Of a DNA stretch of 64,000 nt, positions 1-64,000 are shown one piece after another. The notes under the pieces are model-generated. The model did no database searches. It worked only from the letters and a program-made list of their open reading frames with translations, and was not told the DNA's origin. Location: NCBI GenBank assembly GCA_019695305.1, contig JAIBAG010000005.1, positions 3,361 through 67,360 on the forward strand. The letters are read 5' to 3'. How positions within the stretch are numbered: the first letter of the stretch is position 1; the number at the start of each line of letters is the position of its first letter. Source of the DNA: a bacterium (GTDB lineage: Bacteria; UBA10199; JAIBAG01). The translations under genes were made by a program, and so were the position numbers.

Positions 1-452
1 TGACAGCAATAACAGACAAAGTATTAGGCGAAATATCTCCTCTAGTTGAGGCTGAAGGTTTTGAAGTAGTGGATGTAGAATGGACCAAAGATTTGGGTCG
101 CAATGTTTTAAGAGTTTATCTGGATAAAGAGGGTGGGGTTAATTTGGACGATTGCTCCAAAGTAAGCCAAATGATTGATACGGTAATTGATGTAAAGTGT
201 GATATCCCGCACCGTTATGATTTAGAAGTGTCGTCTCCAGGTGTTAATCGTCCTTTAAAAAAGAAAAAGCATTTTGAGGCCGCTTTGGGAAAAATGGTAA
301 AGGTAAAAACCCAAATGCCTATTGATGGACGTCAGAATTATAAAGGGGTTTTAAAAAAGTTGGACGAAAAACAAATGGTGATTGAAATTGATAAGAAAGA
401 TTTTTTAGTCCCGTTTGATTTGGTTTTAAAAGCTAATTTGGAAGTTTTATAA
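1..452 (+). CDS. rimP: ribosome maturation factor RimP (5' end lies upstream of the window)
   Basis: Frame-3 translation from position 3 gives ...ITDKVLGEISPLVEAEGFEVVDVEW..., continuous with the 69..452 ORF. This is the typical RimP N-terminus and C-terminal SSPGVNRPL motif. It sits directly upstream of nusA-infB. Confidence 0.85.
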   Translation, partial: TAITDKVLGEISPLVEAEGFEVVDVEWTKDLGRNVLRVYLDKEGGVNLDDCSKVSQMIDTVIDVKCDIPHRYDLEVSSPGVNRPLKKKKHFEAALGKMVKVKTQMPIDGRQNYKGVLKKLDEKQMVIEIDKKDFLVPFDLVLKANLEVL

Positions 453-462
453 GGAGAAAAGT

Positions 463-1815
463 ATGATGCAGGATTTAAACCGCGTATTAGAACAAATTGA
501 AAAAGATAAAAGTATTCCGCGCAAAGCGCTGGTGGAGGCTATTGAATCGGCTATGCTGATGGCCGCCCGTAAAAAATACGGTTTTTTGGGTGACTTGGAA
601 GCCACCTATAACGAAGAATTGGGAGAAGTAGAAATTTTTGAATTTAAAACCGTTGCCGAAACAATTACCAATCCCCATACCGAAGTATCGGTAGCCGAAG
701 CCGCCAAGCTCGATCCGGATGCAACCGTTGGCGATAGTATTGGTCAAAAAGTTGATGCCTCCATTTTAGGCCGCATTGCTGCTCAAACCGCTAAACAAGT
801 TATTATTCAAAAGTTGCGCGATGCCGAACGTGATGTGATTTTCCAGGAATACAAAGACCGCGTGGGTCAGGTTATCTCAGGTGTGGTTCGTCGTTTTGAA
901 AAAGGAAACCTGATTGTAGATTTGGGTAAAACGGAAGCTATTATTCCTTACAAAGAACAATCTCCTACCGAATCCTATAAAACCAACGATCGTATTCAGG
1001 CTTACTTTTTAGAGCTCAACAACTCGGGTAGAGGTTCGCAGGTTATTTTATCGCGCCGTCATCCTGGCTTGGTAAAAGCGTTGTTTGAAATGGAAGTTCC
1101 CGAAATTGCCGAAGGGATTGTAGAAATTAAAAGTTGTGCTCGCGAACCCGGAGTGCGTGCCAAGGTAGCTGTTTACTCGGCTGATGGTGATGTGGATCCA
1201 GTGGGTGCGTGTGTGGGGATGAAAGGTTCTCGCGTGCAGAGTGTGGTTCAGGAACTGCGCGGTGAAAAAATTGATATTGTGTTGTGGGATGAAGATCCGG
1301 CTAAATTTGTTTGTAATGCTATTGCTCCTGCCGAAGTGAGCAAGGTTATTATTAAAGATAACGAAAAAGCCATGGAAATTATTGTAGCCGATGATCAGTT
1401 GTCGCTGGCTATTGGTCGTAAAGGACAAAACGTACGCTTGGCCGCCAACCTCACCGGTTGGAATATTGATATTTATTCCGAAACCAAAATGGAAGAATTG
1501 GCCAAAATGGCCAAGCAAAAACTGGTGGAAGATTTGGGTATTGATGATGCTACGGCCACCGTTCTTTACAGTCATGCTTTCCGTTCTGCCGAAGAAATTG
1601 CCGAAATTGGTTTGGAATCGTTTGTTCAAATTCCAGGTATGTCTAAAGACGTGTTAAACGGTATTTTTGAAAAAGCCAAAGTAATAAATGATGCCAAAAA
1701 AGCGGAGGAAGCTGCCGCTCGTGCCCGTTCGGCCGATGTAAAATTAAGAAAGGCCGAAACGGCAGTTGATGACGAAGAACCTACCGAGGTTCTGAGTGCC
1801 GATGAACAGGCTTAA
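463..1815 (+). CDS. nusA: transcription termination/antitermination factor NusA
   Basis: 450-aa ORF with NusA N-domain, S1 and KH-like regions (GxxG ...IGRKGQNVRLAANLTGW). Conserved rimP-nusA-infB synteny and an RBS before the start. Confidence 0.95.
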   Translation: MMQDLNRVLEQIEKDKSIPRKALVEAIESAMLMAARKKYGFLGDLEATYNEELGEVEIFEFKTVAETITNPHTEVSVAEAAKLDPDATVGDSIGQKVDASILGRIAAQTAKQVIIQKLRDAERDVIFQEYKDRVGQVISGVVRRFEKGNLIVDLGKTEAIIPYKEQSPTESYKTNDRIQAYFLELNNSGRGSQVILSRRHPGLVKALFEMEVPEIAEGIVEIKSCAREPGVRAKVAVYSADGDVDPVGACVGMKGSRVQSVVQELRGEKIDIVLWDEDPAKFVCNAIAPAEVSKVIIKDNEKAMEIIVADDQLSLAIGRKGQNVRLAANLTGWNIDIYSETKMEELAKMAKQKLVEDLGIDDATATVLYSHAFRSAEEIAEIGLESFVQIPGMSKDVLNGIFEKAKVINDAKKAEEAAARARSADVKLRKAETAVDDEEPTEVLSADEQA

Positions 1816-1821
1816 AAAATT

Positions 1822-4248
1822 ATGGATGATAAAATTGAAGTCGTTGAAAAACGTGTAAAAACTAACATCATTCGTCGCCGTGCCAAGGCAACGGATGCTC
1901 CGGCGCCAGTTGCCGAAGAAATAAAGGTAAAGCCGGCAGAGACTGTTAAAGCTGCGCCCCCTAAGACTATTGTGCCTTCACAGCCTGTAGCGGAACAAGC
2001 GCCTCCTACTGCCAAAGTAGGTTCTAGTCGTACTGTGGTTCTTGATAAAAATCATCCTCCCCAGCAAAAAGTAGTAACCGTTATTAAAGCTCCTGATGTG
2101 GGTCAGCCTTCTCTTGCTAAGCAAAAAGAATTGCAAGAGCTAGAAGCTAAAAAAGCAAAAGAAGCAATTGTGGCTGAAAATTTGCGCAATGCCAAGCAGG
2201 CCGCTAGTGGTGCTGCGGCTCCCGCCAATGGTGAGGTGTCTGCTGTTGATATAGAAGATGAAGAAGATACAAAAAAGAACAAGGCTGCAAAAAAAGGTGG
2301 CAAAAAACGTGGTATTGATAGCTTGGATGAGTTTGAAGGTTTTGGGCGTGTAGCTTCTGTAACTCAGCTGAGTCGTTTGGCTGGTAGTGACGCCATTACA
2401 CGTATTTTTCAACCCTCTAAAGGCGGCGCTAAAAAGAAAAAAATCATTAGCAAAAAAGGACTTAAAAAAACCTCCATTACACAAATTAAAGCTTCTAAGC
2501 GTATTGTAGAAGTTGATCAGGCTATTACTGTTGCTAATCTTGCTCAGCAAATGAACGTGAAGGCTGGTGAGCTTATTAAAAAATTGATGGGCATGGGTAG
2601 TATGGCTACTCAAAATCAGGCTATCGATATTGAAACAGCAACCTTGCTCGCGCAAGAGTTTGGATACGAAGTGCGCGATGTGGCCTTTAACGAAGAAAAA
2701 GTATTGCAAGAATTAAGTATTGAAAGTGAAGAGGGCATGGAACACCGTCCTCCTGTTGTCACCATCATGGGACACGTGGATCATGGTAAAACATCTCTTT
2801 TAGATGCTATTCGTTCGGCCAATGTGGCCTCTGGCGAAGCGGGTGGTATTACTCAGCACATTGGCGCCTACACAATTACAATTCCTAAGGGAAAAATTAC
2901 CTTTCTTGATACGCCTGGCCACGCAGCTTTTACCGCCATGCGTGCCCGTGGGGCCAGTGTTACCGATATTGTGGTGTTAGTTGTGGCTGCAGACGACGGT
3001 ATTATGCCGCAGACGATTGAATCAATCGATCATGCGCGTGCTGCCGAAGTACCTATTGTGGTGGCTATTAATAAAATTGATAAACCTGAAGCTAATCTCG
3101 ATCGCATCAAGCGTCAACTTTCCGAAAAAGGACTCTTGATTGAAGATTGGGGTGGTGATGTTTTAAGTTTTGAAGTGTCGGCCAAAACCAAAGTGGGTAT
3201 TCAAGAATTACTGGATGGTATTTTGCTTCAATCGGAAGTTTTAGAATTAAGAGCCGATCCCTCGGTATTAGCCAAGGGCGTTGTGATTGAATCGGAGTTA
3301 GATAAGCAAAAAGGAGCTGTTGCTACTTTATTGGTACAGCAAGGTACGCTTAAGGTAGGAGATGTGTTAGTTGCTGGATTTCATCAAGGTAAAGTACGTG
3401 CCATGCTTAATTATCGTGGCGAAATGGTCACCGAAGCCAAGCCTTCGGATGCAGTTCAAATATTAGGTTTAGCAGGTGTTCCTCAGGCTTCCGATACTTT
3501 TAACGTATTTAAAGATGAGCAAACAGCTGCCGAAGTAGTTGCAAACCGCGTTGCCGCAAAACGTGCTCAAGATGCCGCTAACCAATCTAAAGTTACTTTG
3601 GAAGATTTCTTTGCAAAAGCTGCGGAAGGCGAAGTTAAAGAATTGCCAGTGGTGCTTAAAACAGACGTTTTTGGTTCACTCGAAGCTATTCGTGAAGCCT
3701 TAGTGAAACTGTCTACCGAAAAAGTAAAACTTAAAATTATTCACTCATCAGTGGGTGGTATAAATGAATCCGATGTTCTCTTAGCTTCCGCTTCTAACGC
3801 TATCATCATTGGTTTTAACGTTCGTCCCGAAACCAAAGCTATTGGTACTGCCAAAGGTGAAGGTGTGGATATTAAGGTTTATAAAATTATCTACGAAATG
3901 GTGGAAGATGTAAAACTTGCCATGAAGGGTTTGCTTGCTCCTACTCGCAAAGAAACCTATTTGGGCCGCGCCGAAGTTCGCGATACTTTTACGGTTTCCA
4001 AAATTGGTCTTATTGCCGGTTGTATGGTGATTGATGGCAAGGTAACCCGTACCGCCAACCTGCGTCTGTTGCGTGATAACGTCATCTTGTTTGAAGGTAA
4101 GATTGGCTCTTTAAAGCGCTTTAAGGACGATGCCAAAGAAGTAGCTCAAGGTATGGAATGCGGTGTTGGTCTTTCGGGTTATCAGGATATTAAACCTGGT
4201 GACGTACTTGAATTCTACAATCTCGAATTAATTGCCACCGAATTATAG
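1822..4248 (+). CDS. infB: translation initiation factor IF-2
   Basis: 808 aa with a low-complexity Lys/Ala-rich N-terminus and a GTPase domain ([21 protein letters not shown]) followed by conserved IF-2 C-domains. Confidence 0.96.
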
Positions 4249-4257
4249 GAACCGGCC

Positions 4258-4620
4258 ATGGATGACGGACGTCGCATAAAACGTGTTTCGGCCGAGTATT
4301 TTGAAGAATTATCCAAAATGCTGATCACCGAAATTAACGAACCTAAATTAAAACACGCCCGTGTTACCGAAGTTTCCTTTACTAAAGATCTCCATTTAGC
4401 GCGCGTTTATTATGTAGTGGATGGGGAAAACCCTAATGTTGCTGAAGCAGATAAAGGATTTAAAAAATGCCGCGGTTTTTTAAAGCGTGAACTTTCACAG
4501 CGTATACCTCTTCGATATGCCCCCGATTTAGAATTTATCTTTGATGATAAGTACGAATCCAACTTAAGGCTGGAAAAAATCTTCAGCGATCTGGATAAAA
4601 CTAAAGAAAAAGCAGAGTAG
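4258..4620 (+). CDS. rbfA: ribosome-binding factor A
   Basis: 120 aa lying immediately after infB. RbfA-like sequence (RVSAEY..., ...RIPLRYAPDLEFIFD). Confidence 0.9.
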   Translation: MDDGRRIKRVSAEYFEELSKMLITEINEPKLKHARVTEVSFTKDLHLARVYYVVDGENPNVAEADKGFKKCRGFLKRELSQRIPLRYAPDLEFIFDDKYESNLRLEKIFSDLDKTKEKAE

Positions 4621-4628
4621 GTCTAATT

Positions 4629-5477
4629 ATGCACGGTTTTTTCCTCATCGATAAACCAGCCGGAATTTCGTCTAACAAGGCGCTTAGCCAAATTAAAAGA
4701 AATCTTAAAATTAAAAAAATGGGCCACACGGGCACGCTCGATCCTTTTGCCCAAGGTTTACTGGTGGCTGCCTCGGGCGAGGCCACAAAGTTTATATATT
4801 ATCTGGAGGCAGCTGATAAATGCTATGAAGCAAAGCTTCAATTAGGTGTTAAAACTGATACTTTAGATAGTTATGGACAAATACTTGAAAAACAAGATAT
4901 TTCTAAAATAGATAAAGATAAAATTGAGTCTGTTTTTAATCAGTTTTTAGGCCCTCAACTACAAATACCACCGATGTTTTCGGCTAAAAAAGTGGATGGA
5001 GATAAACTGTATGACTTAGCCCGGAAGGGAATCGAAGTGGAGCGGAAGGCATGTTCCATTGAGATTAAAAAACTAGTGTTATTGGATCAGCAGTCCGATT
5101 CAATGAGCTTTGAAGTCGTCTGTTCCAAAGGAACCTATGTGCGGGTGTTGGGCGAAGATATTGCGGGGGCCTTAGGTAACTTGGGACACTTAAGTTATCT
5201 TAAACGGATATCGAGTGACGGGTTTAATGTGAAGGATGCCTTGGCGCCGGAAAAACTTAGCGGGATGAGTATTCCACTTGAGAAACTTCACCATTACCTC
5301 AAATATCCATTATTCACTTTGGATGAGACTAGTATCACAGCGTTAAAGGCAGGAAAGTTTGTAGCGCACTCTCAAGCAGGAGGTTTATACTCCGTTCTAA
5401 ATGACAAGGAAGAGTTCTGTGGCTTGGTTAAAAGCGAAGGCGCGCTTTTAAAACCAGAGCGCATGGCAATGGTGTGA
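4629..5477 (+). CDS. truB: tRNA pseudouridine(55) synthase TruB
   Basis: 282 aa with the HGFFLIDKPAGISS...GHTGTLDP catalytic-Asp motif. Conserved position after rbfA. Confidence 0.93.
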   Translation: MHGFFLIDKPAGISSNKALSQIKRNLKIKKMGHTGTLDPFAQGLLVAASGEATKFIYYLEAADKCYEAKLQLGVKTDTLDSYGQILEKQDISKIDKDKIESVFNQFLGPQLQIPPMFSAKKVDGDKLYDLARKGIEVERKACSIEIKKLVLLDQQSDSMSFEVVCSKGTYVRVLGEDIAGALGNLGHLSYLKRISSDGFNVKDALAPEKLSGMSIPLEKLHHYLKYPLFTLDETSITALKAGKFVAHSQAGGLYSVLNDKEEFCGLVKSEGALLKPERMAMV

Positions 5478-5478
5478 A

Positions 5479-5572
5479 GAGTAACCCACCCTGTCCCTCC
5501 CTTAATCTAAGGGAGGGAACGTTCTTGGCCCCTCCCACTTAAATTAAGGGGGAGGACGGGAGGGGGTTACTC
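5479..5572. repeat. nested-palindrome MITE/REP-like element, copy 1
   Basis: GAGTAACCCACCCTGTCC + hairpin (CCCTCCC-TTAATCTAA-GGGAGGG) + spacer + second hairpin (CCCCTCC...GGGGGAGG) + GGGAGGGGGTTACTC. The termini are inverted repeats. The family recurs at 6795, 37954, 39194 and 50606. Its 3' terminal GTTAC provides the TAA stop of the convergent minus-strand gene. Confidence 0.85.
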
Positions 5573-6739
5573 CCCGTACAGCAAATACTTCTCACTACTT
5601 TTCACAAACGCTTTTGTCTCCGTCTCCCAACTTTGATACAGCTTGTTCAAATCACCTTTTTCTTCCACGCATTCCCGGTAAGCCGAACTTCCGGTTAGAA
5701 GATCAATGGCCGGAATCTCATCAACAAATTCATAAGGCTTGGCTCTCCATTTAAAATCGTTCGGGTAAAGATCTTTCAGTGTTTTAAGCAATACACAGGA
5801 GAGATAAAGCGGGATAATTTTGTTTCGATCGGTAATGTGAATCTGCAAGCCGCCACAATTCTGCATGGCTGCCTTTTGAAAAGTAGGGCGATAATAAATG
5901 GGACGGAGATGAAAGCCATCGAAACGATAATTATTTAAGGTCTCTAGCCAACGATACGGATCGATAAAGGGAGCGCCGATAAATTCAAAGGGTTTTGTTG
6001 TGCCGCGGCCTTCTGATAAGTCTGTTGCTTCTACCAAACACTGGCCGGGATAAACAAGGGCAGCTTCAAGTGTTGGCATGTTGGGTGACGGAAGGACCCA
6101 GGGAAGGCCGGTGTCGTCAAAATACATCGTCCTTTTCCACCCCTTCATTTTAATGATTTGCAACTTACATCCAATATTAAATTCTGTATTAAAAAGAAGA
6201 GCTAGCTCGCCAACTGTCATGCCGTGGCGATTAGGAAGAGGGTAATAGCCAACAAATGATTCGAACCCTTTTTGAACAAGAGGCCCTTCAACATCAACAC
6301 CATTAATGGGATTAGGACGATCGAGAACGATCACTTCTACGCCGGTTTTAGCGGCTGTTTGCATGCAAAAAGCGATGGTATAAATAAAGGTATAGTAACG
6401 CGATCCAATATCTTGCAAATCGCACACCAGCACATCGATATTTTTAAAATCATTTTCGGTAGGTTTTAACGATTCGAGTGTTGGTCCATACAGGCTTTTT
6501 ACCGGAAGACCGGTTTGGGAGTCTACCGACGAATCCACATGATCCATATCCTGGGCTTCGCCACGGATACCGTGCTCGGGGCCAAAAAGTTGGGTGATAT
6601 TGATTTTATTTTTGAGAAGTAAATCTACAATGTGGTTGAATTGACTATCCACACTGGCTGGGTGAGCCAACACACCCACGCGTTTCTTTTTAAGTTTGGG
6701 TAAGAAAGATGAAAGTTGACCTAATCCTGTTTTAACCAT
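5567..6739 (-). CDS. DUF1343 family protein (NamZ-like exo-beta-N-acetylmuramidase)
   Basis: 390 aa. N-terminal KRVGVLAHPASVD...LFGPEHGIRG matches the conserved DUF1343/NamZ signature as I recall it. Confidence 0.6.
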   Translation of the reverse strand: MVKTGLGQLSSFLPKLKKKRVGVLAHPASVDSQFNHIVDLLLKNKINITQLFGPEHGIRGEAQDMDHVDSSVDSQTGLPVKSLYGPTLESLKPTENDFKNIDVLVCDLQDIGSRYYTFIYTIAFCMQTAAKTGVEVIVLDRPNPINGVDVEGPLVQKGFESFVGYYPLPNRHGMTVGELALLFNTEFNIGCKLQIIKMKGWKRTMYFDDTGLPWVLPSPNMPTLEAALVYPGQCLVEATDLSEGRGTTKPFEFIGAPFIDPYRWLETLNNYRFDGFHLRPIYYRPTFQKAAMQNCGGLQIHITDRNKIIPLYLSCVLLKTLKDLYPNDFKWRAKPYEFVDEIPAIDLLTGSSAYRECVEEKGDLNKLYQSWETETKAFVKSSEKYLLYGE

Positions 6740-6794
6740 GGAGTAGTTCTAGGCTATTTAACTCTTTTTTTCTATCTTAAAATCTGTCATTCAA

Positions 6795-6912
6795 GAGTAA
6801 CCCCCTCCTGACCTCCCCCTTACTCTAAGGGGGAGGGACGTGTGCTTCTAATAATATCTAGTTATTAGTTCTCCTCCCTTAAGGTAAGGGAGGAGACAGA
6901 GGTGGGTTACTC
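6795..6912. repeat. nested-palindrome MITE/REP-like element, copy 2 (with extra internal palindrome)
   Basis: GAGTAACCCCCTCCTGACC...CCCCCTTACTCTAAGGGGGAGGG, a central CTAATAA-N-TTATTAG palindrome, CTCCTCCCTTAAGGTAAGGGAGGAG, and a GGTGGGTTACTC terminus. It lies in the intergenic region before the acyl-CoA dehydrogenase gene. Confidence 0.85.
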
Positions 6913-6930
6913 TTCGTTTGGGAAAGTTTT

Positions 6931-8061
6931 ATGACAACTTATTTTACTGAAACCCACAACCAACTCAAAACTACCATTCATAAATTTGTTGAAAAAGAAA
7001 TTTTGCCTCATATTCACACTTGGGAGGAAAAAAATGAATTTCCCAAGGAACTTTATAAAAAAGTAGGCGACTTGGGTTTTTTAGGTTTGGGATTTGATCC
7101 GGCTTTTGGTGGGGTAGAATCGGATATTTTTCACACGATGGTGTTGGTGACTGAAATGATGCGTTCTACCTCGCAGGGTTTGCTGGCGTCTCTTTTTTCT
7201 CATTCTATTGCCATTCCGCCTATTGATAAATTAGGAACCGACGAACAAAAAAATAAATTTATGAAACCGGTGTTGGCTGGAAATAAAATTGCCGCACTAG
7301 CCATTACCGAGCCTAATGCCGGTTCGGATGTGGCACATATTCAAACTAAGGCTAAACAACAGGGCAATCATTATCTTGTTAATGGATCCAAGATGTTTAT
7401 CACCAGTGGTTGCCGCGCAGATTTTTATACTACGGCCGTGCGCACTGGTGGAGAAGGGCATGAAGGGATTTCGCTCTTGTTGATTGAACGCAACACACCG
7501 GGTCTTGCGGTGGAAAAGAAATTGGACAAGATGGGCTGGTGGGCATCCGATACAGCGCTCATTAGTTTTAACGACTGTAAAGTGCCCGTAGATAATCTCC
7601 TCGGCGAAGAAAATAAAGGGTTTTATGGCATCATGGCTAATTTTGAAAGTGAGCGCTTGTTTTTAGCGGGGATGGCAGTGGGGAGTGCTCAAGTTGCCTA
7701 TGAAAAAGCTTTGGAGTACGCTCAAACACGCGAGGCGTTTGGTGGTGCGCTCATAAAAAAACAAGTGATCCGTCATAAACTGGCCGAGATGACAACCCTT
7801 CTTACTGTTTCTCGAGAATATTTATACTCCGTTTGCCAAAAGAAAAAAGACGGCGAACCCATTCTTAAAGAAGCAGCTATGGCTAAAAACTTTTGTGTGA
7901 CCTCCTGTCAAACGGTAGTGGATGAAGCCGTCCAGATTTTTGGAGGGATGGGCTATATGCGCGAAAACCCCGTGGAACGTCTTTACAGGGATATGCGCCT
8001 GCTTTCTATTGGAGGCGGCACGCATGAAGTGATGAATGAAATCATTGCTAAGTTTTTATAG
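6931..8061 (+). CDS. acyl-CoA dehydrogenase
   Basis: 376 aa with acyl-CoA dehydrogenase N, middle and C-terminal signatures (...FITSG..., QIFGGMGYMRENPVERLYRDMRL). Confidence 0.88.
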   Translation: MTTYFTETHNQLKTTIHKFVEKEILPHIHTWEEKNEFPKELYKKVGDLGFLGLGFDPAFGGVESDIFHTMVLVTEMMRSTSQGLLASLFSHSIAIPPIDKLGTDEQKNKFMKPVLAGNKIAALAITEPNAGSDVAHIQTKAKQQGNHYLVNGSKMFITSGCRADFYTTAVRTGGEGHEGISLLLIERNTPGLAVEKKLDKMGWWASDTALISFNDCKVPVDNLLGEENKGFYGIMANFESERLFLAGMAVGSAQVAYEKALEYAQTREAFGGALIKKQVIRHKLAEMTTLLTVSREYLYSVCQKKKDGEPILKEAAMAKNFCVTSCQTVVDEAVQIFGGMGYMRENPVERLYRDMRLLSIGGGTHEVMNEIIAKFL

Positions 8062-8199
8062 GAATTTCAATGTGTTACAATTAAATTAAATTAAATTAGT
8101 GATAACAACTTGTTGCCGCTTTCTATCTAACTCCCTATTTTTTTAGACATTTTTTTGTCCTATTTAGCCGATAACTATAATGGGTGAAAGTTTATAGTT

Positions 8200-11100
8200 A
8201 TGGGGAAAGTATCTGTCGAGAAACATCTTTTGGTATTAACTGATCAGGCCGCTAAGGAAGACGTATCGTCAAATCCCCACAAGTCTACTCATCATGATCT
8301 TTCATTACACTGGTTTAAAAAGGTCCAAGAACGTTACGATAAAAAACTAAAACCACTAGATGAGTTTGTTGATGATTCCAAAAAAATAATACTGACAAGA
8401 TCTAAAAGTATGGGGAGTGCATTTGTACCTTCCTTTTTAGCACGCAATCCAAGTTTGGATGTTTCTTTTATTTCGCAAGATCCTATTCCTATAACTCATT
8501 TGCGGTTGGGAGCTGAAGGTAAAACCCATGACCTTGATAATGCAACAGAAACGCTAAAGGACAAACTGAAAGTTGTAGAAAGCAAACTTCGTATGTTGAG
8601 TATGGCGCAAGCCGAGTTGCGAAAAAAAATACCCGAATCTGAAATGAGAGAAGCAGAGAGTGACGATTTTAAAAATAAATTAAGTCTAGCAGCTAGCACT
8701 TTGAAGGGTACGCCCTCATGGGTGAGTAGTGAGGGTAATAAAGAATATGCCTTGGATGCCTACAATGATATTCGTCAGGCTGTGAGTTTATATCAGGATC
8801 ATATCCGGGATGTACGCCAGAAAGTGGGAGAGTACGAAAAACAATTACGCGGTTTAGATGAACAGTATACGGCTCTCATGCGCGATAAAATTAATTTAGA
8901 GATTGATAACCTTGTTTTGATGGCTAAAGCGGGTCAACCCGGTGTGCAAGAACGATTGGAAACTTTGCCATTATGGCTGGCAAATTTGCCAGCCGAATGG
9001 ATTCCTCAGCGTATGCGGGTTGCTGTTGCGGATGTGCGTCAGTCGCTTGTTGCTAAATCTCCCGACTCTCTTTTGCTGGGCGCTCTCGCTAAAAAAGATT
9101 CCACCACAGCCATTGATCAGGCTGCTTGGCTTTATGAGCATAACAATCCACAGCTAAAAAGTGTTCGCGAGTTTGACGAATCGGTGCGCAAATTGGGTAA
9201 TATTCACGATGATATCAATTACCTCGCAATTTTAAAGTCTGTACCAGGCCAAAAACCCGAAAATATTGCGGCTTTAAGCAAGTTATCCCGCGAACAATTA
9301 CAGGAGTTGTATGCTATTTCTCTTAGTCAATATGGGAATGTGCAACCAAATTATGAGCTTATTGTAAAAAAATATCCTCAACTTCAAAGTGCTGCGCAAA
9401 CTGTTATAAAGCAATTTATTGAGAAGGGTTATTATTGCGTTTTTTTGGGGGGATATCCAAATGCTCAGCAACTTAATGATCCCAAGTATTGGGCTTTTGT
9501 ATGCTTTGAAAATGATAATGATTTTTGGACGGTGTCACGTCTTAATAATTGGTTAGTTAAAAACGGTGAAACAGAGGGGAGTACTTATGTGTCAATGGTA
9601 TTAGACTATAGTAGCATAACTCTTTTTGAAACAGACGATGTAAAAAAACTTTTAGGTACCCAAGAGCCCGAAGCCGAATTGATGAATAACGTTTTAACTC
9701 AAGTTTGGCCTATGGAGGAGTTGAGAAAAGCCGCTCAGGAATTGTGTGGTTGGCAAGAAATTTTAGGTGCTATTACCGGTGCATTGCAAAACCCGCAAAC
9801 TTACAAAACATCACTGGGAATTGAGGGGCTACGGCACGCTATACGTTGTTTAGAATCGGTTTCTCGAGATGCTATACAAACTGTACGTGAGTTTTTTAGG
9901 GAACATGCAGAAGAAGTAGCAAAGTTGGAATCTCTGTTTATTCCTGCTGTTGGTGGAAGCAAGGCCGAACAAACGCTTGCTTATACCCGCAATATGATTT
10001 TGGGTTTAAGGGCTATTTTGGGTGATGGTACCCATAAGCAAAGTGGATCGCTCGCTCAATTAAAAATTTATGCCGACGAAGCCATGCCCGATGATTTTTG
10101 GAAGTTTTCTCAAAGCTTTTTAGTGCCTACATTGTTATCGGTTGCCACATCGTGTGTCCTGATGCGCATGGCAGGTGTAGGCCTCGCCCGGCTTGGTGTG
10201 TGGTTGACAGGCGGAGAAGACTTACTGCTGGCAAGCGGAAGTGCCGAACTTTTTTTAACTACACAGGCATTGTCGGGGTTTGTACAAACAGCAACTCAGG
10301 AAGTTGTTAGATATGAATATGATGAAAAATTGAATAAATCAACTCATTGTGCCGGTAGTATTTATAAATGGGTGCATGGGGAAAAAAGTTTATTGGAAGC
10401 TTTGGATGATTTTTCTGAATCCTGGCTTGAGGCGTCGGTTGCCTCCGCAGGTACCAGCATTGGTGGCAAAGCCTGGGGAGGGGTTGCAGGAATTTTACAA
10501 GAATCAAAACAACCGCTTTTAAAAGCTTTAGGCAAGGCCTCGGATGTTTTTGCCAGAATTTTTGATGATGTAGATGATCAGTTAGGCGAACTCTCTTCAA
10601 AATTCTACAAAAAACCGCTGATAGATAGTGTTGGAAAGGAAATGTGGGAGGAGAGCGGTTCGTATTTTATGCAGGTTAATATCGATCCTCTCATGCCTGA
10701 TTGGTTACCTGTATCCGCCAGTACATTATATGATATGGCAGCTGGAGGTCACAGTAGTAAGGCTTTTGATTCTCAAATTCAAGTGATTAGATCAGAACCT
10801 ATAATTGCTTCCAATATTTTTTCTGATTTGCAGGCTATCGATTTTGAAACCGCCGCTTATTTACAATGGGCAAAGGATAACAAAGTTGTTGTTCGTTATG
10901 TAGAAGGCACACAGGTTGTGTTTAACTTGGCGAGTCAGGAAATTTTAATTGGCAATAATTCTCCAGAAGCACAAACCCCTGCTTTGTTAGTGAGCACCTT
11001 GGTGCACGAAATCCGTCACCGACAGGTGCAAGAAGCATTATCCAAGCAAGAAACACCGGCTACAATGACACGTGAGGAATTTATAGCTCTCAATTTAGAG

Positions 11101-28794: not shown

Positions 28795-30153
28795 ATGGCT
28801 CGTCAAACTATTCAGGGTATTTACGATACGGCCTTTAGGCTGTTGCGCCATCATGCTACCGATAATTTAAAAAAGCTTCTTTTTCGCCTGCATCCTGCAG
28901 ATTTAGCCGATGTTATTCAAAAATTTACAGTTCACGACCAAGACGTGATTATTGGTCTTATTCACGATTATTCAAAATTGCCCGAAATGTTTTCCGAATT
29001 AGAAGGTGATTTTTTAAAAGAATATTTGGAACGTAACAATAACTTTGCCTGGCTTTCTGAAATTTTACAAAAGTTACCCTCCGACGATTTAACCGATTTG
29101 GTGGGGAAATTGCCCCAGGAAATGGCAGATGAACTTTTAAGTCATTTTCAAACCGAACAATCACAGGATGTAACCGGCTTGTTGCAATATCAAGAATCTA
29201 CCGCGGGCGGACTTATGTCTACCGAGGTTTTTAAATTGGCCGAAACAATATCGGTTAAAGAAGCCATTTTGAGTTTGCAAAATATTTCACAGGTAGCCAC
29301 ATTTTTTTATATTTATGTGGTTAATAGTGTAGATCAGCTTACCGGCGTTATTTCTATTCGGCAGCTTTTTCAAAATTCTCCCGACAAACAGTTAAAAGAT
29401 ATCATGATTCGTGATGTGATTAGGGTTGGTACTCAAGAATCTCAGGATGTAGTGGCGCGTATAGTGGCACAGTATAATTTGGTAGCCATTCCGGTAGTAG
29501 AAGAAAATAATACTTTGGTTGGTGTGATTACTGTTGATGACGTGATTGATGTTATTCATGAGGAGGCTAAAGAAACAGCCCTTAAAATGGGTATTGTAGA
29601 ATCGGAAGATTTAAACGAGCAGGGCTTGATAAAAAGTTTAACGCATAAAATCCCGTGGTTTGTTATTTTTTTACTGGGGGCCATTGTTAATTCTGAAATT
29701 ATTAATCATTATTACAGTTTTTTACCTGCCATGGGTATTTTTGCAGGATTTATCCCGCTGATGTTGCGTATGGGCGGCATTATTTCACGGCAAAGTGCCA
29801 CCATCATGATTCAGAGTATTTACTCCAATCAATTTAATTTAAGGTCTATTCTTAAAACCTTTTTAAGACAGGCTATCATTAACAGTGTTATTGCTCTTGT
29901 GGCTATTGGCATTATGGCATTTTACAGCTATTTTCGTTTTCATCAGGTGGGGTTATTGCCCTTAGCTATTGGTATTTGTTTATTTGCCGCTATGTTGGTA
30001 TCGCATGTGTTGGGTAATACCTTGCCTTATCTTTTTTCTAAAATTAAACTCGATCCGGGTCTTGCTAGTCATTCGCTTATTAATTTTGTGCTGGATGTTT
30101 TGGTGCTGTTTATTTACTTTAAGGTTCTAATCGTCTTTTTCCAAAAAAGTTAA
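28795..30153 (+). CDS. mgtE: magnesium transporter MgtE
   Basis: N-domain + tandem CBS + 5-TM MgtE domain architecture. The ORF track begins at TTG 28783. The ATG at 28795 (MARQTIQ...) is also possible. Confidence 0.85.
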   Translation: MARQTIQGIYDTAFRLLRHHATDNLKKLLFRLHPADLADVIQKFTVHDQDVIIGLIHDYSKLPEMFSELEGDFLKEYLERNNNFAWLSEILQKLPSDDLTDLVGKLPQEMADELLSHFQTEQSQDVTGLLQYQESTAGGLMSTEVFKLAETISVKEAILSLQNISQVATFFYIYVVNSVDQLTGVISIRQLFQNSPDKQLKDIMIRDVIRVGTQESQDVVARIVAQYNLVAIPVVEENNTLVGVITVDDVIDVIHEEAKETALKMGIVESEDLNEQGLIKSLTHKIPWFVIFLLGAIVNSEIINHYYSFLPAMGIFAGFIPLMLRMGGIISRQSATIMIQSIYSNQFNLRSILKTFLRQAIINSVIALVAIGIMAFYSYFRFHQVGLLPLAIGICLFAAMLVSHVLGNTLPYLFSKIKLDPGLASHSLINFVLDVLVLFIYFKVLIVFFQKS

Positions 30154-30155
30154 AT

Positions 30156-30896
30156 ATGAACTCAAACCAGATTACCGGTATTGTGTTAAAAAAAATCCCT
30201 TATGGAGATAGTGATTGGATTGTCACTATTCTTACCGAAGAGGGGATGAAGCTATCGGCTATGGCTAAGGGTGCTAAAGGTTCAGCCAAGCGTTTTCAGG
30301 GTGGACTCGATCTGTTTAGCGTTTTTCGTTTCATGATAAAGCCTAAGGGAGCTGATTTTAACTGGCTTGAGTCGAGCGATATGACTTGGGGTTTTGCGGG
30401 AGCAAGGCGAGATGTGCTTAAGTTTGCCTGTGCTTCTTATTTTTCTGAAATTATTTTGGAGTTTATGCAAGAAAAAGAAGAAATGCCTCACGTTTATTCT
30501 ACGTTTTTGTCTTTTCTAAAAGATCTTAATACCGAATTGCCGCTCTTGCCTCAAACCATTCCCGTATTTGAACATCATATGCTGTCTTTGTTTGGCTATA
30601 AGCCAAGTTTAGAGCAATGTGTGGAATGTTCCTGTAAAATTACACCGGAACAACAGTATCATTTTAGTACCAATAGAGGTGGGGTCATTTGCTCGGTTTG
30701 TTTTCGTGGTAAAAGCGATTATCCTCTTACATATCAGGTAATCACAAAAATGATGGATGGTTTTTCTGGTGAAGCTTTTCCGGTTTGGAAAAGTGAAGAG
30801 GTGGCTCAGGCTCGTCATGTGTTAGAATATTTTTTGCAATATACAGCCGGAAAGCCTTTTAAGTCTCTCTCTTTTTTAAGCTCAATTCTTCAGTGA
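30156..30896 (+). CDS. recO: DNA repair protein RecO
   Basis: 246 aa with an N-terminal OB-fold region and a C4 zinc motif CVECSC...CSVC. Confidence 0.85.
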   Translation: MNSNQITGIVLKKIPYGDSDWIVTILTEEGMKLSAMAKGAKGSAKRFQGGLDLFSVFRFMIKPKGADFNWLESSDMTWGFAGARRDVLKFACASYFSEIILEFMQEKEEMPHVYSTFLSFLKDLNTELPLLPQTIPVFEHHMLSLFGYKPSLEQCVECSCKITPEQQYHFSTNRGGVICSVCFRGKSDYPLTYQVITKMMDGFSGEAFPVWKSEEVAQARHVLEYFLQYTAGKPFKSLSFLSSILQ

Positions 30897-31052
30897 CAAA
30901 TTAACGCACTGCATCAATAAAAATAACGCAAGTCTTTCAGATTGTTGACAAAATTTAGAAATATTTAATTGACACACAGAGGGAATCAATTTACATCCCT
31001 AAAGTCATTAAAGCAGTTCTATCTATATATAAGGGGTCTGAAGGAGCGAAAA

Positions 31053-31979
31053 ATGCCACAATTTGTTAGAGGAAAGGTAGCTAGCGCCTTTATCCTTATT
31101 TTATCCGTTTATCTTTTTGCTAATTGTACTCCCAAACAAATCGCGTCTGATATCACGTCGCAAATTATGAGAAGTGGGGCTCCTGCTTTTGAAATGGAGT
31201 CGGATGTTGATATTGCCGAAACATCTGGGCTTACCATGATTAAAATGATGGAAGCTTTCCAGCATGATAATCCCAACAATAAAAATTATCTCATACTTCT
31301 CTCTCGTTCTTATGCCAACTATGGTTTTGGTTTTTTAGAATGGAACATGCTCAAGTATAAAAGCGTGGATGAAGGCAAAAGAGCTTTAAATGAAAGCCGT
31401 GCTAAACAATTTTATGCCAAAGGTAAGGCTTATGGCTTGCAATTGTTAACCCGCAATAGTGCTTTTGAAGGAACACTTAAAAAGGATATGGATTCTTTTA
31501 AGAAAGCGTTAAAAGGCATGGGAAGAGGGTCGCTAGAACCTTTGTTTTGGACCGCATTAAATTGGGGTAGTTACATTAACCTTAATAAAGATTCGCCGCT
31601 GGCCATTGCCGAATTTCCCCGTGCCGAAGCCATGATGCAGCGTGTTTATGAAATTGACGAAAATTTTTATTATGGTGGTCCCTTGCTCTTTTTTGGGGTC
31701 TCTTTTGGATCGCGTCCTACCATGTTTGGTGGTAATCCCCAAAAATCGAAAGAATTTTTTGAAAAAGCCTTAGCGGCTTATAAACGTAAATTTTTGATGA
31801 CGCAGGTGTTGTATGCACAAACATACTGTGTCCAAAACCAGGATAAAGCCATGTTTGAAACTCTACTCAACGAGGTTTTATCTACCGATGCTGCCGTGCT
31901 TCCCGAAGCAAGGCTTGCCAACGAAATAGCCAAGCAAAAAGCGGCTTGGCTTTTGTCCCACGAAAATCAATATTTTTAA
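31053..31979 (+). CDS. TPR-like lipoprotein, TRAP-transporter-associated TatT-like
   Basis: Starts at MPQFVRGKVASAFILILSVYLFANC (lipoprotein-type signal) with an AAGGAG RBS 7 nt upstream. Helical TPR-like body. Lies immediately upstream of dctPQM, as TatT does for TPAT systems. Confidence 0.6.
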   Translation: MPQFVRGKVASAFILILSVYLFANCTPKQIASDITSQIMRSGAPAFEMESDVDIAETSGLTMIKMMEAFQHDNPNNKNYLILLSRSYANYGFGFLEWNMLKYKSVDEGKRALNESRAKQFYAKGKAYGLQLLTRNSAFEGTLKKDMDSFKKALKGMGRGSLEPLFWTALNWGSYINLNKDSPLAIAEFPRAEAMMQRVYEIDENFYYGGPLLFFGVSFGSRPTMFGGNPQKSKEFFEKALAAYKRKFLMTQVLYAQTYCVQNQDKAMFETLLNEVLSTDAAVLPEARLANEIAKQKAAWLLSHENQYF

Positions 31980-32000
31980 CCCCATCTATAAGGAGATTGT

Positions 32001-33011
32001 ATGAAATCGTTTTCATTAAAATTATTAACTTTGGCACTTGTAAGCGCCGGGTTTATAGCCTCTTCCAGTGTTCAAGCGGCTCCCTGTGCTGCGCCTTCAA
32101 CCGTTCTTAAATTAGCAACTGTAGCTCCCGAAGGAACCACTCTTTATAAAGGGCTCATGAATGTTAAAACAGCCATCAATACTCAAACTGAAGGTTGTGT
32201 GGATATTCAAATTTTTGCCGGTAGCGTTCAGGGTGATGAAAAAGACGTGATCCGTAAAATCCGTATTGGTCAGCTTGATATTGCGGCCTTAACCGGTGTG
32301 GGTTTAGGAGATATTGTTCCCGAAGTACGTGTTTTAGAATTGCCCTTCCTCTTTAAAACAGAAGCACAGGTAAATTCGGTATACGCGGCTATGCGCCCAT
32401 ATTTTGATAAAGCCTACGAAGCTAAAGGCTTCAAACTGATGGGCTGGGCTGGTATTGGTTTTATCCAAATTTTCTCTAACAAATCTATTACCAAAAAAGC
32501 CGACATGAACGGCGTTAAAATGTGGATGTGGGAAGGTGATCCTTTGGCTCAGGCTATGTATGAATCGTTAAAAGTGGTTCCTGTGCCCTTGGCTTTACCC
32601 GATGTGCTATCGTCTCTTACCACTGGCCTTATTGATGGCGCTTATGGTCCTGGTTTAGGTGCTATTGCTCTTCAATGGCATACCAAGGTAAAATATATGA
32701 CCAAAGTCGATTTAAGCTACGGCAGTGGTGGTTTGGTTATTTCAAATGCAGCTTGGGCTAAGTTAAATCCGTCTCAACAGACTATTGTTAAAAATGTAAT
32801 TGATCAAGAAGCTGCTAAGCTTACAACACAAACCAACATTGATAGCGCTCAATCGGAACAAATTTTACAGGCTAGCGGTATTCAAATTGTACAATTGGAT
32901 CCAGCTTCTAAAACCGAATTGGAAGGTATCAGCAAAGAAGTTCAAGCCAAACTGGTTGGCAAACTGTATTCGCAGGAACTCCTAAACCAGGTTTTAGCTT
33001 TAATTAAATAA
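32001..33011 (+). CDS. dctP: TRAP transporter substrate-binding protein DctP family
   Basis: 336 aa with a signal peptide and the DctP/SiaP fold. Confidence 0.88.
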   Translation: MKSFSLKLLTLALVSAGFIASSSVQAAPCAAPSTVLKLATVAPEGTTLYKGLMNVKTAINTQTEGCVDIQIFAGSVQGDEKDVIRKIRIGQLDIAALTGVGLGDIVPEVRVLELPFLFKTEAQVNSVYAAMRPYFDKAYEAKGFKLMGWAGIGFIQIFSNKSITKKADMNGVKMWMWEGDPLAQAMYESLKVVPVPLALPDVLSSLTTGLIDGAYGPGLGAIALQWHTKVKYMTKVDLSYGSGGLVISNAAWAKLNPSQQTIVKNVIDQEAAKLTTQTNIDSAQSEQILQASGIQIVQLDPASKTELEGISKEVQAKLVGKLYSQELLNQVLALIK

Positions 33012-33026
33012 TTTAAATTAGCGAAT

Positions 33027-33062
33027 AGAGGGGCGGTTTATCCGCCCCTCACTCGTTTTATT
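33027..33062 (+). terminator. rho-independent terminator/attenuator between dctP and dctQM
   Basis: GAGGGGCGG-tttatc-CGCCCCTC stem-loop followed by ACTCGTTTTATTG. Confidence 0.7.
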
Positions 33063-33064
33063 GT

Positions 33065-33613
33065 ATGAAAGCTCTTTTCTTTATTGATAAGCTTCTTTTA
33101 AAAATTGAAGCCTCGCTTCTTAATATCATTCTTATCACCATGCTCGCTTTTGCCAGTACCCAAGTAATTTTACGAAATTTTTTTGATACCGGCATTGAAT
33201 GGGGCGATGTTTTTGCCCGTCATTTGGTTTTAGTGCTTTGCTTTTTTGGAGCCACTATTTCTACAAAGGAAGATAAACACATCCGTATTGATGCATTGTT
33301 AAAAGTGATTAGTAAACGTTGGTTGCCTTTGGTGGAGTTTTTTGTGTCGGTTTTTTGTATTATTGTGAGCTTTTTACTGACTCTGGCGGCTCGCAAATTT
33401 ATGATGGATGAAAGAATGGCCGATACCGTTTTGTTTGGTAAAGTGAAAACCTGGTATTTTTTAACCGTGATGCCAATTGGCTTTTCTATTATCACTTTTC
33501 GTTTTTTTATTAAAACCGTTGAAAGTTTATTCGCCTTAACCGGAAAAAAGGCTGATTTGAAAAAACTCGAGAATTCCGAACTCGATATATCCGTGAATAT
33601 CAATATAAAATGA
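33065..33613 (+). CDS. dctQ: TRAP transporter small permease DctQ
   Basis: 182 aa with 4 TMs. Position between dctP and dctM. Confidence 0.85.
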   Translation: MKALFFIDKLLLKIEASLLNIILITMLAFASTQVILRNFFDTGIEWGDVFARHLVLVLCFFGATISTKEDKHIRIDALLKVISKRWLPLVEFFVSVFCIIVSFLLTLAARKFMMDERMADTVLFGKVKTWYFLTVMPIGFSIITFRFFIKTVESLFALTGKKADLKKLENSELDISVNINIK

Positions 33614-34881
33614 GCTCAACAATAATATTTAGCGTTGTGGCCCTTTTAGGGGCTCCCTTATTCATCATTTTTGGTGCGGTGGCGCTCTTGTCATTTTCGC
33701 AGGCAGGGATAGATACCTCGGCGATCATGATTGAGTTTTACCGTATGGCAGCAGCGCCCACACTCATTACTATCCCACTTTTTACTTTTGCTGGTTACAT
33801 GATGGCCGAAAGTTCTACTCCTAAACGCTTGGTAAACCTCACTCAGGCTATTATAGGTTGGATGCCAGGCGGTTTGGCTGTTGTTACCTTGCTTGCTTGT
33901 GCATTTTTTACAGCATTTACCGGTGCCAGTGGCGTTACTATAATTGCTTTGGGTGGTTTGCTCTATCCTATTTTGCTCAAAGAAAAATATGATGATAAGT
34001 TTAGCATGGGTTTAGTGACCAGTTGCGGTAGCTTGGGTTTACTTTTTCCTCCCAGCTTGCCCATTATTTTATACGGTTTAGTAGCCACTGTTAGTATCGA
34101 CAAATTATTTTTGGCCGGTATTTTACCGGGACTGTTATTGATTATGGTGTTAGGTGCTTACAGCATTTACATGGGGCACAAGTCGGGTGTTCGCCGTGTT
34201 CCCTTTGAATTTAGTAATTTGGGTAAGTCTATTAAAGAAGCAATCTGGGAAATACCTTTGCCCATTATTATTTTGGTGGGCATTTACGGTGGCATTATTA
34301 CCGCCTCCGAAGCGGCTTCGGTAACAGCCTTATATGTATTTATTGTTCATGTTTTTATCTATCGTGATCTTAAAATTTTTACCGACATCCCGCGTATTAT
34401 TCGTGAATCGATGGTGCTGGTGGGTGGTATTCTCATCATTTTGGGTGTGGCCTTGGGGATGACGGGTTATATTGTAGATGCTCAAGTTCCGTTTAAAATT
34501 TTCAATTGGGTAAGCCAATACATTAGTTCTCAATTCATGTTTTTGGTGTGCCTCAATCTATTTTTGTTGGTGGTGGGTTGTTTAATGGATATTTTCTCGG
34601 CTACCATTGTGGTGGTGCCCATTATCACACCCATTGCTTACAAGTATGGTGTAGATCCCATTCATTTGGGGATTATTTTCTTAACTAATTTAGAAATTGG
34701 TTATTTAACTCCGCCGGTGGGGCTTAATCTGTTTATCTCGTCTTTCCGCTTTAAAAAGCCCATTTTTGAATTGTATCGTATTGCGATACCTTTTCTTATT
34801 TTACTTATTTTTTGTTTGATGATTATTACCTACGTGCCTTGGCTTTCTACATATTTGGTGAGTGTTGTGGGAGTGAAGTAG
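33610..34881 (+). CDS. dctM: TRAP transporter large permease DctM
   Basis: 423 aa polytopic membrane protein. Overlaps the dctQ stop by 4 nt. Confidence 0.9.
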   Translation: MSSTIIFSVVALLGAPLFIIFGAVALLSFSQAGIDTSAIMIEFYRMAAAPTLITIPLFTFAGYMMAESSTPKRLVNLTQAIIGWMPGGLAVVTLLACAFFTAFTGASGVTIIALGGLLYPILLKEKYDDKFSMGLVTSCGSLGLLFPPSLPIILYGLVATVSIDKLFLAGILPGLLLIMVLGAYSIYMGHKSGVRRVPFEFSNLGKSIKEAIWEIPLPIIILVGIYGGIITASEAASVTALYVFIVHVFIYRDLKIFTDIPRIIRESMVLVGGILIILGVALGMTGYIVDAQVPFKIFNWVSQYISSQFMFLVCLNLFLLVVGCLMDIFSATIVVVPIITPIAYKYGVDPIHLGIIFLTNLEIGYLTPPVGLNLFISSFRFKKPIFELYRIAIPFLILLIFCLMIITYVPWLSTYLVSVVGVK

Positions 34882-35008
34882 ACGTATTGGGTGAAATACT
34901 TTTAAGATAATGGAAGAGGGGAATAGAAACCCCTACCATGGCTACAATAAGCCCTATTACTATAATTAATTCTTTAATGGTCATGCCGTTTTGGTTGATT
35001 TTTTTCAT
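34847..35008 (-). CDS. tiny ORF (52 aa) with type IV prepilin-like N-terminus (MKKINQNG|MTIKELIIVIGLIVAMVGV)
   Basis: Hand translation of the minus strand. Leader ends in Gly, Glu at +5, then a hydrophobic helix, as in class III signal peptides. Too short for a normal pilin. Overlaps the dctM 3' end by 35 nt. Confidence 0.2.
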   Translation of the reverse strand: MKKINQNGMTIKELIIVIGLIVAMVGVSIPLFHYLKSISPNTSTSLPQHSPNM

Positions 35009-35141
35009 GTGACCAGAATATAGCGAACCGTTTTAAAACATCAAATAAATTCGCCGTACTTCCCGTTGACACACCTCTTTGTGTTTGTTACATCTCACTC
35101 TCAAATTTTTAATTTTATTATTTTAGACTAATGGAGGTTTT

Positions 35142-36317
35142 ATGCGTGATGTTGTGATTGTAGGCGCCGCCCGTACACCGGTTGGCAGTTTTATGGGTTC
35201 TCTTTCGTCTCTTACTGCTCCTCAACTAGGTGCTATTGCTATTAAAGAGGCTGTTAAACGGGCCGGAATTAAACCCGAACTTGTGGAAGAAGCCATCATG
35301 GGTAACGTACTGACGGGTGCTGTTGGTCAATCGCCGGCTCGTCAGGCTATTTTAGGTGCCGGCCTTCCTAAAGAAGTATCGGCATTAACCATTGGTAAAG
35401 TGTGTGGCTCGGGTTTAAAAAGCGTGATGCTCGCTGTTCAGGCTATTAAATCGGGCGAAGCCGATTGTGTGGTGGCTGGTGGCATGGAAAGTATGTCGAA
35501 GGCCCCTTATGCTTTAACCGAAGCCAGAGCCGGCCTGCGCATGGGCCATGGCAAGATGATTGATACCATGATCCACGATGGTTTGTGGGATCCGTATAAT
35601 AATGTGCACATGGGCAACTGCGCCGAAAAATGCGCTAAAGAATATAATGTGACACGCGAAATGCAGGATGCTCATGCGGCCGAATCGTACCGTCGGGCTC
35701 AAAAGGCAGTAAAAGAGGGTGTGTTTAAAGACGAAATTGCTGCTGTTACCATCTCTTCCAAAAAAGGTGATGTGGTGATTGATAGCGATGAAGAACCGGG
35801 TAAGGGTAGTATCGATAAATTAGCTACGCTGCGTCCTGCTTTTGATAAAGAAGGCACAGTTACTGCCGGTAATGCCTCTAGCATCAACGACGGTGCTGCG
35901 GCTCTCGTTCTCATGAGTGCCGATAAAGCTAATGAATTGGGTTTAAAACCCCTCGCTAAAATTGTAGCGAGCGCGCAAGCCAGCATAGAACCCGTATGGT
36001 TTACCATGGCTCCCTCTGTGGCCATGGAAAAAGCTTTGGAAAAGGCCAAACTCAAAGCCTCCGATATTGACTTATGGGAAGTGAACGAAGCCTTTTCGGT
36101 TGTGGCTGTAGCGAACAACAAAAAAATCGGTATTCCAGATGACAAAGTAAACGTGAACGGTGGCGCGGTGGCTATTGGTCATCCCATTGGTGCAAGTGGT
36201 GCCCGTATTTTGGTAACGCTTTTATACGCTTTAAAAGCCCGCAATGCAAAACGCGGATTGGCATCTTTGTGTATTGGTGGTGGCGAAGGTGTAGCGCTTA
36301 TTGTTGAACGCGTATAA
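35142..36317 (+). CDS. acetyl-CoA C-acetyltransferase (thiolase II)
   Basis: 391 aa with thiolase signatures (...VCGSGLKSV..., NVNGGAVAIGHPIGASGARIL, CIGGGEG). GGAGG RBS. Confidence 0.92.
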   Translation: MRDVVIVGAARTPVGSFMGSLSSLTAPQLGAIAIKEAVKRAGIKPELVEEAIMGNVLTGAVGQSPARQAILGAGLPKEVSALTIGKVCGSGLKSVMLAVQAIKSGEADCVVAGGMESMSKAPYALTEARAGLRMGHGKMIDTMIHDGLWDPYNNVHMGNCAEKCAKEYNVTREMQDAHAAESYRRAQKAVKEGVFKDEIAAVTISSKKGDVVIDSDEEPGKGSIDKLATLRPAFDKEGTVTAGNASSINDGAAALVLMSADKANELGLKPLAKIVASAQASIEPVWFTMAPSVAMEKALEKAKLKASDIDLWEVNEAFSVVAVANNKKIGIPDDKVNVNGGAVAIGHPIGASGARILVTLLYALKARNAKRGLASLCIGGGEGVALIVERV

Positions 36318-36332
36318 AAGAAAGGCATTTTC

Positions 36333-37160
36333 ATGCCTCAAAAACTCATCGGCATTTTGGGTGTTCATCCGGCGCTTACGCTTTTGGCCAAAGCTTGCGC
36401 TTTGCATGGATATTCCGTGCTGTGGGTAGATGCCGATAAAAACGCACTCGAAAAAAGTATCACAGCTCTTAAAAATTCATTTGATGACGGTAATAACTTA
36501 AGCATACAGGGCTTATCGGCTAAAGATGAATGTTTGGCGCGTATTCAGTTGTCGCTGGATATGAAAGCCCTGAGTGAAGCCAGTTTTATTTTGGCATCAT
36601 CTGATGCGCCTGTTAACGAACTAGTCACTACAACACCGCTTGCCTTTATCGATAGCGATATTGGCACTACAAGTCTTGCTCATAGTCTTAGTTCTCCCGA
36701 ACGTGCTTTAGGTTTTTTTCCGGTTATTTACGAGAATCAAATTAAACTTGTAGAAATGATTCGTGCCGTTAAAACCAGCGATAACACGCTTCAGCTTTTT
36801 GGTAATTTTTTAAAAGAGCTAAAACTGGATACCATTTATGTACACGATTTTACCGGTTCTGTATTTGAACGTGTGGTGTATGCCGGTATTAACGAGGCTA
36901 TTCAGGTTTTATACGAGGGAATTACCAGTGCCGAAAGCATTGACAGGGTGGTGAGTGTTGGGTTATCCCATCCTATCGGCCCCTTAAAACTGGCCGATTT
37001 ATTAGGCTTGGACAGGGTTAAAAAGCGTTTGGAAAATTTGTTCACCGCTACCGCCAATCCCAAGTTTTTGCCGTCGCCTTTACTCACCAAATTAACCGAA
37101 GCCGGTTTTACGGGAGTAAAAGCCGGACGAGGTTTTTATCAGTATAAATCATCCCTCTGA
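36333..37160 (+). CDS. 3-hydroxyacyl-CoA dehydrogenase family protein (degenerate N-terminal dinucleotide motif)
   Basis: 275 aa with the 3HCDH C-terminal domain (...GFTGVKAGRGFYQY). N-terminal GILGVHPA replaces the usual GxGxxG. Confidence 0.7.
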   Translation: MPQKLIGILGVHPALTLLAKACALHGYSVLWVDADKNALEKSITALKNSFDDGNNLSIQGLSAKDECLARIQLSLDMKALSEASFILASSDAPVNELVTTTPLAFIDSDIGTTSLAHSLSSPERALGFFPVIYENQIKLVEMIRAVKTSDNTLQLFGNFLKELKLDTIYVHDFTGSVFERVVYAGINEAIQVLYEGITSAESIDRVVSVGLSHPIGPLKLADLLGLDRVKKRLENLFTATANPKFLPSPLLTKLTEAGFTGVKAGRGFYQYKSSL

Positions 37161-37170
37161 AAGGACATTT

Positions 37171-37953
37171 ATGAGTTTTGAAACTTTATTAGTAGAAATA
37201 AACGAAGGCATTGCCACGGTTCAGGTAAATCGTCCCAAGGCGCTTAATGCTATCAACCGCCAAGTACTTATTGATTTAGGCAACGCTTTTAAACAGCTGG
37301 AAGGTGATTCAAATGTAAAAGGTATCATCTTAACCGGTAACGGCGATAAAGCTTTTGTGGCTGGTGCCGATATTGTGAGTATGCAGAATATGACGGTTCT
37401 TGAAGCAACAGAATTTGGCAAGTTAGGTCATGACACCATGAAGACTATCGAAAACTGCGGTAAGCCCGTGGTTGCTGCTGTTAACGGTTTTGCTTTAGGT
37501 GGTGGTTTGGAACTGGCTCTCTCGTGCGATTTTATCTATGCCTCAAGCACCGCTAAATTGGGTTTACCTGAAGTTAACTTGGGAATTTTCCCTGGCTTTG
37601 GTGGTACTCAGCGTTTGTCGCGCTTGATCGGTAAAAACCGTGCTAAGGAACTCGTTTACACCGCTAAAATCATCTCGGCAGAAGAGGGGCTTAATATTGG
37701 TATTGTAAACAAAGTATCCGCTCCTGAAACTTTATTGGCCGATGTTAAAGCCACCTTATCTACAATTTTAACTAAAGGTTTAGTGGCTATCCGCTTAGCT
37801 AAGAAAGTGATGAATGAAGGAACGGATTTAGATTTAGCCAGTGGTTTGGCGATGGAAGAAAATACTTTCCCGTTAACATTCTCCACCGACGATAAAAAAG
37901 AAGGTGTAGCGGCGTTTATTGAAAAGAGAAAAGCTAATTTTACGGGAAAGTAA
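37171..37953 (+). CDS. enoyl-CoA hydratase (crotonase)
   Basis: 260 aa with crotonase fold motifs (AAVNGFALGGGLELALSCD, ...GIFPGFGGTQRL). Confidence 0.9.
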   Translation: MSFETLLVEINEGIATVQVNRPKALNAINRQVLIDLGNAFKQLEGDSNVKGIILTGNGDKAFVAGADIVSMQNMTVLEATEFGKLGHDTMKTIENCGKPVVAAVNGFALGGGLELALSCDFIYASSTAKLGLPEVNLGIFPGFGGTQRLSRLIGKNRAKELVYTAKIISAEEGLNIGIVNKVSAPETLLADVKATLSTILTKGLVAIRLAKKVMNEGTDLDLASGLAMEENTFPLTFSTDDKKEGVAAFIEKRKANFTGK

Positions 37954-38041
37954 GAATAACCCACCCTGTCCCTCCTTTAATCTAAGGGAGGGGACCTTCT
38001 TACTCTCCCCCTTAAGTTAAGGGGGAGTGGGAGGGGGTTAC
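37954..38041. repeat. nested-palindrome MITE/REP-like element, copy 3
   Basis: GAATAACCCACCCTGTCCCTCCTTTAATCTAAGGGAGGGGAC...CTCCCCCTTAAGTTAAGGGGGAG...GGGGGTTAC. Begins directly after the crotonase TAA. Confidence 0.85.
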
Positions 38042-38058
38042 AACGCATAAGGAAAAAT

Positions 38059-39198
38059 ATGAACTTTGAACTTTCTGAAGAACAAACAATGATTCAAAAA
38101 ATGGCACGCGATTTTGCGCAAAAAGAACTCGCGCCTTTAGCTGCCGAACGCGATGAAAAAGCGGAATTCCCTACATCTTCACTTCCTAAAATGGCGGAGC
38201 TGGGTTTGATGGGCATGATGGTTCCTGAACAATGGGGCGGAGCAGGGCTCGATATGCTCTCATATGTATTAGCTTTAGAAGAAATTTCGGCCGCTTGTGC
38301 CTCTACCGGTGTTACCATGTCGGTGAATAACTCACTCTACTGCGGACCCATCACACGTTTTGCCAATGACGAACAAAAGAAAAAGTATTTAACACCCTTT
38401 GCTCAAGGTCAAAAACTGGGAGCGTATTGCTTGTCGGAACCAGGTACCGGTTCGGATGCAGCTAACCAGCAAACAACCGCTGTTGATAAAGGCAGCCATT
38501 ATCTTTTAAATGGTACCAAAAACTTTATCACCAACGGGCCTCATGCAGATGCCATGGTGGTGTTTGCCATGACTGATAAATCTAAAAAGCATAAAGGCAT
38601 TTCGGCTTTTATTGTAGATAAAAACTTTAAGGGTTTCTCGGTAGGTAAAGTTGAAAAGAAACTTGGTATTCGTGCTTCGGCTACCTCGTCCATCGTTTTA
38701 GAAAACTGCGAAGTTCCTAAAGATTGCCTCTTGGGTGAAGTTGGCCAGGGTTTTACTATTGCCATGAATACGCTCGATTACGGTCGCATTGGTATTGCCA
38801 CCCAGGCGTTGGGTATTTCGCGCGCGGCTATTGAAGCGGCGGTAAAATACGCCAAAGAACGCGAAGCCTTTGGGCAATCCATTTCTAATTTTCAGGCCAT
38901 CCAATGGATGATTGCCGATATGACCACACGTTTTGAAGCCTCGCGCATGCTCACTTATAAAGCGGCCGAGCTTAAGCAGGCCGGTAAACCTGCCAGTGTA
39001 GAAGCGTGTCAGGCCAAACTTTTTGCCTCGGAATCGTCAAACTTCATCACCAATAAAGCCGTGCAGATACACGGTGGTTATGGCTATTGCCGTGAGTATC
39101 CCGTAGAACGTCTCTTGCGTGATGCTCGTATTACCGAAATTTACGAGGGAACTTCCGAAATTCAGCGTTTGGTGATCGCAAAGAATACGTTAAAGTAA
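38059..39198 (+). CDS. short-chain (butyryl-CoA-type) acyl-CoA dehydrogenase
   Basis: 379 aa with acyl-CoA dehydrogenase motifs (YCLSEPGTGSDAA, ...QIHGGYGYCREYPVERLLRDARI). The stop TAA lies inside the terminal GTAACC of repeat copy 4. Confidence 0.9.
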   Translation: MNFELSEEQTMIQKMARDFAQKELAPLAAERDEKAEFPTSSLPKMAELGLMGMMVPEQWGGAGLDMLSYVLALEEISAACASTGVTMSVNNSLYCGPITRFANDEQKKKYLTPFAQGQKLGAYCLSEPGTGSDAANQQTTAVDKGSHYLLNGTKNFITNGPHADAMVVFAMTDKSKKHKGISAFIVDKNFKGFSVGKVEKKLGIRASATSSIVLENCEVPKDCLLGEVGQGFTIAMNTLDYGRIGIATQALGISRAAIEAAVKYAKEREAFGQSISNFQAIQWMIADMTTRFEASRMLTYKAAELKQAGKPASVEACQAKLFASESSNFITNKAVQIHGGYGYCREYPVERLLRDARITEIYEGTSEIQRLVIAKNTLK

Positions 39199-39287
39199 CC
39201 CCCTCCCGTCCTCCCCCTTAGCCTAAGGGGGAGGGGCTAAGAACGCTCCCTCCCTTAAGCTAAGGGGGGGGTGGGGTGGGTTACTCT
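39194..39287. repeat. nested-palindrome MITE/REP-like element, copy 4
   Basis: AGTAACCCCCTCCCGTCCTCCCCCTTAGCCTAAGGGGGAGGGG...CTCCCTCCCTTAAGCTAAGGGGGGGTGGGGTGGGTTACTC. It supplies the stop codon of the upstream acyl-CoA dehydrogenase gene. It also creates a spurious in-frame N-terminal extension (MGWVTLL) of the downstream ORF. Confidence 0.85.
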
Positions 39288-39291
39288 TCTT

Positions 39292-40944
39292 ATGACCAAG
39301 AACCTTAAAGAATGGGAAGAGGGGACTTTAAAATCCTTTCTCGCTAAAGCGCCGGAGTCACAGAAAGAGTTTACCACTCTTTCGTCCGAACCCATCGAGC
39401 GTTTATACACGGCCGATCAAGTAGGCCAGAATCATCAAGAAGACATTGGTTTTCCCGGCGAATATCCTTTTACGCGCGGTGTTTATCCCACCATGTATCG
39501 CGGTAAATTATGGACCATGCGGCAGTTTGCCGGGTTTGGAACTCCCGAAGATACCAACACGCGTTTCCACTATTTGTTATCTCAGGGGCAAACGGGTCTC
39601 TCAACCGCTTTCCATTTTCCTACACTCATGGGTTATGACAGCGACTCGCCCCGTTCGCGCGGTGAAGTGGGCGTGTGCGGCGTTGCAGTTGATTCTCTGG
39701 CCGATATGGAAATTCTTTTTAAAGGAATTCCACTGGAAAAAGTAACGGTATCCATGACAATCAATGGCCCGGCCAGCATTCTTTTAGCCTTTTATCTGGC
39801 CAATGCCGAGAAACAAAAATGTGATCTTAAAAAAGTGGGCGGCACCATACAGAACGATGTTTTAAAAGAATATATTGCTCAAAATTCATATTTGGTTCCA
39901 CCGGATCCTGCCATGCGTATAGTGGTGGACATGATCGAATATTGCTCTCAGCATGTGCCCAAATGGAATCCCATTTCTATCTCCGGTTATCATATCCGCG
40001 AAGCAGGATCTACTGCTGTTCAGGAGTTAGCCTTTACCATTGCTGATGGTGTGGCTTACGTGGATGCTTGCATCAAACGCGGGTTAGATGTGGATAGCTT
40101 TGCGCCGCGTCTCTCGTACTTTTTTAATGCACACATGGATTTCTTTGAAGAAGTGGCCAAGTATCGTGCAGCCCGTCGTTTATGGGCACGCCTCATGAAA
40201 GAACGTTTTGGTGCTAAAAAAGCGGAATCCATGAAATGCCGCTTCCACGTTCAAACCGCGGGTTGTAGTTTAACCGCTCAACAACCCGAAAATAATATTA
40301 TCCGTACCACGTTGCAGGCTCTCTCGGCCGTTTTGGGTGGCTGCCAATCGCTTCATACTAATTCCATGGATGAAACATTGGCATTACCTACCGAGAAAGC
40401 CGTGCAGATTGCTTTAAGAACTCAACAAGTCATCGCGTTTGAATCTGGCGTGACCAACACCATTGATCCTTTGGCCGGTTCTTATTTTGTCGAAGCCTTG
40501 ACCGATAAAATGGAAAAAGAAGCCATGGCCTACATCGAAAAAATCGATAGTTTGGGCGGCATGGTAGAGGCGATTAAAAAAGGGTTTCCCCAGATGGAAA
40601 TTGTTTTGGCCAGCCACAAGTATCAAAATCAGCTGGAGAAAAAGGAAAAAATTGTAGTGGGGGTGAATGAATTTATTACCGATGAAAAACCGAATACTGA
40701 TTTGTTAAAGGTAGATTCCGAGGCAGTGACCAAAAAACAGACGGAACGCTTGAATGCTTTAAAAGCGAAACGCGACAGCGAAAAAGTGAATGCTGGTTTA
40801 GCTGCTTTAAAAGCTTCTGCTTCGTCCAAAACCAATATTTTCCCCGATTTACTGGCCTGTGCTCATGCTTATTGTACTGTGGAAGAAATTTCGAACGTGT
40901 TGCGGGGCGTTTTTGGCGAGTATCACGACCCCGGTATATACTGA
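39292..40944 (+). CDS. B12-dependent acyl-CoA mutase, large (substrate-binding TIM-barrel) subunit; ICM-like (Gln at MutB-Arg207 position)
   Basis: FTRGVYPTMYRGKLWTMRQFAGFGT...QNDVLKEYIAQNSYLVPP aligns to the MutB block QNDILKEFMVRNTYIYPP. The carboxylate-binding Arg is replaced by Gln. The subunit split of about 550 + 133 aa matches IcmA/IcmB-type mutases. I take the start at MTKNLKEW. Confidence 0.8.
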   Translation: MTKNLKEWEEGTLKSFLAKAPESQKEFTTLSSEPIERLYTADQVGQNHQEDIGFPGEYPFTRGVYPTMYRGKLWTMRQFAGFGTPEDTNTRFHYLLSQGQTGLSTAFHFPTLMGYDSDSPRSRGEVGVCGVAVDSLADMEILFKGIPLEKVTVSMTINGPASILLAFYLANAEKQKCDLKKVGGTIQNDVLKEYIAQNSYLVPPDPAMRIVVDMIEYCSQHVPKWNPISISGYHIREAGSTAVQELAFTIADGVAYVDACIKRGLDVDSFAPRLSYFFNAHMDFFEEVAKYRAARRLWARLMKERFGAKKAESMKCRFHVQTAGCSLTAQQPENNIIRTTLQALSAVLGGCQSLHTNSMDETLALPTEKAVQIALRTQQVIAFESGVTNTIDPLAGSYFVEALTDKMEKEAMAYIEKIDSLGGMVEAIKKGFPQMEIVLASHKYQNQLEKKEKIVVGVNEFITDEKPNTDLLKVDSEAVTKKQTERLNALKAKRDSEKVNAGLAALKASASSKTNIFPDLLACAHAYCTVEEISNVLRGVFGEYHDPGIY

Positions 40945-41002
40945 CCGGCTGTATAAAAACCCTTGAAATTCGCGTTGCTTTTATATTAAAAGGCCTCACC
41001 CT

Positions 41003-41404
41003 ATGCAAAAGAAACTCCGCATCTTAATTGGTAAACCCGGCTTAGACGGCCACGATCGTGGCGCTAAAATTATTGCACGTACCCTGCGTGATGCTGGTTA
41101 CGAGGTAATATATTCAGGTTTACACCAAACTCCTGAGATGATTGTGAACACGGCTATCCAAGAAGATGTGGATGCGATTGGGCTTTCTATTTTATCTGGC
41201 GCTCACAACTATCTTTTCCCTGCCGTAATTAAGCTTTTAAAGGCTAATAAAGCTGAAGATGTGGTGGTATTTGGTGGCGGTATTATCCCCGAAGACGAAA
41301 TTGCTGGCCTTAAAAAAGAGGGCGTAGCCGAGATTTTTACTCCCGGCGCCGACACCCGTGATATCGTCAAATGGATTGAGTCTAACGTCCAGCCGCGTAT
41401 ATAG
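41003..41404 (+). CDS. acyl-CoA mutase small subunit (cobalamin-binding domain)
   Basis: 133 aa with B12-binding DxHxxG...([21 protein letters not shown]) and a Rossmann-like fold. The last 5 codons lie inside the first unit of the 41-bp tandem array. Confidence 0.85.
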
Positions 41405-41529
41405 ATGAGTACCAAGGCCGTCCTTTAGGGCAGCCGCGTATATAGATGAGTACCAAGGCCGTCCTTTAGGGCAGCCGCGTATATAGATGAGTACCAAGGC
41501 CGTCCTTTAGGGCAGCCGCGTATATAGAT
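41390..41529. repeat. perfect 41-bp direct tandem repeat, 3.4 units
   Basis: Unit CAGCCGCGTATATAGATGAGTACCAAGGCCGTCCTTTAGGG. Copies lie at 41390, 41431 and 41472, with a partial copy at 41513. Unit 1 overlaps the stop of the B12-subunit gene. Confidence 0.95.
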
Positions 41530-41549
41530 TTGGAATGCGCAGCAACTTC

Positions 41550-42665
41550 CTAATTTGCCAAACGTTTTTTCAAGAATCTAAATCCTAATAATCCCATCAA
41601 TAAAACAAGTATTGAATAGTCTATTTGGTTTGAGCTTTTTATGGATAGAGCACAGCTACTACCACTTCCCTGTACTTGTATTGCAGAAATAGCGGGTGCT
41701 GGAACAATAGCCGGTGTACTGGGTTTGCCCGCATTATCATCTTCTTGAGGTGTCTCCGGATTTTCTGGCGTAGTAGGTTCTTCGGGTGTTTCTGGATTGG
41801 TGGGATCTTCTGGGTTTTCAGGTGTGCTGGGTGTTTCATCGCAATTTTCTTCAGGGTCATTAGGATTGGTTCCATTTTTTAATTCTACCCAGTCCCAGCA
41901 ATCGTCTTCATCATCATCAAATACGTTTTTTGTTTTTGTAATATAATCATCGCCAATACCGGCATCAACGTTACTGCCTGCAAACACATAGAGAGTCACA
42001 CGCGGGTCTATTTGGTAGCCTTGTGTAAAAGCAGGAATGCTAAATTCTGAATAAGGATAAGTTTGTGAGGGTTGTGCAAAAGGAGTGATGGTGGATTCCA
42101 AATTGTAAAAGCTTTCATTTTGGGGGAGAAATGTAATGAAAGTAGAGTTGGGAATATAGCGCCCAAAATCAGCATAGTTATGGCCAAACGCAAGACCTGT
42201 CATAATATCAACTGAACCGCCGTTCATTCCAATGATGCCTTCAGCGGGAAGGGTTTTGGCATCACCGTTTAAGTCCCATAATATAAAAAAGGCTTCACCT
42301 GCAGAGTTTCCTTTTCGTCCTAAGTTGGCTAAGTCTTCATATTCTAAACCTGGAACAGTTTCTCCGGAAGAGGGGTCGCCATTTCCATCAGCGTCACCAA
42401 AAATTTTACCATCGTATGTTTTAACGCCCACATGCATGGTGTCTTCGGAGCCATCGTAAAAGAAACACACTTTTTCCATGTCCCAACCGCTAGTATTTAA
42501 ACCAAGGTTTTGGAGCGCTTCAGGAATACCCACATCTAAAGGATCTGTTATGCAATTAATGTCTTTAAAATCAGCCTCAATATCGCCCGTAAAAACAAAA
42601 GCATGAGCCTTAAGAGAAAAAATTAAGATGAACGTGATAAAAAAGAGCTTTGTAAACGTACGCAT
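41550..42665 (-). CDS. secreted acidic protein with Pro/Glu-rich linker and C-terminal Cys + TM + basic sorting tail
   Basis: Signal peptide MRTFTKLFFITFILIFSLKAHA. Near the C-terminus, PENPEDPTNPETPEEPTTPENPETP is followed by GSGSSCALS...YSILVLLMGLLGFRFLKKRLAN. This is a TM helix with an Arg/Lys tail, resembling MYXO-CTERM or PEP-CTERM-type signals. Confidence 0.6.
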   Translation of the reverse strand: MRTFTKLFFITFILIFSLKAHAFVFTGDIEADFKDINCITDPLDVGIPEALQNLGLNTSGWDMEKVCFFYDGSEDTMHVGVKTYDGKIFGDADGNGDPSSGETVPGLEYEDLANLGRKGNSAGEAFFILWDLNGDAKTLPAEGIIGMNGGSVDIMTGLAFGHNYADFGRYIPNSTFITFLPQNESFYNLESTITPFAQPSQTYPYSEFSIPAFTQGYQIDPRVTLYVFAGSNVDAGIGDDYITKTKNVFDDDEDDCWDWVELKNGTNPNDPEENCDETPSTPENPEDPTNPETPEEPTTPENPETPQEDDNAGKPSTPAIVPAPAISAIQVQGSGSSCALSIKSSNQIDYSILVLLMGLLGFRFLKKRLAN

Positions 42666-42735
42666 AGAGTTCCTTTCGAAATATAGAGGGAACTCTTTAC
42701 GATAAAAAAAGACAATTGGTCAACTTATTTATAAA

Positions 42736-43053
42736 TCAGTCTATGTTATTGATTAAATTACGTTTTTTTTGAGTGGGATATTGCTTAATTTGATATTCCC
42801 GAATGAGTGCTTCCGAGCGATTATTGAGAGTCTCTTGATATTTAAGGGTAACAGGCCTGCGTGTCCGTGTGTATTTAGCGCCTTTACCCAAATTATGTTG
42901 TTCAAAGCGGCGTTCTAAATCGTTGGTGATGCCAGTATACAAGGTGCCATCCGCACATTCCAAGATATACAAAAACCATTGCTCAAGAGCTGCATGGTTC
43001 TTGAGATCTTCGGCTTTTAAGCCTTTAATCATTTGTTTGTATTTTGGTTTCAA
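42736..43053 (-). CDS. GIY-YIG nuclease superfamily small protein (UPF0213-like)
   Basis: WFLYILECADGTLYTGITNDLERRFEQHN...GAKYT matches the GIY-YIG core. The true start may be an internal Met. Confidence 0.7.
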   Translation of the reverse strand: MKPKYKQMIKGLKAEDLKNHAALEQWFLYILECADGTLYTGITNDLERRFEQHNLGKGAKYTRTRRPVTLKYQETLNNRSEALIREYQIKQYPTQKKRNLINNID

Positions 43054-43075
43054 GATTTTGCTTTATTGTGATGAT

Positions 43076-43705
43076 TTACTTTCTTATTGTCAAAAATAAT
43101 TCTTTAGGAGCAATTCCTTTTAAAGCTTTTGGAGCTATGAGCGACATTTTTCTCATTTGGTTTTGAATATAAATACAGTCAAGCACATGCTTTGCTTCAA
43201 AAATAGATTGCAAATCATCCAAGTCTTTGTAACGTCGAGGGTCATTTTTGTAAGAATAGAACTTGGAAATAATAATATCTTCCACGGTAATGCACGGTAT
43301 TTTTTTATTCCATCCAAAATCAATCAAGTTAAGGCTCGATCTTTCCAAGGCTTCTTTAAACCATGGCATGGAAGGTAAAATAAAATCGAGACCGATCGCC
43401 CCAGGCTTACTACTATCTTTTCCGACGACCATATAGGGTTCGGTATTTTTCCTTTTAATCGCAAAAAGAGGGCCTCCTTCTAAATCGGCTTTTCGTATAA
43501 TATGAGGGTTAAGAGCCTGAGCCTTAATAAGTTCTTCAGCTTTTTGCTGAGAGGAGGATTCTGAAATAATTAAAAAATCAAGGTCGCGTGTAGTGCGTTC
43601 TTCTTTGCGGTAGACAGAAGCAACTAAGCCGCCCGCCACAGCATATTGCAGTCTTTCTTGCTCGAGCACTTCAATCATCTGTTTTAAAAAATGAATGATG
43701 TTCAT
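43076..43705 (-). CDS. pol-beta superfamily nucleotidyltransferase
   Basis: 209 aa. AVAGGLVASVYRKEERTTRDLDFLI fits hGG-x13-14-DhD of minimal nucleotidyltransferases. Overlaps the upstream wHTH gene by 4 nt. Confidence 0.6.
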   Translation of the reverse strand: MNIIHFLKQMIEVLEQERLQYAVAGGLVASVYRKEERTTRDLDFLIISESSSQQKAEELIKAQALNPHIIRKADLEGGPLFAIKRKNTEPYMVVGKDSSKPGAIGLDFILPSMPWFKEALERSSLNLIDFGWNKKIPCITVEDIIISKFYSYKNDPRRYKDLDDLQSIFEAKHVLDCIYIQNQMRKMSLIAPKALKGIAPKELFLTIRK

Positions 43706-44094
43706 GATCTTATATGATTAAAAAGTTCATGTATCTCTGCGCAAAAATTGAGAACCCTTTCTGCTTTTTCATGATACATCTGAGCTCGTAGAGCAATATG
43801 GGTTTTATTTTCTAGTTCAAAAAGCTGAGTTAAAAAAGAATGATAGGGATGATCTGGGTTAAGCGAGAAAAAAGATCGGTTTTTCCGTTTTTTTTGAATA
43901 ATTAATTTTTCGTTTGTCAGTTGTTCTAAGGCGCGTTGAACAGAAAAAACAGGAGCTTGAATAAGATAAGAAAGTTGCCGAAGGGGCAATGGTTCATCGC
44001 TTCTGGAAAGAGCTTTTAACACTTTAAAACGAGTGGGATTCGCTAAAATACTAGAACTGTCTAACATGCTAAAAGTGTACAAATATTTATACAC
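43702..44094 (-). CDS. winged helix-turn-helix transcriptional regulator (ArsR-like)
   Basis: 130 aa. ...ANPTRFKVLKALSRSDEPLPLRQLSYLIQAPVFSVQRALEQLTNEKLI... fits the ArsR/SmtB-type wHTH pattern. Confidence 0.6.
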   Translation of the reverse strand: MYKYLYTFSMLDSSSILANPTRFKVLKALSRSDEPLPLRQLSYLIQAPVFSVQRALEQLTNEKLIIQKKRKNRSFFSLNPDHPYHSFLTQLFELENKTHIALRAQMYHEKAERVLNFCAEIHELFNHIRS

Positions 44095-44133
44095 ATTTTC
44101 AACTATATACTTATAATATATTGAAATTATTAA

Positions 44134-44922
44134 CTATTTTCCTTTAAACCATGGGGCTCTTTTTTCACGAATAGCCAAAATTCCTTCTTTAATATCTTCG
44201 GTTGTAAAACATTGGGCCTGCATGCTGGAATCGTATTCAAAAAGCTCTTCCAAAGTTTCATGCTGAGCCCTTTGAATACCTTTTTTAATGGCAGCAACAG
44301 AAATCGGGGCGTTAGCGGCCAGTTTTTCGGCTATTTTTTGCACTTCGGCCAGCAATTGATCGGGGTCAAAAACACCATTGATGAGCCCCATATCTAAAGC
44401 GCGTTCGGCCGTAAAGAGTTCGCCTAACATCAAAATTTCTGCAGCATTCACAGGGCCTGCTAAGCGGGTCACCAAATAAGTACCTCCCATACCGGGAGCT
44501 AGGCCTAATTTAGAAAAGTTAGCACCCAATTTGGCCCCTTTGGCAGCATAACGAAGATCACTGGCTAAGGTCATACAAAAACCAGCCCCCACTGCAGGGC
44601 CATTGATAGCTGCAATCACGGGAACGCGAATTTTACGCATATCCAAAAAGAGCTGATAAAAGGCCATAAGCTCGCGCTTGTTGGTCTCAGGTGTACGTTT
44701 AACCCGGTCTTCAAGCATATCCAAATTACCACCGCTCGAAAAGGCACGGCCGGCTCCGGTAATCACCATTACCCGTATATCTTTGTTGGCTTCCACTCTG
44801 GCTAAAATCTTTTGAAAAGCATCGCCCATGGCATCATCTAACGCATTGAGCTTATCGGGCTGATTGAACGTAACAAGTGCTACATGGCCTATTTCTTGAT
44901 AAATAATAATATCTTGTGACAT
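44134..44922 (-). CDS. enoyl-CoA hydratase/isomerase family protein
   Basis: Crotonase fold (...VIAAINGPAVGAGFCMTLASD...). I take the start at MSQDIIIYQE (ATG 44922) rather than the longer ORF-track start at 44988. Confidence 0.85.
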   Translation of the reverse strand: MSQDIIIYQEIGHVALVTFNQPDKLNALDDAMGDAFQKILARVEANKDIRVMVITGAGRAFSSGGNLDMLEDRVKRTPETNKRELMAFYQLFLDMRKIRVPVIAAINGPAVGAGFCMTLASDLRYAAKGAKLGANFSKLGLAPGMGGTYLVTRLAGPVNAAEILMLGELFTAERALDMGLINGVFDPDQLLAEVQKIAEKLAANAPISVAAIKKGIQRAQHETLEELFEYDSSMQAQCFTTEDIKEGILAIREKRAPWFKGK

Positions 44923-44952
44923 ATTTTTTTCCCTGAGATAATAATTTAATCG

Positions 44953-45651
44953 ATGGATACCCGAATTAACGCACCCATTCAAGCGCAAATACTAGGAACA
45001 ATTGCTTATAACGATGCTATGAGCGTGATGAAAACCCTGTACGATAAACGTCATGCTGGTGAAATTTCCGATACGCTTTTAGTGCTCGAACATCCACCCG
45101 TCATTACTTCGGGTCGGCAACAATCCGATCACGATCTCAAACTTTCTATAGATGAATTAAAGAACAAAAAAATAGATTTTGTTCATTCCGATCGTGGAGG
45201 TAAGCTTACCTGTCATGAACCTGGTCAGTTGGTTGTGTACTTTATTTTTAATCTCCATGAACGTAAATGGTCCGTTGAAAAACTAGTATGGATGGCCGAA
45301 GAGGGTTTAAAGCGAGCGCTTTCTAAAATGGGGATTGAAGTGGAGCGTGATAAAGAGCATCCCGGCCTATGGGTAGAGCATAATAAAAAAATTGCAGCAC
45401 TTGGTTTTCATATTTCACGGGGCATTACAACACATGGAATAGCCTTAAATGTGAACAATACTCTCAATACTTTTCTGTACATAATTCCGTGCGGAATTGA
45501 AGGTCGTAGTGTTACAACTATTTCAAAAGAATTAAATAAAACAGTAGGTTTAAAAGAAACAGTTGATGTTTTGCTGGAATCTTTTGAAGAAGCTTTTGGA
45601 AATACAATTATCCTAAAAACACCGAGCGGCGTTTTTGCAACAAATCCTTAA
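44953..45651 (+). CDS. lipB: lipoyl(octanoyl) transferase
   Basis: 232 aa. ...LVLEHPPVITSGR...HPGLWVEHNKKIAALGFHISRGITTHGIALNV... are LipB catalytic-region motifs. Confidence 0.85.
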   Translation: MDTRINAPIQAQILGTIAYNDAMSVMKTLYDKRHAGEISDTLLVLEHPPVITSGRQQSDHDLKLSIDELKNKKIDFVHSDRGGKLTCHEPGQLVVYFIFNLHERKWSVEKLVWMAEEGLKRALSKMGIEVERDKEHPGLWVEHNKKIAALGFHISRGITTHGIALNVNNTLNTFLYIIPCGIEGRSVTTISKELNKTVGLKETVDVLLESFEEAFGNTIILKTPSGVFATNP

Positions 45652-46840
45652 TTATGTTCTGAATTTCGGAACGTACTTTTTCGGAAAGTTTATGAATTAA
45701 AAGTTCATCGCGTAAAGCGCTGTCATCATACTTATCAAACGACATGGGCTTTCCAAAATGGATAGACCATTTAGTGGGAAGCGGTATTAACCCCAAGGGA
45801 CCCAGTAAAGGAAAAGAAGGAGTGATGGGAATATAAGGGAGCCCAATCATTTTAGCCAGAACGTTAGACTTAAAAATAATGGGGTGAATTTCTTCGGCCC
45901 CCACAATACCTACTGGCACTAGGGGCGATTTAGTGTTCATGCATAACTTAATAAAACCACCGCGTCCAAAGCGTTGTAAATTGTAGCGCTGCTTATAAAA
46001 CTTACCAATACCCTTTACGCCTTCTGGAAAAACAACCACTAAGTGACCAGAATTTAATAAGTATTGAGCATTTTCTGGGCAGGCACGCACACCTCCAATA
46101 CGGTACATCAGGCTGCCCATCATGGGCATGTGGTATACAAAGTTTTCCACTAAAAAACGGGCGTCTTTGCGGGCTTTATGTTCGTTTAAAATAGCCGCTT
46201 TAATCATGGCTCCATCATAAGGAACTGTTCCCGAGTGATTGGCTACAATAAGGGCTCGGCCTTCATCGGGAATGTTATCAATACCGGTAGTGTGTACTCG
46301 CCAGTACTTGTAATATAAAAAGTCAAAAACAGGCTTAATGCGCTCTACCAAATGCCTATCCATGCCAAAAGGATCTACTTCTTCCTCGTCGTCGGCAAAA
46401 CCTAAGCGATTGATAACATCTTTGTAAAAATCAACCGACAACACTTTAATGGCCCGACTAGTGAGCTCTTTAACCATTTCTAGCTGGCTTTTTTCGGCAG
46501 TGCTTTTGGCTTCGTTGTCTTTAAGATAAGTAATGGCCTTTTTAACCCGTTGATCGAGCAATTCGTAAAGGGTATTGAGATCTTTTTGTACATCTTTATC
46601 GTGGCGGCGTACCTTAGACTTTTTTACCGATTGTTCCAAATCGGTTTCTAAGGCTTCAAGTGTTTCTTTAAAAGTAGTTTCAATGTGAGAAATGCGATCT
46701 TCCAGGCGAGAGGCTAAGGTTTTAAAATCTACAAACTCTTCATTGGCCTTGGGTTTAGTTTTATTTTCAACTGGCAAGACATGAACATTAGACGGTTCGT
46801 CTTCTTTAGTGAATGTTTTGGTTTTTGTTTTTTCGGCCAT
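45608..46840 (-). CDS. lysophospholipid acyltransferase (PlsC family) with N-terminal coiled-coil extension
   Basis: 410 aa with the acyltransferase block LIVANHSGTVPYDG...VVVFPEG. N-terminal approximately 170 aa are charged and coiled-coil. Convergent 44-nt overlap with lipB. Confidence 0.7.
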   Translation of the reverse strand: MAEKTKTKTFTKEDEPSNVHVLPVENKTKPKANEEFVDFKTLASRLEDRISHIETTFKETLEALETDLEQSVKKSKVRRHDKDVQKDLNTLYELLDQRVKKAITYLKDNEAKSTAEKSQLEMVKELTSRAIKVLSVDFYKDVINRLGFADDEEEVDPFGMDRHLVERIKPVFDFLYYKYWRVHTTGIDNIPDEGRALIVANHSGTVPYDGAMIKAAILNEHKARKDARFLVENFVYHMPMMGSLMYRIGGVRACPENAQYLLNSGHLVVVFPEGVKGIGKFYKQRYNLQRFGRGGFIKLCMNTKSPLVPVGIVGAEEIHPIIFKSNVLAKMIGLPYIPITPSFPLLGPLGLIPLPTKWSIHFGKPMSFDKYDDSALRDELLIHKLSEKVRSEIQNIIKDLLQKRRSVFLG

Positions 46841-46841
46841 T

Positions 46842-47849
46842 TTAGGGAGTTGCTTGAATTAAATTAACCTCACGCAGGCGTTCGGCCCCAATAAAGCTTA
46901 ATAAGGCTTCTTTAGTAGAAAAACGGGGCACAAAACCCAATTCTTTTTTGGCTTTACTGCCATCGGCAATGCATAAATAACGTAAAAAATTAACGTGCGA
47001 GGCAGGTGCAGGCGCCATATCTAAAAACCATAAAATTTGAACCATACTTTTAAAACCAATTTGTGGGAGAGGTACTTTTATTTTGCCCAAAATTTTAATC
47101 ACGCGTGATAAAGGCAAAACGCCATCACCCACAATATTAAAAACACCGTTAGCATCCTTTTCAATAGCTAGTAAAAAAGCACGTACCATGTCGTCCTCGT
47201 GCAAAAATTGAAAGAGGGGGTCAAAGCCCATCATGCTGGTGATAAAAAAACGTTTAAAAAAACGGGTTTTGTAGCTTTCAATAGTGGGTCCTAATATAGA
47301 ACAGGGGCGTAAAATAGTGACAATAGAACCAGGATGACGTTTGCCGTACTTTAAAATGGTATTTTCAGCTTCAATTTTATCTACCAAATAACGGCTTAGG
47401 CCGCGACCATTTGGAGTATGTAGGTCTTCATGTAAAAAATTGGGATTATCCGGGTTAGCGCCATAAACATCGGTAGTAGACGATAAAATAATTTTACGTA
47501 CTTTGGCTTCGGCACAGGCATTGGTGATGTACATGGTGCCAATAGAAATAAGCTCATGCGCATACGATTCGTTTTTTGGAGGGGTAATGGGAACTGCACA
47601 GTGCACTAAAGTATCGCATTTTTCTTTTTTCAAAATTTCAGCTAACTGAACATCGGCCAAGGTTTCGGTTAAATCAAATTTATAATAAACGGTTTTTTTG
47701 AGTGGGATCGACGGTTTCTTTTTGTCCAGTGCCACAATACGAGTATAACGTGGATCTTCTTCTAAGGCTTTTAATACACGCATCCCCTTAAAGCTAGAGG
47801 TGCCTGTGATAACAATACTTTTATCTTTTAAAACCTTAGTTTTGGGCAT
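46842..47849 (-). CDS. NAD-dependent epimerase/dehydratase family protein (extended SDR)
   Basis: 335 aa with the N-terminal ITGTSSFKG dinucleotide motif and Yxxx(K)-type SDR features. Confidence 0.75.
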   Translation of the reverse strand: MPKTKVLKDKSIVITGTSSFKGMRVLKALEEDPRYTRIVALDKKKPSIPLKKTVYYKFDLTETLADVQLAEILKKEKCDTLVHCAVPITPPKNESYAHELISIGTMYITNACAEAKVRKIILSSTTDVYGANPDNPNFLHEDLHTPNGRGLSRYLVDKIEAENTILKYGKRHPGSIVTILRPCSILGPTIESYKTRFFKRFFITSMMGFDPLFQFLHEDDMVRAFLLAIEKDANGVFNIVGDGVLPLSRVIKILGKIKVPLPQIGFKSMVQILWFLDMAPAPASHVNFLRYLCIADGSKAKKELGFVPRFSTKEALLSFIGAERLREVNLIQATP

Positions 47850-48273
47850 TGGTTAAATGCTCCTTTGCCTTGCTGTAAAATAAATACGTAATAAGAAAAA
47901 TTGGACCATCCGAAAGCACGCCTACCAAATAGGCAAACGACTTTTGATAGGTAAGAAAGAAAATCATAAAAAAAGTAGTGGATACAAACTTAGAAAGCAA
48001 GATGGGTGGTACTACCACATGATTTTTTAAAATGTCTTTTTGGCCCAGGTAACAGAGAAAAACCAAAGTAAACATGAGCGACATGGTGAGTGTTAGCCAA
48101 AAATGCTCGCTGGGCATAGGTAGCATGCCCAAATGAGGGGCAACTCTTAAACCAATAGCATTAATGGTGGTCAGTAACCTGTCACCAAAAAAGAGGAACA
48201 CAATGGAAGAGCCTAAAAAGGCAAACATCCAGAATTTAAGTAAGTTTTTTAATCTGTTAACGGATGGGTGCAT
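47836..48273 (-). CDS. small polytopic membrane protein
   Basis: 145 aa with 4 predicted TMs. Same operon as the epimerase and acyltransferase. Confidence 0.5.
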   Translation of the reverse strand: MHPSVNRLKNLLKFWMFAFLGSSIVFLFFGDRLLTTINAIGLRVAPHLGMLPMPSEHFWLTLTMSLMFTLVFLCYLGQKDILKNHVVVPPILLSKFVSTTFFMIFFLTYQKSFAYLVGVLSDGPIFLITYLFYSKAKEHLTNAQN

Positions 48274-48564
48274 GGGCGCATCTTATGAGAAAAGCTAGTG
48301 CAGTAGCAAGAAAAAAGGGCTTTATTTGTTAGAATAACGCAGAAATTCCAGGAAGGTATGTGGTTTTTTATCTACGAGGGCGTGGTAGAGAACTTTTACA
48401 TAAAACAGCGGGCCAAACAGCTTGGCTATAAGCCAGGGGTGACTAAGGATTTGCTTATTGTTCACTAATCCCGATACCATCTTTACTCCTCATAGTCTTA
48501 AACGGCTTATCTTTATTAAAACTCAACCTTTCTTTTGGGTTAAAAATCCGTTATAAACAAGTGT

Positions 48565-49008
48565 ATGAAAAACCTTATATTTTCGTTCTTTATTCTTATC
48601 CTTACCTCCCAAACGGCTTGGGCCATTGAAGGCATCCATGGCCAAAAAACCCCTTGTTTTAACTTTGAAAAAGGCAAATTTGATAATTGTTTGGTAAATG
48701 TAGAAGCCTCTCAAATGACTTTACTAAGACCTTTTCCGGGTGAAAAAAGCATTGTGCTAGGCGCCACCATTAAGCGTTTGGTGCAGTACAGTTCTCAAGC
48801 CAACGCTCCCAGCACACTACCGGTAAGTTTAGATGTGATCACGGTTTCGGTTCCTTTTAGCGGTAGTCCACAGGATGTGATGCTGGGCGTGGTGTATGAA
48901 GAAGATGCTAAAACCAAGGTACTGCTCTTAAAAATGAAAGAAACCGAGGTAACGCCACTTAAATTGTGGTTGGAAACAGCGAGCGGCAAGCGTTTTGAGC
49001 TACAATAA
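48565..49008 (+). CDS. secreted hypothetical protein
   Basis: 147 aa with a signal peptide MKNLIFSFFILILTSQTAWA. Confidence 0.5.
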   Translation: MKNLIFSFFILILTSQTAWAIEGIHGQKTPCFNFEKGKFDNCLVNVEASQMTLLRPFPGEKSIVLGATIKRLVQYSSQANAPSTLPVSLDVITVSVPFSGSPQDVMLGVVYEEDAKTKVLLLKMKETEVTPLKLWLETASGKRFELQ

Positions 49009-49051
49009 AGGCGTTGACGCTAAGGCCATATCCTATTATCACTAGCTCCTC

Positions 49052-50149
49052 ATGGATCCTTTTTTACAGTCAATAGAACATAAAATTGATAATGCAATTA
49101 GGCTTACCACCGATGATGCCTTAAAGCTTTATGAAACCAATGATTTAGTAGCTTTAGGCAAACTGGCCAATAAAGTACGCGAAAAAAAACACGGCTCTAA
49201 AACCTATTATATTGTGAACAAGCATATCGATTATTCCAATGTGTGCGTTCTTTCCTGCAAATTTTGCGCTTTTTACCGCCGTAAAGGTGAAGAGGGCAGT
49301 TTTGAGTATTCCATCCAAGACATTGTAAATAAGGTAAAATCGGGCGTTCCTAAAGGGATTACAGAAGTCCATATTGTGGGTGGTTTTCATCCCACGCACC
49401 CTTGGGAATTTTATACGGGCATGGTGCAGGCTATTAAAAAGGAAGCGCCGCATGTGCATGTAAAGGCTTTTACAGCTGCCGAAATTCGCTATTTTTCCAA
49501 ACGCTTTAAAAAAACAGAAGAACAGGTATTAAAAGAACTGATGGTTGCAGGCCTTGATTCGATGCCTGGTGGTGGTGCCGAAATTTTTGATTGGGAAGTA
49601 CGCAAAGAAATTTGCGGGCCCAAGGGGCCGGCTGAGCAATGGATTGATACGCATCGTTTAGCGCACAAGATGGGATTAAGAAGTAATGCTACAATGCTAT
49701 ATGGTCATATAGAAAATTTAAGACATCGCGTAAATCACATGGAAACTGTACGTACCTTACAGGATGAAACGGGCGGTTTTTTGTCGTTTATTCCTTTGTC
49801 TTTTAACCCCAAAGATACCGAATACGAAAGCCGTGGTTATACCAGCGGCATGGATGATTTAAAAACCTTGGCTGTGGCTCGCCTCTTTATGGATAATATC
49901 CGCCATATTAAAGCCTATTGGATTATGTCCGGTTTAGAATCCGCACAACTCGCCCAATATTTTGGTGCGGATGATTTGCATGGTACCGTGATGGAAGAAA
50001 ATATCACACACATGGCCGGCGGCATTGCCCCCGAAGACATGCCTGATTATCAATTACGCAATCTTATTTTTGAATCGGGCCGTACTCCTGTAGAACGTGA
50101 TTCGCTGTATAACGAACTGCGTACTTTTACACCTTCTTTAGTAGCTTAA
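49052..50149 (+). CDS. radical SAM enzyme of the CofH/MqnC/MqnE family (futalosine menaquinone pathway)
   Basis: 365 aa with CxxxCxxC (CKFCAF) and mqnC/mqnE-type conservation. Confidence 0.8.
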   Translation: MDPFLQSIEHKIDNAIRLTTDDALKLYETNDLVALGKLANKVREKKHGSKTYYIVNKHIDYSNVCVLSCKFCAFYRRKGEEGSFEYSIQDIVNKVKSGVPKGITEVHIVGGFHPTHPWEFYTGMVQAIKKEAPHVHVKAFTAAEIRYFSKRFKKTEEQVLKELMVAGLDSMPGGGAEIFDWEVRKEICGPKGPAEQWIDTHRLAHKMGLRSNATMLYGHIENLRHRVNHMETVRTLQDETGGFLSFIPLSFNPKDTEYESRGYTSGMDDLKTLAVARLFMDNIRHIKAYWIMSGLESAQLAQYFGADDLHGTVMEENITHMAGGIAPEDMPDYQLRNLIFESGRTPVERDSLYNELRTFTPSLVA

Positions 50150-50887
50150 TTCCACTTCACCAATAATCCCGTGACATTTTGTATGGGTGGCAACGATAGC
50201 ATGGGTGGTTTTGTTACTCATCAGACGTTCCCATTCGTTAGCAATTTTTTGAATAGAAATACCCACCACGCCGTAAGCTAATTGCGGGCAGTTGAAGATA
50301 TGTGCGGTGTGGGTTTTATTTTCAAACTTCATTTTAAGATCTGCGAGCGATAGCTCAAAATCCCAATCGCGTTTATCATTTTTACCAGGGCAAAAGGAGG
50401 GCTCATCACAATCGATAGGGCATACCCAGGTGGCGTAACTGATGGCGCATACGCCTGAATCAAAAGTTTTTTGGAAGGGGAGATTAAGATCGGTTTCAAA
50501 GTTTTTGATTTGAGTTTTAATATTTTCTTGTTCTGCTAATTTGAGAAAAAGCTGAAATAGAACATGCGGGGCGGTGTGATCGGGGATTAAGATATCAAAA
50601 GAACCTACCCCACCTGGCCTCCCCTTACAAAGGGGAGGAACGTTTTTTTTCCCTCCTTTGTAAGGAGGGGTTAGGGAAGGTAGAGAGCTTAAAAAACCGG
50701 CATACGTGTTTACAATTTGCTTTACTTCCGGATGTTCTTTTGCGGCCCAACCGCCAAGCACTTCATCTATATAATAGATGTTATTAAAATGAAGAAGTCC
50801 CTCGTTTTGGGCACGTTTTAGTTTGGTGATGTAATCGGAGGAGAGTTTGTGGGAACCTAAGACGTAGATGTTACGAATAGTGGTCAT
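50138..50887 (-). CDS. hypothetical Cys-rich protein co-transcribed with gltBD, carrying an in-frame MITE/REP-like element insertion
   Basis: 249-aa ORF. Its start overlaps the gltD stop by 4 nt. Residues about 68 to 95 (TPPYKGGKKNVPPLCKGRPGGVG) are encoded by the palindromic element at 50606..50684. The C-terminal part has the metal-binding-like CPIDCDEPSFC. Confidence 0.55.
   Translation of the reverse strand: MTTIRNIYVLGSHKLSSDYITKLKRAQNEGLLHFNNIYYIDEVLGGWAAKEHPEVKQIVNTYAGFLSSLPSLTPPYKGGKKNVPPLCKGRPGGVGSFDILIPDHTAPHVLFQLFLKLAEQENIKTQIKNFETDLNLPFQKTFDSGVCAISYATWVCPIDCDEPSFCPGKNDKRDWDFELSLADLKMKFENKTHTAHIFNCPQLAYGVVGISIQKIANEWERLMSNKTTHAIVATHTKCHGIIGEVELSY
50606..50684. repeat. MITE/REP-like element copy 5, degenerate termini, inserted in frame in a CDS
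   Basis: CTACCCCACCTGGCCTCCCC-TTACAAA-GGGGAGGAACG-T8-CCCTCCTTTGTAAGGAGGGG-TTAGGGAAGG. The termini read CTACC...GGTTAGG instead of GTAAC...GTTAC, so no stop is introduced. Confidence 0.75.
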
Positions 50888-52317
50888 CCCCGTAATTCCG
50901 AATACCCCATCAAATGCTCATCAATAGCTTTGGCACACTGGCGGCCTTCGGCAATGGCCCAAACAATCAGCGATTGACCGCGGCGCATGTCACCAGCAGT
51001 AAAGACACCTTTTACGCTCGTCATCTTGTTTTTATCGGCTTTTACATTGCCGCGTTCGTCGATTTCGAGTTTGAGATCGGTTAAAAGATTCTTTTTATCG
51101 GGGCCCACAAAACCCATGGCTAAAAAGACATAATCGGCCGGTAAGCTAAATTCGCTGCCCGGGATTTCTTTAAAGCTGGTTTTGCCATTGGCATCTTGCG
51201 TCCATTCAATTTTTACAGCGTTAAGTTTTTTAACACCGTTTGCATCACCTTCAAAATTTTTGGTGAGGATGGCAAATTCACGCACGCCACCTTCGGCGTG
51301 GGCCGTGGACACACGGTAAATCACCGGCCATTGTGGCCAGGGGTTTTTAGCATCGCGTGTTTCGGGAGGACGGCTTAAAAGTTCAATCTGATGAATGCTT
51401 TTAGCCCCCTGACGGTGAGCAGTACCCAAACAATCGGCACCGGTATCACCACCACCGATGATAATCACATTTTTATCTTTTACATTGATGGCATCTTTAA
51501 CTTCCATGCCGGCATTAAGACGGTTCTGGCGAGTTAAATATTCCATCGCAAAATGAATGTTTTTAAACTCACGGCCGGGGATGGGGAGATCACGAGGGAT
51601 GGTTGATCCACCGCACAAGGCAACAGCATCAAAATCTTTTTTAAGTTGGTCGGCGGTGATGTCTACACCTACATTCACGCTGGTCTTAAAGGTAACGCCT
51701 TCGGCTGTCATCTGTTCCATACGCGTATCAATACGGTATTTTTCCATTTTAAAATCAGGGATACCATAACGGAGGAGGCCACCGATTTTATCATCACGTT
51801 CAAAAACGGTAACGCTATGACCGGCACGCGCTAATTCCTGCGCACAAGCAAGTCCTGCAGGGCCGCTACCTACTACAGCCACTTTTTTGCCCGTTTTACT
51901 TTTTGGAGGCAGCGGTTTTACCCAGCCTTCTTTAAAAGCATGGTCGATAATATTAAATTCGAGATATTTAATGGTAACAGGTGGCTCATGTATACCCAGC
52001 ACGCACGAACCTTCGCAGGGAGCGGGGCAGAGGAGACCGGTAAATTCCGGAAAATTATTGGTGGCATGCAGTTCATCAATGGCATCTTTCCATTGATTTT
52101 TGTACACCATGTCGTTCCAATTGGGGATTAAGTTTCCTAAGGGGCAGCCCTGATGGCAAAAGGGCACGCCACAATCCATACAACGGGCGCCTTGTTTCTT
52201 GATTTCTTCTTCGGGATACTCGAGATAGAGTTCCTTATAATCTTTTAAACGTTCCGGAATAGCGCGCTCGGGGTAGGAGGTGCGTTTATATTCCATGAAG
52301 CCAGTTGGTTTACCCAT
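50884..52317 (-). CDS. gltD: glutamate synthase small (beta) subunit
   Basis: 477 aa with N-terminal 4Fe-4S Cys clusters and the FAD/NADPH dinucleotide motif [14 protein letters not shown]. Confidence 0.92.
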
Positions 52318-55300
52318 ACATGGCCTCCTTTTCGGTAATATTTAATTCTTTCATTTTCTTTCTCACGCCAGCAATAGCGGCTTTATAATCTTTAGGCATA
52401 ACTCGTACAAAATTGCCTATTTCATTTTTTAAATTATCCAATATTTTTTTACCAACTGTACTGCCTGTATATTGAACATGGTTTGTTAGAAGCGTTTTTA
52501 AAGTTTCTAAATCTTCGGGCTCGTCACAGGGTTCCATTTCTACCATTTCGGTGTTGCAATTGATGGAAAAGCTTTTATCGGCATCGTAGACATACGCAAT
52601 GCCTCCGCTCATACCGGCACCAAAATTACGTCCGGTTTTACCCAGTACCACCACGCGGCCACCAGTCATGTATTCACAGCCATGGTCGCCCACACCTTCT
52701 ACAACGGTAACAGCACCGCTGTTGCGTACGCAAAAACGTTCGCCGGCAACTCCTCTAAAATAGGCTTCACCACCCGTTGCGCCATACAACACCACATTGC
52801 CTACCACCATGTTGGCTTCGGGCACAAAGGGCGCTTTTTTATCGGGATACACAATCACTTTGCCGCCCGATAAACCTTTGCCCACGTAATCGTTAGCATC
52901 ACCTTCTAATTCAAGCGTGATGCCTTTGGGAACAAAAGCTCCAAAACTTTGTCCGGCAGAGCCTTTAAAATTAAAGTGGATGGTATCGTTTGCAAGTCCT
53001 TCGCCACCATAACGTTTGGTGAGCTCGTGGCCCAACATGGTACCGGTGGTGCGGTTACGGTTGTTGATGGTAAATTCGGCGCGCACTTGCTTTTTACTGT
53101 CTAAAGCAGGGGCTGCTTTTTTAATAAGATCATTATCTAAAACTTTATCTAAACCATGATCTTGCTCAATCACCTTGCGTACAGGCACTTTATTAGCAAG
53201 TGCAGGGCGATGGAAAATTTTGGAATAATCTAGGCCTTTGGCTTTGTAATGAAGAATTGCCTGATTGAGATCTAATTTATCCACGCGGCCAATCATGTCG
53301 TCTACGGTTCTAAAACCAAGCTCGGCCATAATTTCGCGTAATTCTTGCGCCACAAATTTAAAAAAGCGCACAGCGTATTCGGGTTTTCCAATAAATTTTT
53401 TGCGTAATTCCGGATTTTGCGTGGCAATACCAGCAGGACAGGTATCGAGATGACAGACACGCATCAGAATACAACCCATGGTTACAAGAGGAGCCGTAGA
53501 AAATCCAAATTCTTCAGCTCCTAAAAGAGCGCCAATAGCCACATCGCGGCCCGTTTTTAACTGACCGTCAACTTCTACGCGGATGCGGTCACGCAATTTA
53601 TTAGTCACAAGCGTTTGCTGTGTTTCGGCTAAACCCAATTCCCACGGGATACCGGCGTGCTTAATGCTGGTAAGAGGAGAAGCACCCGTTCCGCCGTCGT
53701 AACCCGAAATAAGCACTAAATCGGCGTGCGCTTTAGCCACACCAGCGGCTACTGTTCCTACACCCACTTCCGAAACAAGTTTTACCGAAATCCCGGCTTT
53801 AGGATTTGAATTTTTTAAATCAAAAATAAGCTGAGCCAAATCTTCGATGGAATAAATGTCGTGATGCGGAGGAGGCGAAATAAGACCCACATACGGCGTA
53901 GAGTGACGTACTTTGGCAATCCAGGGCCAAACTTTTTTTCCAGGCAATTGTCCGCCTTCGCCGGGCTTAGCGCCTTGTGCCATCTTAATTTGAATTTCGT
54001 CGGCCTCAGTTAAGTAATGGCTTGTTACACCAAAACGGCCGCTGGCTACTTGTTTAATTCGGCTGCGTTTTAAATCGCCATTAGCCGCTGGCACAAAACG
54101 AGCAGGATCTTCGCCACCTTCACCGGTGTTTGATTTGCCGCCAATGCGATTCATGGCAATAGCTAGCCCCTCATGAGCTTCGGCACTAATAGAACCAAAC
54201 GACATAGCACCCGTTTTAAAACGTTTTAAAATAGATTCAATAGGCTCTACTTGCTCAATAGGGATAGGACTTTGATTCACAAACTTCATCAAGCCACGCA
54301 AAGTGCATAAATGTTCCGATTGATCGTTAATGAGTTTGGCGTATTCTTTATACGTGCCGTAATTATCTTGGTGTGTGGCGTGCTGAAGCTTGGCCACCGT
54401 ATCGGGATTAAAAAGATGATAATTTCCCGTACGCCGCCATTGGTATTCGCCGCCTTCTTCCAATTTATAAATACCAGCATAGCGTTTAGGAAATGCTTTG
54501 GCGTGGCGCATGCCAATTTCTTTGGCTAACACATCAAAGCCAACACCTTCAATACGGGTAGCAGTGTTGGTAAAATACGCATCAATCACTTCGCGATTTA
54601 AACCAACAGCTTCAAAAATTTGAGCGCCTCTGTAACTTTGAATGGTAGAAATACCCATTTTAGACATCACCTTCACGATGCCTTTTTTAACGGCCTTTTT
54701 AAAATTAAGAACGGCTTTTTTGTGATCGAGTCCTGTTACAATTTGCCCCGCAATCATGTCATCAAAAGTTTCAAAAGCCACATACGGGTTAATAGCAGCA
54801 GCACCATAACCCAACAAAAGAGCAAAGTGGTGCACTTCGCGTGGTTCGCCCGATTCAAGCACTAAACCGGTTTTTACACGAAGACCTTCTTTCACTAAAA
54901 AGTGATGGAGGCCTGCTGTGGCCATTAAAGAAGGAATAGGGGCTAAGGTATCCGAAATACCGCGGTCGGATAAAATAAGGATATTGCTGCCGGTCTCAAT
55001 AGCTTTTTTGGCATCAGAAAAAAGTTGATCCATGGCGGCCCTTAAACCTTGGGCGCCTTTAGAAACTTCAAATAAAATAGGAAGCGTTTTTGATTTAAAT
55101 CCTTGGTAAGGATTTTTTTCGAGAGCCACCAGTTTAGCAAATTCATCATTGTCTAAAATTGGATTGCTAATTTTAATTTGGTGACAGTTTTCGGGAGTAG
55201 GTTCTAGTAAATTTTTTTCGGCACCAATGGTGGTATCCATGGATGTAACCAATTCTTCACGGATCGCATCGAGTGGCGGGTTAGTAACCTGAGCAAATAA

Positions 55301-56902
55301 TTGCTTAAAATAAAAAAACAGTGATTGTGGTTTTTCAGATAAGACAGCCAGTGAGGTATCGGTTCCCATAGAACCCATGCCTTCCTCACCGTTCACAATC
55401 ATAGGTGTGAGTAAGATTTTAATATCTTCATCGGTGTAGCCAAACAAATTTTGCTTTTTAAGCAAAGTAGAATGGTCGGGCTGCGGATCGTGCGAAGATG
55501 CGGGTAAATCGTCTAGTGCTACTAAATGTTTTTTGAGCCATTCCCCATAAGGCTGTTTGCGCACCAACTCATTTTTAATTTCTTCGTCTTCAATAATGCG
55601 TCCTTTTACCGTGTCCACCAAAAACATACGGCCGGGTTGCAGACGTCCTTTTTTAACCACTGTTTCAGGTGCAATATCATCTAAAACACCCACTTCACTG
55701 GCTAAAATGACTAAATCATCTTTGGTTACATAAAAACGTCCGGGGCGTAATCCGTTACGATCAAGCACAGCACCAGCCATGTGACCATCGGTAAAACCGA
55801 TATAGGCGGGACCATCCCAGGGTTCCATAAGGGAAGCGTGATATTCGTAAAAATCTTTTTTATCTTGCGGCATGGTTTTATGCCCGCTCCAGGCTTCAGG
55901 AATCATCATCATGATGGCATGAGGAAGCGAATAACCGCTGTGCACCAATACTTCTAATGCATTATCAAAAATAGCCGAGTCGGAATAACCTTCGGAAACA
56001 ATGGGCAATATTTTTTCAAGTTCGTTGCCAAAGTTTTTAGATTCAAACATGGCCTCACGAGCCCGCATCCAGTTAATGTTGCCGCGTAGAGTATTAATTT
56101 CACCGTTGTGGCAAATAAAACGGAACGGTTGTGCTAATTCCCAACGTGGAAATGTATTGGTAGAAAAACGGGAGTGCACAAGCGCAATAGCCGATTGTAA
56201 AAGCGGATTGGTTAAATCTTTAAAGAATGGACGGACCTGGTGCGAGATGAGCATCCCTTTGTAAATAAAAATACGTGAAGAAAGAGAAGGAATGTACACC
56301 GAGGCTTTATCCACCAAGGTAGAATTTTTTACAGTTTTTTCAAAAGTTTTACGGATGATATAAAGCCTACGTTCAAAAGCCTCTTCAAAAGTACCAGGTA
56401 AATTAGGACCTTTGTCGCCCACGCCAATAAACACTTGTTCAAAATGAGGCATGGGTTCACGCGCTGTGGGCCCAATCATGCTATCATCAATAGGAATTTG
56501 GCGAAAACCCAACAGTGTTTGCCCGTTTTCAATCACAATGCGTTTTAGCATTTCACGGGTTTTATCGCGTTCGCTGGCTAGTTTTCCCGACAGAAAAATG
56601 AGACCAGAGGCGTATTTCCCTTTTTCGGGCAAATCGATATTGTTTTCTTTAGCTACAGCCACGTTAAGCGCATGCGGCATTTGAATAAGGATTCCGGCGC
56701 CATCACCAGTATTTTCTTCACAACCGCAGGCCCCGCGATGCTCTAAATTTTCAAGAGCAGTAAGAGCCTTGCTCACAATGTCGTGCGAGGCGATGCCTTT
56801 CATTTGCACCATTAAAGCCACACCACAGCTGTCTTTATCGAGTGAGGTATTATAAAGGCCGTCATTACTTTCGGCTATTTTGCGTCGTTCTAATTCGTTC
56901 AT
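52310..56902 (-). CDS. gltB: glutamate synthase large (alpha) subunit
   Basis: 1530 aa with an N-terminal amidotransferase (CGVALMV...), the FMN/3Fe-4S central domain and the C-terminal GXGXG domain. Overlaps gltD by 8 nt. Confidence 0.95.
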
Positions 56903-56917
56903 TTAAATACAAGTGGA

Positions 56918-56990
56918 TGGTGGGTAGTGGATAGTCAATGGAAGAAGAAAGCCTTATGCCGTCCACCATCCACCATCCACCATGCACTTT
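56918..56990. promoter_or_regulatory. inverted repeat built from the GTGGATGGTGG motif in the gltB leader
   Basis: GTGGATGGTGGGTAGTGGATAG...N...CCATCCACCATCCACCATG. The arms are complementary and could form a long hairpin. The motif is shared with the sctV upstream region. Confidence 0.55.
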
Positions 56991-57094
56991 TGCGTAGGGC
57001 CGGCCAATATTGTCCAAAAAGATTATGATTTCAAGAGCTTTTCTGTAATTTTATAAAAAAATTGGATATTTTAAAAATGGATGACAAAATGAGG

Positions 57095-57868
57095 CTAATT
57101 ACTTGAAGGTCTTAGCTTTTTTATTTCTTTAAAGATGAAAAAAGCAGGTATTAAAAACCACATGGTGCTACATAAAGCCAAAAAATAGTCTTTTATCCAA
57201 AGTGTAATAAGTAAATTAAACAGGAAAACCCCTGTATACAAGCCAATGCCGCCTAAATGAATGAGACGGCTAAACACAGGTGCAAAGTATGGCTTTCTTA
57301 AAATTAATCCTGCCCATGCAATACAAAAACTTACTAGCAACCATCCTGCAAAATTAGAGAGTGGAACATTAAAATAAAAACCCGGATTGGGATAATAATA
57401 AATATCACCTAAAAACCAGCGGCCTCCCATGTGGGCTAAGGGATCTACAATTACATCTAACAATGTTGTAAAAAAGGCCGCGAGCCATGCTTTTTTAAAT
57501 GGAGCCAACTGCTGTGGAAAACTAAATTCAGCCACGCGTAATCCGGCATAGGTTAAAAAGACGTATGAAACCGAATCCCACACGGGTACTCCAAAATTAA
57601 AAAGTTCGCCGGGCATATTTTGATATTTATAAAAATACCACCCGTATGGAAAACCTGTGCGAATGGAAGACGCTTCCGAAATCCAGGCTATAAGATAACC
57701 TACAAAAAGAAAAACAAGTGAGTTGCGTAAACCTTCACGTTTAATACTTAAAAAAAGATAGGTGAGAAGAAACAAAAATACGTAAGGGCGTTTACAAATG
57801 GTAATGATGATGGAGTCGAGCATGTTAGCGGCTGCGTTCGGCTGCGTTTTTGCGGATGAGAGATACAA
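57095..57868 (-). CDS. polytopic integral membrane protein
   Basis: 257 aa with about 7 TMs. No confident family. Confidence 0.5.
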   Translation of the reverse strand: MYLSSAKTQPNAAANMLDSIIITICKRPYVFLFLLTYLFLSIKREGLRNSLVFLFVGYLIAWISEASSIRTGFPYGWYFYKYQNMPGELFNFGVPVWDSVSYVFLTYAGLRVAEFSFPQQLAPFKKAWLAAFFTTLLDVIVDPLAHMGGRWFLGDIYYYPNPGFYFNVPLSNFAGWLLVSFCIAWAGLILRKPYFAPVFSRLIHLGGIGLYTGVFLFNLLITLWIKDYFLALCSTMWFLIPAFFIFKEIKKLRPSSN

Positions 57869-58838
57869 AGGTATCTACAATTGCAGTATCCCATTGCCCG
57901 GTGGCGCGTTCACGTTCAAAAATGTCGGCTGCTTGCGTAGGGGCAATTCCTTTTCGATAAGGGCGGTTAGAAGTCATAGCATCAAAGGCATCGGTAATAG
58001 AACAAATACGGGCCAGTAACGGGATTTGGTCGCCGGTTAAGCCTTCGGGATGCCCTTTGCCATCCATACGTTCGTGATGGGAACGAATAATGGGCAATAA
58101 GTTTTTAAATGATTTTAATTTTTTACAAATATCGTAACCACGTTCAGGATGAGTGCGAATGTGGGCTATTTCTTCTTGGGTGAGCCGTGCTTCTTTATTA
58201 AGAACATCATCACGAACACCCACTTTGCCAATGTCGTGCAAAAGAGAACCTTTTTTAAGGTCGTCCAATTCTTGGGAATTAAGTCCCATTTCACGTCCGA
58301 GTAAAACGGAATATTTTGCAACACGCTCTGAATGACCACGCGTATAATTATCTTTGGCTTCTAAAGCTTCGGCTAAGGCAAAAACAATATTTTCGGAAGA
58401 GTCTAAATCGTCGTATAGTTGTTTTACTCTTAAAAGAGATTTAACACGCGTGATGAGCTCTAACTTATTATAGGGCTTCATTAAAAAGTCATCGGCGCCC
58501 AGCTCGATGGCTTTTAATTTGTCATCTAGCTCCCGTAAAGCCGTAACAATAATAGTGGGGATGAGATGCGTTTCGGGATTACTTTTGATGATTTTACAAA
58601 TTTCATAACCGCTCATGCGCGGCATCATGAGATCCAGCAAAATAAGATCGGGCGGTGTTTTTTTTATAATCTCAAGAGCCTCTTCGCCGTCGTACGCCTT
58701 TAAAATTTGATAATTAAATTGTTTAAGCTGAACCGAAACCAGTTCTACATTGGTAGGGTTATCGTCAACCACCAAAATTTTGGGAGTATTCAATACTGAA
58801 CTTTCGGAAGGGCGAAAAGATAATGCGGCTTGAGACAT
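57825..58838 (-). CDS. response regulator with HD-GYP phosphodiesterase domain (RpfG-like)
   Basis: REC domain (ILVVDDNPTN...LILLDLMMP...) fused to HD-GYP (...HSERVAKY...LLHDIGKVGV...HHERMDGKGYP-like). Start probably at MSQAAL. The ORF track extends to 58859. Confidence 0.8.
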   Translation of the reverse strand: MSQAALSFRPSESSVLNTPKILVVDDNPTNVELVSVQLKQFNYQILKAYDGEEALEIIKKTPPDLILLDLMMPRMSGYEICKIIKSNPETHLIPTIIVTALRELDDKLKAIELGADDFLMKPYNKLELITRVKSLLRVKQLYDDLDSSENIVFALAEALEAKDNYTRGHSERVAKYSVLLGREMGLNSQELDDLKKGSLLHDIGKVGVRDDVLNKEARLTQEEIAHIRTHPERGYDICKKLKSFKNLLPIIRSHHERMDGKGHPEGLTGDQIPLLARICSITDAFDAMTSNRPYRKGIAPTQAADIFERERATGQWDTAIVDTFVSLIRKNAAERSR

Positions 58839-58916
58839 AAATTTACTATAGCAAAACAAGTACTTGATAACAAGAAGGACTTGCTGGGAAGTGCTTTTTC
58901 CTGTAAAACAACCCAG

Positions 58917-64000: not shown

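What the first reader, a model, noticed from the sequence alone, without database searches (positions are those of the whole stretch)
5479..5572. Family of nested-palindrome MITE/REP-like elements whose termini donate stop codons to flanking genes
Five copies share GAGTAACC(C/A)CC...CCCTCC-TTAAnnTAA-GGGAGGG...GGGTTACTC architecture at 5479, 6795, 37954, 39194 and 50606. Each has two internal hairpins and terminal inverted repeats. The terminal GTAAC/GTTAC carries TAA. The acyl-CoA dehydrogenase gene at 38059 and the minus-strand DUF1343 gene at 5567 both terminate inside an element terminus, and the crotonase stop abuts one. Copy 4 also creates a false N-terminal extension of the mutase ORF. 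This behaviour is analogous to Correia or Rickettsia palindromic elements but the sequence family appears distinct.
Basis: seen in the sequence. Interest (0 to 1): 0.7.

Follow-up and report, generated by a model that had tools for sequence, protein, structure and literature searches.

The report
Palindromic repeat family at gene ends
Five copies of a roughly 90-base, double-hairpin repeat sit at gene boundaries (and once, in frame, inside a gene) of an uncultured bacterium; they are an ordinary kind of bacterial "junk" repeat, but relatives in many phyla, probably including E. coli's unexplained BoxC repeats, cluster around a small nuclease gene of unknown function (DUF559/YcjD) that may be what spreads them.

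Summary
Four well-kept copies (5479-5572, 6795-6913, 37954-38041, 39193-39286) and one decayed copy (50601-50687) share one directional architecture: GTAA tag, C-run, C/G hairpin, short spacer, second hairpin, G-run, TTAC. Flanks are unrelated and orientations differ, so these are independent insertions. Orthologous loci in a relative have tight, empty junctions.

The stop codons of NamZ and one acyl-CoA dehydrogenase lie in the GTAA terminus. However, orthologues stop at the same residue, so "donation" is not shown. This behaviour is already described for GTAG-tagged REPs.

It adds about 19-26 residues as a predicted disordered loop, as Rickettsia palindromic elements do.

The family is not lineage-specific. 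Full-length relatives occur in Marinomonas, Cellvibrio, Photobacterium, Deinococcus and metagenomes. No RAYT transposase was seen. Instead, small DUF559 (YcjD-like, Vsr-fold) endonuclease genes are repeatedly bracketed by these units, including perfect 43-bp inverted repeats in Deinococcus and BoxC-like repeats next to E. coli ycjD.

Verdict: a new variant of the REP/BIME/BoxC kind. The DUF559 partnership is the interesting, unproven lead.

The parts
5479..5572 (+). Copy 1 (A->B orientation), 94 nt, between convergent truB and namZ
   Evidence: E 4.6e-29. The B-end TAA is the NamZ stop. The TruB TGA ends 1 nt before the element.
6795..6913 (-). Copy 2 (B->A on the + strand), 119 nt with a 25-nt AT-rich palindromic insert in the spacer, between divergent namZ and ACAD genes
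   Evidence: E 7.6e-22. It lies 55 nt from the namZ ATG and 17 nt from the ACAD ATG.
37954..38041 (+). Copy 3, 88 nt, between crotonase and ACAD in one operon
   Evidence: E 4.3e-24. It starts directly after the crotonase TAA. The orthologous junction is empty in L022 and L043.
39193..39286 (-). Copy 4, 94 nt, between ACAD and methylmalonyl-CoA mutase
   Evidence: E 1.3e-27. The ACAD stop (39196-39198) is the TAA of the B-end GTAA. The orthologous junction in L022 is 2 nt long.
50601..50687 (+). Copy 5, degenerate, in frame inside ORF 50138-50887(-). It encodes about residues 69-95 (LPSLTPPYKGGKKNVPPLCKGRPGGVG).
   Evidence: E 2.2e-18. 15 homologues lack the insert. It is the only copy with an open frame. 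Residues 76-94 have pLDDT below 50.
4629..5477 (+). truB, stop abuts copy 1
   Evidence: Pfam TruB_N, E 3.6e-54
5567..6739 (-). namZ (DUF1343), stop codon inside the copy 1 terminus
   Evidence: Pfam NamZ_N/NamZ_C, profile matched to its last position at residue 388 of 390. Homologue C-termini.
6931..8061 (+). Acyl-CoA dehydrogenase paralogue, 17 nt downstream of copy 2
   Evidence: 36% identical to the other ACAD.
37171..37953 (+). Enoyl-CoA hydratase (crotonase), stop abuts copy 3
38059..39198 (+). Acyl-CoA dehydrogenase, stop codon inside the copy 4 terminus
39292..40944 (+). Methylmalonyl-CoA mutase, likely true ATG start. The listed GTG at 39271 is inside copy 4.
50138..50887 (-). Conserved Cys-rich protein of unknown function (precomputed PF27252) that carries copy 5 in frame

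Best explanation
The five sequences are copies of a non-autonomous, dispersed palindromic doublet, a REP/BIME/REPIN-like element of the BoxC type.

Anatomy. Each half consists of a terminal GTAA/TTAC tag, an 8-10 nt C-run (or G-run) 'guide-like' block, and a 7-11 bp hairpin with a C-rich 5' arm and a G-rich 3' arm. Two such halves face each other across a ~10-nt spacer. The two halves differ consistently (CCCACCC type against CCCCCTCCC type), so the element has polarity.

Shown:
- The copies are independent insertions at gene boundaries of a compact genome.
- They sit exactly on or next to TAA stop codons without changing protein ends.
- Intact copies close all six reading frames.
- One old copy that lost its stop codons persists in frame as a loop in a conserved protein.
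- Closely similar full-length elements occur in distant phyla.
- In those other genomes, units of the same architecture, some nearly identical in sequence, recurrently bracket small DUF559 (YcjD-like, Vsr-fold PD-(D/E)xK) endonuclease genes. One case has perfect 43-bp inverted repeats.

Inferred:
- The elements are or were mobilised in trans by a structure- and sequence-specific nuclease. The best candidate is a DUF559 protein encoded elsewhere in the genome, in the way that REPs depend on a single-copy RAYT.
- Insertion favours (G)TAA next to the B half, which would explain the coincidence with stop codons.
- Any effect on the neighbouring genes (mRNA hairpin, ribosome stalling at the stop) would be secondary.
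For: Family and structure:
- Pattern enrichment of 15 hits against 0.08 expected.
- The HMM finds exactly five copies.
- The alignment shows a directional A/B architecture.
- Stable folds on both strands.
- Hairpins are kept across 18 elements from about 8 taxa. 10 pairs show double changes against 5.9 in shuffles, 3/500.

Independent insertions:
- Flanks share no similarity and orientations are opposite.
- Empty orthologous junctions in L022/L023 and L043.
- The same junctions are occupied by other palindromes in L020, L041 and L043.

Stop-codon link:
- Of 42 B-end matches in the window and 35 loci, a long ORF ends exactly on the TAA of GTAAC in 8. Bases upstream of GTAA are not conserved.
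- Orthologue C-termini are unchanged.
- All six frames are closed in copies 1-4. One frame per strand is open only in copy 5.

In-frame copy. There is a second example in a cyanobacterial kinase gene.

Cross-phylum relatives.

DUF559 link:
- 2-3 of 35 pattern-selected loci carry DUF559 between units.
- 12 of 16 DUF559 loci have a unit within 200 nt under a strict detector. 113 kb of control loci hold only 2 places.
- Perfect 43-bp inverted repeats around DUF559 in D. psychrotolerans, inserted between paaD and paaZ.
- In the same replicons, 2 of 3 and 2 of 4 units per 50 kb bracket the DUF559 gene.
- E. coli ycjD ends in such a hairpin and is followed by a unit present about 18 times per genome.
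Against: - The host genome could not be scanned. The MAG is in neither collection, so its genome-wide copy number and whether it encodes a DUF559 or RAYT gene are unknown.
- No DUF559 gene is in the window or in about 110 kb from close relatives.
- DUF559 proteins (~117 aa) have no demonstrated transposition or homing activity. They could be cargo or a hitch-hiker of the repeats rather than their enzyme.
- The arrangement of units around DUF559 genes is not uniform. Guide blocks face outwards in Deinococcus, inwards in Sphingomonas, Sinorhizobium and L027, and run in the same direction in Sphingobium.
- The covariation support for the hairpins is modest, because C/G runs pair almost as well when slid by one base (80% against 75%).
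- The (G)TAA target idea rests on 8 coincidences. At least two of them, L004 and L013, are orthologous.
Confidence: 0.72

Rival explanations
1. Classical REPIN. The doublets are mobilised by a single-copy RAYT (REP-associated Y1 tyrosine transposase) or an IS200/IS605-type TnpA acting on single-stranded hairpins, with GTAA playing the role of the GTAG tag or cleavage site.
For: - The architecture matches an HH REP dimer or BIME: two inverted hairpins, tags outside, no target-site duplication.
- Stop codons in the tag and in-frame dimers are known for GTAG REPs.
- A canonical GTAG REP doublet sits at the same ACAD-mutase junction in a relative, L043, so RAYT systems probably exist in this clade.
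- IS608 uses TTAC as its cleavage and target site (own knowledge).
Against: - The tag is GTAA, not GTAG. Described variation affects positions 2-3 only, and mutation of position 4 abolished cleavage by one RAYT.
- The tag is separated from the hairpin by an 8-10 nt C-run, not 0-2 nt.
- No RayT homologue was found in about 400 kb around elements, and no Y1 family recurred among 105 neighbouring ORFs. Both are weak tests.
- The gene that does recur is DUF559.
Confidence: 0.17
2. Conventional MITE. This would be an internally deleted DDE-transposase insertion sequence (for example IS630/Tc1-like) with terminal inverted repeats ACCCMCC.../...GGKGGGT and a TA target-site duplication hidden in GTAAC/GTTAC.
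For: - The terminal inverted repeats are real.
- TA is self-complementary, so a TA duplication cannot be told apart from an extension of the palindrome (sequence).
Against: - No longer direct repeat flanks any copy.
- With a TA duplication at the ACAD stop, the base after the right-hand TA should be the A of the ancestral TAA, but it is C (with for the ancestral stop).
- No DDE transposase lies near any of the roughly 50 elements examined.
- The G before TA and the C after it are conserved, which a TA duplication does not explain.
Confidence: 0.06
3. Host-selected functional structure. The hairpins would be kept in place because they act as terminators, mRNA stabilisers or processing sites, or translation insulators (stops in all frames), and mobility would be irrelevant.
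For: - Very stable RNA folds on both strands.
- Three of four intergenic copies directly follow a stop codon, and all six frames are closed.
- REPs within about 15 nt of a stop are reported to affect translation of the upstream gene (own knowledge: Liang, Rudd and Deutscher 2015).
Against: - Contexts are heterogeneous: convergent, divergent, two intra-operon and one intragenic.
- No copy scores as an intrinsic terminator or promoter.
- No Rfam family matches.
- A relative has no element at the same junctions, and others carry unrelated palindromes there.
- This reading does not exclude a mobile origin.
Confidence: 0.05
4. Chance similarity or one local segmental duplication.
For: Four of the five copies lie next to acyl-CoA metabolism genes, two of them upstream of ACAD paralogues.
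Against: - Pattern enrichment of 15 hits against 0.08 expected.
- No flank similarity, opposite orientations, and ACAD paralogues only 36% identical.
- Relatives occur in other genomes.
Confidence: 0.01

Closest known systems
REP / BIME / REPIN elements (GTAG-tagged REP dimers with RAYT, e.g. E. coli, Pseudomonas, Stenotrophomonas)
   Same: - Short extragenic palindromes arranged as inverted doublets with the tag outside (HH dimers).
- Dispersed, no target duplication, mostly just 3' of genes.
- Tag supplies or overlaps stop codons.
- Occasional in-frame intragenic dimers of 20-30 aa.
- A single-copy protein gene flanked by the repeats (REPtron). Sources: PMC3733652, PMC8266576.
   Different: - The tag is GTAA, not GTAG.
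- An 8-10 nt C/G-run lies between tag and hairpin.
- The two halves are of two distinct types.
- No RAYT was found. The associated gene in relatives is a DUF559 PD-(D/E)xK nuclease, a different fold and chemistry from HUH/Y1 enzymes.
E. coli BoxC repeats (about 50-56 bp, about 22-32 copies, function unknown)
   Same: - Unit layout of hairpin (CCCCTCGCCCC/GGGGAGAGGG), then TTA, then a G-run (GGGTGAGGGG).
- Dispersed at a median of 18 places per genome.
- Adjacent to the only E. coli DUF559 gene, ycjD.
   Different: - Sequence similarity to the window copies is limited to the C/G-run architecture.
- The E. coli units seen here are single rather than tight doublets, and have no GTAA tag.
- Identification of the ycjD-adjacent unit as 'BoxC' rests on size and copy number (PMC2267715) and on memory of the original fabI/envM report.
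Rickettsia palindromic elements (RPE)
   Same: A palindromic repeat inserted in frame into a conserved protein-coding gene. It is tolerated as an extra loop (copy 5).
   Different: - Only one of five copies is intragenic.
- There is no sequence relation.
- RPEs are mostly intragenic and lineage-restricted.
IS200/IS605 family and its gene-less derivatives (PATEs)
   Same: - Subterminal hairpins.
- No inverted-repeat-dependent DDE chemistry is needed, and there is no target duplication.
- Insertion next to a specific tetranucleotide (IS608: TTAC), with guide sequences beside the hairpins (PMC8266576; own knowledge).
   Different: - No TnpA or TnpB was found.
- The element is a near-perfect inverted doublet, whereas IS200/IS605 ends are not inverted repeats of each other.
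Correia elements (Neisseria) and other DDE-type MITEs
   Same: - Size range and terminal inverted repeats.
- Location at gene boundaries, with possible effects on neighbouring gene expression.
   Different: - No demonstrable target-site duplication.
- No cognate IS.
- The nested-hairpin doublet architecture is REP-like.

Membership tests
REP/REPIN-RAYT (GTAG superfamily) | Conserved GTAG (allowed variants GYAG, GYRG, GTRG, GTMG, GTGG) 0-2 nt from the foot of the hairpin | tested here: not met
   The tag is GTAA (GAGTAAC/GTTACTC). It lies 8-10 nt from the hairpin, behind a C-run. The definition is from PMC3733652 and PMC8266576.
REP/REPIN-RAYT (GTAG superfamily) | Two REPs in inverted orientation forming a larger hairpin (REPIN / HH dimer) | tested here: met
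REP/REPIN-RAYT (GTAG superfamily) | A RAYT (Y1 HUH transposase) gene in the genome, typically flanked by the REPs | tested here: inconclusive
   No RayT homologue in the window or in about 400 kb of related loci, and none recurrent among 105 neighbouring ORFs.
REP/REPIN-RAYT (GTAG superfamily) | High copy number dispersed over the genome | not testable with these tools
   Only 64 kb of the host is available, with 5 copies at 3 loci. The MAG is absent from genome contigs and metagenome contigs.
BoxC-type / DUF559-associated palindromic units (grouping proposed here) | Unit made of a hairpin with a C-rich 5' arm and G-rich 3' arm, plus a G-run (or C-run on the other side) 2-5 nt from the stem | tested here: met
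   Window copies. The same layout occurs in Marinomonas, Cellvibrio, Deinococcus, Azospirillum, Sinorhizobium, Sphingomonas and E. coli.
BoxC-type / DUF559-associated palindromic units (grouping proposed here) | A DUF559 (PF04480) gene in the same genome, flanked by the units | not testable with these tools
In other genomes the feature is met.
DDE-type MITE | Terminal inverted repeats plus a direct target-site duplication | tested here: inconclusive
   Inverted repeats are present. No direct repeat longer than the self-complementary TA is seen. The TA model conflicts with the ACAD stop context.
DDE-type MITE | A full-length IS with the same termini | tested here: not met
   No transposase next to any element in about 50 loci. 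This holds only within the DNA sampled.
Rickettsia palindromic elements | In-frame insertion in conserved ORFs with the host protein kept intact | tested here: met
   Copy 5. Conserved residues lie on both sides, the insert is absent from 15 homologues, and it is a low-pLDDT loop. This is behaviour only; there is no sequence relation.
Intrinsic terminator | GC-rich hairpin followed by a T-tract | tested here: not met
   No copy is reported by the terminator scan.
Any Rfam RNA family | Score at or above the family's gathering threshold | tested here: not met
   No hit at gathering. Only sub-threshold generic hairpin (miRNA precursor) matches appear.

The most novel reading that the evidence does not exclude
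DUF559/YcjD-like Vsr-fold endonucleases may be the dedicated partner of a cross-phylum superfamily of C-run/G-run hairpin repeats. This would be a second, mechanistically different 'REPtron' system alongside RAYT/REP.

The superfamily includes the window's doublets, similar elements in Marinomonas, Cellvibrio, Photobacterium and Deinococcus, rhizobial units, and probably E. coli BoxC.

Under this reading, the gene with its flanking units is the autonomous form (for example the perfect 43-bp inverted repeats around DUF559 between paaD and paaZ in D. psychrotolerans). The 90-nt doublets in this window would be its gene-less, trans-mobilised derivatives, inserting next to (G)TAA.

This would give a function both to a large orphan protein family with an E. 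coli member and to BoxC repeats, which (from my own recollection) have been unexplained since 1992. I found no paper in the searchable library that makes this link.
Probability: 0.4. Interest if true: 0.8.

Novelty: new variant of a known kind. Interest (0 to 1): 0.55.

Why it matters
By themselves the five copies are ordinary small palindromic repeats at gene ends. Stop codons in the tag and in-frame copies have already been described for GTAG REPs.

Three points make the case more than routine:
- The same directional architecture, including the asymmetric pair of C-runs, is kept from an uncultured 'delta-proteobacterium-like' MAG to Gammaproteobacteria and Deinococcus.
- It lacks the GTAG/RAYT hallmarks.
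- Its relatives are tied to DUF559 nuclease genes.

If DUF559 proteins act on these hairpins, that would define a new enzyme-repeat partnership in bacterial genomes and explain E. coli BoxC and ycjD. It would be directly testable in E. coli K-12.

For annotation, the finding also flags two artefacts: false N-terminal extensions (the mutase) and element-encoded peptide inserts (the 249-aa protein).

Tried and rejected
- **Rfam.** Nothing at gathering threshold. In E-value mode only sub-threshold miRNA-like hairpin noise appeared.
- **Host genome look-ups.** Exact-protein look-ups failed. Neither the genome contigs nor the metagenome-contig scan returned the host contig, so no genome-wide count was possible.
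- **RAYT search.** phmmer with E. coli RayT and a HUH...Y regex over all ORFs of the window and loci found nothing. This is a weak test.
- **Viral contigs.** Two pattern scans gave 0 hits.
- **Literal sequence strings in the literature.** Only irrelevant hits.
- **Terminator and promoter scans.** No copy was called.
- **Covariation count on an 18-sequence alignment.** Only modest support, because homopolymeric arms pair in shifted registers.
- **'Window doublets are simple internal deletions of one DUF559 transposon.'** Considered, but not claimed as shown. The orientation of units around DUF559 genes differs between taxa.
- **TA-duplicating MITE.** Considered and judged unlikely (see rival explanations).
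- **Segmental duplication of ACAD plus element.** Rejected.

Full report
**1. The observation**

Reading the five stated positions shows the described sequences. The core hairpin pattern CCCTTAANNTAAGGG (up to 1 mismatch) matches 15 times, which is 8 hairpins counted on both strands. Dinucleotide shuffles give 0.08 expected. The longest short-range inverted repeats in the whole window are these elements.

A profile HMM of the five copies finds only them in 64 kb, with E-values from 4.6e-29 to 2.2e-18 and no partial copies. Each folds on either strand into a long hairpin or a three-way junction, at -45 to -70 kcal/mol. Plus-strand z is -5.2 to -7.6 for c1, c2, c4 and c5. Copy 3 is weaker, at z -2.4 and -2.0.

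Aligning both strands shows that the element is directional:
- A half: GAGTAA-CCCACCC-TGT-[CCCTCCC TTAnnnTAA GGGAGGG].
- Spacer: ACGTTCTTRG.
- B half: [CCCCTCCCCC TTAnnnTAA GGGGGAGG]-AC-GGGAGGGGG-TTAC.

Orientation is +, -, +, -, + for copies 1-5. Copies 1-4 are 75-88% identical to one another. Copy 5 is 47-61% identical to them.

**2. Gene context**

Pfam identifies truB, namZ (DUF1343), two acyl-CoA dehydrogenases, a crotonase and methylmalonyl-CoA mutase.
- Copy 1 fills the gap between convergent truB and namZ.
- Copy 2 lies between divergent namZ and an ACAD gene.
- Copies 3 and 4 lie between crotonase, ACAD and mutase in one operon.
- The NamZ and ACAD stop codons are the TAA of the GTAA tag. 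The crotonase and TruB stops abut elements.
- The mutase ORF's mechanical GTG start (39271) lies in copy 4. The ATG at 39292 is in frame.

The flanks of the copies share no similarity, and the ACAD paralogues are only 36% identical. The copies are therefore not a segmental duplication.

**3. Empty sites and 'donation'**

The ACAD gene's nearest relatives are MAGs labelled Deltaproteobacteria, for example GWA2_45_12 at 83% identity. The window is an NCBI MAG contig of 133 kb labelled only 'bacterium', with K1X76 locus tags. The thiolase-crotonase-ACAD-mutase synteny is conserved.

- In L022/L023 the junctions are tight: about 43 nt and 2 nt. In L043 the crotonase and ACAD genes overlap (TAATG). 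These are empty sites.
- In L020, L041 and L043 the same junctions hold different palindromes. L043 carries a canonical GTAG-tagged REP doublet.
- Crotonase ends ...GK*/GR* and ACAD ends ...LK*/...LKD* at the same position in all of them. NamZ homologues mostly end ...YLLY plus 0-2 residues, with P0141 ...YLLYGN* against the window's ...YLLYGE*.

The element therefore sits on a stop codon whose position is unchanged. 'Donation' of a new stop is not demonstrated.

Copies 1-4 carry stop codons in all three frames of both strands. Copy 5 has one open frame per strand.

**4. The in-frame copy**

Copy 5 lies inside ORF 50138-50887(-), which encodes 249 aa. Fifteen homologues of 33-47% identity align on both sides but lack about 19 residues exactly there. 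The element encodes LPSLTPPYKGGKKNVPPLCKGRPGGVG.

An AlphaFold model has mean pLDDT 81. Residues 76-94 score below 50 and lie between a confident helix and a confident strand. Copy 5 has lost the base pair that creates TTA/TAA in each loop, and it has lost the GTAA tags.

This is RPE-like behaviour. A single unit of the same family also lies in frame inside the kinase domain of a Chlorogloeopsis Ser/Thr kinase ORF (L003).

**5. Distribution**

The B-end pattern TAAGGGRGAG-N(1-7)-GGRGGGGGTTAC was derived from all four intact copies. It matched 18 loci among genomes of 185,579 species and 17 metagenome loci. Nearly all of them also carry the complementary left arm, which the pattern did not require.

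Full two-hairpin elements with the same A/B asymmetry (CCCACCC-type and GGGAGGGGG-type runs) occur in Marinomonas (including a four-copy array), Cellvibrio, a gammaproteobacterial MAG, an unclassified MAG and several metagenome contigs. There were no viral hits.

Across 42 B-end matches, a long ORF reading towards the element stops exactly on the TAA of GTAAC in 8 cases. These include GST, 3-hydroxyisobutyrate dehydrogenase-like, rod-binding, TspO and DUF559 genes. The bases upstream of GTAA are not conserved.

In the window the sequence beyond TTAC is conserved at the A end (GTTACTCTTC in three copies) but not at the B end. Together these observations suggest that the B end abuts a pre-existing (G)TAA. 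This is inference.

**6. What mobilises it**

No RayT homologue was found in the window or in about 400 kb of related loci. Among 105 ORFs neighbouring elements, the only non-housekeeping family recurring in independent loci was DUF559.

- In L027 and L038 a 122-125-aa DUF559 gene lies between two inverted units, and L034 has a fragment.
- As an independent sample, tblastn of the L027 protein against 72,556 plasmid records gave 36 records. Fourteen were fetched.
- By eye, almost all of them have units of the same architecture at one or both ends of the gene.
- With a strict generic detector, 12 of 16 DUF559 loci have a unit within 200 nt. In 113 kb of control loci there were two places, one of which is next to E. 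coli ycjD.
- In D. psychrotolerans the gene lies between paaD and paaZ and is bracketed by perfect 43-bp inverted repeats, TTACTCCTCCCCCTTGAGGGGGGAGGCTGGGAGGGGGTGAGTG. This sequence is almost identical to the Marinomonas B half.
- In 50 kb of that replicon only 3 units exist, and 2 bracket the gene. In Sphingomonas, 2 of 4 units bracket a DUF559 gene inserted between sufB and sufC.
- In Photobacterium, three full elements (E 1e-10 with the window HMM) follow the gene.
- In E. coli K-12 the ycjD stop lies in the loop of such a hairpin. About 170 nt downstream lies CCCCTCGCCCCTCTGGGGAGAGGG-TTA-GGGTGAGGGG. That unit occurs at a median of 18 places per genome in 5,426 genomes. This matches the size and copy number listed for BoxC in PMC2267715.

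DUF559 proteins belong to the YcjD family. They have a solved structure of unknown function (3hrl) and fall in the Vsr / I-Bth0305I fold group. None of the papers in the library that mention DUF559, ycjD, PF04480 or COG2852 links them to palindromic repeats.

The orientation of units relative to the gene varies between taxa. I therefore describe an association like a REPtron, not a single defined transposon.

**7. Comparison with known systems**

The element works like a REP doublet (BIME/REPIN). It is dispersed, sits mostly just 3' of genes, has its tag overlapping stop codons, and occasionally occurs in frame. All of these are described for GTAG REPs (PMC3733652).

It fails the defining GTAG-tag test: the tag is GTAA, and it is spaced from the hairpin by a C-run. 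A RAYT could not be shown. It shares its unit layout with E. coli BoxC. It is not a terminator and matches no Rfam family. A TA-duplicating MITE cannot be strictly excluded but fits poorly.

**8. Verdict**

The element is a new variant of a known kind.

Copy number and the presence of DUF559 or RAYT in this organism therefore remain unknown.

Noticed in passing
L058 (E. coli MG1655 NC_000913.3) 5030-5840, record 1351030-1351840: The single E. coli DUF559 gene, ycjD, ends with a TGA in the loop of a C/G hairpin. It is followed by a BoxC-like unit that is dispersed about 18 times per genome. This suggests a ycjD-BoxC partnership analogous to rayT-REP.
   Followed up: partly
L052 / L059 (Deinococcus psychrotolerans NZ_CP034185.1, record 298346-298805): A DUF559 gene with perfect 43-bp terminal inverted repeats is inserted cleanly between paaD and paaZ of the phenylacetate operon. 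It looks like a recently mobile unit.
   Followed up: partly
L055 / L060 (Sphingomonas parapaucimobilis NZ_CP155753.1, record 112554-112999): A DUF559 gene bracketed by near-identical units is inserted between sufB and sufC. The annotated ORF reads through the downstream unit.
   Followed up: partly
L003 7230-7285 (Chlorogloeopsis sp. ULAP02): A single unit of the same family lies in frame inside the protein kinase domain of a 755-aa Ser/Thr kinase ORF. The Pkinase match spans 279 residues for 257 profile positions.
   Followed up: partly
L043 11140-11210; L020 9895-10000 and 11140-11283; L041 9727-9804 and 10948-11000: In relatives of the host, the same crotonase/ACAD/mutase junctions carry unrelated palindromic repeats. 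L043 has a canonical GTAG-tagged REP doublet. These junctions are recurrent landing sites.
   Followed up: partly
L018 1282-2278 (Marinomonas foliarum); L005 3300-3430 and L011 5490-5600 (M. rhodophyticola); L044 888-1296 (Photobacterium): There are tandem arrays of three to four full elements or half units, unlike the solitary copies in the window.
   Followed up: no
L042 2651-2712: A symmetric single unit (C7-AT-hairpin-CA-G6) sits between dctQ and dctM in a relative of the host. A similar unit type fills the ACAD-mutase gap in L020.
   Followed up: no
window 50138-52317 and 49052-50149: The 249-aa Cys/His-rich protein (invariant C156, C160, C166, C200, C238, H239; precomputed PF27252, no hit in the Pfam copy used) overlaps by 4 nt the stop of a glutamate-synthase-small-subunit-like flavoprotein gene. 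It converges on a CofH/MqnC-like radical SAM gene. Its function is unknown.
   Followed up: no
window 56913-56980: A 19-nt inverted repeat, 89% complementary (GTGGATGGTGGGTAGTGGA / TCCACCATCCACCATCCAC), lies just upstream of the 1530-aa ORF 52310-56902(-). It is unrelated to the element family.
   Followed up: no
window 8200-16911: A very large ORF of 2903 aa lies directly downstream of the ACAD gene that follows copy 2. It was not examined.
   Followed up: no
window 1-64000: No tRNA, rRNA or any other Rfam family reaches gathering threshold anywhere in the 64 kb.
   Followed up: no

What the first reader, a model, noticed from the sequence alone, without database searches (positions are those of the whole stretch)
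39292..41404. Split B12-dependent acyl-CoA mutase with Gln in place of the methylmalonyl carboxylate-binding Arg, embedded in a butyryl-CoA operon
The block QNDVLKEYIAQNSYLVPP aligns unambiguously with MutB QNDILKEFMVRNTYIYPP. Arg207 of MutB binds the substrate carboxylate and is Gln in isobutyryl-CoA-type mutases. Here Gln is present while the upstream FTRGVYPTMY keeps Tyr, so this is a mixed MCM/ICM signature. Together with the 557 + 133 aa subunit split and co-transcription with thiolase, 3-hydroxyacyl-CoA dehydrogenase, crotonase and butyryl-CoA dehydrogenase, this argues for a butyryl/isobutyryl-CoA-type, or possibly novel-specificity, mutase rather than methylmalonyl-CoA mutase. No MeaB G-protein chaperone is nearby.
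Basis: partly seen in the sequence, partly recalled or inferred. Interest (0 to 1): 0.55.

Follow-up and report, generated by a model that had tools for sequence, protein, structure and literature searches.

The report
Two-subunit isobutyryl-CoA mutase operon
These two genes encode an ordinary split vitamin-B12-dependent isobutyryl-CoA mutase, which probably interconverts branched and straight four-carbon acyl-CoAs beside butyryl-CoA oxidation genes; the "mixed" active-site signature came from pointing at the wrong tyrosine.

Summary
Window 39292-40944 (550 aa) and 41003-41404 (133 aa) encode the large (substrate) and small (B12-binding) subunits of an adenosylcobalamin acyl-CoA mutase. The "retained Tyr" is not. 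MutB Tyr89 lies in RQ-Y-AGF, as the Y89F crystal chain 5REQ shows, and the query has Phe79 there (RQFAGF). The signature is therefore a complete Phe/Gln isobutyryl-CoA mutase (ICM) signature, not a mixed one. HcmA Asp117, which marks 2-hydroxyisobutyryl-CoA mutases, is Ala. All 120 nearest homologues share Phe/Ala/Gln.

The order thiolase-(Hbd)-crotonase-short-chain acyl-CoA dehydrogenase-mutase large-mutase small is kept in more than 25 loci from uncultured bacteria. Some of these carry a Tyr/Arg (methylmalonyl-type) paralogue next door. No MeaB chaperone or adenosyltransferase lies in the 64-kb window, but the 63%-identity relatives have both inside the operon.

Split ICM clusters in anaerobes are already described from genomes. 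This is a new, generically annotated member of a known kind.

Side findings:
- The operon's Hbd gene has lost its NAD motif and catalytic His.
- A subclade marker, His108, sits two residues from a known specificity position.
- Palindromic repeat elements lie inside the operon.

The parts
39292..40944 (+). Acyl-CoA mutase large (substrate-binding TIM-barrel) subunit, IcmA-type, 550 aa. Key residues: Phe79 (MutB Tyr89), Ala106 (HcmA Asp117), His108 (MutB Asp118), Gln187, Gln197 (MutB Arg207), Tyr233/His234 (MutB Tyr243/His244).
   Evidence: PF01642 E 4e-224 and TIGR00641 E 3e-235. Best solved relative is HcmA 4R3U (594 bits, 51% identity), then human MUT and MutB (46%). Residue mapping.
41003..41404 (+). 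Mutase small subunit, IcmB-type B12-binding domain, 133 aa, with the DxHxxG motif (DGHDRG) for His-on cobalamin binding.
   Evidence: TIGR00640 E 1e-48 and PF02310. Best solved relative is HcmB 4R3U_C, E 2e-39. The motif is read from the translation.
38059..39198 (+). Short-chain (butyryl-CoA-type) acyl-CoA dehydrogenase, 379 aa.
   Evidence: Pfam ACAD N/M/C domains. Best PDB hits are rat and human SCAD and Clostridioides difficile Bcd (451-432 bits), against isobutyryl-CoA DH ACAD8 at 288 bits. Adjacent to the mutase in every full-length related locus.
37171..37953 (+). Crotonase / short-chain enoyl-CoA hydratase, 260 aa.
   Evidence: PF00378 E 8e-72 and NF004475 E 2e-95.
36333..37160 (+). 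Hbd-like protein, 275 aa, catalytically degenerate. It lacks the GxGxxG NAD motif, has a 10-residue deletion, and lacks the catalytic His (GMHFFNP becomes GFFPVIY) and the Asn of PGFxxNR.
   Evidence: Weak N-domain Pfam hit. Alignments to solved Hbd and to relatives' Hbd. It is an orphan: the next best protein among 5.8 billion is 36% identical.
35142..36317 (+). Acetoacetyl-CoA thiolase (acetyl-CoA C-acetyltransferase), 391 aa; first gene of the cluster.
   Evidence: Thiolase_N/C E 6e-101 and TIGR01930 above its cutoff.
30969..34881 (+). TRAP transporter genes (TAtT, DctP, DctQ, DctM) upstream on the same strand, 260 bp before the thiolase. Probably a separate unit; substrate unknown.
   Evidence: Pfam PF16811, PF03480, PF04290 and PF06808. 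The same RecO-TAtT-DctPQM-...-Thl arrangement occurs in relative L041.
39196..39283 (.). About 90-nt palindromic REP/MITE-like element in the ACAD-mutase spacer. A second copy lies at 37956-38042 in the crotonase-ACAD spacer.
   Evidence: Motif CTAAGGGGGAGG found 11 times against 2.9 expected. Folds at -65 kcal/mol, z = -5.6.

Best explanation
The two genes encode a heteromeric, adenosylcobalamin-dependent isobutyryl-CoA mutase (IcmA/IcmB type).

**Mechanism.** The small subunit binds B12 base-off/His-on through its DxHxxG histidine. The large subunit threads the acyl-CoA through its TIM barrel. The 5'-deoxyadenosyl radical abstracts a hydrogen, and the thioester carbon migrates, interconverting isobutyryl-CoA and n-butyryl-CoA.

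**Why not methylmalonyl-CoA.** The two residues that hold the carboxylate of methylmalonyl-CoA in MCM (Tyr89, Arg207) are replaced by Phe79 and Gln197. This gives a pocket for an uncharged methyl group.

**Pathway.** n-Butyryl-CoA is the substrate of the short-chain acyl-CoA dehydrogenase encoded immediately upstream. Crotonase and thiolase (with an Hbd activity supplied from elsewhere in this genome) would carry it to two acetyl-CoA. The cluster therefore most likely channels isobutyryl-CoA, from valine or isobutyrate, into straight-chain beta-oxidation. The reaction is reversible, so supply of isobutyryl-CoA from acetyl-CoA is also possible.

**Shown versus inferred.** Shown: family membership, the active-site residue pattern, its conservation, and the synteny. 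Inferred: the substrate, the direction of flux, and co-transcription.
For: - **Family.** PF01642/TIGR00641 and TIGR00640 at E 1e-48 to 1e-235.
- **Residue mapping.** It is anchored on solved chains. The 5REQ (Y89F) versus 1REQ difference locates Tyr89 at RQ-Y-AGF. Chain indices 88/206/242/243 (+1) reproduce Tyr89, Arg207, Tyr243 and His244. HcmA indices (-11) reproduce Ile90, Asp117 and Gln208.
- **Query pattern.** Phe79 / Ala106 / Gln197, with Gln187, Tyr233 and His234 kept.
- **Conservation.** All 120 nearest homologues (62-77% identity) are Phe/Ala/Gln. The query departs from their >=90% consensus at only two positions.
- **Wider family.** Among 150 representatives at 50% identity, Phe/Ala/Gln is the second commonest class after Tyr/Ala/Arg. 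The query clade nests among Phe/Gln sequences in a neighbour-joining tree.
- **Paralogues.** Relatives L042 and L030 carry a Tyr/Arg paralogue a few kb from the Phe/Gln gene. The two signatures are thus kept apart within one genome.
- **Synteny.** SCAD/Bcd-type ACAD, crotonase and thiolase adjoin the mutase in more than 25 loci.
- **Transport and feeder genes.** Near relatives have branched-chain amino-acid ABC transporter genes or TRAP genes directly upstream. The more distant clade has 2-oxoacid:ferredoxin oxidoreductase, CoA transferase, adenosyltransferase and MeaB in the cluster.
- **Literature.** Split ICM clusters serving isobutyrate-to-butyrate isomerisation are described for Syntrophothermus lipocalidus and relatives of sulfate reducers (PMC5017805).
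- **Own knowledge, not re-read here.** Phe80/Gln198 in Streptomyces cinnamonensis IcmA and Phe598/Gln742 in IcmF. The IcmF match offsets (query 178-545 to chain 743-1110, 20-residue tag) place query Gln197 at native residue 742, in agreement.
Against: - No enzyme of this clade has been assayed.
- The closest characterised protein available to the tools is HcmA at only 51% identity. I could not obtain the IcmA, RcmA, PCM or Ecm sequences for a direct alignment.
- The query subclade differs from canonical ICM/HCM near the active site. It has His108 instead of a nearly universal Asp, two residues after the HcmA Asp117 position, and Gln-Asn-Ser instead of Gln-Lys-Glu after the specificity Gln.
- No MeaB, adenosyltransferase, CoA ligase/transferase or Etf gene lies in the window.
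- The operon's Hbd is degenerate.
Confidence: 0.7

Rival explanations
1. It is a mutase of the ICM lineage with a shifted or new substrate range. Candidates are C5 acyl-CoAs (isovaleryl/pivalyl-CoA, or 2-methylbutyryl/n-valeryl-CoA). The shift would come from the subclade-specific His108 and Asn198-Ser199 near the substrate pocket.
For: - His108 replaces an Asp that is present in HcmA, MutB, human MUT and all but two of the family representatives whose alignment rows were seen.
- It lies two residues along the same stretch as the known specificity position HcmA Asp117, and so probably faces the same side. That is inference; no coordinates were available.
- In the fetched genome loci, the His108 form always carries the thiolase-crotonase-ACAD context wherever the flanks are long enough. 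Phe/Gln relatives with Asp108 and long flanks mostly lack it.
- Relatives' clusters hold three ACADs and an SCP-x-type thiolase, which could serve C5 substrates.
- The family shows very many signature combinations of unknown function.
Against: - Phe79 is retained. From memory of the IcmF F598A work, a smaller residue at this position is what favours pivalyl-CoA.
- The ACAD next to the mutase is SCAD/Bcd-like rather than isovaleryl- or 2-methylbutyryl-type.
- His108 does not covary strictly with residues 198/199.
Confidence: 0.15
2. It is a 2-hydroxyisobutyryl-CoA mutase (HCM/RCM type) that makes 3-hydroxybutyryl-CoA for the adjacent Hbd and thiolase.
For: - The closest solved structure is HcmA/HcmB.
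- Hbd and thiolase genes are adjacent.
- A deltaproteobacterium (Desulfococcus biacutus) uses such a mutase with Hbd in acetone degradation (PMC7176365).
Against: - HcmA Ile90 and Asp117 are Phe79 and Ala106 here and in all 120 homologues.
- No 2-HIBA-CoA ligase or MeaH gene is nearby, although these are reported as usual partners.
- The genes kept next to the mutase in every locus are the SCAD and crotonase, which 3-hydroxybutyryl-CoA would not need. The Hbd is degenerate (window, L041) or absent (L043).
Confidence: 0.05
3. It is a methylmalonyl-CoA mutase, as the database name suggests, or a hybrid with a mixed MCM/ICM signature.
For: - NCBI names it a methylmalonyl-CoA mutase family protein.
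- The residues after the specificity position (Asn-Ser-Tyr) resemble MCM Asn-Thr-Tyr more than ICM Lys-Glu-Trp/Tyr.
Against: - Both carboxylate ligands are missing (Phe79, Gln197).
- The score against the NCBIfam MCM equivalog is 649 bits, below the cutoff of 876.
- True Tyr/Arg paralogues sit beside Phe/Gln genes in relatives.
Confidence: 0.02

Closest known systems
Isobutyryl-CoA mutase IcmA/IcmB of Streptomyces cinnamonensis (two-subunit ICM)
   Same: Two-subunit layout of about 560 + 135 aa; Phe/Gln at the MCM Tyr89/Arg207 positions (numbering offset of one residue, from memory); DxHxxG B12 domain on a separate small subunit.
   Different: The representative that looks actinobacterial (P0244) is about 54% identical.
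- The query subclade has His108 and Gln-Asn-Ser instead of Asp and Gln-Lys-Glu.
- Here the genes sit in a beta-oxidation cluster rather than serving polyketide precursor supply.
Predicted split ICM clusters of anaerobes (Syntrophothermus lipocalidus Slip_0757-0760 and relatives of sulfate reducers; PMC5017805)
   Same: Large and small subunit genes used to isomerise isobutyryl-CoA to butyryl-CoA ahead of beta-oxidation. The 63%-identity relatives of the query carry the same adenosyltransferase and MeaB-like partners.
   Different: - The window and its nearest relatives (67-77%) have no adenosyltransferase or MeaB within 10 kb.
- The mutase is fused into a thiolase-Hbd-crotonase-SCAD operon.
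- Neither set has been tested biochemically.
2-Hydroxyisobutyryl-CoA mutase HcmA/HcmB of Aquincola tertiaricarbonis (PDB 4R3U)
   Same: Closest solved structure: 51% identity for the large subunit, E 2e-39 for the small subunit. It has the same split architecture and shares Gln at the Arg207 position.
   Different: Ile90 becomes Phe and Asp117 becomes Ala in the query. There are no hcl or meaH partners.
IcmF (fused ICM with G-protein, PDB 4XC6)
   Same: Same chemistry expected; Phe/Gln signature (memory; offsets consistent).
   Different: IcmF is one 1093-aa chain ordered B12 domain-G protein-substrate domain. Its substrate domain is far more distant (290 bits against 594 for HcmA).
Methylmalonyl-CoA mutase MutB (PDB 1REQ) and human MUT (2XIJ)
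   Same: Same fold and radical machinery (Tyr243/His244 and Gln197 equivalents kept); 46% identity.
   Different: Tyr89 and Arg207 are replaced. The B12 domain is on a separate polypeptide. There is no inactive MutA-like partner subunit.

Membership tests
AdoCbl-dependent acyl-CoA mutase superfamily | Large substrate-binding domain matching the MM_CoA_mutase profile over its full length | tested here: met
   PF01642 positions 2-512 of 512, E 4e-224. TIGR00641 scores 781 bits against a cutoff of 304.
AdoCbl-dependent acyl-CoA mutase superfamily | B12-binding Rossmann-like domain with the DxHxxG His-on motif | tested here: met
   TIGR00640 scores 165 bits against a cutoff of 57. DGHDRG lies at residues 15-20 of the small subunit.
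AdoCbl-dependent acyl-CoA mutase superfamily | Conserved catalytic/thioester-binding residues (MutB Gln197, Tyr243, His244) | tested here: met
   Gln187, Tyr233 and His234 in the query; invariant in 120 homologues.
Isobutyryl-CoA mutase (ICM) | Phe at the MutB Tyr89 position | tested here: met
   Phe79 in RQFAGF. Tyr89 was located through the 5REQ Y89F chain.
Isobutyryl-CoA mutase (ICM) | Gln at the MutB Arg207 position | tested here: met
   Gln197 in YIAQNSY.
Isobutyryl-CoA mutase (ICM) | Separate large (about 560 aa) and small (about 135 aa) subunits (stand-alone ICM, as opposed to IcmF) | tested here: met
   550 + 133 aa, with a 58-bp spacer.
Isobutyryl-CoA mutase (ICM) | Clusters phylogenetically with biochemically characterised ICM (S. 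cinnamonensis IcmA) | not testable with these tools
   The IcmA sequence could not be obtained. The neighbour-joining tree only shows that the clade nests among unnamed Phe/Gln sequences.
Isobutyryl-CoA mutase (ICM) | Catalyses isobutyryl-CoA <-> n-butyryl-CoA | not testable with these tools
   Needs an enzyme assay.
Isobutyryl-CoA mutase (ICM) | Associated G-protein chaperone (MeaB/MeaI-like) and adenosyltransferase | tested here: inconclusive
   Absent from the 64-kb window and from +/-10 kb in the nearest relatives. Present in the operon of the 63% clade. The rest of the source genome was not available.
2-Hydroxyisobutyryl-CoA mutase (HCM) | Ile at HcmA position 90 and Asp at position 117 (hydroxyl recognition) | tested here: not met
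   Phe79 and Ala106.
Methylmalonyl-CoA mutase (MCM) | Tyr89 and Arg207 carboxylate ligands | tested here: not met
   Phe79 and Gln197. The NCBIfam MCM equivalog NF006944 scores 649 bits against a cutoff of 876.
IcmF (fused ICM) | Single chain ordered B12 domain-G domain-substrate domain | tested here: not met
   Separate subunits and no G domain. NF045497 scores 376 bits against a cutoff of 1500.

The most novel reading that the evidence does not exclude
The His108 / Gln-Asn-Ser subclade may be a functionally distinct mutase rather than a plain ICM. It is always embedded in a thiolase-crotonase-SCAD cluster, and in its nearest members it has no linked MeaB or adenosyltransferase. Two readings are open. 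It could have a different preferred acyl-CoA, for example a C5 branched/straight pair. Or the His near the cofactor face of the barrel could change how the cofactor is loaded or protected, which would make a linked chaperone unnecessary.
Probability: 0.1. Interest if true: 0.5.

Novelty: new member of a known kind. Interest (0 to 1): 0.25.

Why it matters
- **Annotation.** The protein and hundreds of relatives are labelled "methylmalonyl-CoA mutase family protein". The two-residue signature plus conserved synteny allow a more specific call. For these uncultured, mostly Deltaproteobacteria-labelled bacteria, this implies a B12-dependent route from valine or isobutyrate into straight-chain beta-oxidation.
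- **Method.** The case is also a caution. A specificity call made from a remembered motif was half wrong, and the error is what made the locus look unusual.
- **What remains mildly interesting.** Two points are left: the His108 subclade marker next to a known specificity position, and the stepwise decay of the operon's Hbd gene.

Tried and rejected
- **Primary literature.** I tried to read the papers on specificity residues (Jost 2015 PMC4646380, Kurteva-Yaneva 2015 PMC4392272, Weichler 2015 PMC4551191, Cracan & Banerjee 2012 PMC3281689 and PMC3448797). None is held. Searches for F598/Q742/Phe80/Gln198 and for D139N found nothing useful. The ICM, IcmF and PCM residue numbers therefore rest on my own knowledge.
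- **Reference sequences.** I tried to get names for the Phe/Gln representatives through cluster look-up. Only generic names came back.
- **IcmF alignment.** I tried to display it through a fused representative (P0153). That protein turned out to have a different fusion order and matched MCM best.
- **RNA elements.** No cobalamin riboswitch or any other Rfam family occurs in the window. Promoter and terminator scans did not differ from shuffled sequence.
- **Tandem repeat.** I looked for a partner of the 41-bp repeat at the far end of the inserted genes. None exists.
- **Mixed-signature idea.** Rejected.
- **Pseudogene idea for the mutase.** Rejected. It is full length and deviates from the clade consensus at only two positions.
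- **Structure prediction.** Not run. The tools return no coordinates, so it could not place His108 relative to the substrate.
Full report
**What is at the coordinates**

The interval holds two same-strand ORFs. One is 39292-40944: 550 aa from the ATG, or 557 aa only if the GTG at 39271 is used. The identical NCBI protein is 550 aa. The other is 41003-41404, 133 aa.

The first ORF matches the acyl-CoA mutase substrate domain end to end (PF01642 E 4e-224; TIGR00641 781 bits against a cutoff of 304). The second matches the mutase B12-binding domain (TIGR00640 165 bits against a cutoff of 57) and carries DGHDRG, the DxHxxG His-on motif.

The nearest solved structures are the large and small subunits of 2-hydroxyisobutyryl-CoA mutase, 4R3U (594 bits, 51% identity; small subunit E 2e-39). 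Human MUT and Propionibacterium MutB follow at 46% identity. IcmF is much more distant at 290 bits.

**The specificity residues**

QNDVLKEYIAQNSYLVPP pairs without gaps with MutB QNDILKEFMVRNTYIYPP. Query Gln197 faces the Arg at chain index 206, which is Arg207 because the chain lacks Met1.

The PDB holds both wild-type MutB (1REQ) and the Y89F mutant (5REQ). Their sequences differ at RQ[Y/F]AGF, which fixes Tyr89 in that motif.

At the true Tyr89 column the query has Phe79 (WTMRQFAGFGT). The same index arithmetic reproduces Tyr243 and His244 for MutB. It also reproduces Ile90, Asp117 and Gln208 for HcmA, which supports the mapping.

The query is therefore Phe79 / Ala106 / Gln197. It has Phe/Gln where MCM has Tyr/Arg, and Ala where HCM has its hydroxyl-binding Asp. 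From my own knowledge, not re-read here because the papers are not held, Phe/Gln is the ICM signature: IcmA Phe80/Gln198 and IcmF Phe598/Gln742. The IcmF match offsets put query Gln197 at native residue 742, in agreement. A held paper confirms that these two sites are the recognised specificity determinants of the family (PMC7238569).

**Conservation and family placement**

- All 120 nearest homologues (62-77% identity, mostly from uncultured "Deltaproteobacteria", Deferrimicrobiaceae and Polyangiaceae genomes) are Phe/Ala/Gln.
- The query departs from their >=90% consensus at only two positions, so it is an intact, constrained gene.
- A search of 1.84 billion representatives found 24,518 relatives. 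Among the best 150, Tyr/Ala/Arg (68) and Phe/Ala/Gln (16) are the two main classes. Ile/Asp/Gln (HCM-like) and many unassigned combinations also occur.
- In a rough neighbour-joining tree the query clade nests among Phe/Gln sequences. A group of split Tyr/Arg mutases is the next neighbour. HcmA and fused Phe/Gln forms lie further out.
- In relatives L042 and L030, a Tyr/Arg paralogue (RQYSG ... KEYIARG) lies a few kb from the Phe/Gln gene. Both signatures are thus maintained side by side, as expected for two different enzymes.

**Gene context**

Upstream on the same strand, with 10-105-bp gaps, lie:
- a thiolase (35142-36317);
- an Hbd-like gene (36333-37160);
- a crotonase (37171-37953);
- an acyl-CoA dehydrogenase (38059-39198). 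Its best solved relatives are mammalian SCAD and clostridial Bcd (451-432 bits), well above isobutyryl-CoA or isovaleryl-CoA dehydrogenases.

The order thiolase-Hbd-crotonase-ACAD-mutase large-mutase small recurs in more than 25 independent loci, including the closest relatives.

L041 even shares the window's upstream RecO-TAtT-DctP-DctQ-DctM arrangement. L040 and L042 have branched-chain amino-acid ABC transporter genes in that place.

The 63%-identity clade has a larger cluster: MerR, thiolase, Hbd, crotonase, two ACADs, a CobA-type corrinoid adenosyltransferase, the mutase pair, an SCP-x-type thiolase with its OB-fold partner, a third ACAD, a MeaB-like GTPase and a two-subunit CoA transferase. 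A 2-oxoacid:ferredoxin oxidoreductase lies upstream.

This context fits conversion of isobutyryl-CoA (from valine or isobutyrate) to n-butyryl-CoA, followed by beta-oxidation. Genome comparisons have already proposed that role for split ICM clusters in Syntrophothermus lipocalidus and relatives of sulfate reducers (PMC5017805).

**MeaB**

No MeaB-like P-loop or sequence, and no CobA-like adenosyltransferase, occurs anywhere in the 64-kb window. None lies within 10 kb in the four nearest relatives examined. Because the more distant members of the same clade have both genes in the operon, the simplest reading is that these genes lie elsewhere in this genome. I could not check that.

**Rival readings**

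An HCM/RCM reading is suggested by the best PDB hit and by the Hbd/thiolase neighbours. Three points count against it. It fails both defining residues. The reported hcl and meaH partners are absent. The genes invariably retained beside the mutase are the SCAD and crotonase, while Hbd is degenerate or missing in the nearest relatives.

MCM fails both carboxylate ligands and the NCBIfam equivalog cutoff.

The reading I cannot exclude is a shifted substrate range. The query subclade (88 of the 120 nearest homologues) has His108 where HcmA, MutB, human MUT and almost all representatives have Asp. That position is two residues after the HcmA Asp117 position. The subclade also has Gln-Asn-Ser (or Gln-His) where canonical ICM/HCM have Gln-Lys-Glu. 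Among the fetched genome loci, the His108 form is the one tied to the beta-oxidation context. Whether His108 touches the substrate or cofactor could not be measured.

**Other observations**

- **Degenerate Hbd.** The Hbd-like protein of the window has lost the GxGxxG NAD motif, ten residues of the N-domain, the catalytic His of GMHFFNP and the Asn of PGFxxNR. Its C-terminal domain is kept.
- **Hbd is an orphan.** The next best of 5.8 billion proteins is 36% identical.
- **Decay is graded across relatives.** L040 and L042 are near-canonical, L041 has also lost the NAD motif and the His, and L043 has no Hbd gene in the cluster.
- **Repeat elements.** Copies of a roughly 90-nt palindromic element occupy the crotonase-ACAD and ACAD-mutase spacers and two other intergenic sites.
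- **Tandem repeat.** A perfect 41-bp x 3.4 tandem repeat begins in the last 15 nt of the small-subunit gene. It lies at the edge of a block (orf371, GIY-YIG, AbiEii) that is absent between the small subunit and the enoyl-CoA hydratase gene in L042.

**Verdict**

This is a two-subunit isobutyryl-CoA-type mutase in a conserved butyryl-CoA oxidation cluster. It is a new, generically annotated member of a known kind.

Confidence in the ICM assignment is about 0.7, with about 0.15 for a shifted specificity within the same lineage. Interest is low to moderate.

Noticed in passing
window 36333-37160 (+); compare L040 6873-7721, L041 6935-7783, L042 7154-8002, L043 (no gene): The operon's 3-hydroxybutyryl-CoA dehydrogenase gene is an intact ORF. 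It has nevertheless lost the GxGxxG NAD motif, a 10-residue segment, the catalytic His and the Asn. It has no close relative anywhere (best 36% identity). Relatives show graded decay of the same gene, or its loss from the cluster.
   Followed up: yes
window 5480-5566, about 6795-6840, 37956-38042, 39196-39283: A family of roughly 90-nt G/C-rich palindromic elements (GTAACCCCC...CCTCCCCCTTAG-n-CTAAGGGGGAGG...GGGGGTTAC) lies in intergenic spacers. Two copies flank the ACAD gene inside the operon. They form very stable hairpins (down to -65 kcal/mol, z -5.6). They look REP- or MITE-like and might affect mRNA stability or processing.
   Followed up: partly
window 41390-41529: A perfect tandem repeat, 41 bp x 3.4 copies, whose unit starts with the last four codons and stop codon of the mutase small-subunit gene. 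No partner copy occurs elsewhere in the window. It could be a recent slippage or duplication, an integration scar or an assembly artefact.
   Followed up: partly
window 41550-44094 (- strand): A block holding a 371-aa ORF without any Pfam or NCBIfam hit, a GIY-YIG nuclease-domain ORF, an AbiEii-type toxin and a 130-aa partner ORF. It sits between the mutase small subunit and the enoyl-CoA hydratase gene (44134-44988). In relative L042 those two genes are adjacent, so this looks like an inserted mobile or defence islet.
   Followed up: partly
L033 7646-9280: One relative, in the same conserved operon (with adenosyltransferase and MeaB), reads RQFSG ... KEYIARH.
   Followed up: no
L042 14432-16003 (-), L030 2086-3612 (-), L001 4167-4847 (-): In L042 and L030 a second, Tyr/Arg (MCM-type) split large-subunit gene lies a few kb from the Phe/Gln mutase. 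L001 also has a second mutase gene beside it, but that copy is cut at the contig end and its signature could not be read. The window has no such paralogue within its 64 kb.
   Followed up: partly
protein P0153 (913 aa; representative found): A Phe/Gln mutase fused in the order substrate domain-B12 domain-MeaB-like GTPase (PDB matches at residues 18-521, 534-662 and 683-907). This differs from the B12-G-substrate order of IcmF.
   Followed up: partly
window 8200-16911 (+): A 2903-aa ORF with no Pfam match at all. It has ordinary composition (about 40% G+C, Leu/Ala/Ser-rich) and lies between an acyl-CoA dehydrogenase gene and a ComM-like Mg-chelatase-family gene.
   Followed up: partly
L005 9411-9950 and about 15170-16176 (likewise in about 20 loci): In the 63%-identity clade, a CobA/BtuR-type corrinoid adenosyltransferase gene sits immediately upstream of the mutase large subunit. 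A MeaB-like GTPase gene follows a third ACAD downstream. The cluster thus carries a full cofactor-handling set, which the window's cluster lacks.
   Followed up: yes

Follow-up and report, generated by a model that had tools for sequence, protein, structure and literature searches.

A probable autoregulated toxin-antitoxin-type module that pairs a small ArsR-type winged-helix protein with a MenT1-like nucleotidyltransferase, next to a GIY-YIG gene

DUF1814 (AbiEii/MenT) nucleotidyltransferases are among the most abundant effectors of toxin-antitoxin and abortive-infection systems, and recent work argues that antitoxins of unrelated structure share one way of neutralising them, the induction of toxin auto-phosphorylation. 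The AbiE system of Lactococcus lactis and Streptococcus agalactiae (AbiEi-AbiEii), like MenAT3 and MenAT4, is bicistronic, with a winged-helix-turn-helix (wHTH) antitoxin encoded first and a PF08843 toxin second, and AbiE regulates its own expression through inverted repeats in its promoter (PMC3985639). In the MenAT1 pair of Mycobacterium tuberculosis (MenA1, Rv0078B; MenT1, Rv0078A), the antitoxin gene is again upstream and the toxin is a short DUF1814 enzyme of ~200 residues; experiments establish that MenT1 toxicity needs D41, K137 and D152, and that T39 is the phospho-acceptor (PMC10435456, PMC11375011). DUF1814 toxins are likewise paired with short antitoxins in the shotgun-cloned SanaTA, RlegTA and SdenTA modules (SanaA has 136 residues), and SanaTA protects against a T7 mutant (preprint), which means that small DUF1814 modules can serve phage defence.

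We find that a locus in the window, the whole 64-kb stretch of bacterial DNA analysed here, encodes a gene pair resembling these systems, followed by a third small gene. Three open reading frames are found on the minus strand, two of them with two candidate starts; the wHTH frame is listed under each of its starts:

42736..43053, minus strand: stand-alone UPF0213-family GIY-YIG gene, placed outside the module; 105 residues from a TTG start at 43053, or 98 residues from an ATG at 43032 (NCBI, MBX7148201.1)
43076..43705, minus strand: MenT1-like/AbiEii (DUF1814) nucleotidyltransferase (NTase) gene, putative toxin; 209 residues, MBX7148202.1
43702..44094, minus strand: wHTH open reading frame as listed; 130 residues from a GTG start
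43702..44067, minus strand: wHTH gene, putative antitoxin and autorepressor; 121 residues, with the start taken from homologue alignment

We consider it likely, with a probability of roughly 75%, that the wHTH and NTase genes form a two-gene, self-regulating operon, a toxin-antitoxin-type module akin to MenAT and AbiE (DUF1814), and that the adjacent GIY-YIG gene is unrelated to it. The layout is as given in an initial annotation of this DNA, which had proposed all three genes as a candidate toxin-antitoxin or defence cassette: the wHTH stop and the NTase start overlap by 4 nt (ATGA), and the NTase and GIY-YIG genes are separated by 22 nt (TTG start) or 43 nt (ATG start). All three have a G+C content of 35-39%, compared to 44-46% in the flanking genes. 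That the trio is wedged between metabolic genes holds on the upstream side, where the neighbour is an enoyl-CoA hydratase gene; directly downstream lies the gene for a 371-residue, secreted-looking protein with no Pfam match, and methylmalonyl-CoA mutase comes only after it. No direct or inverted repeat around the cassette makes a convincing insertion scar, and neither Rfam nor a tRNA scan yields a match within the window. Shared ancestry with one other locus (L005) was considered, given acyl-CoA dehydrogenase and methylmalonyl-CoA mutase genes that are 63-73% identical, and was set aside, as identity drops to 33% for the neighbouring enoyl-CoA hydratases and the genes are oriented differently, leaving the synteny suggestive only.

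The NTase matches the Pfam AbiEii family (PF08843) over residues 16-173 at 33.8 bits, above a cut-off of 22.5. Most of its homologues also have a PF08843 match in precomputed annotation, and NCBI names the NTase a "nucleotidyl transferase AbiEii/AbiGii toxin family protein"; an NCBIfam search returns no match for it. The closest solved relative by sequence profile is M. tuberculosis MenT1 (PDB 8AN4), at a modest E-value of 3.6e-4 and an identity of just 17-21%. An AF2 model (pLDDT 87.5) adopts the bi-lobed NTase fold of the MenT enzymes, and the top five Foldseek matches to it in the PDB are all MenT1 or MenAT1 structures (E = 9e-9 to 7e-7), with TM-scores of 0.62-0.70 for MenT1/MenAT1. The first two motifs (I and II) of the pol-beta fold, hG[GS]-x9-15-DhD, read A24-G25-G26, 14 residues, then D41-L-D43, in agreement with the earlier description of a minimal NTase with a GG-x14-DLD signature. 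The third acidic residue is D107, within an invariant GLDFILP segment, the motif III lysine is K148, and the DUF1814-specific motif IV (+DxxD; PMC3985639) is found as K160-D161-L-D163-D164; the four NTase motifs are common to this protein and AbiE. Among 20 family members, 51-59% identical to the query, G25, G26, T39, D41, D43, D107, K148, D161, D163 and D164 are invariant, with T39 at the Ser/Thr phospho-acceptor position two residues before the DxD. In the alignment with MenT1, residues T39, D41, D43, K137 and D152 correspond to T39, D41, D43, K148 and D164, a position-for-position match of catalytic residues and phospho-acceptor. The conserved fold and catalytic residues point to a MenT1-like enzyme that is competent for catalysis.

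This NTase family differs from MenT1 in an invariant loop, R71-K72-A-x-L-x-G77-G78 (RKADLEGGP), that MenT1 lacks and that could reflect a substrate different from that of MenT1. The same loop, along with weaker Foldseek matches to aminoglycoside and lincosamide NTases, ANT(2'')-Ia and LnuA (E = 5e-4 to 6e-3, TM 0.46-0.64), would also fit a non-toxic enzyme, be it an ANT(2'')/Lnu-type NTase that acts on small molecules or antibiotics, or one that repairs or tails RNA, whose wHTH partner is just a repressor with no antitoxin function. We regard a non-toxic role as unlikely, since the MenT1 match is better than those to the antibiotic NTases by several orders of magnitude, and neither the DUF1814-specific motif IV nor the phospho-acceptor T39 varies; further points for and against it come from the wHTH protein and the related loci.

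Minimal NTases are also found in MNT-HEPN-like modules, where the NTase is the antitoxin and modifies a partner toxin, and the PADLOC candidate PDC-M05 combines, by definition, an NTase with a HEPN-domain protein (PMC12988326). Both window proteins match the PDC-M05A model weakly, the wHTH protein (E = 4e-8) solely across the model's wHTH, a domain carried by some M05A models, and the NTase at E = 0.003. Against this assignment, there is no HEPN gene adjacent in the window, nor any HEPN domain in the 98 proteins that flank related loci, and the NTase, which is of the toxin (DUF1814) type, scores higher against AbiEii models and folds like MenT1; we therefore view an MNT-HEPN-like module as extremely improbable here. 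A check of the three-gene cassette against PADLOC, as proposed in the initial annotation, finds no model that fits the trio.

The wHTH gene most likely starts at ATG 44067, to give a 121-residue protein, rather than at GTG 44094, because all ~25 homologues (from locus translations) start at the equivalent Met, and because GTG 44094 falls within the conserved promoter/operator described below. An exhaustive search of representatives gives 187 representative clusters, nearly all of 117-135 residues; the window protein itself is absent from a 15-billion-protein collection under either start codon. An AF2 model (pLDDT 96.1), built on an alignment of search-derived proteins, has an ArsR/SmtB-type winged helix in residues 1-69 and, after it, one amphipathic helix of 45 residues (76-120). 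SmtB, HlyU and CzrA are the best Foldseek matches to this model, and the HTH_20 and ArsR/SmtB families are matched below threshold, with no Pfam family above it, which supports the original description of an ArsR-like wHTH. No AbiEi structure is found among the top 50 Foldseek matches, and no AbiEi Pfam family is matched by the window wHTH at E up to 1 or by any of 23 wHTH family members at E up to 0.1. The protein has a predicted ArsR/SmtB-type fold and is not an AbiEi.

The likeness to AbiEi/AbiEii proposed earlier, in a much shorter form, thus stands for the toxin family, the gene order and the sizes. AbiEi, MenA3 and MenA4 are two-domain COG5340 proteins of ~200 residues, and the wHTH protein has 121; the NTase is ~80-90 residues shorter than MenT3, which has 293. 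The SanaTA, RlegTA and SdenTA antitoxins are COG5340 members or distant relatives (preprint). MenA1 is a 68-residue, SymE-like protein without a DNA-binding domain, in contrast to the ArsR-type wHTH plus helix found here, and has no detectable sequence similarity to the window wHTH; a PDB profile search does not retrieve MenA1 at E up to 1. What the two do share, according to the model, is one long α-helix, the element through which MenA1 neutralises its toxin and with which the window wHTH ends. The short antitoxin family of the module is unclassified.

Upstream of the wHTH gene, we find a predicted operator embedded in a promoter:

44076..44093, palindromic, no strand assigned: predicted 18-bp operator, TGTATAAATATTTGTACA on the minus strand, overlapping the -10 box
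44074..44102, minus strand: sigma-70-like promoter TTGAAA-17-TACACT from a promoter scan, with the -10 box ending 6 nt before ATG 44067

The operator conforms to a family pattern, TGTnnA-N6-TnnACA, for which 44076..44093 is the single match in the whole window. Of 24 non-redundant related loci, 18 carry the pattern without a mismatch and 22 with one at most (null, 0.0015 per locus), and the distance between the palindrome and the ATG is fixed, at ~9 nt in nearly all related loci, as part of a TTGA...palindrome...TACA[AC]T...ATG geometry that is repeated across them. Variation in the half-sites is symmetrical (43 of 48 positions) and correlated with that in residues of the wHTH recognition helix. 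With the palindrome ~9 nt and the -10 box 6 nt from the ATG, the wHTH-NTase transcript is predicted to be leaderless. The arrangement differs from that of AbiE, whose operator consists of two 23-bp repeats with a spacer, in that a single 18-bp palindrome within the core promoter would be bound here.

The analysis covered 29 related loci. In each of the 26 that are evaluable for pairing, from genomes of Nitrospirota, Bdellovibrionota, Bradymonadales and "Deltaproteobacteria" and from metagenomes, the NTase gene is immediately preceded by the wHTH gene on the same strand; pairwise identities of the two proteins correlate (r = 0.81, 153 pairs), natural wHTH-NTase fusion proteins exist, and the flanking genes vary from locus to locus. 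The NTase is frame-shifted next to an intact wHTH in two loci (L004 and L011), and one fused copy (P0354) lacks the GG and DxD motifs, a loss confined to the NTase that has the appearance, from these sequences, of toxin-like decay. The 98 flanking proteins are mostly housekeeping, apart from three PDC-S01-like ATPases, one OLD/Gabija-like ATPase, one TIR protein and two Bro-N proteins. With so few defence-like neighbours, we rejected a defence-island context; searches of sequenced plasmid and phage proteins give no match to the family, and a PHROGs search gives nothing meaningful. With no plasmid or phage copies and mostly housekeeping flanks, context lends little support to a role in phage defence.

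Housekeeping contexts would also be compatible with the non-toxic enzyme considered above, as would the result that S. agalactiae AbiE, as part of the shotgun-cloned library, did not protect E. coli against phage (preprint). However, the antitoxin-first order, the 4-nt overlap and the tight autoregulation that is predicted are typical of toxin-antitoxin modules, as are the patchy taxonomic distribution, variable contexts and repeated decay of the NTase only. Moreover, DNA binding alone leaves the conserved 45-residue amphipathic helix of the repressor unexplained, although dimerisation could account for it.

We thus favour the toxin-antitoxin-type module, and infer toxicity, tRNA modification, neutralisation, T39 phosphorylation and DNA binding from homology and anatomy. 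A dimer of the 121-residue wHTH protein would bind the 18-bp palindrome over the -10 box of its own promoter and, judging by the position, conservation and co-variation of that palindrome, would repress the leaderless wHTH-NTase transcript, while the ATGA overlap would couple translation of the NTase to that of the wHTH. By analogy with MenT1 and MenT3, the NTase is expected to add nucleotides to the 3'-CCA ends of tRNA, a modification that would block aminoacylation and growth. Such a module may serve phage defence by abortive infection, a stress response or simply its own maintenance. The wHTH protein would also neutralise the NTase, likely via its conserved amphipathic C-terminal helix, through occlusion of the active site and/or induced auto-phosphorylation of the invariant T39, for which MenA1-MenT1 and AbiEi-AbiEii provide precedents. 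Neither is a homologous precedent for the neutralisation step, as MenA1 lacks a DNA-binding domain and AbiEi is a member of another family. It is possible, and we put this forward tentatively as less probable than its opposite, that the wHTH proteins represent an undescribed class of DUF1814 antitoxin, in which an ArsR-type operator-binding domain is joined to a MenA1-like helix that docks onto the NTase and triggers T39 auto-phosphorylation, the whole forming a compact type VII module with a leaderless transcript and an operator inside the core promoter. In pairing a minimal MenT1-like toxin with a different and very small antitoxin, the family would offer a useful further test of the auto-phosphorylation idea, aided by a cleanly defined 18-bp operator and a visible co-variation of operator and recognition helix, and a compact system in which both autoregulation and neutralisation could be studied in lineages with little experimental coverage, Nitrospirota and Bdellovibrionota.

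The GIY-YIG protein is a typical member of the UPF0213 family, with matches to PF01541 (68.6 bits; cut-off, 22.6), to "UPF0213 protein BH0048" (PDB 1ZG2, E = 3.7e-17 over ~77 residues) and to EF2693 (PDB 1YWL, E = 1.1e-13); like these small proteins, it has a single domain and the same size, and differs from them in nothing notable. The initial annotation treated this nuclease as the third component of the cassette, and its position on the same strand, the tight spacing, the lower G+C that it shares with the other two genes, and the lack of any terminator-like site after the NTase gene and before the GIY-YIG gene are what one would expect if it were an effector or other partner of the wHTH-NTase pair in a three-gene defence system. 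The related loci say otherwise: a GIY-YIG profile, with the window copy (E = 4.5e-49) serving as positive control, matches in none of the 29, of which 19 include 400 bp or more of downstream sequence after the NTase gene. The lack of linkage that had been named as evidence against a three-gene unit is thus found for the third gene, and not for the wHTH-NTase pair. The GIY-YIG protein has more than 2,400 homologues, and homologues of it occur in unrelated housekeeping contexts, adjoining pseudouridine synthase/BipA, GatB/TsaD or NusA/peptidase genes and without an NTase or wHTH gene in the vicinity; neither PADLOC nor NCBIfam yields a match for the window protein. A three-gene defence cassette is therefore highly improbable in our estimation, and by its sequence relationships the GIY-YIG gene appears to be an unrelated UPF0213 housekeeping or accessory gene, a chance neighbour of the pair in one genome; its unusual combination with the toxin-antitoxin-type module would then be a coincidence of position rather than a new three-gene defence system.

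The GIY-YIG gene has a promoter-like site of its own:

43065..43093, minus strand: promoter-like site TTGACA-17-CACAAT (10 of 12 consensus positions), at the 3' end of the NTase gene and directly upstream of the GIY-YIG gene

This site suggests, at the level of sequence, that the GIY-YIG gene is transcribed separately, and is weak evidence when taken alone, with eight sites at such a score in the 2-kb region compared to 6.0 expected. Given the 22-nt spacing and the missing terminator, transcription may also read through from the NTase into the GIY-YIG gene in the window genome.

We find that all three minus-strand ORFs that the initial annotation joined in a cassette lie where it placed them, with domain scans supporting the label given to each. 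The ORFs and the promoter elements ahead of the wHTH gene are:

42736..43053, minus strand: GIY-YIG ORF (PF01541, 68.6 bits)
43076..43705, minus strand: NTase ORF (PF08843 'AbiEii', 33.8 bits vs a cut-off of 22.5)
43702..44094, minus strand: wHTH ORF as listed (sub-threshold domain matches only)
44102..44074, minus strand: promoter TTGAAA-17-TACACT, upstream of the wHTH gene
44093..44076, minus strand: 18-bp palindrome TGTATAAATATTTGTACA, spanning the spacer and the -10 box

The wHTH stop overlaps the NTase start in an ATGA, and a 22-nt gap lies between the NTase stop and the TTG that opens the GIY-YIG ORF, for which NCBI gives a start at ATG 43032 and a product of 98 aa. The three small genes have a G+C content of 35-39% vs 44-46% for the flanking metabolic genes. 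Sub-threshold matches of the wHTH protein are to HTH_20, IclR-HTH and, at 30 bits, an ArsR/SmtB NCBIfam model. Since all homologues begin at a Met equivalent to ATG 44067, and GTG 44094 falls within the operon's own promoter, the real wHTH gene is most likely 43702..44067, encoding 121 aa. With either candidate start, the protein is not found in a collection of 15 billion proteins, while its two neighbours carry consecutive NCBI accessions (MBX7148201.1 and MBX7148202.1); the wHTH gene may be unannotated in the source record, or annotated from another start.

Relatives of the NTase number at least 225 at ~50-58% identity, and those with names are called 'AbiEii/AbiGii toxin family'. Profiles of all three proteins were run against the six reading frames of 29 loci that each encode an NTase relative, 17 of them metagenomic and 12 genomic, the latter from Nitrospirales, Nitrospira, Bdellovibrio, Bdellovibrionales, Bacteriovoracaceae, Bradymonadales, 'Deltaproteobacteria' and Pseudomonadota metagenome-assembled genomes. 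The wHTH and NTase genes form a conserved two-gene unit: in all 26 loci that include the upstream region, a wHTH gene lies directly upstream of the NTase gene, on the same strand. Their pairwise identities are correlated across loci (r = 0.81), with the wHTH the faster-evolving partner (mean identity 30% vs 52% for the NTase). The genes flanking the pair are for the most part housekeeping and vary between loci, and an all-against-all comparison of flanking ORFs in these loci reveals no further conserved neighbour.

The proposed linkage of three genes does not hold up, as the GIY-YIG profile, which detects the window copy (E = 4.5e-49) as a positive control, matches none of the 29 loci, 19 of which include 400 bp or more of sequence downstream of the NTase. 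The GIY-YIG protein classifies as an ordinary UPF0213 member, from a very large family of ~100-aa stand-alone proteins (>2,400 matches), and can be aligned with two UPF0213 proteins of solved structure, BH0048 (E = 3.7e-17) and EF2693 (E = 1.1e-13). Three homologues on long contigs adjoin unrelated housekeeping genes, and a promoter-like TTGACA-17-CACAAT lies directly upstream of the window gene, inside the end of the NTase gene. The missing linkage, the UPF0213 membership, the housekeeping contexts and this promoter-like site lead us to conclude that the GIY-YIG gene adjoins the pair by chance. Both the profile result and the contexts of the homologues argue against a three-gene wHTH-NTase-GIY-YIG defence system, which we consider highly improbable. 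The toxin-antitoxin proposal survives for the wHTH-NTase pair, with its AbiEii-family NTase, and loses the GIY-YIG protein as third part.

The NTase carries the motif ascribed to it (G25-G26, 14 residues, D41-L-D43), and its sequence assigns it to PF08843/DUF1814, within which MenT1 is closest. A family profile search returns MenT1 (Rv0078A, PDB 8AN4) as the sole significant solved relative (E = 3.6e-4), and the five best Foldseek matches of the AlphaFold model (pLDDT 87.5) are MenT1 or MenAT1 (E = 9e-9 to 7e-7, TM 0.5-0.7), with ANT(2'')-Ia, LnuA, CCA-adding enzymes and MenT3/TglT ranking well behind. MenT1 blocks aminoacylation by adding cytidines to the 3'-CCA ends of tRNAs; its toxicity needs D41, K137 and D152, and T39 is auto-phosphorylated upon antitoxin binding (PMC10435456; PMC11375011). 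In an HMMER alignment, the counterparts of the key MenT1 residues are T39, D41, D43, K148 and D164, which, together with G25, G26 and D107, are invariant across the family; motif IV (+DxxD), which is DUF1814-specific (PMC3985639), reads K160-D161-L-D-D164. Model and alignment show that the fold is MenT1-like and that every catalytic and regulatory residue is in place, and because fold, residues and motifs are retained, the NTase looks catalytically competent and MenT-like. It differs from MenT1 in the loop R71-K72-A-x-L-x-G77-G78 (IRKADLEGGP), which is invariant and among the family's most conserved stretches, is modelled at lower confidence (pLDDT ~68), and finds no equivalent in the MenT1 alignment.

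The wHTH family comprises 187 representative clusters, nearly all of 117-135 aa, and matches no Pfam family at threshold; none of 23 members matches AbiEi families. The model (pLDDT 96.1) consists of a winged helix (1-69) followed by one unbroken 45-residue helix (76-120) with a conserved hydrophobic stripe at 3-4 residue spacing, in which A102, L106 and F108 are nearly invariant. Foldseek groups the domain with SmtB, HlyU and CzrA of the ArsR family, with no AbiEi structure among the top 50 matches.

The palindrome is conserved inside the core promoter of the two-gene unit. The pattern TGTnnA-N6-TnnACA, expected by chance at 0.0015 per locus and matched just once in the 64-kb window, occurs without mismatch in 18 of 24 non-redundant loci and with at most one in 22; in most loci it ends at -9 (±1) relative to the ATG, with TTGA ~7-8 nt upstream. 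With the end of the -10 box 6 nt ahead of the wHTH ATG, transcription is predicted to start at the A of the start codon, giving a leaderless mRNA. The inner half-site bases vary symmetrically (43 of 48 positions) and co-vary with the recognition helix, in loci that are phylogenetically related and thus not independent events:

TGTACA/TGTACA: recognition helix S-x-Q-[R/C/H]
TGTATA/TATACA: recognition helix S-x-Q-[N/V/L]
TGTCTA/TAGACA: recognition helix [S/G]-x-E-[V/H]

Such co-variation would be expected if a symmetric dimer recognised the DNA by direct readout.

DUF1814 toxins have been described with COG5340, COG4861, MenA1 and SanaA-like proteins as partners (PMC3985639 among sources), and we find no ArsR-type wHTH-plus-helix partner in the open-access literature. 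The pair falls outside AbiE in its strict definition, as the wHTH is no COG5340 AbiEi; outside MenAT1, as MenA1 (68 aa) has no DNA-binding domain, whereas the partner here has a winged helix; and outside PDC-M05/MNT-HEPN, as a HEPN partner is absent. The locus reduces to a variant of a well-known kind of toxin-antitoxin system, with a well-defined operator, beside an ordinary UPF0213 gene.

We propose that a wHTH dimer would repress its own leaderless transcript, with NTase translation coupled through the ATGA overlap; free NTase would nucleotidylate tRNA 3' ends and arrest growth, and the wHTH would neutralise it, probably by its C-terminal helix, through occlusion and/or induced T39 auto-phosphorylation. 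Induced toxin auto-phosphorylation is reported for MenA1-MenT1, MenA3-MenT3 and AbiEi-AbiEii. A frameshift splits the NTase in two related loci, L004 (6001-6636) and L011 (6001-6635), with the wHTH gene intact in both; among related library proteins, P0251 is a deletion fusion and P0354 (320 aa) a full-length wHTH-NTase fusion in which the GG and DxD motifs of the NTase are lost. These decayed and fused copies fit a toxin under loss pressure. Another library protein, P0259, is grouped with P0251 and P0354 as decayed or fused.

A role of the pair in defence is possible by analogy, because SanaTA and L. lactis AbiE are reported to protect against phages. Our findings on the pair lend such a role no support: no copies are found on the 72,556 plasmids or 50,697 phages searched, and defence-like neighbours are only occasional (a PDC-S01-like ATPase in three loci, a single OLD-like and a single TIR protein). 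This ATPase, an AAA_14/DUF4143 protein that matches PADLOC candidate PDC-S01, is a direct neighbour of the pair in three of the 18 loci inspected (L001, 3982-5346; L002, 4297-5451; L012, 6968-8128), upstream in one and downstream in two. Related locus L005 shares an acyl-CoA dehydrogenase and methylmalonyl-CoA mutase neighbourhood with the window; there, genes for an RNA ligase and a MazF/PemK toxin come next after the pair, on the opposite strand, to form a small accessory cluster (6453-7820).

Elsewhere in the window, a perfect 41-nt tandem repeat (41390..41529, 3.4 copies, 100% identity, unit CAGCCGCGTATATAGATGAGTACCAAGGCCGTCCTTTAGGG) begins in the last codons of the gene for the methylmalonyl-CoA mutase B12-binding subunit (stop 41404) and fills the convergent intergenic space ahead of a 371-aa gene; no second copy occurs within the window. 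The 371-aa ORF (41550..42665, minus strand) has no Pfam match, a signal-peptide-like N-terminus, an acidic Pro/Glu/Thr-rich low-complexity stretch, PENPEDPTNPETPEEPTTPENPETPQEDD, and a C-terminus of 'GSGSSCALS', a hydrophobic segment and 'FRFLKKR', which we take to resemble a sorting tag of the MYXO-CTERM/PEP-CTERM type. Finally, the enoyl-CoA hydratase ORF as listed (TTG 44988, minus strand) overlaps a divergent 232-aa ORF (44953..45651, plus strand) at their 5' ends (44953..44988), and the true hydratase start is probably a Met further in (MSQDIII...).

Follow-up and report, generated by a model that had tools for sequence, protein, structure and literature searches.

Palindromic repeats that are read in frame as part of a protein are a hallmark of the RPEs of Rickettsia, but they are not unique to that genus (Ogata et al. 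2000, 2002, summarised in PMC10969869 and PMC3733652). Intragenic REPs tagged with GTAG or CGTC are present in several species, and over half of them are dimers or groups that encode 20-30 amino acids (Di Nocera et al. 2013, PMC3733652). These intragenic REPs may occupy flexible loops, and orthologues can carry different REPs at one site (PMC3733652). Intragenic cases of ERIC, BOX and QMITE1 are covered in a 2024 review (PMC10969869). Our analysis concerned an 81-nt palindromic element that is read through by an ORF downstream of gltD. It lies in a 64-kb stretch (64,000 nucleotides) of a metagenome-assembled genome (MAG) from an uncultured lineage; we refer to this whole stretch as the window. 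The ORF element adds an example to the documented in-frame palindromic repeats, and the principle itself was already known. An earlier note on this DNA had called the element RPE-like and such cases rarely described elsewhere. The comparison with RPE behaviour is fair, but the rarity was overstated (PMC3733652, PMC10969869).

The element is built from two units of a repeat family that we call CTACC after its ends. Like RPEs, it belongs to repeats that lie in frame in unrelated genes, encode a family-specific peptide and fall in fold-compatible loops. RPEs are ~100-150 nt long, however, compared with 81 nt here, and they carry a CGTC tag (PMC3733652) where our element has CTACC/GGTAG ends. Descriptions of RPEs set them apart by host as well, which is Rickettsia in their case and an uncultured lineage in ours. 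In addition, a large share of the Rickettsia copies is genic, whereas about 5% of the units that we sampled lie in genes. Because the CGTC tag is absent and the host is not Rickettsia, we do not class the element as an RPE.

GTAG- and CGTC-tagged REPs are, like CTACC units, short G+C-rich stem-loops that occur as singles, inverted dimers and groups. Both lie chiefly between genes, next to gene 3′ ends, and less often in ORFs, where dimers encode 20-30 amino acids. When the features that define GTAG REPs were considered one at a time, the stem (8-9 bp) and loop of the element agreed with them, as did the inverted dimers and singletons of the family, but the tetranucleotide did not. In a GTAG REP, 5′-GTAG is directly followed by a 5-13-bp stem-loop, whereas a CTACC unit reads 5′-CTAC-(9 nt)-(3 nt)-hairpin. 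With its tetranucleotide in reversed polarity and 13 nt away from the stem, the element is not a GTAG REP. Two further differences are that a search of limited sensitivity detected no RAYT gene near CTACC units and that the phyla carrying the CTACC family (Nitrospirota, Acidobacteriota and the candidate phyla radiation) lie largely outside the published REP survey (PMC3733652).

The window dimer also resembles REPINs, which consist of two inverted units with a short spacer and form a long imperfect hairpin of ~80 nt (Bertels and Rainey; PMC8049555, PMC5581495). REPINs are moved by RAYT, whereas a limited search of 0.9 Mb around CTACC units detected no RAYT-like ORF, and DUF559 genes are recurrently adjacent to the units. 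REPINs are also usually lineage-specific, while the CTACC family is nearly identical across phyla. MITEs such as ERIC, BOX and QMITE1 of Coxiella (PMC10969869, PMC5896051) share several properties with the element, being non-autonomous, bounded by terminal inverted repeats, open in frame and at times intragenic. Unlike MITEs, however, CTACC units are also found alone and as dimers of either orientation, which makes the family more REP-like than MITE-like. A full-text literature search for the hairpin and its peptides returned chance primer matches only.

The repeat dimer and its host gene

The host gene (50138-50887, minus strand; 249 aa) encodes a conserved hypothetical protein of Pfam family PF27252 (AF_1314_C), and an identical NCBI protein is annotated as 'hypothetical protein K1X76_03930 [bacterium]'. 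The PF27252 match is precomputed for the host protein and for all 16 of its 16 homologues; our Pfam search of the ORF gave 0 matches, PF27252 being newer than the Pfam copy searched. Comparison of the AlphaFold model with the PDB by Foldseek gave no match for the host protein at E ≤ 0.001. Upstream in the same operon lies gltD (50884..52317, minus strand), the glutamate synthase small subunit with Fer4_20 and Pyr_redox_2 domains by Pfam, which is itself preceded by gltB (1530 aa). The ATG of the host gene and the TGA of gltD overlap as ATGA at 50884..50887 (minus strand), which bears out the translational coupling to gltD that had been noted earlier.

The element occupies 50605..50685 on the minus strand as a complete 'head-out' dimer of the palindromic CTACC/TTACAAAGG family. 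Its 81 nt equal 27 codons, L69-G95 of the host protein. The minus-strand element begins with CTCTACC at 50685 and runs down to 50605, and codons L69-G95 correspond to 50683-50603. On the plus strand, unit 1 opens with a head (CTACCCCACCTGG, 50605..50617) that places CTACC exactly 13 nt ahead of the hairpin. Hairpin 1, CCTCCCCTT-ACA-AAGGGGAGG (50618..50638, plus strand), has a 9-bp stem and is an exact match to a pattern present in at least 120 genome stretches. The dimer centre or joint (AACGTTTTTTTT, 50639..50650, plus strand) codes for K80-K81-N82-V83 on the minus strand. Unit 2 follows in reverse orientation, with hairpin 2, CCCTCCTT-TGT-AAGGAGGG (50651..50669, plus strand; 8-bp stem), and then the head in reverse complement (GTTAGGGAAGGTAGAG, 50670..50685, plus strand), which has the family head consensus.

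Both hairpins of the element are perfect. An imperfect inverted repeat spans 50605-50683, with 36-nt arms that are 72% complementary and separated by 7 nt, and the 18-mer hairpin core has 2 matches in the window compared with 0.02 expected. The termini of the window copy read ACCTACC...GGTAGAG and those of the family consensus CTCTACC...GGTAGAG, so that terminal inverted repeats are present. The G+C content of the insert is 53%, compared with 40.8% for the remainder of the host gene; that of the window is 41.6%. RNA folding of the element region predicted -41.9 kcal/mol (z = -3.6) for the coding strand and -48.9 kcal/mol (z = -4.75) for the other strand. An Rfam search of 50300-51000 gave microRNA-precursor matches only, all sub-threshold (28 bits, with a gathering score of 87). 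They represent generic long hairpins, and a known RNA family was rejected for the element.

The ORF runs stop-free through the element as ...GFLSS-LPSLTPPYKGGKKNVPPLCKGRPGGVG-SFDILIPDH..., with SFDILIPDHTAPH following LPSLTPPYKGGKKNVPPLCKGRPGGVG. Peptides expected from read-through would include NVPPLCK or GRPGGVGSFDILIPDHTAPHVLFQLFLK, and an empty allele would join TTTTTAAGCT to GTTCTTTTGAT. The 91-nt segment that holds the ORF copy is open in frames +2 and -1. This is the only CTACC-family copy in the window, which covers 64 kb of a 133-kb contig.

Alignment of the host protein with 16 homologues (33-47% identity) revealed conserved sequence to either side of the element in all 16, with a gap of 17-19 columns at the element itself. 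They include the positional orthologue P0015 (40% identity), which is without the insert. Its contig carries gltD (479 aa), the PF27252 gene (248 aa), a cNMP-binding gene and, on the opposite strand, a radical-SAM CofH_C gene. This gene order, seen in the orthologous locus L124, is that of the window. Because the homologues span both halves as a single protein, the host ORF is not two genes. The segment is an insertion into one genuine gene, and the 'two genes' and 'native sequence' explanations are ruled out.

Two points of the earlier note, the stop-free read-through of a palindromic repeat within a single gene and its absence from orthologues, are therefore upheld by the sequence and by the homologues that span both halves. 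The note had put the addition at ~26 residues; the element encodes 27 residues, and the net indel relative to the homologues is 17-19 aa. A net difference below 27 indicates either that the native loop was partly lost or that the ancestral loop was short. The closest homologue of the host ORF is 47% identical and the closest IF-2 is 67% identical; the nearest IF-2 relatives of the host genome are MAGs labelled Deltaproteobacteria (58-67% identity). A metagenome scan for empty-site or sister alleles with the gene flank adjoining the insert gave 0 matches. With no relative of the host ORF closer than 47%, the insertion boundaries and any target duplication are unreadable.

Thirty-four alignment columns are invariant and the host protein retains all 34. 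Among them are IPDHTAPH (I101-P-D-H-T-A-x-H), shortly after the insert, and the Cys-rich motif C-P-x-x-C-x-E-P-x-x-C-P at residues 156-167. AlphaFold modelling with the homologue alignment gave a mean pLDDT of 82.4 and a pTM of 0.81. The pLDDT was below 50 at residues 76-94, and secondary structure was absent between 73 and 96, with a helix before this region (62-72) and a strand after it (97-101). On this model, the 27-residue insert is predicted to behave as a disordered, low-confidence loop, a point that the earlier note had suggested checking by modelling. The insert ends 5 residues ahead of IPDHTAPH, the most conserved motif of the PF27252 family.

The CTACC family and the GTAAC family of the window

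We searched for the hairpin CCYCYCCTTACAAAGGRGRGG in 185,579 species-representative genomes and obtained at least 120 stretches, compared with a chance expectation of ~4 matches as estimated from the information content of the pattern. The taxa of the listed matches are mostly Nitrospirales MAGs. Acidobacteriota, Bacteroidota/Ignavibacteria, Planctomycetota, Pseudomonadota, Cyanobacteria (Microcoleus), Parcubacteria/Nomurabacteria, Elusimicrobia, Omnitrophota, Nitrospinae, Bdellovibrio and others are also listed, and the source genome is absent among these listed matches. Several copies per genome occur elsewhere, such as the three loci in OZ245029.1.

A family consensus was built on 168 units from 120 fetched loci (0.9 Mb). 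It reads (C)TCTACC(C/T)C(C/A)CCT, followed by 2 nt and the hairpin. Described by its parts, each unit has a CTCTACC(C/T)C(A/C)CC head and, after about 3 nt, a hairpin that is rich in C and has TTACAAAG in its loop region. CTACC lies exactly 13 nt ahead of the hairpin in 91 of the 168 units, and this is true for both arms of the window copy. The unit pairs in the 120 loci comprise 35 head-in and 6 head-out pairs, in addition to singletons; the window copy is head-out, and dimers differ from one another most at their centre. Near-identical elements of 75-81 nt occur in Nitrospirota, Acidobacteriota, Cyanobacteria, the candidate phyla radiation and the lineage of the window. In global alignments with intergenic dimers, the window copy is 87% identical to one in a Nitrospira MAG (L005) and 83% and 82% identical to two from 'bacterium SO_2017_GW3_31' (L028 and L021, respectively). 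Some intergenic copies are thus nearly like the ORF copy, for example L028, which reads GATCTACCCCACCCTTGCCCTCCCCTTACAAAGGGGAGGGGATGTCCCCTCCTTTGTAAGGAGGGGCTAGGGGAGGTAGATC. Judged by its sequence, the ORF copy is a well-kept member of a widespread CTACC family with hairpins of the form CC..TTACAAAGG..GG, and CTACC is its native end.

The reading frames of the family were then derived from the consensus. From head to hairpin, none of the three frames of the forward unit contains a stop (LYPTWPPLTKGR, STPPGLPLQRGG and LPHLASPYKGE). In the reverse unit a single frame is open (PPLCKGRPGGVG), and the other two are closed by a loop TAA or a head TAG. It follows that a dimer has exactly one open frame per strand, and the compact dimers and the window copy have one open frame per strand, as the consensus predicts.

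Similar read-through was found in other genes. Among the long ORFs of the 120 fetched loci, 20 continue through a CTACC-family unit, and 8 of these 20 were confirmed by Pfam with a domain match that spans the insert. In-frame units are present in Pyr_redox_2 (L035), PurH (L048), a PALP enzyme (L074) and AcrB (L114). Two histidine kinases (L069 and L091) have the insert within HATPase_c, a DUF255/thioredoxin protein (L110) carries four tandem PPYKGE units, and an RsmI-like methylase (L122) carries two units. The phyla with Pfam-confirmed in-frame units include Acidobacteriota, Parcubacteria, Ignavibacteriales, Cyanobacteria, Elusimicrobia and others. For annotation, the peptides PPYKGG, PLTKGR and PLCKGR mark repeat-derived segments, and such segments lengthen proteins and upset alignments in MAG proteomes.

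The PF27252 family itself contains a second case. The homologue P0006 carries a 57-nt single unit (SNSPPHPTLSPKGE) that is missing from P0005 (81% protein identity) and P0002, which provides a clean filled-versus-empty comparison. No target-site duplication was obvious around the 57-nt insert in the P0006/P0005 pair. The Exo_endo_phos-like gene beside the gene for P0006 has an in-frame hairpin unit at L001:9768-9805, and the orthologue of this neighbour in L123 (79% identical) has a different in-frame hairpin at the same site (L123:4243-4263). Different repeats at the same orthologue site are a likeness to REPs.

The window also holds four copies of another palindromic family, which we call GTAAC. 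These lie at 5476..5572 (plus strand), 6793..6915 (minus strand; with a longer centre), 37952..38042 (plus strand) and 39193..39289 (minus strand), each recognised as an inverted repeat and by profile. They have GAGTAAC heads and CCCTCCCTTAAnnTAAGGGAGGG hairpins. Their plan is like that of the ORF element, with head, hairpin, GGAACGTT-like centre, hairpin and head, and a head core of TA(A)CCCCACC. Unlike in the ORF element, however, all six frames contain stops, which come from the GAGTAAC heads and TTAAnnTAA loops, as in the copy at 5476..5572, and four of the four window copies are intergenic. Three of the four overlap or supply the TAA stop of the adjoining gene. A profile of the four copies matches the ORF copy at 50602-50679 with E = 1.1e-5 and 20 bits, compared with 84-102 bits on its own four copies. 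From these sequence comparisons the two families appear related, yet the ORF copy is not of the GTAAC set. The stop-free frames of the CTACC family account for its tolerance in genes, while its stop-rich GTAAC sister family remains intergenic in this genome. The pair illustrates why certain repeat families can invade genes and others cannot. We also considered the GTAAC copies, which form two inverted pairs each around ~1.2 kb, as the ends of composite transposons or ISs. This was rejected, as the genes enclosed by the pairs are unremarkable, namely an ORF of 390 aa (5567..6739) and an acyl-CoA-dehydrogenase-like ORF (38059..39198), both by eye from translations.

Probable accommodation of the insert in the host protein

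We consider it likely that the host passively tolerates a repeat dimer of 81 nt, free of stops, in a surface loop that is variable. In this reading, the gene downstream of gltD received a 'head-out' copy, compact and made of two units, of a mobile repeat resembling REPINs or MITEs, and three circumstances would explain its survival. The insert length is a multiple of three, the frame that was struck contains no stop codon of the family, and the site would be a length-variable loop that leads from helix 62-72 to the strand before IPDHTAPH. The Pro/Gly/Lys-rich 27-residue peptide (LPSLTPPYKGGKKNVPPLCKGRPGGVG) would then be carried as a disordered surface decoration. We infer that a transposition-like insertion brought the repeat here, that cells still make a functional protein from the gene, and that the insert has a neutral effect. 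The neutrality is an assumption, because the insert ends so close to the most conserved motif of the family. The host protein would represent one more selfish-repeat-bearing protein, here from a poorly known uncultured lineage.

It is unlikely, in our judgement, that the insertion inactivated the protein and that the host gene is a young pseudogene, still open by chance. Since a dimer is open in 1/3 frames by construction, an open ORF after insertion is weak evidence of selection. The location of the insert 5 residues from the invariant IPDHTAPH and a predicted hairpin of -42 kcal/mol within the mRNA would also fit with a loss of function. However, no further lesion is present in the 249 codons, 34 of 34 invariant residues are in place, the ATGA coupling with gltD is intact and the remaining fold is modelled confidently by AlphaFold. 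Moreover, units lie in frame in many unrelated essential-type genes, as well as in P0006 of the PF27252 family.

We give somewhat less credence to co-option of the insert. It could work as an RNA structure in the gltBD-ORF transcript, either blocking 3′-5′ decay or causing translation to pause, or its peptide could be functional as a basic loop that contains Cys. A role in RNA would fit with the stable hairpin that is predicted, with the RNA function ascribed to REPs that lie downstream of genes (PMC3733652) and with the exact placement of the GTAAC copies of the window at gene 3′ ends. On the other hand, the insert is conserved in 0 of 16 homologues, and units are found at unrelated positions in unrelated genes, which favours passive tolerance over co-option.

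Passive tolerance of a CTACC dimer also differs from what the earlier note had proposed, namely a degenerate copy of the GTAAC element of the window, with the TAA lost by mutation of the termini from GTAAC to CTACC. That the insert is a decayed local GTAAC copy whose termini and loops changed under selection against TAA now seems very improbable. The two share their plan, with a GGAACGTT-type centre between the hairpins and heads; the four-copy profile does match the insert, and GTAAC copies contain stops in six frames. Against this, the insert is 82-87% identical to foreign CTACC copies, and its profile score is far below the 84-102 bits of the local GTAAC copies. The consensus drawn from 168 units in many phyla has CTACC heads and TTACAAAG loops, and perfect hairpins indicate that the copy is not decayed. 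In the frame used, a GTAAC end would read GTA-ACC, with no stop to remove. The idea of TAA removal thus fails, because CTACC is the family consensus and because of this reading frame.

An assembly or binning artefact, in which a repeat-mediated chimeric join put the element in the ORF, is hardly credible: the source is a MAG and the element is shared with abundant Nitrospira genomes, but the flanks together make up one gene, its halves correctly ordered and in a shared frame, and they align end to end with the homologues, an arrangement that a chimeric join would not restore.

DUF559 genes beside CTACC units

Nine DUF559-type ORFs, all of one family, were observed in the 0.9 Mb of fetched loci. 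Five of the five that were checked by Pfam proved to be DUF559, with a Vsr-like endonuclease fold (E = 1e-30 to 1e-35). A CTACC unit lies within ~130 nt of, or overlaps, an end of all nine DUF559 genes, compared with 16% of all long ORFs in these loci. The arrangement recurs across phyla. Upstream of the DUF559 genes the order is hairpin, head, ~12 nt and ATG, and downstream it is stop, 1-2 nt, head and hairpin. The 64-kb window has no DUF559 gene, and a literature search returned no paper connecting DUF559 with palindromic repeats. No RAYT-like ORFs were detected in the 120 loci and the window by phmmer with a single Y1_Tnp query from L123, a search of limited sensitivity.

As the units consistently flank its genes, DUF559 (Vsr-like PD-(D/E)XK) is a candidate mover of CTACC units; it might equally target the units or simply share intergenic 'junk' with them. 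We tentatively suggest, as a possibility well short of an even chance, that CTACC units, with their CTCTACC head, TTACAAAG-loop hairpin and variants of these, represent an undescribed cross-phylum family of coding-competent units that repeatedly entered conserved enzymes of at least six phyla in frame, and which may be propagated by, or house, small DUF559 genes rather than RAYT. If true, this would extend RPE-like behaviour to a pan-bacterial scale, supply a new candidate for the mobilising enzyme and give DUF559 a function. The DUF559 link, if causal, could also be tested as an explanation for the movement of REP-like repeats that lack RAYT. In L123, the Y1_Tnp gene is flanked by a REP unrelated to CTACC units. 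In two DUF559 cases, the TAA stop is located in the hairpin loop.

DUF559-like genes beside units of the palindromic family

The 120 loci retrieved from other genomes by the hairpin-pattern scan also contain DUF559-like genes, which encode Vsr-like endonucleases. Among the matches listed for these loci, all nine such genes abut or overlap units of the CTACC-headed palindromic family, against a baseline of 16% of all long ORFs in the same loci that adjoin or overlap a unit. The units usually flank the gene on both sides with their heads directed toward it. Three of the nine cases lie at L093:4700-5160, L012:2160-2880 and L082:2540-3170, and the others were found in L114, L044, L066, L057, L061 and L051. 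No RAYT-like gene was found in the 120 loci by single-sequence search, and our literature search found no paper connecting DUF559 with such palindromic repeats.

In-frame units and filled or empty sites

Units of the palindromic family also lie in frame within Pfam-confirmed genes of several phyla (eight loci among the matches listed). The genes concerned encode a Pyr_redox_2 protein (L035), PurH (L048), a PALP enzyme (L074), two histidine kinases (L069 and L091), a DUF255 protein (L110), AcrB (L114) and an RsmI-like methylase (L122), and the units encode the peptides SPPYKGG, PPLTKGR, SPYKGEG or PLLCKEG. P0006, a homologue of the window's PF27252 host protein, carries its own in-frame hairpin unit of 57 nt (L001:10687-10743), at a site different from the insertion site in the window host gene. 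This unit is missing in orthologues of 81% protein identity (L126 and L123 were compared), and P0006 and these orthologues thus form a clean filled-versus-empty pair. Two Exo_endo_phos-like orthologues that are 79% identical each have a hairpin in frame at one shared position (L001:9768-9805 and L123:4243-4263), but the two hairpins are not related to each other, which suggests either an insertion hot spot or the replacement of one repeat by another.

The gltD neighborhood and the PF27252 protein

The order gltD, PF27252 gene, radical-SAM CofH/MqnC-like gene (the last on the opposite strand) is common to two distant genomes (window 49052-52317 and L124:362-4162). The Cys-rich motif C-P-x-x-C-x-E-P-x-x-C-P is invariant in PF27252 and is of low confidence in the structure model; comparison of this model with the PDB gave no fold match. 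In a related genome, the PF27252 gene is adjoined by a REPtron-like unit (L123:5230-6414), consisting of a RAYT-like Y1_Tnp gene (weak Pfam match) and a 158-aa ORF bordered by REP copies (GGGCAGGCCCCTGTGCCTGCCC) that are unrelated to the palindromic family.

GTAAC-family elements and other short repeats in the window

The intergenic elements of the sister GTAAC family are positioned exactly at gene ends, and three of the four overlap or supply the TAA stop of the adjacent gene (5567-5569, 37951-37953 and 39196-39198), the stops falling within GTAAC or AAGAATAAC. They form two inverted pairs, each enclosing a single gene (5567-6739 and 38059-39198). A perfect tandem repeat (CAGCCGCGTATATAGATGAGTACCAAGGCCGTCCTTTAGGG; 41-nt period, 3.4 copies, 100% identity) occupies 41390-41529, in a spacer whose bordering ORFs end at 40944 and 41550. 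At 18892-19006, outside ORFs of at least 200 aa, there is a 21-nt periodic repeat with at least four copies of 71-73% identity (GATGAAAAT..AACGCTGG). Short GTGGATGGTGGATAG-type repeats, both direct and inverted, occur in two intergenic regions (25813-25862 and 56913-56987), one of them directly upstream of the gltB start (56902), and may be shared regulatory sites.
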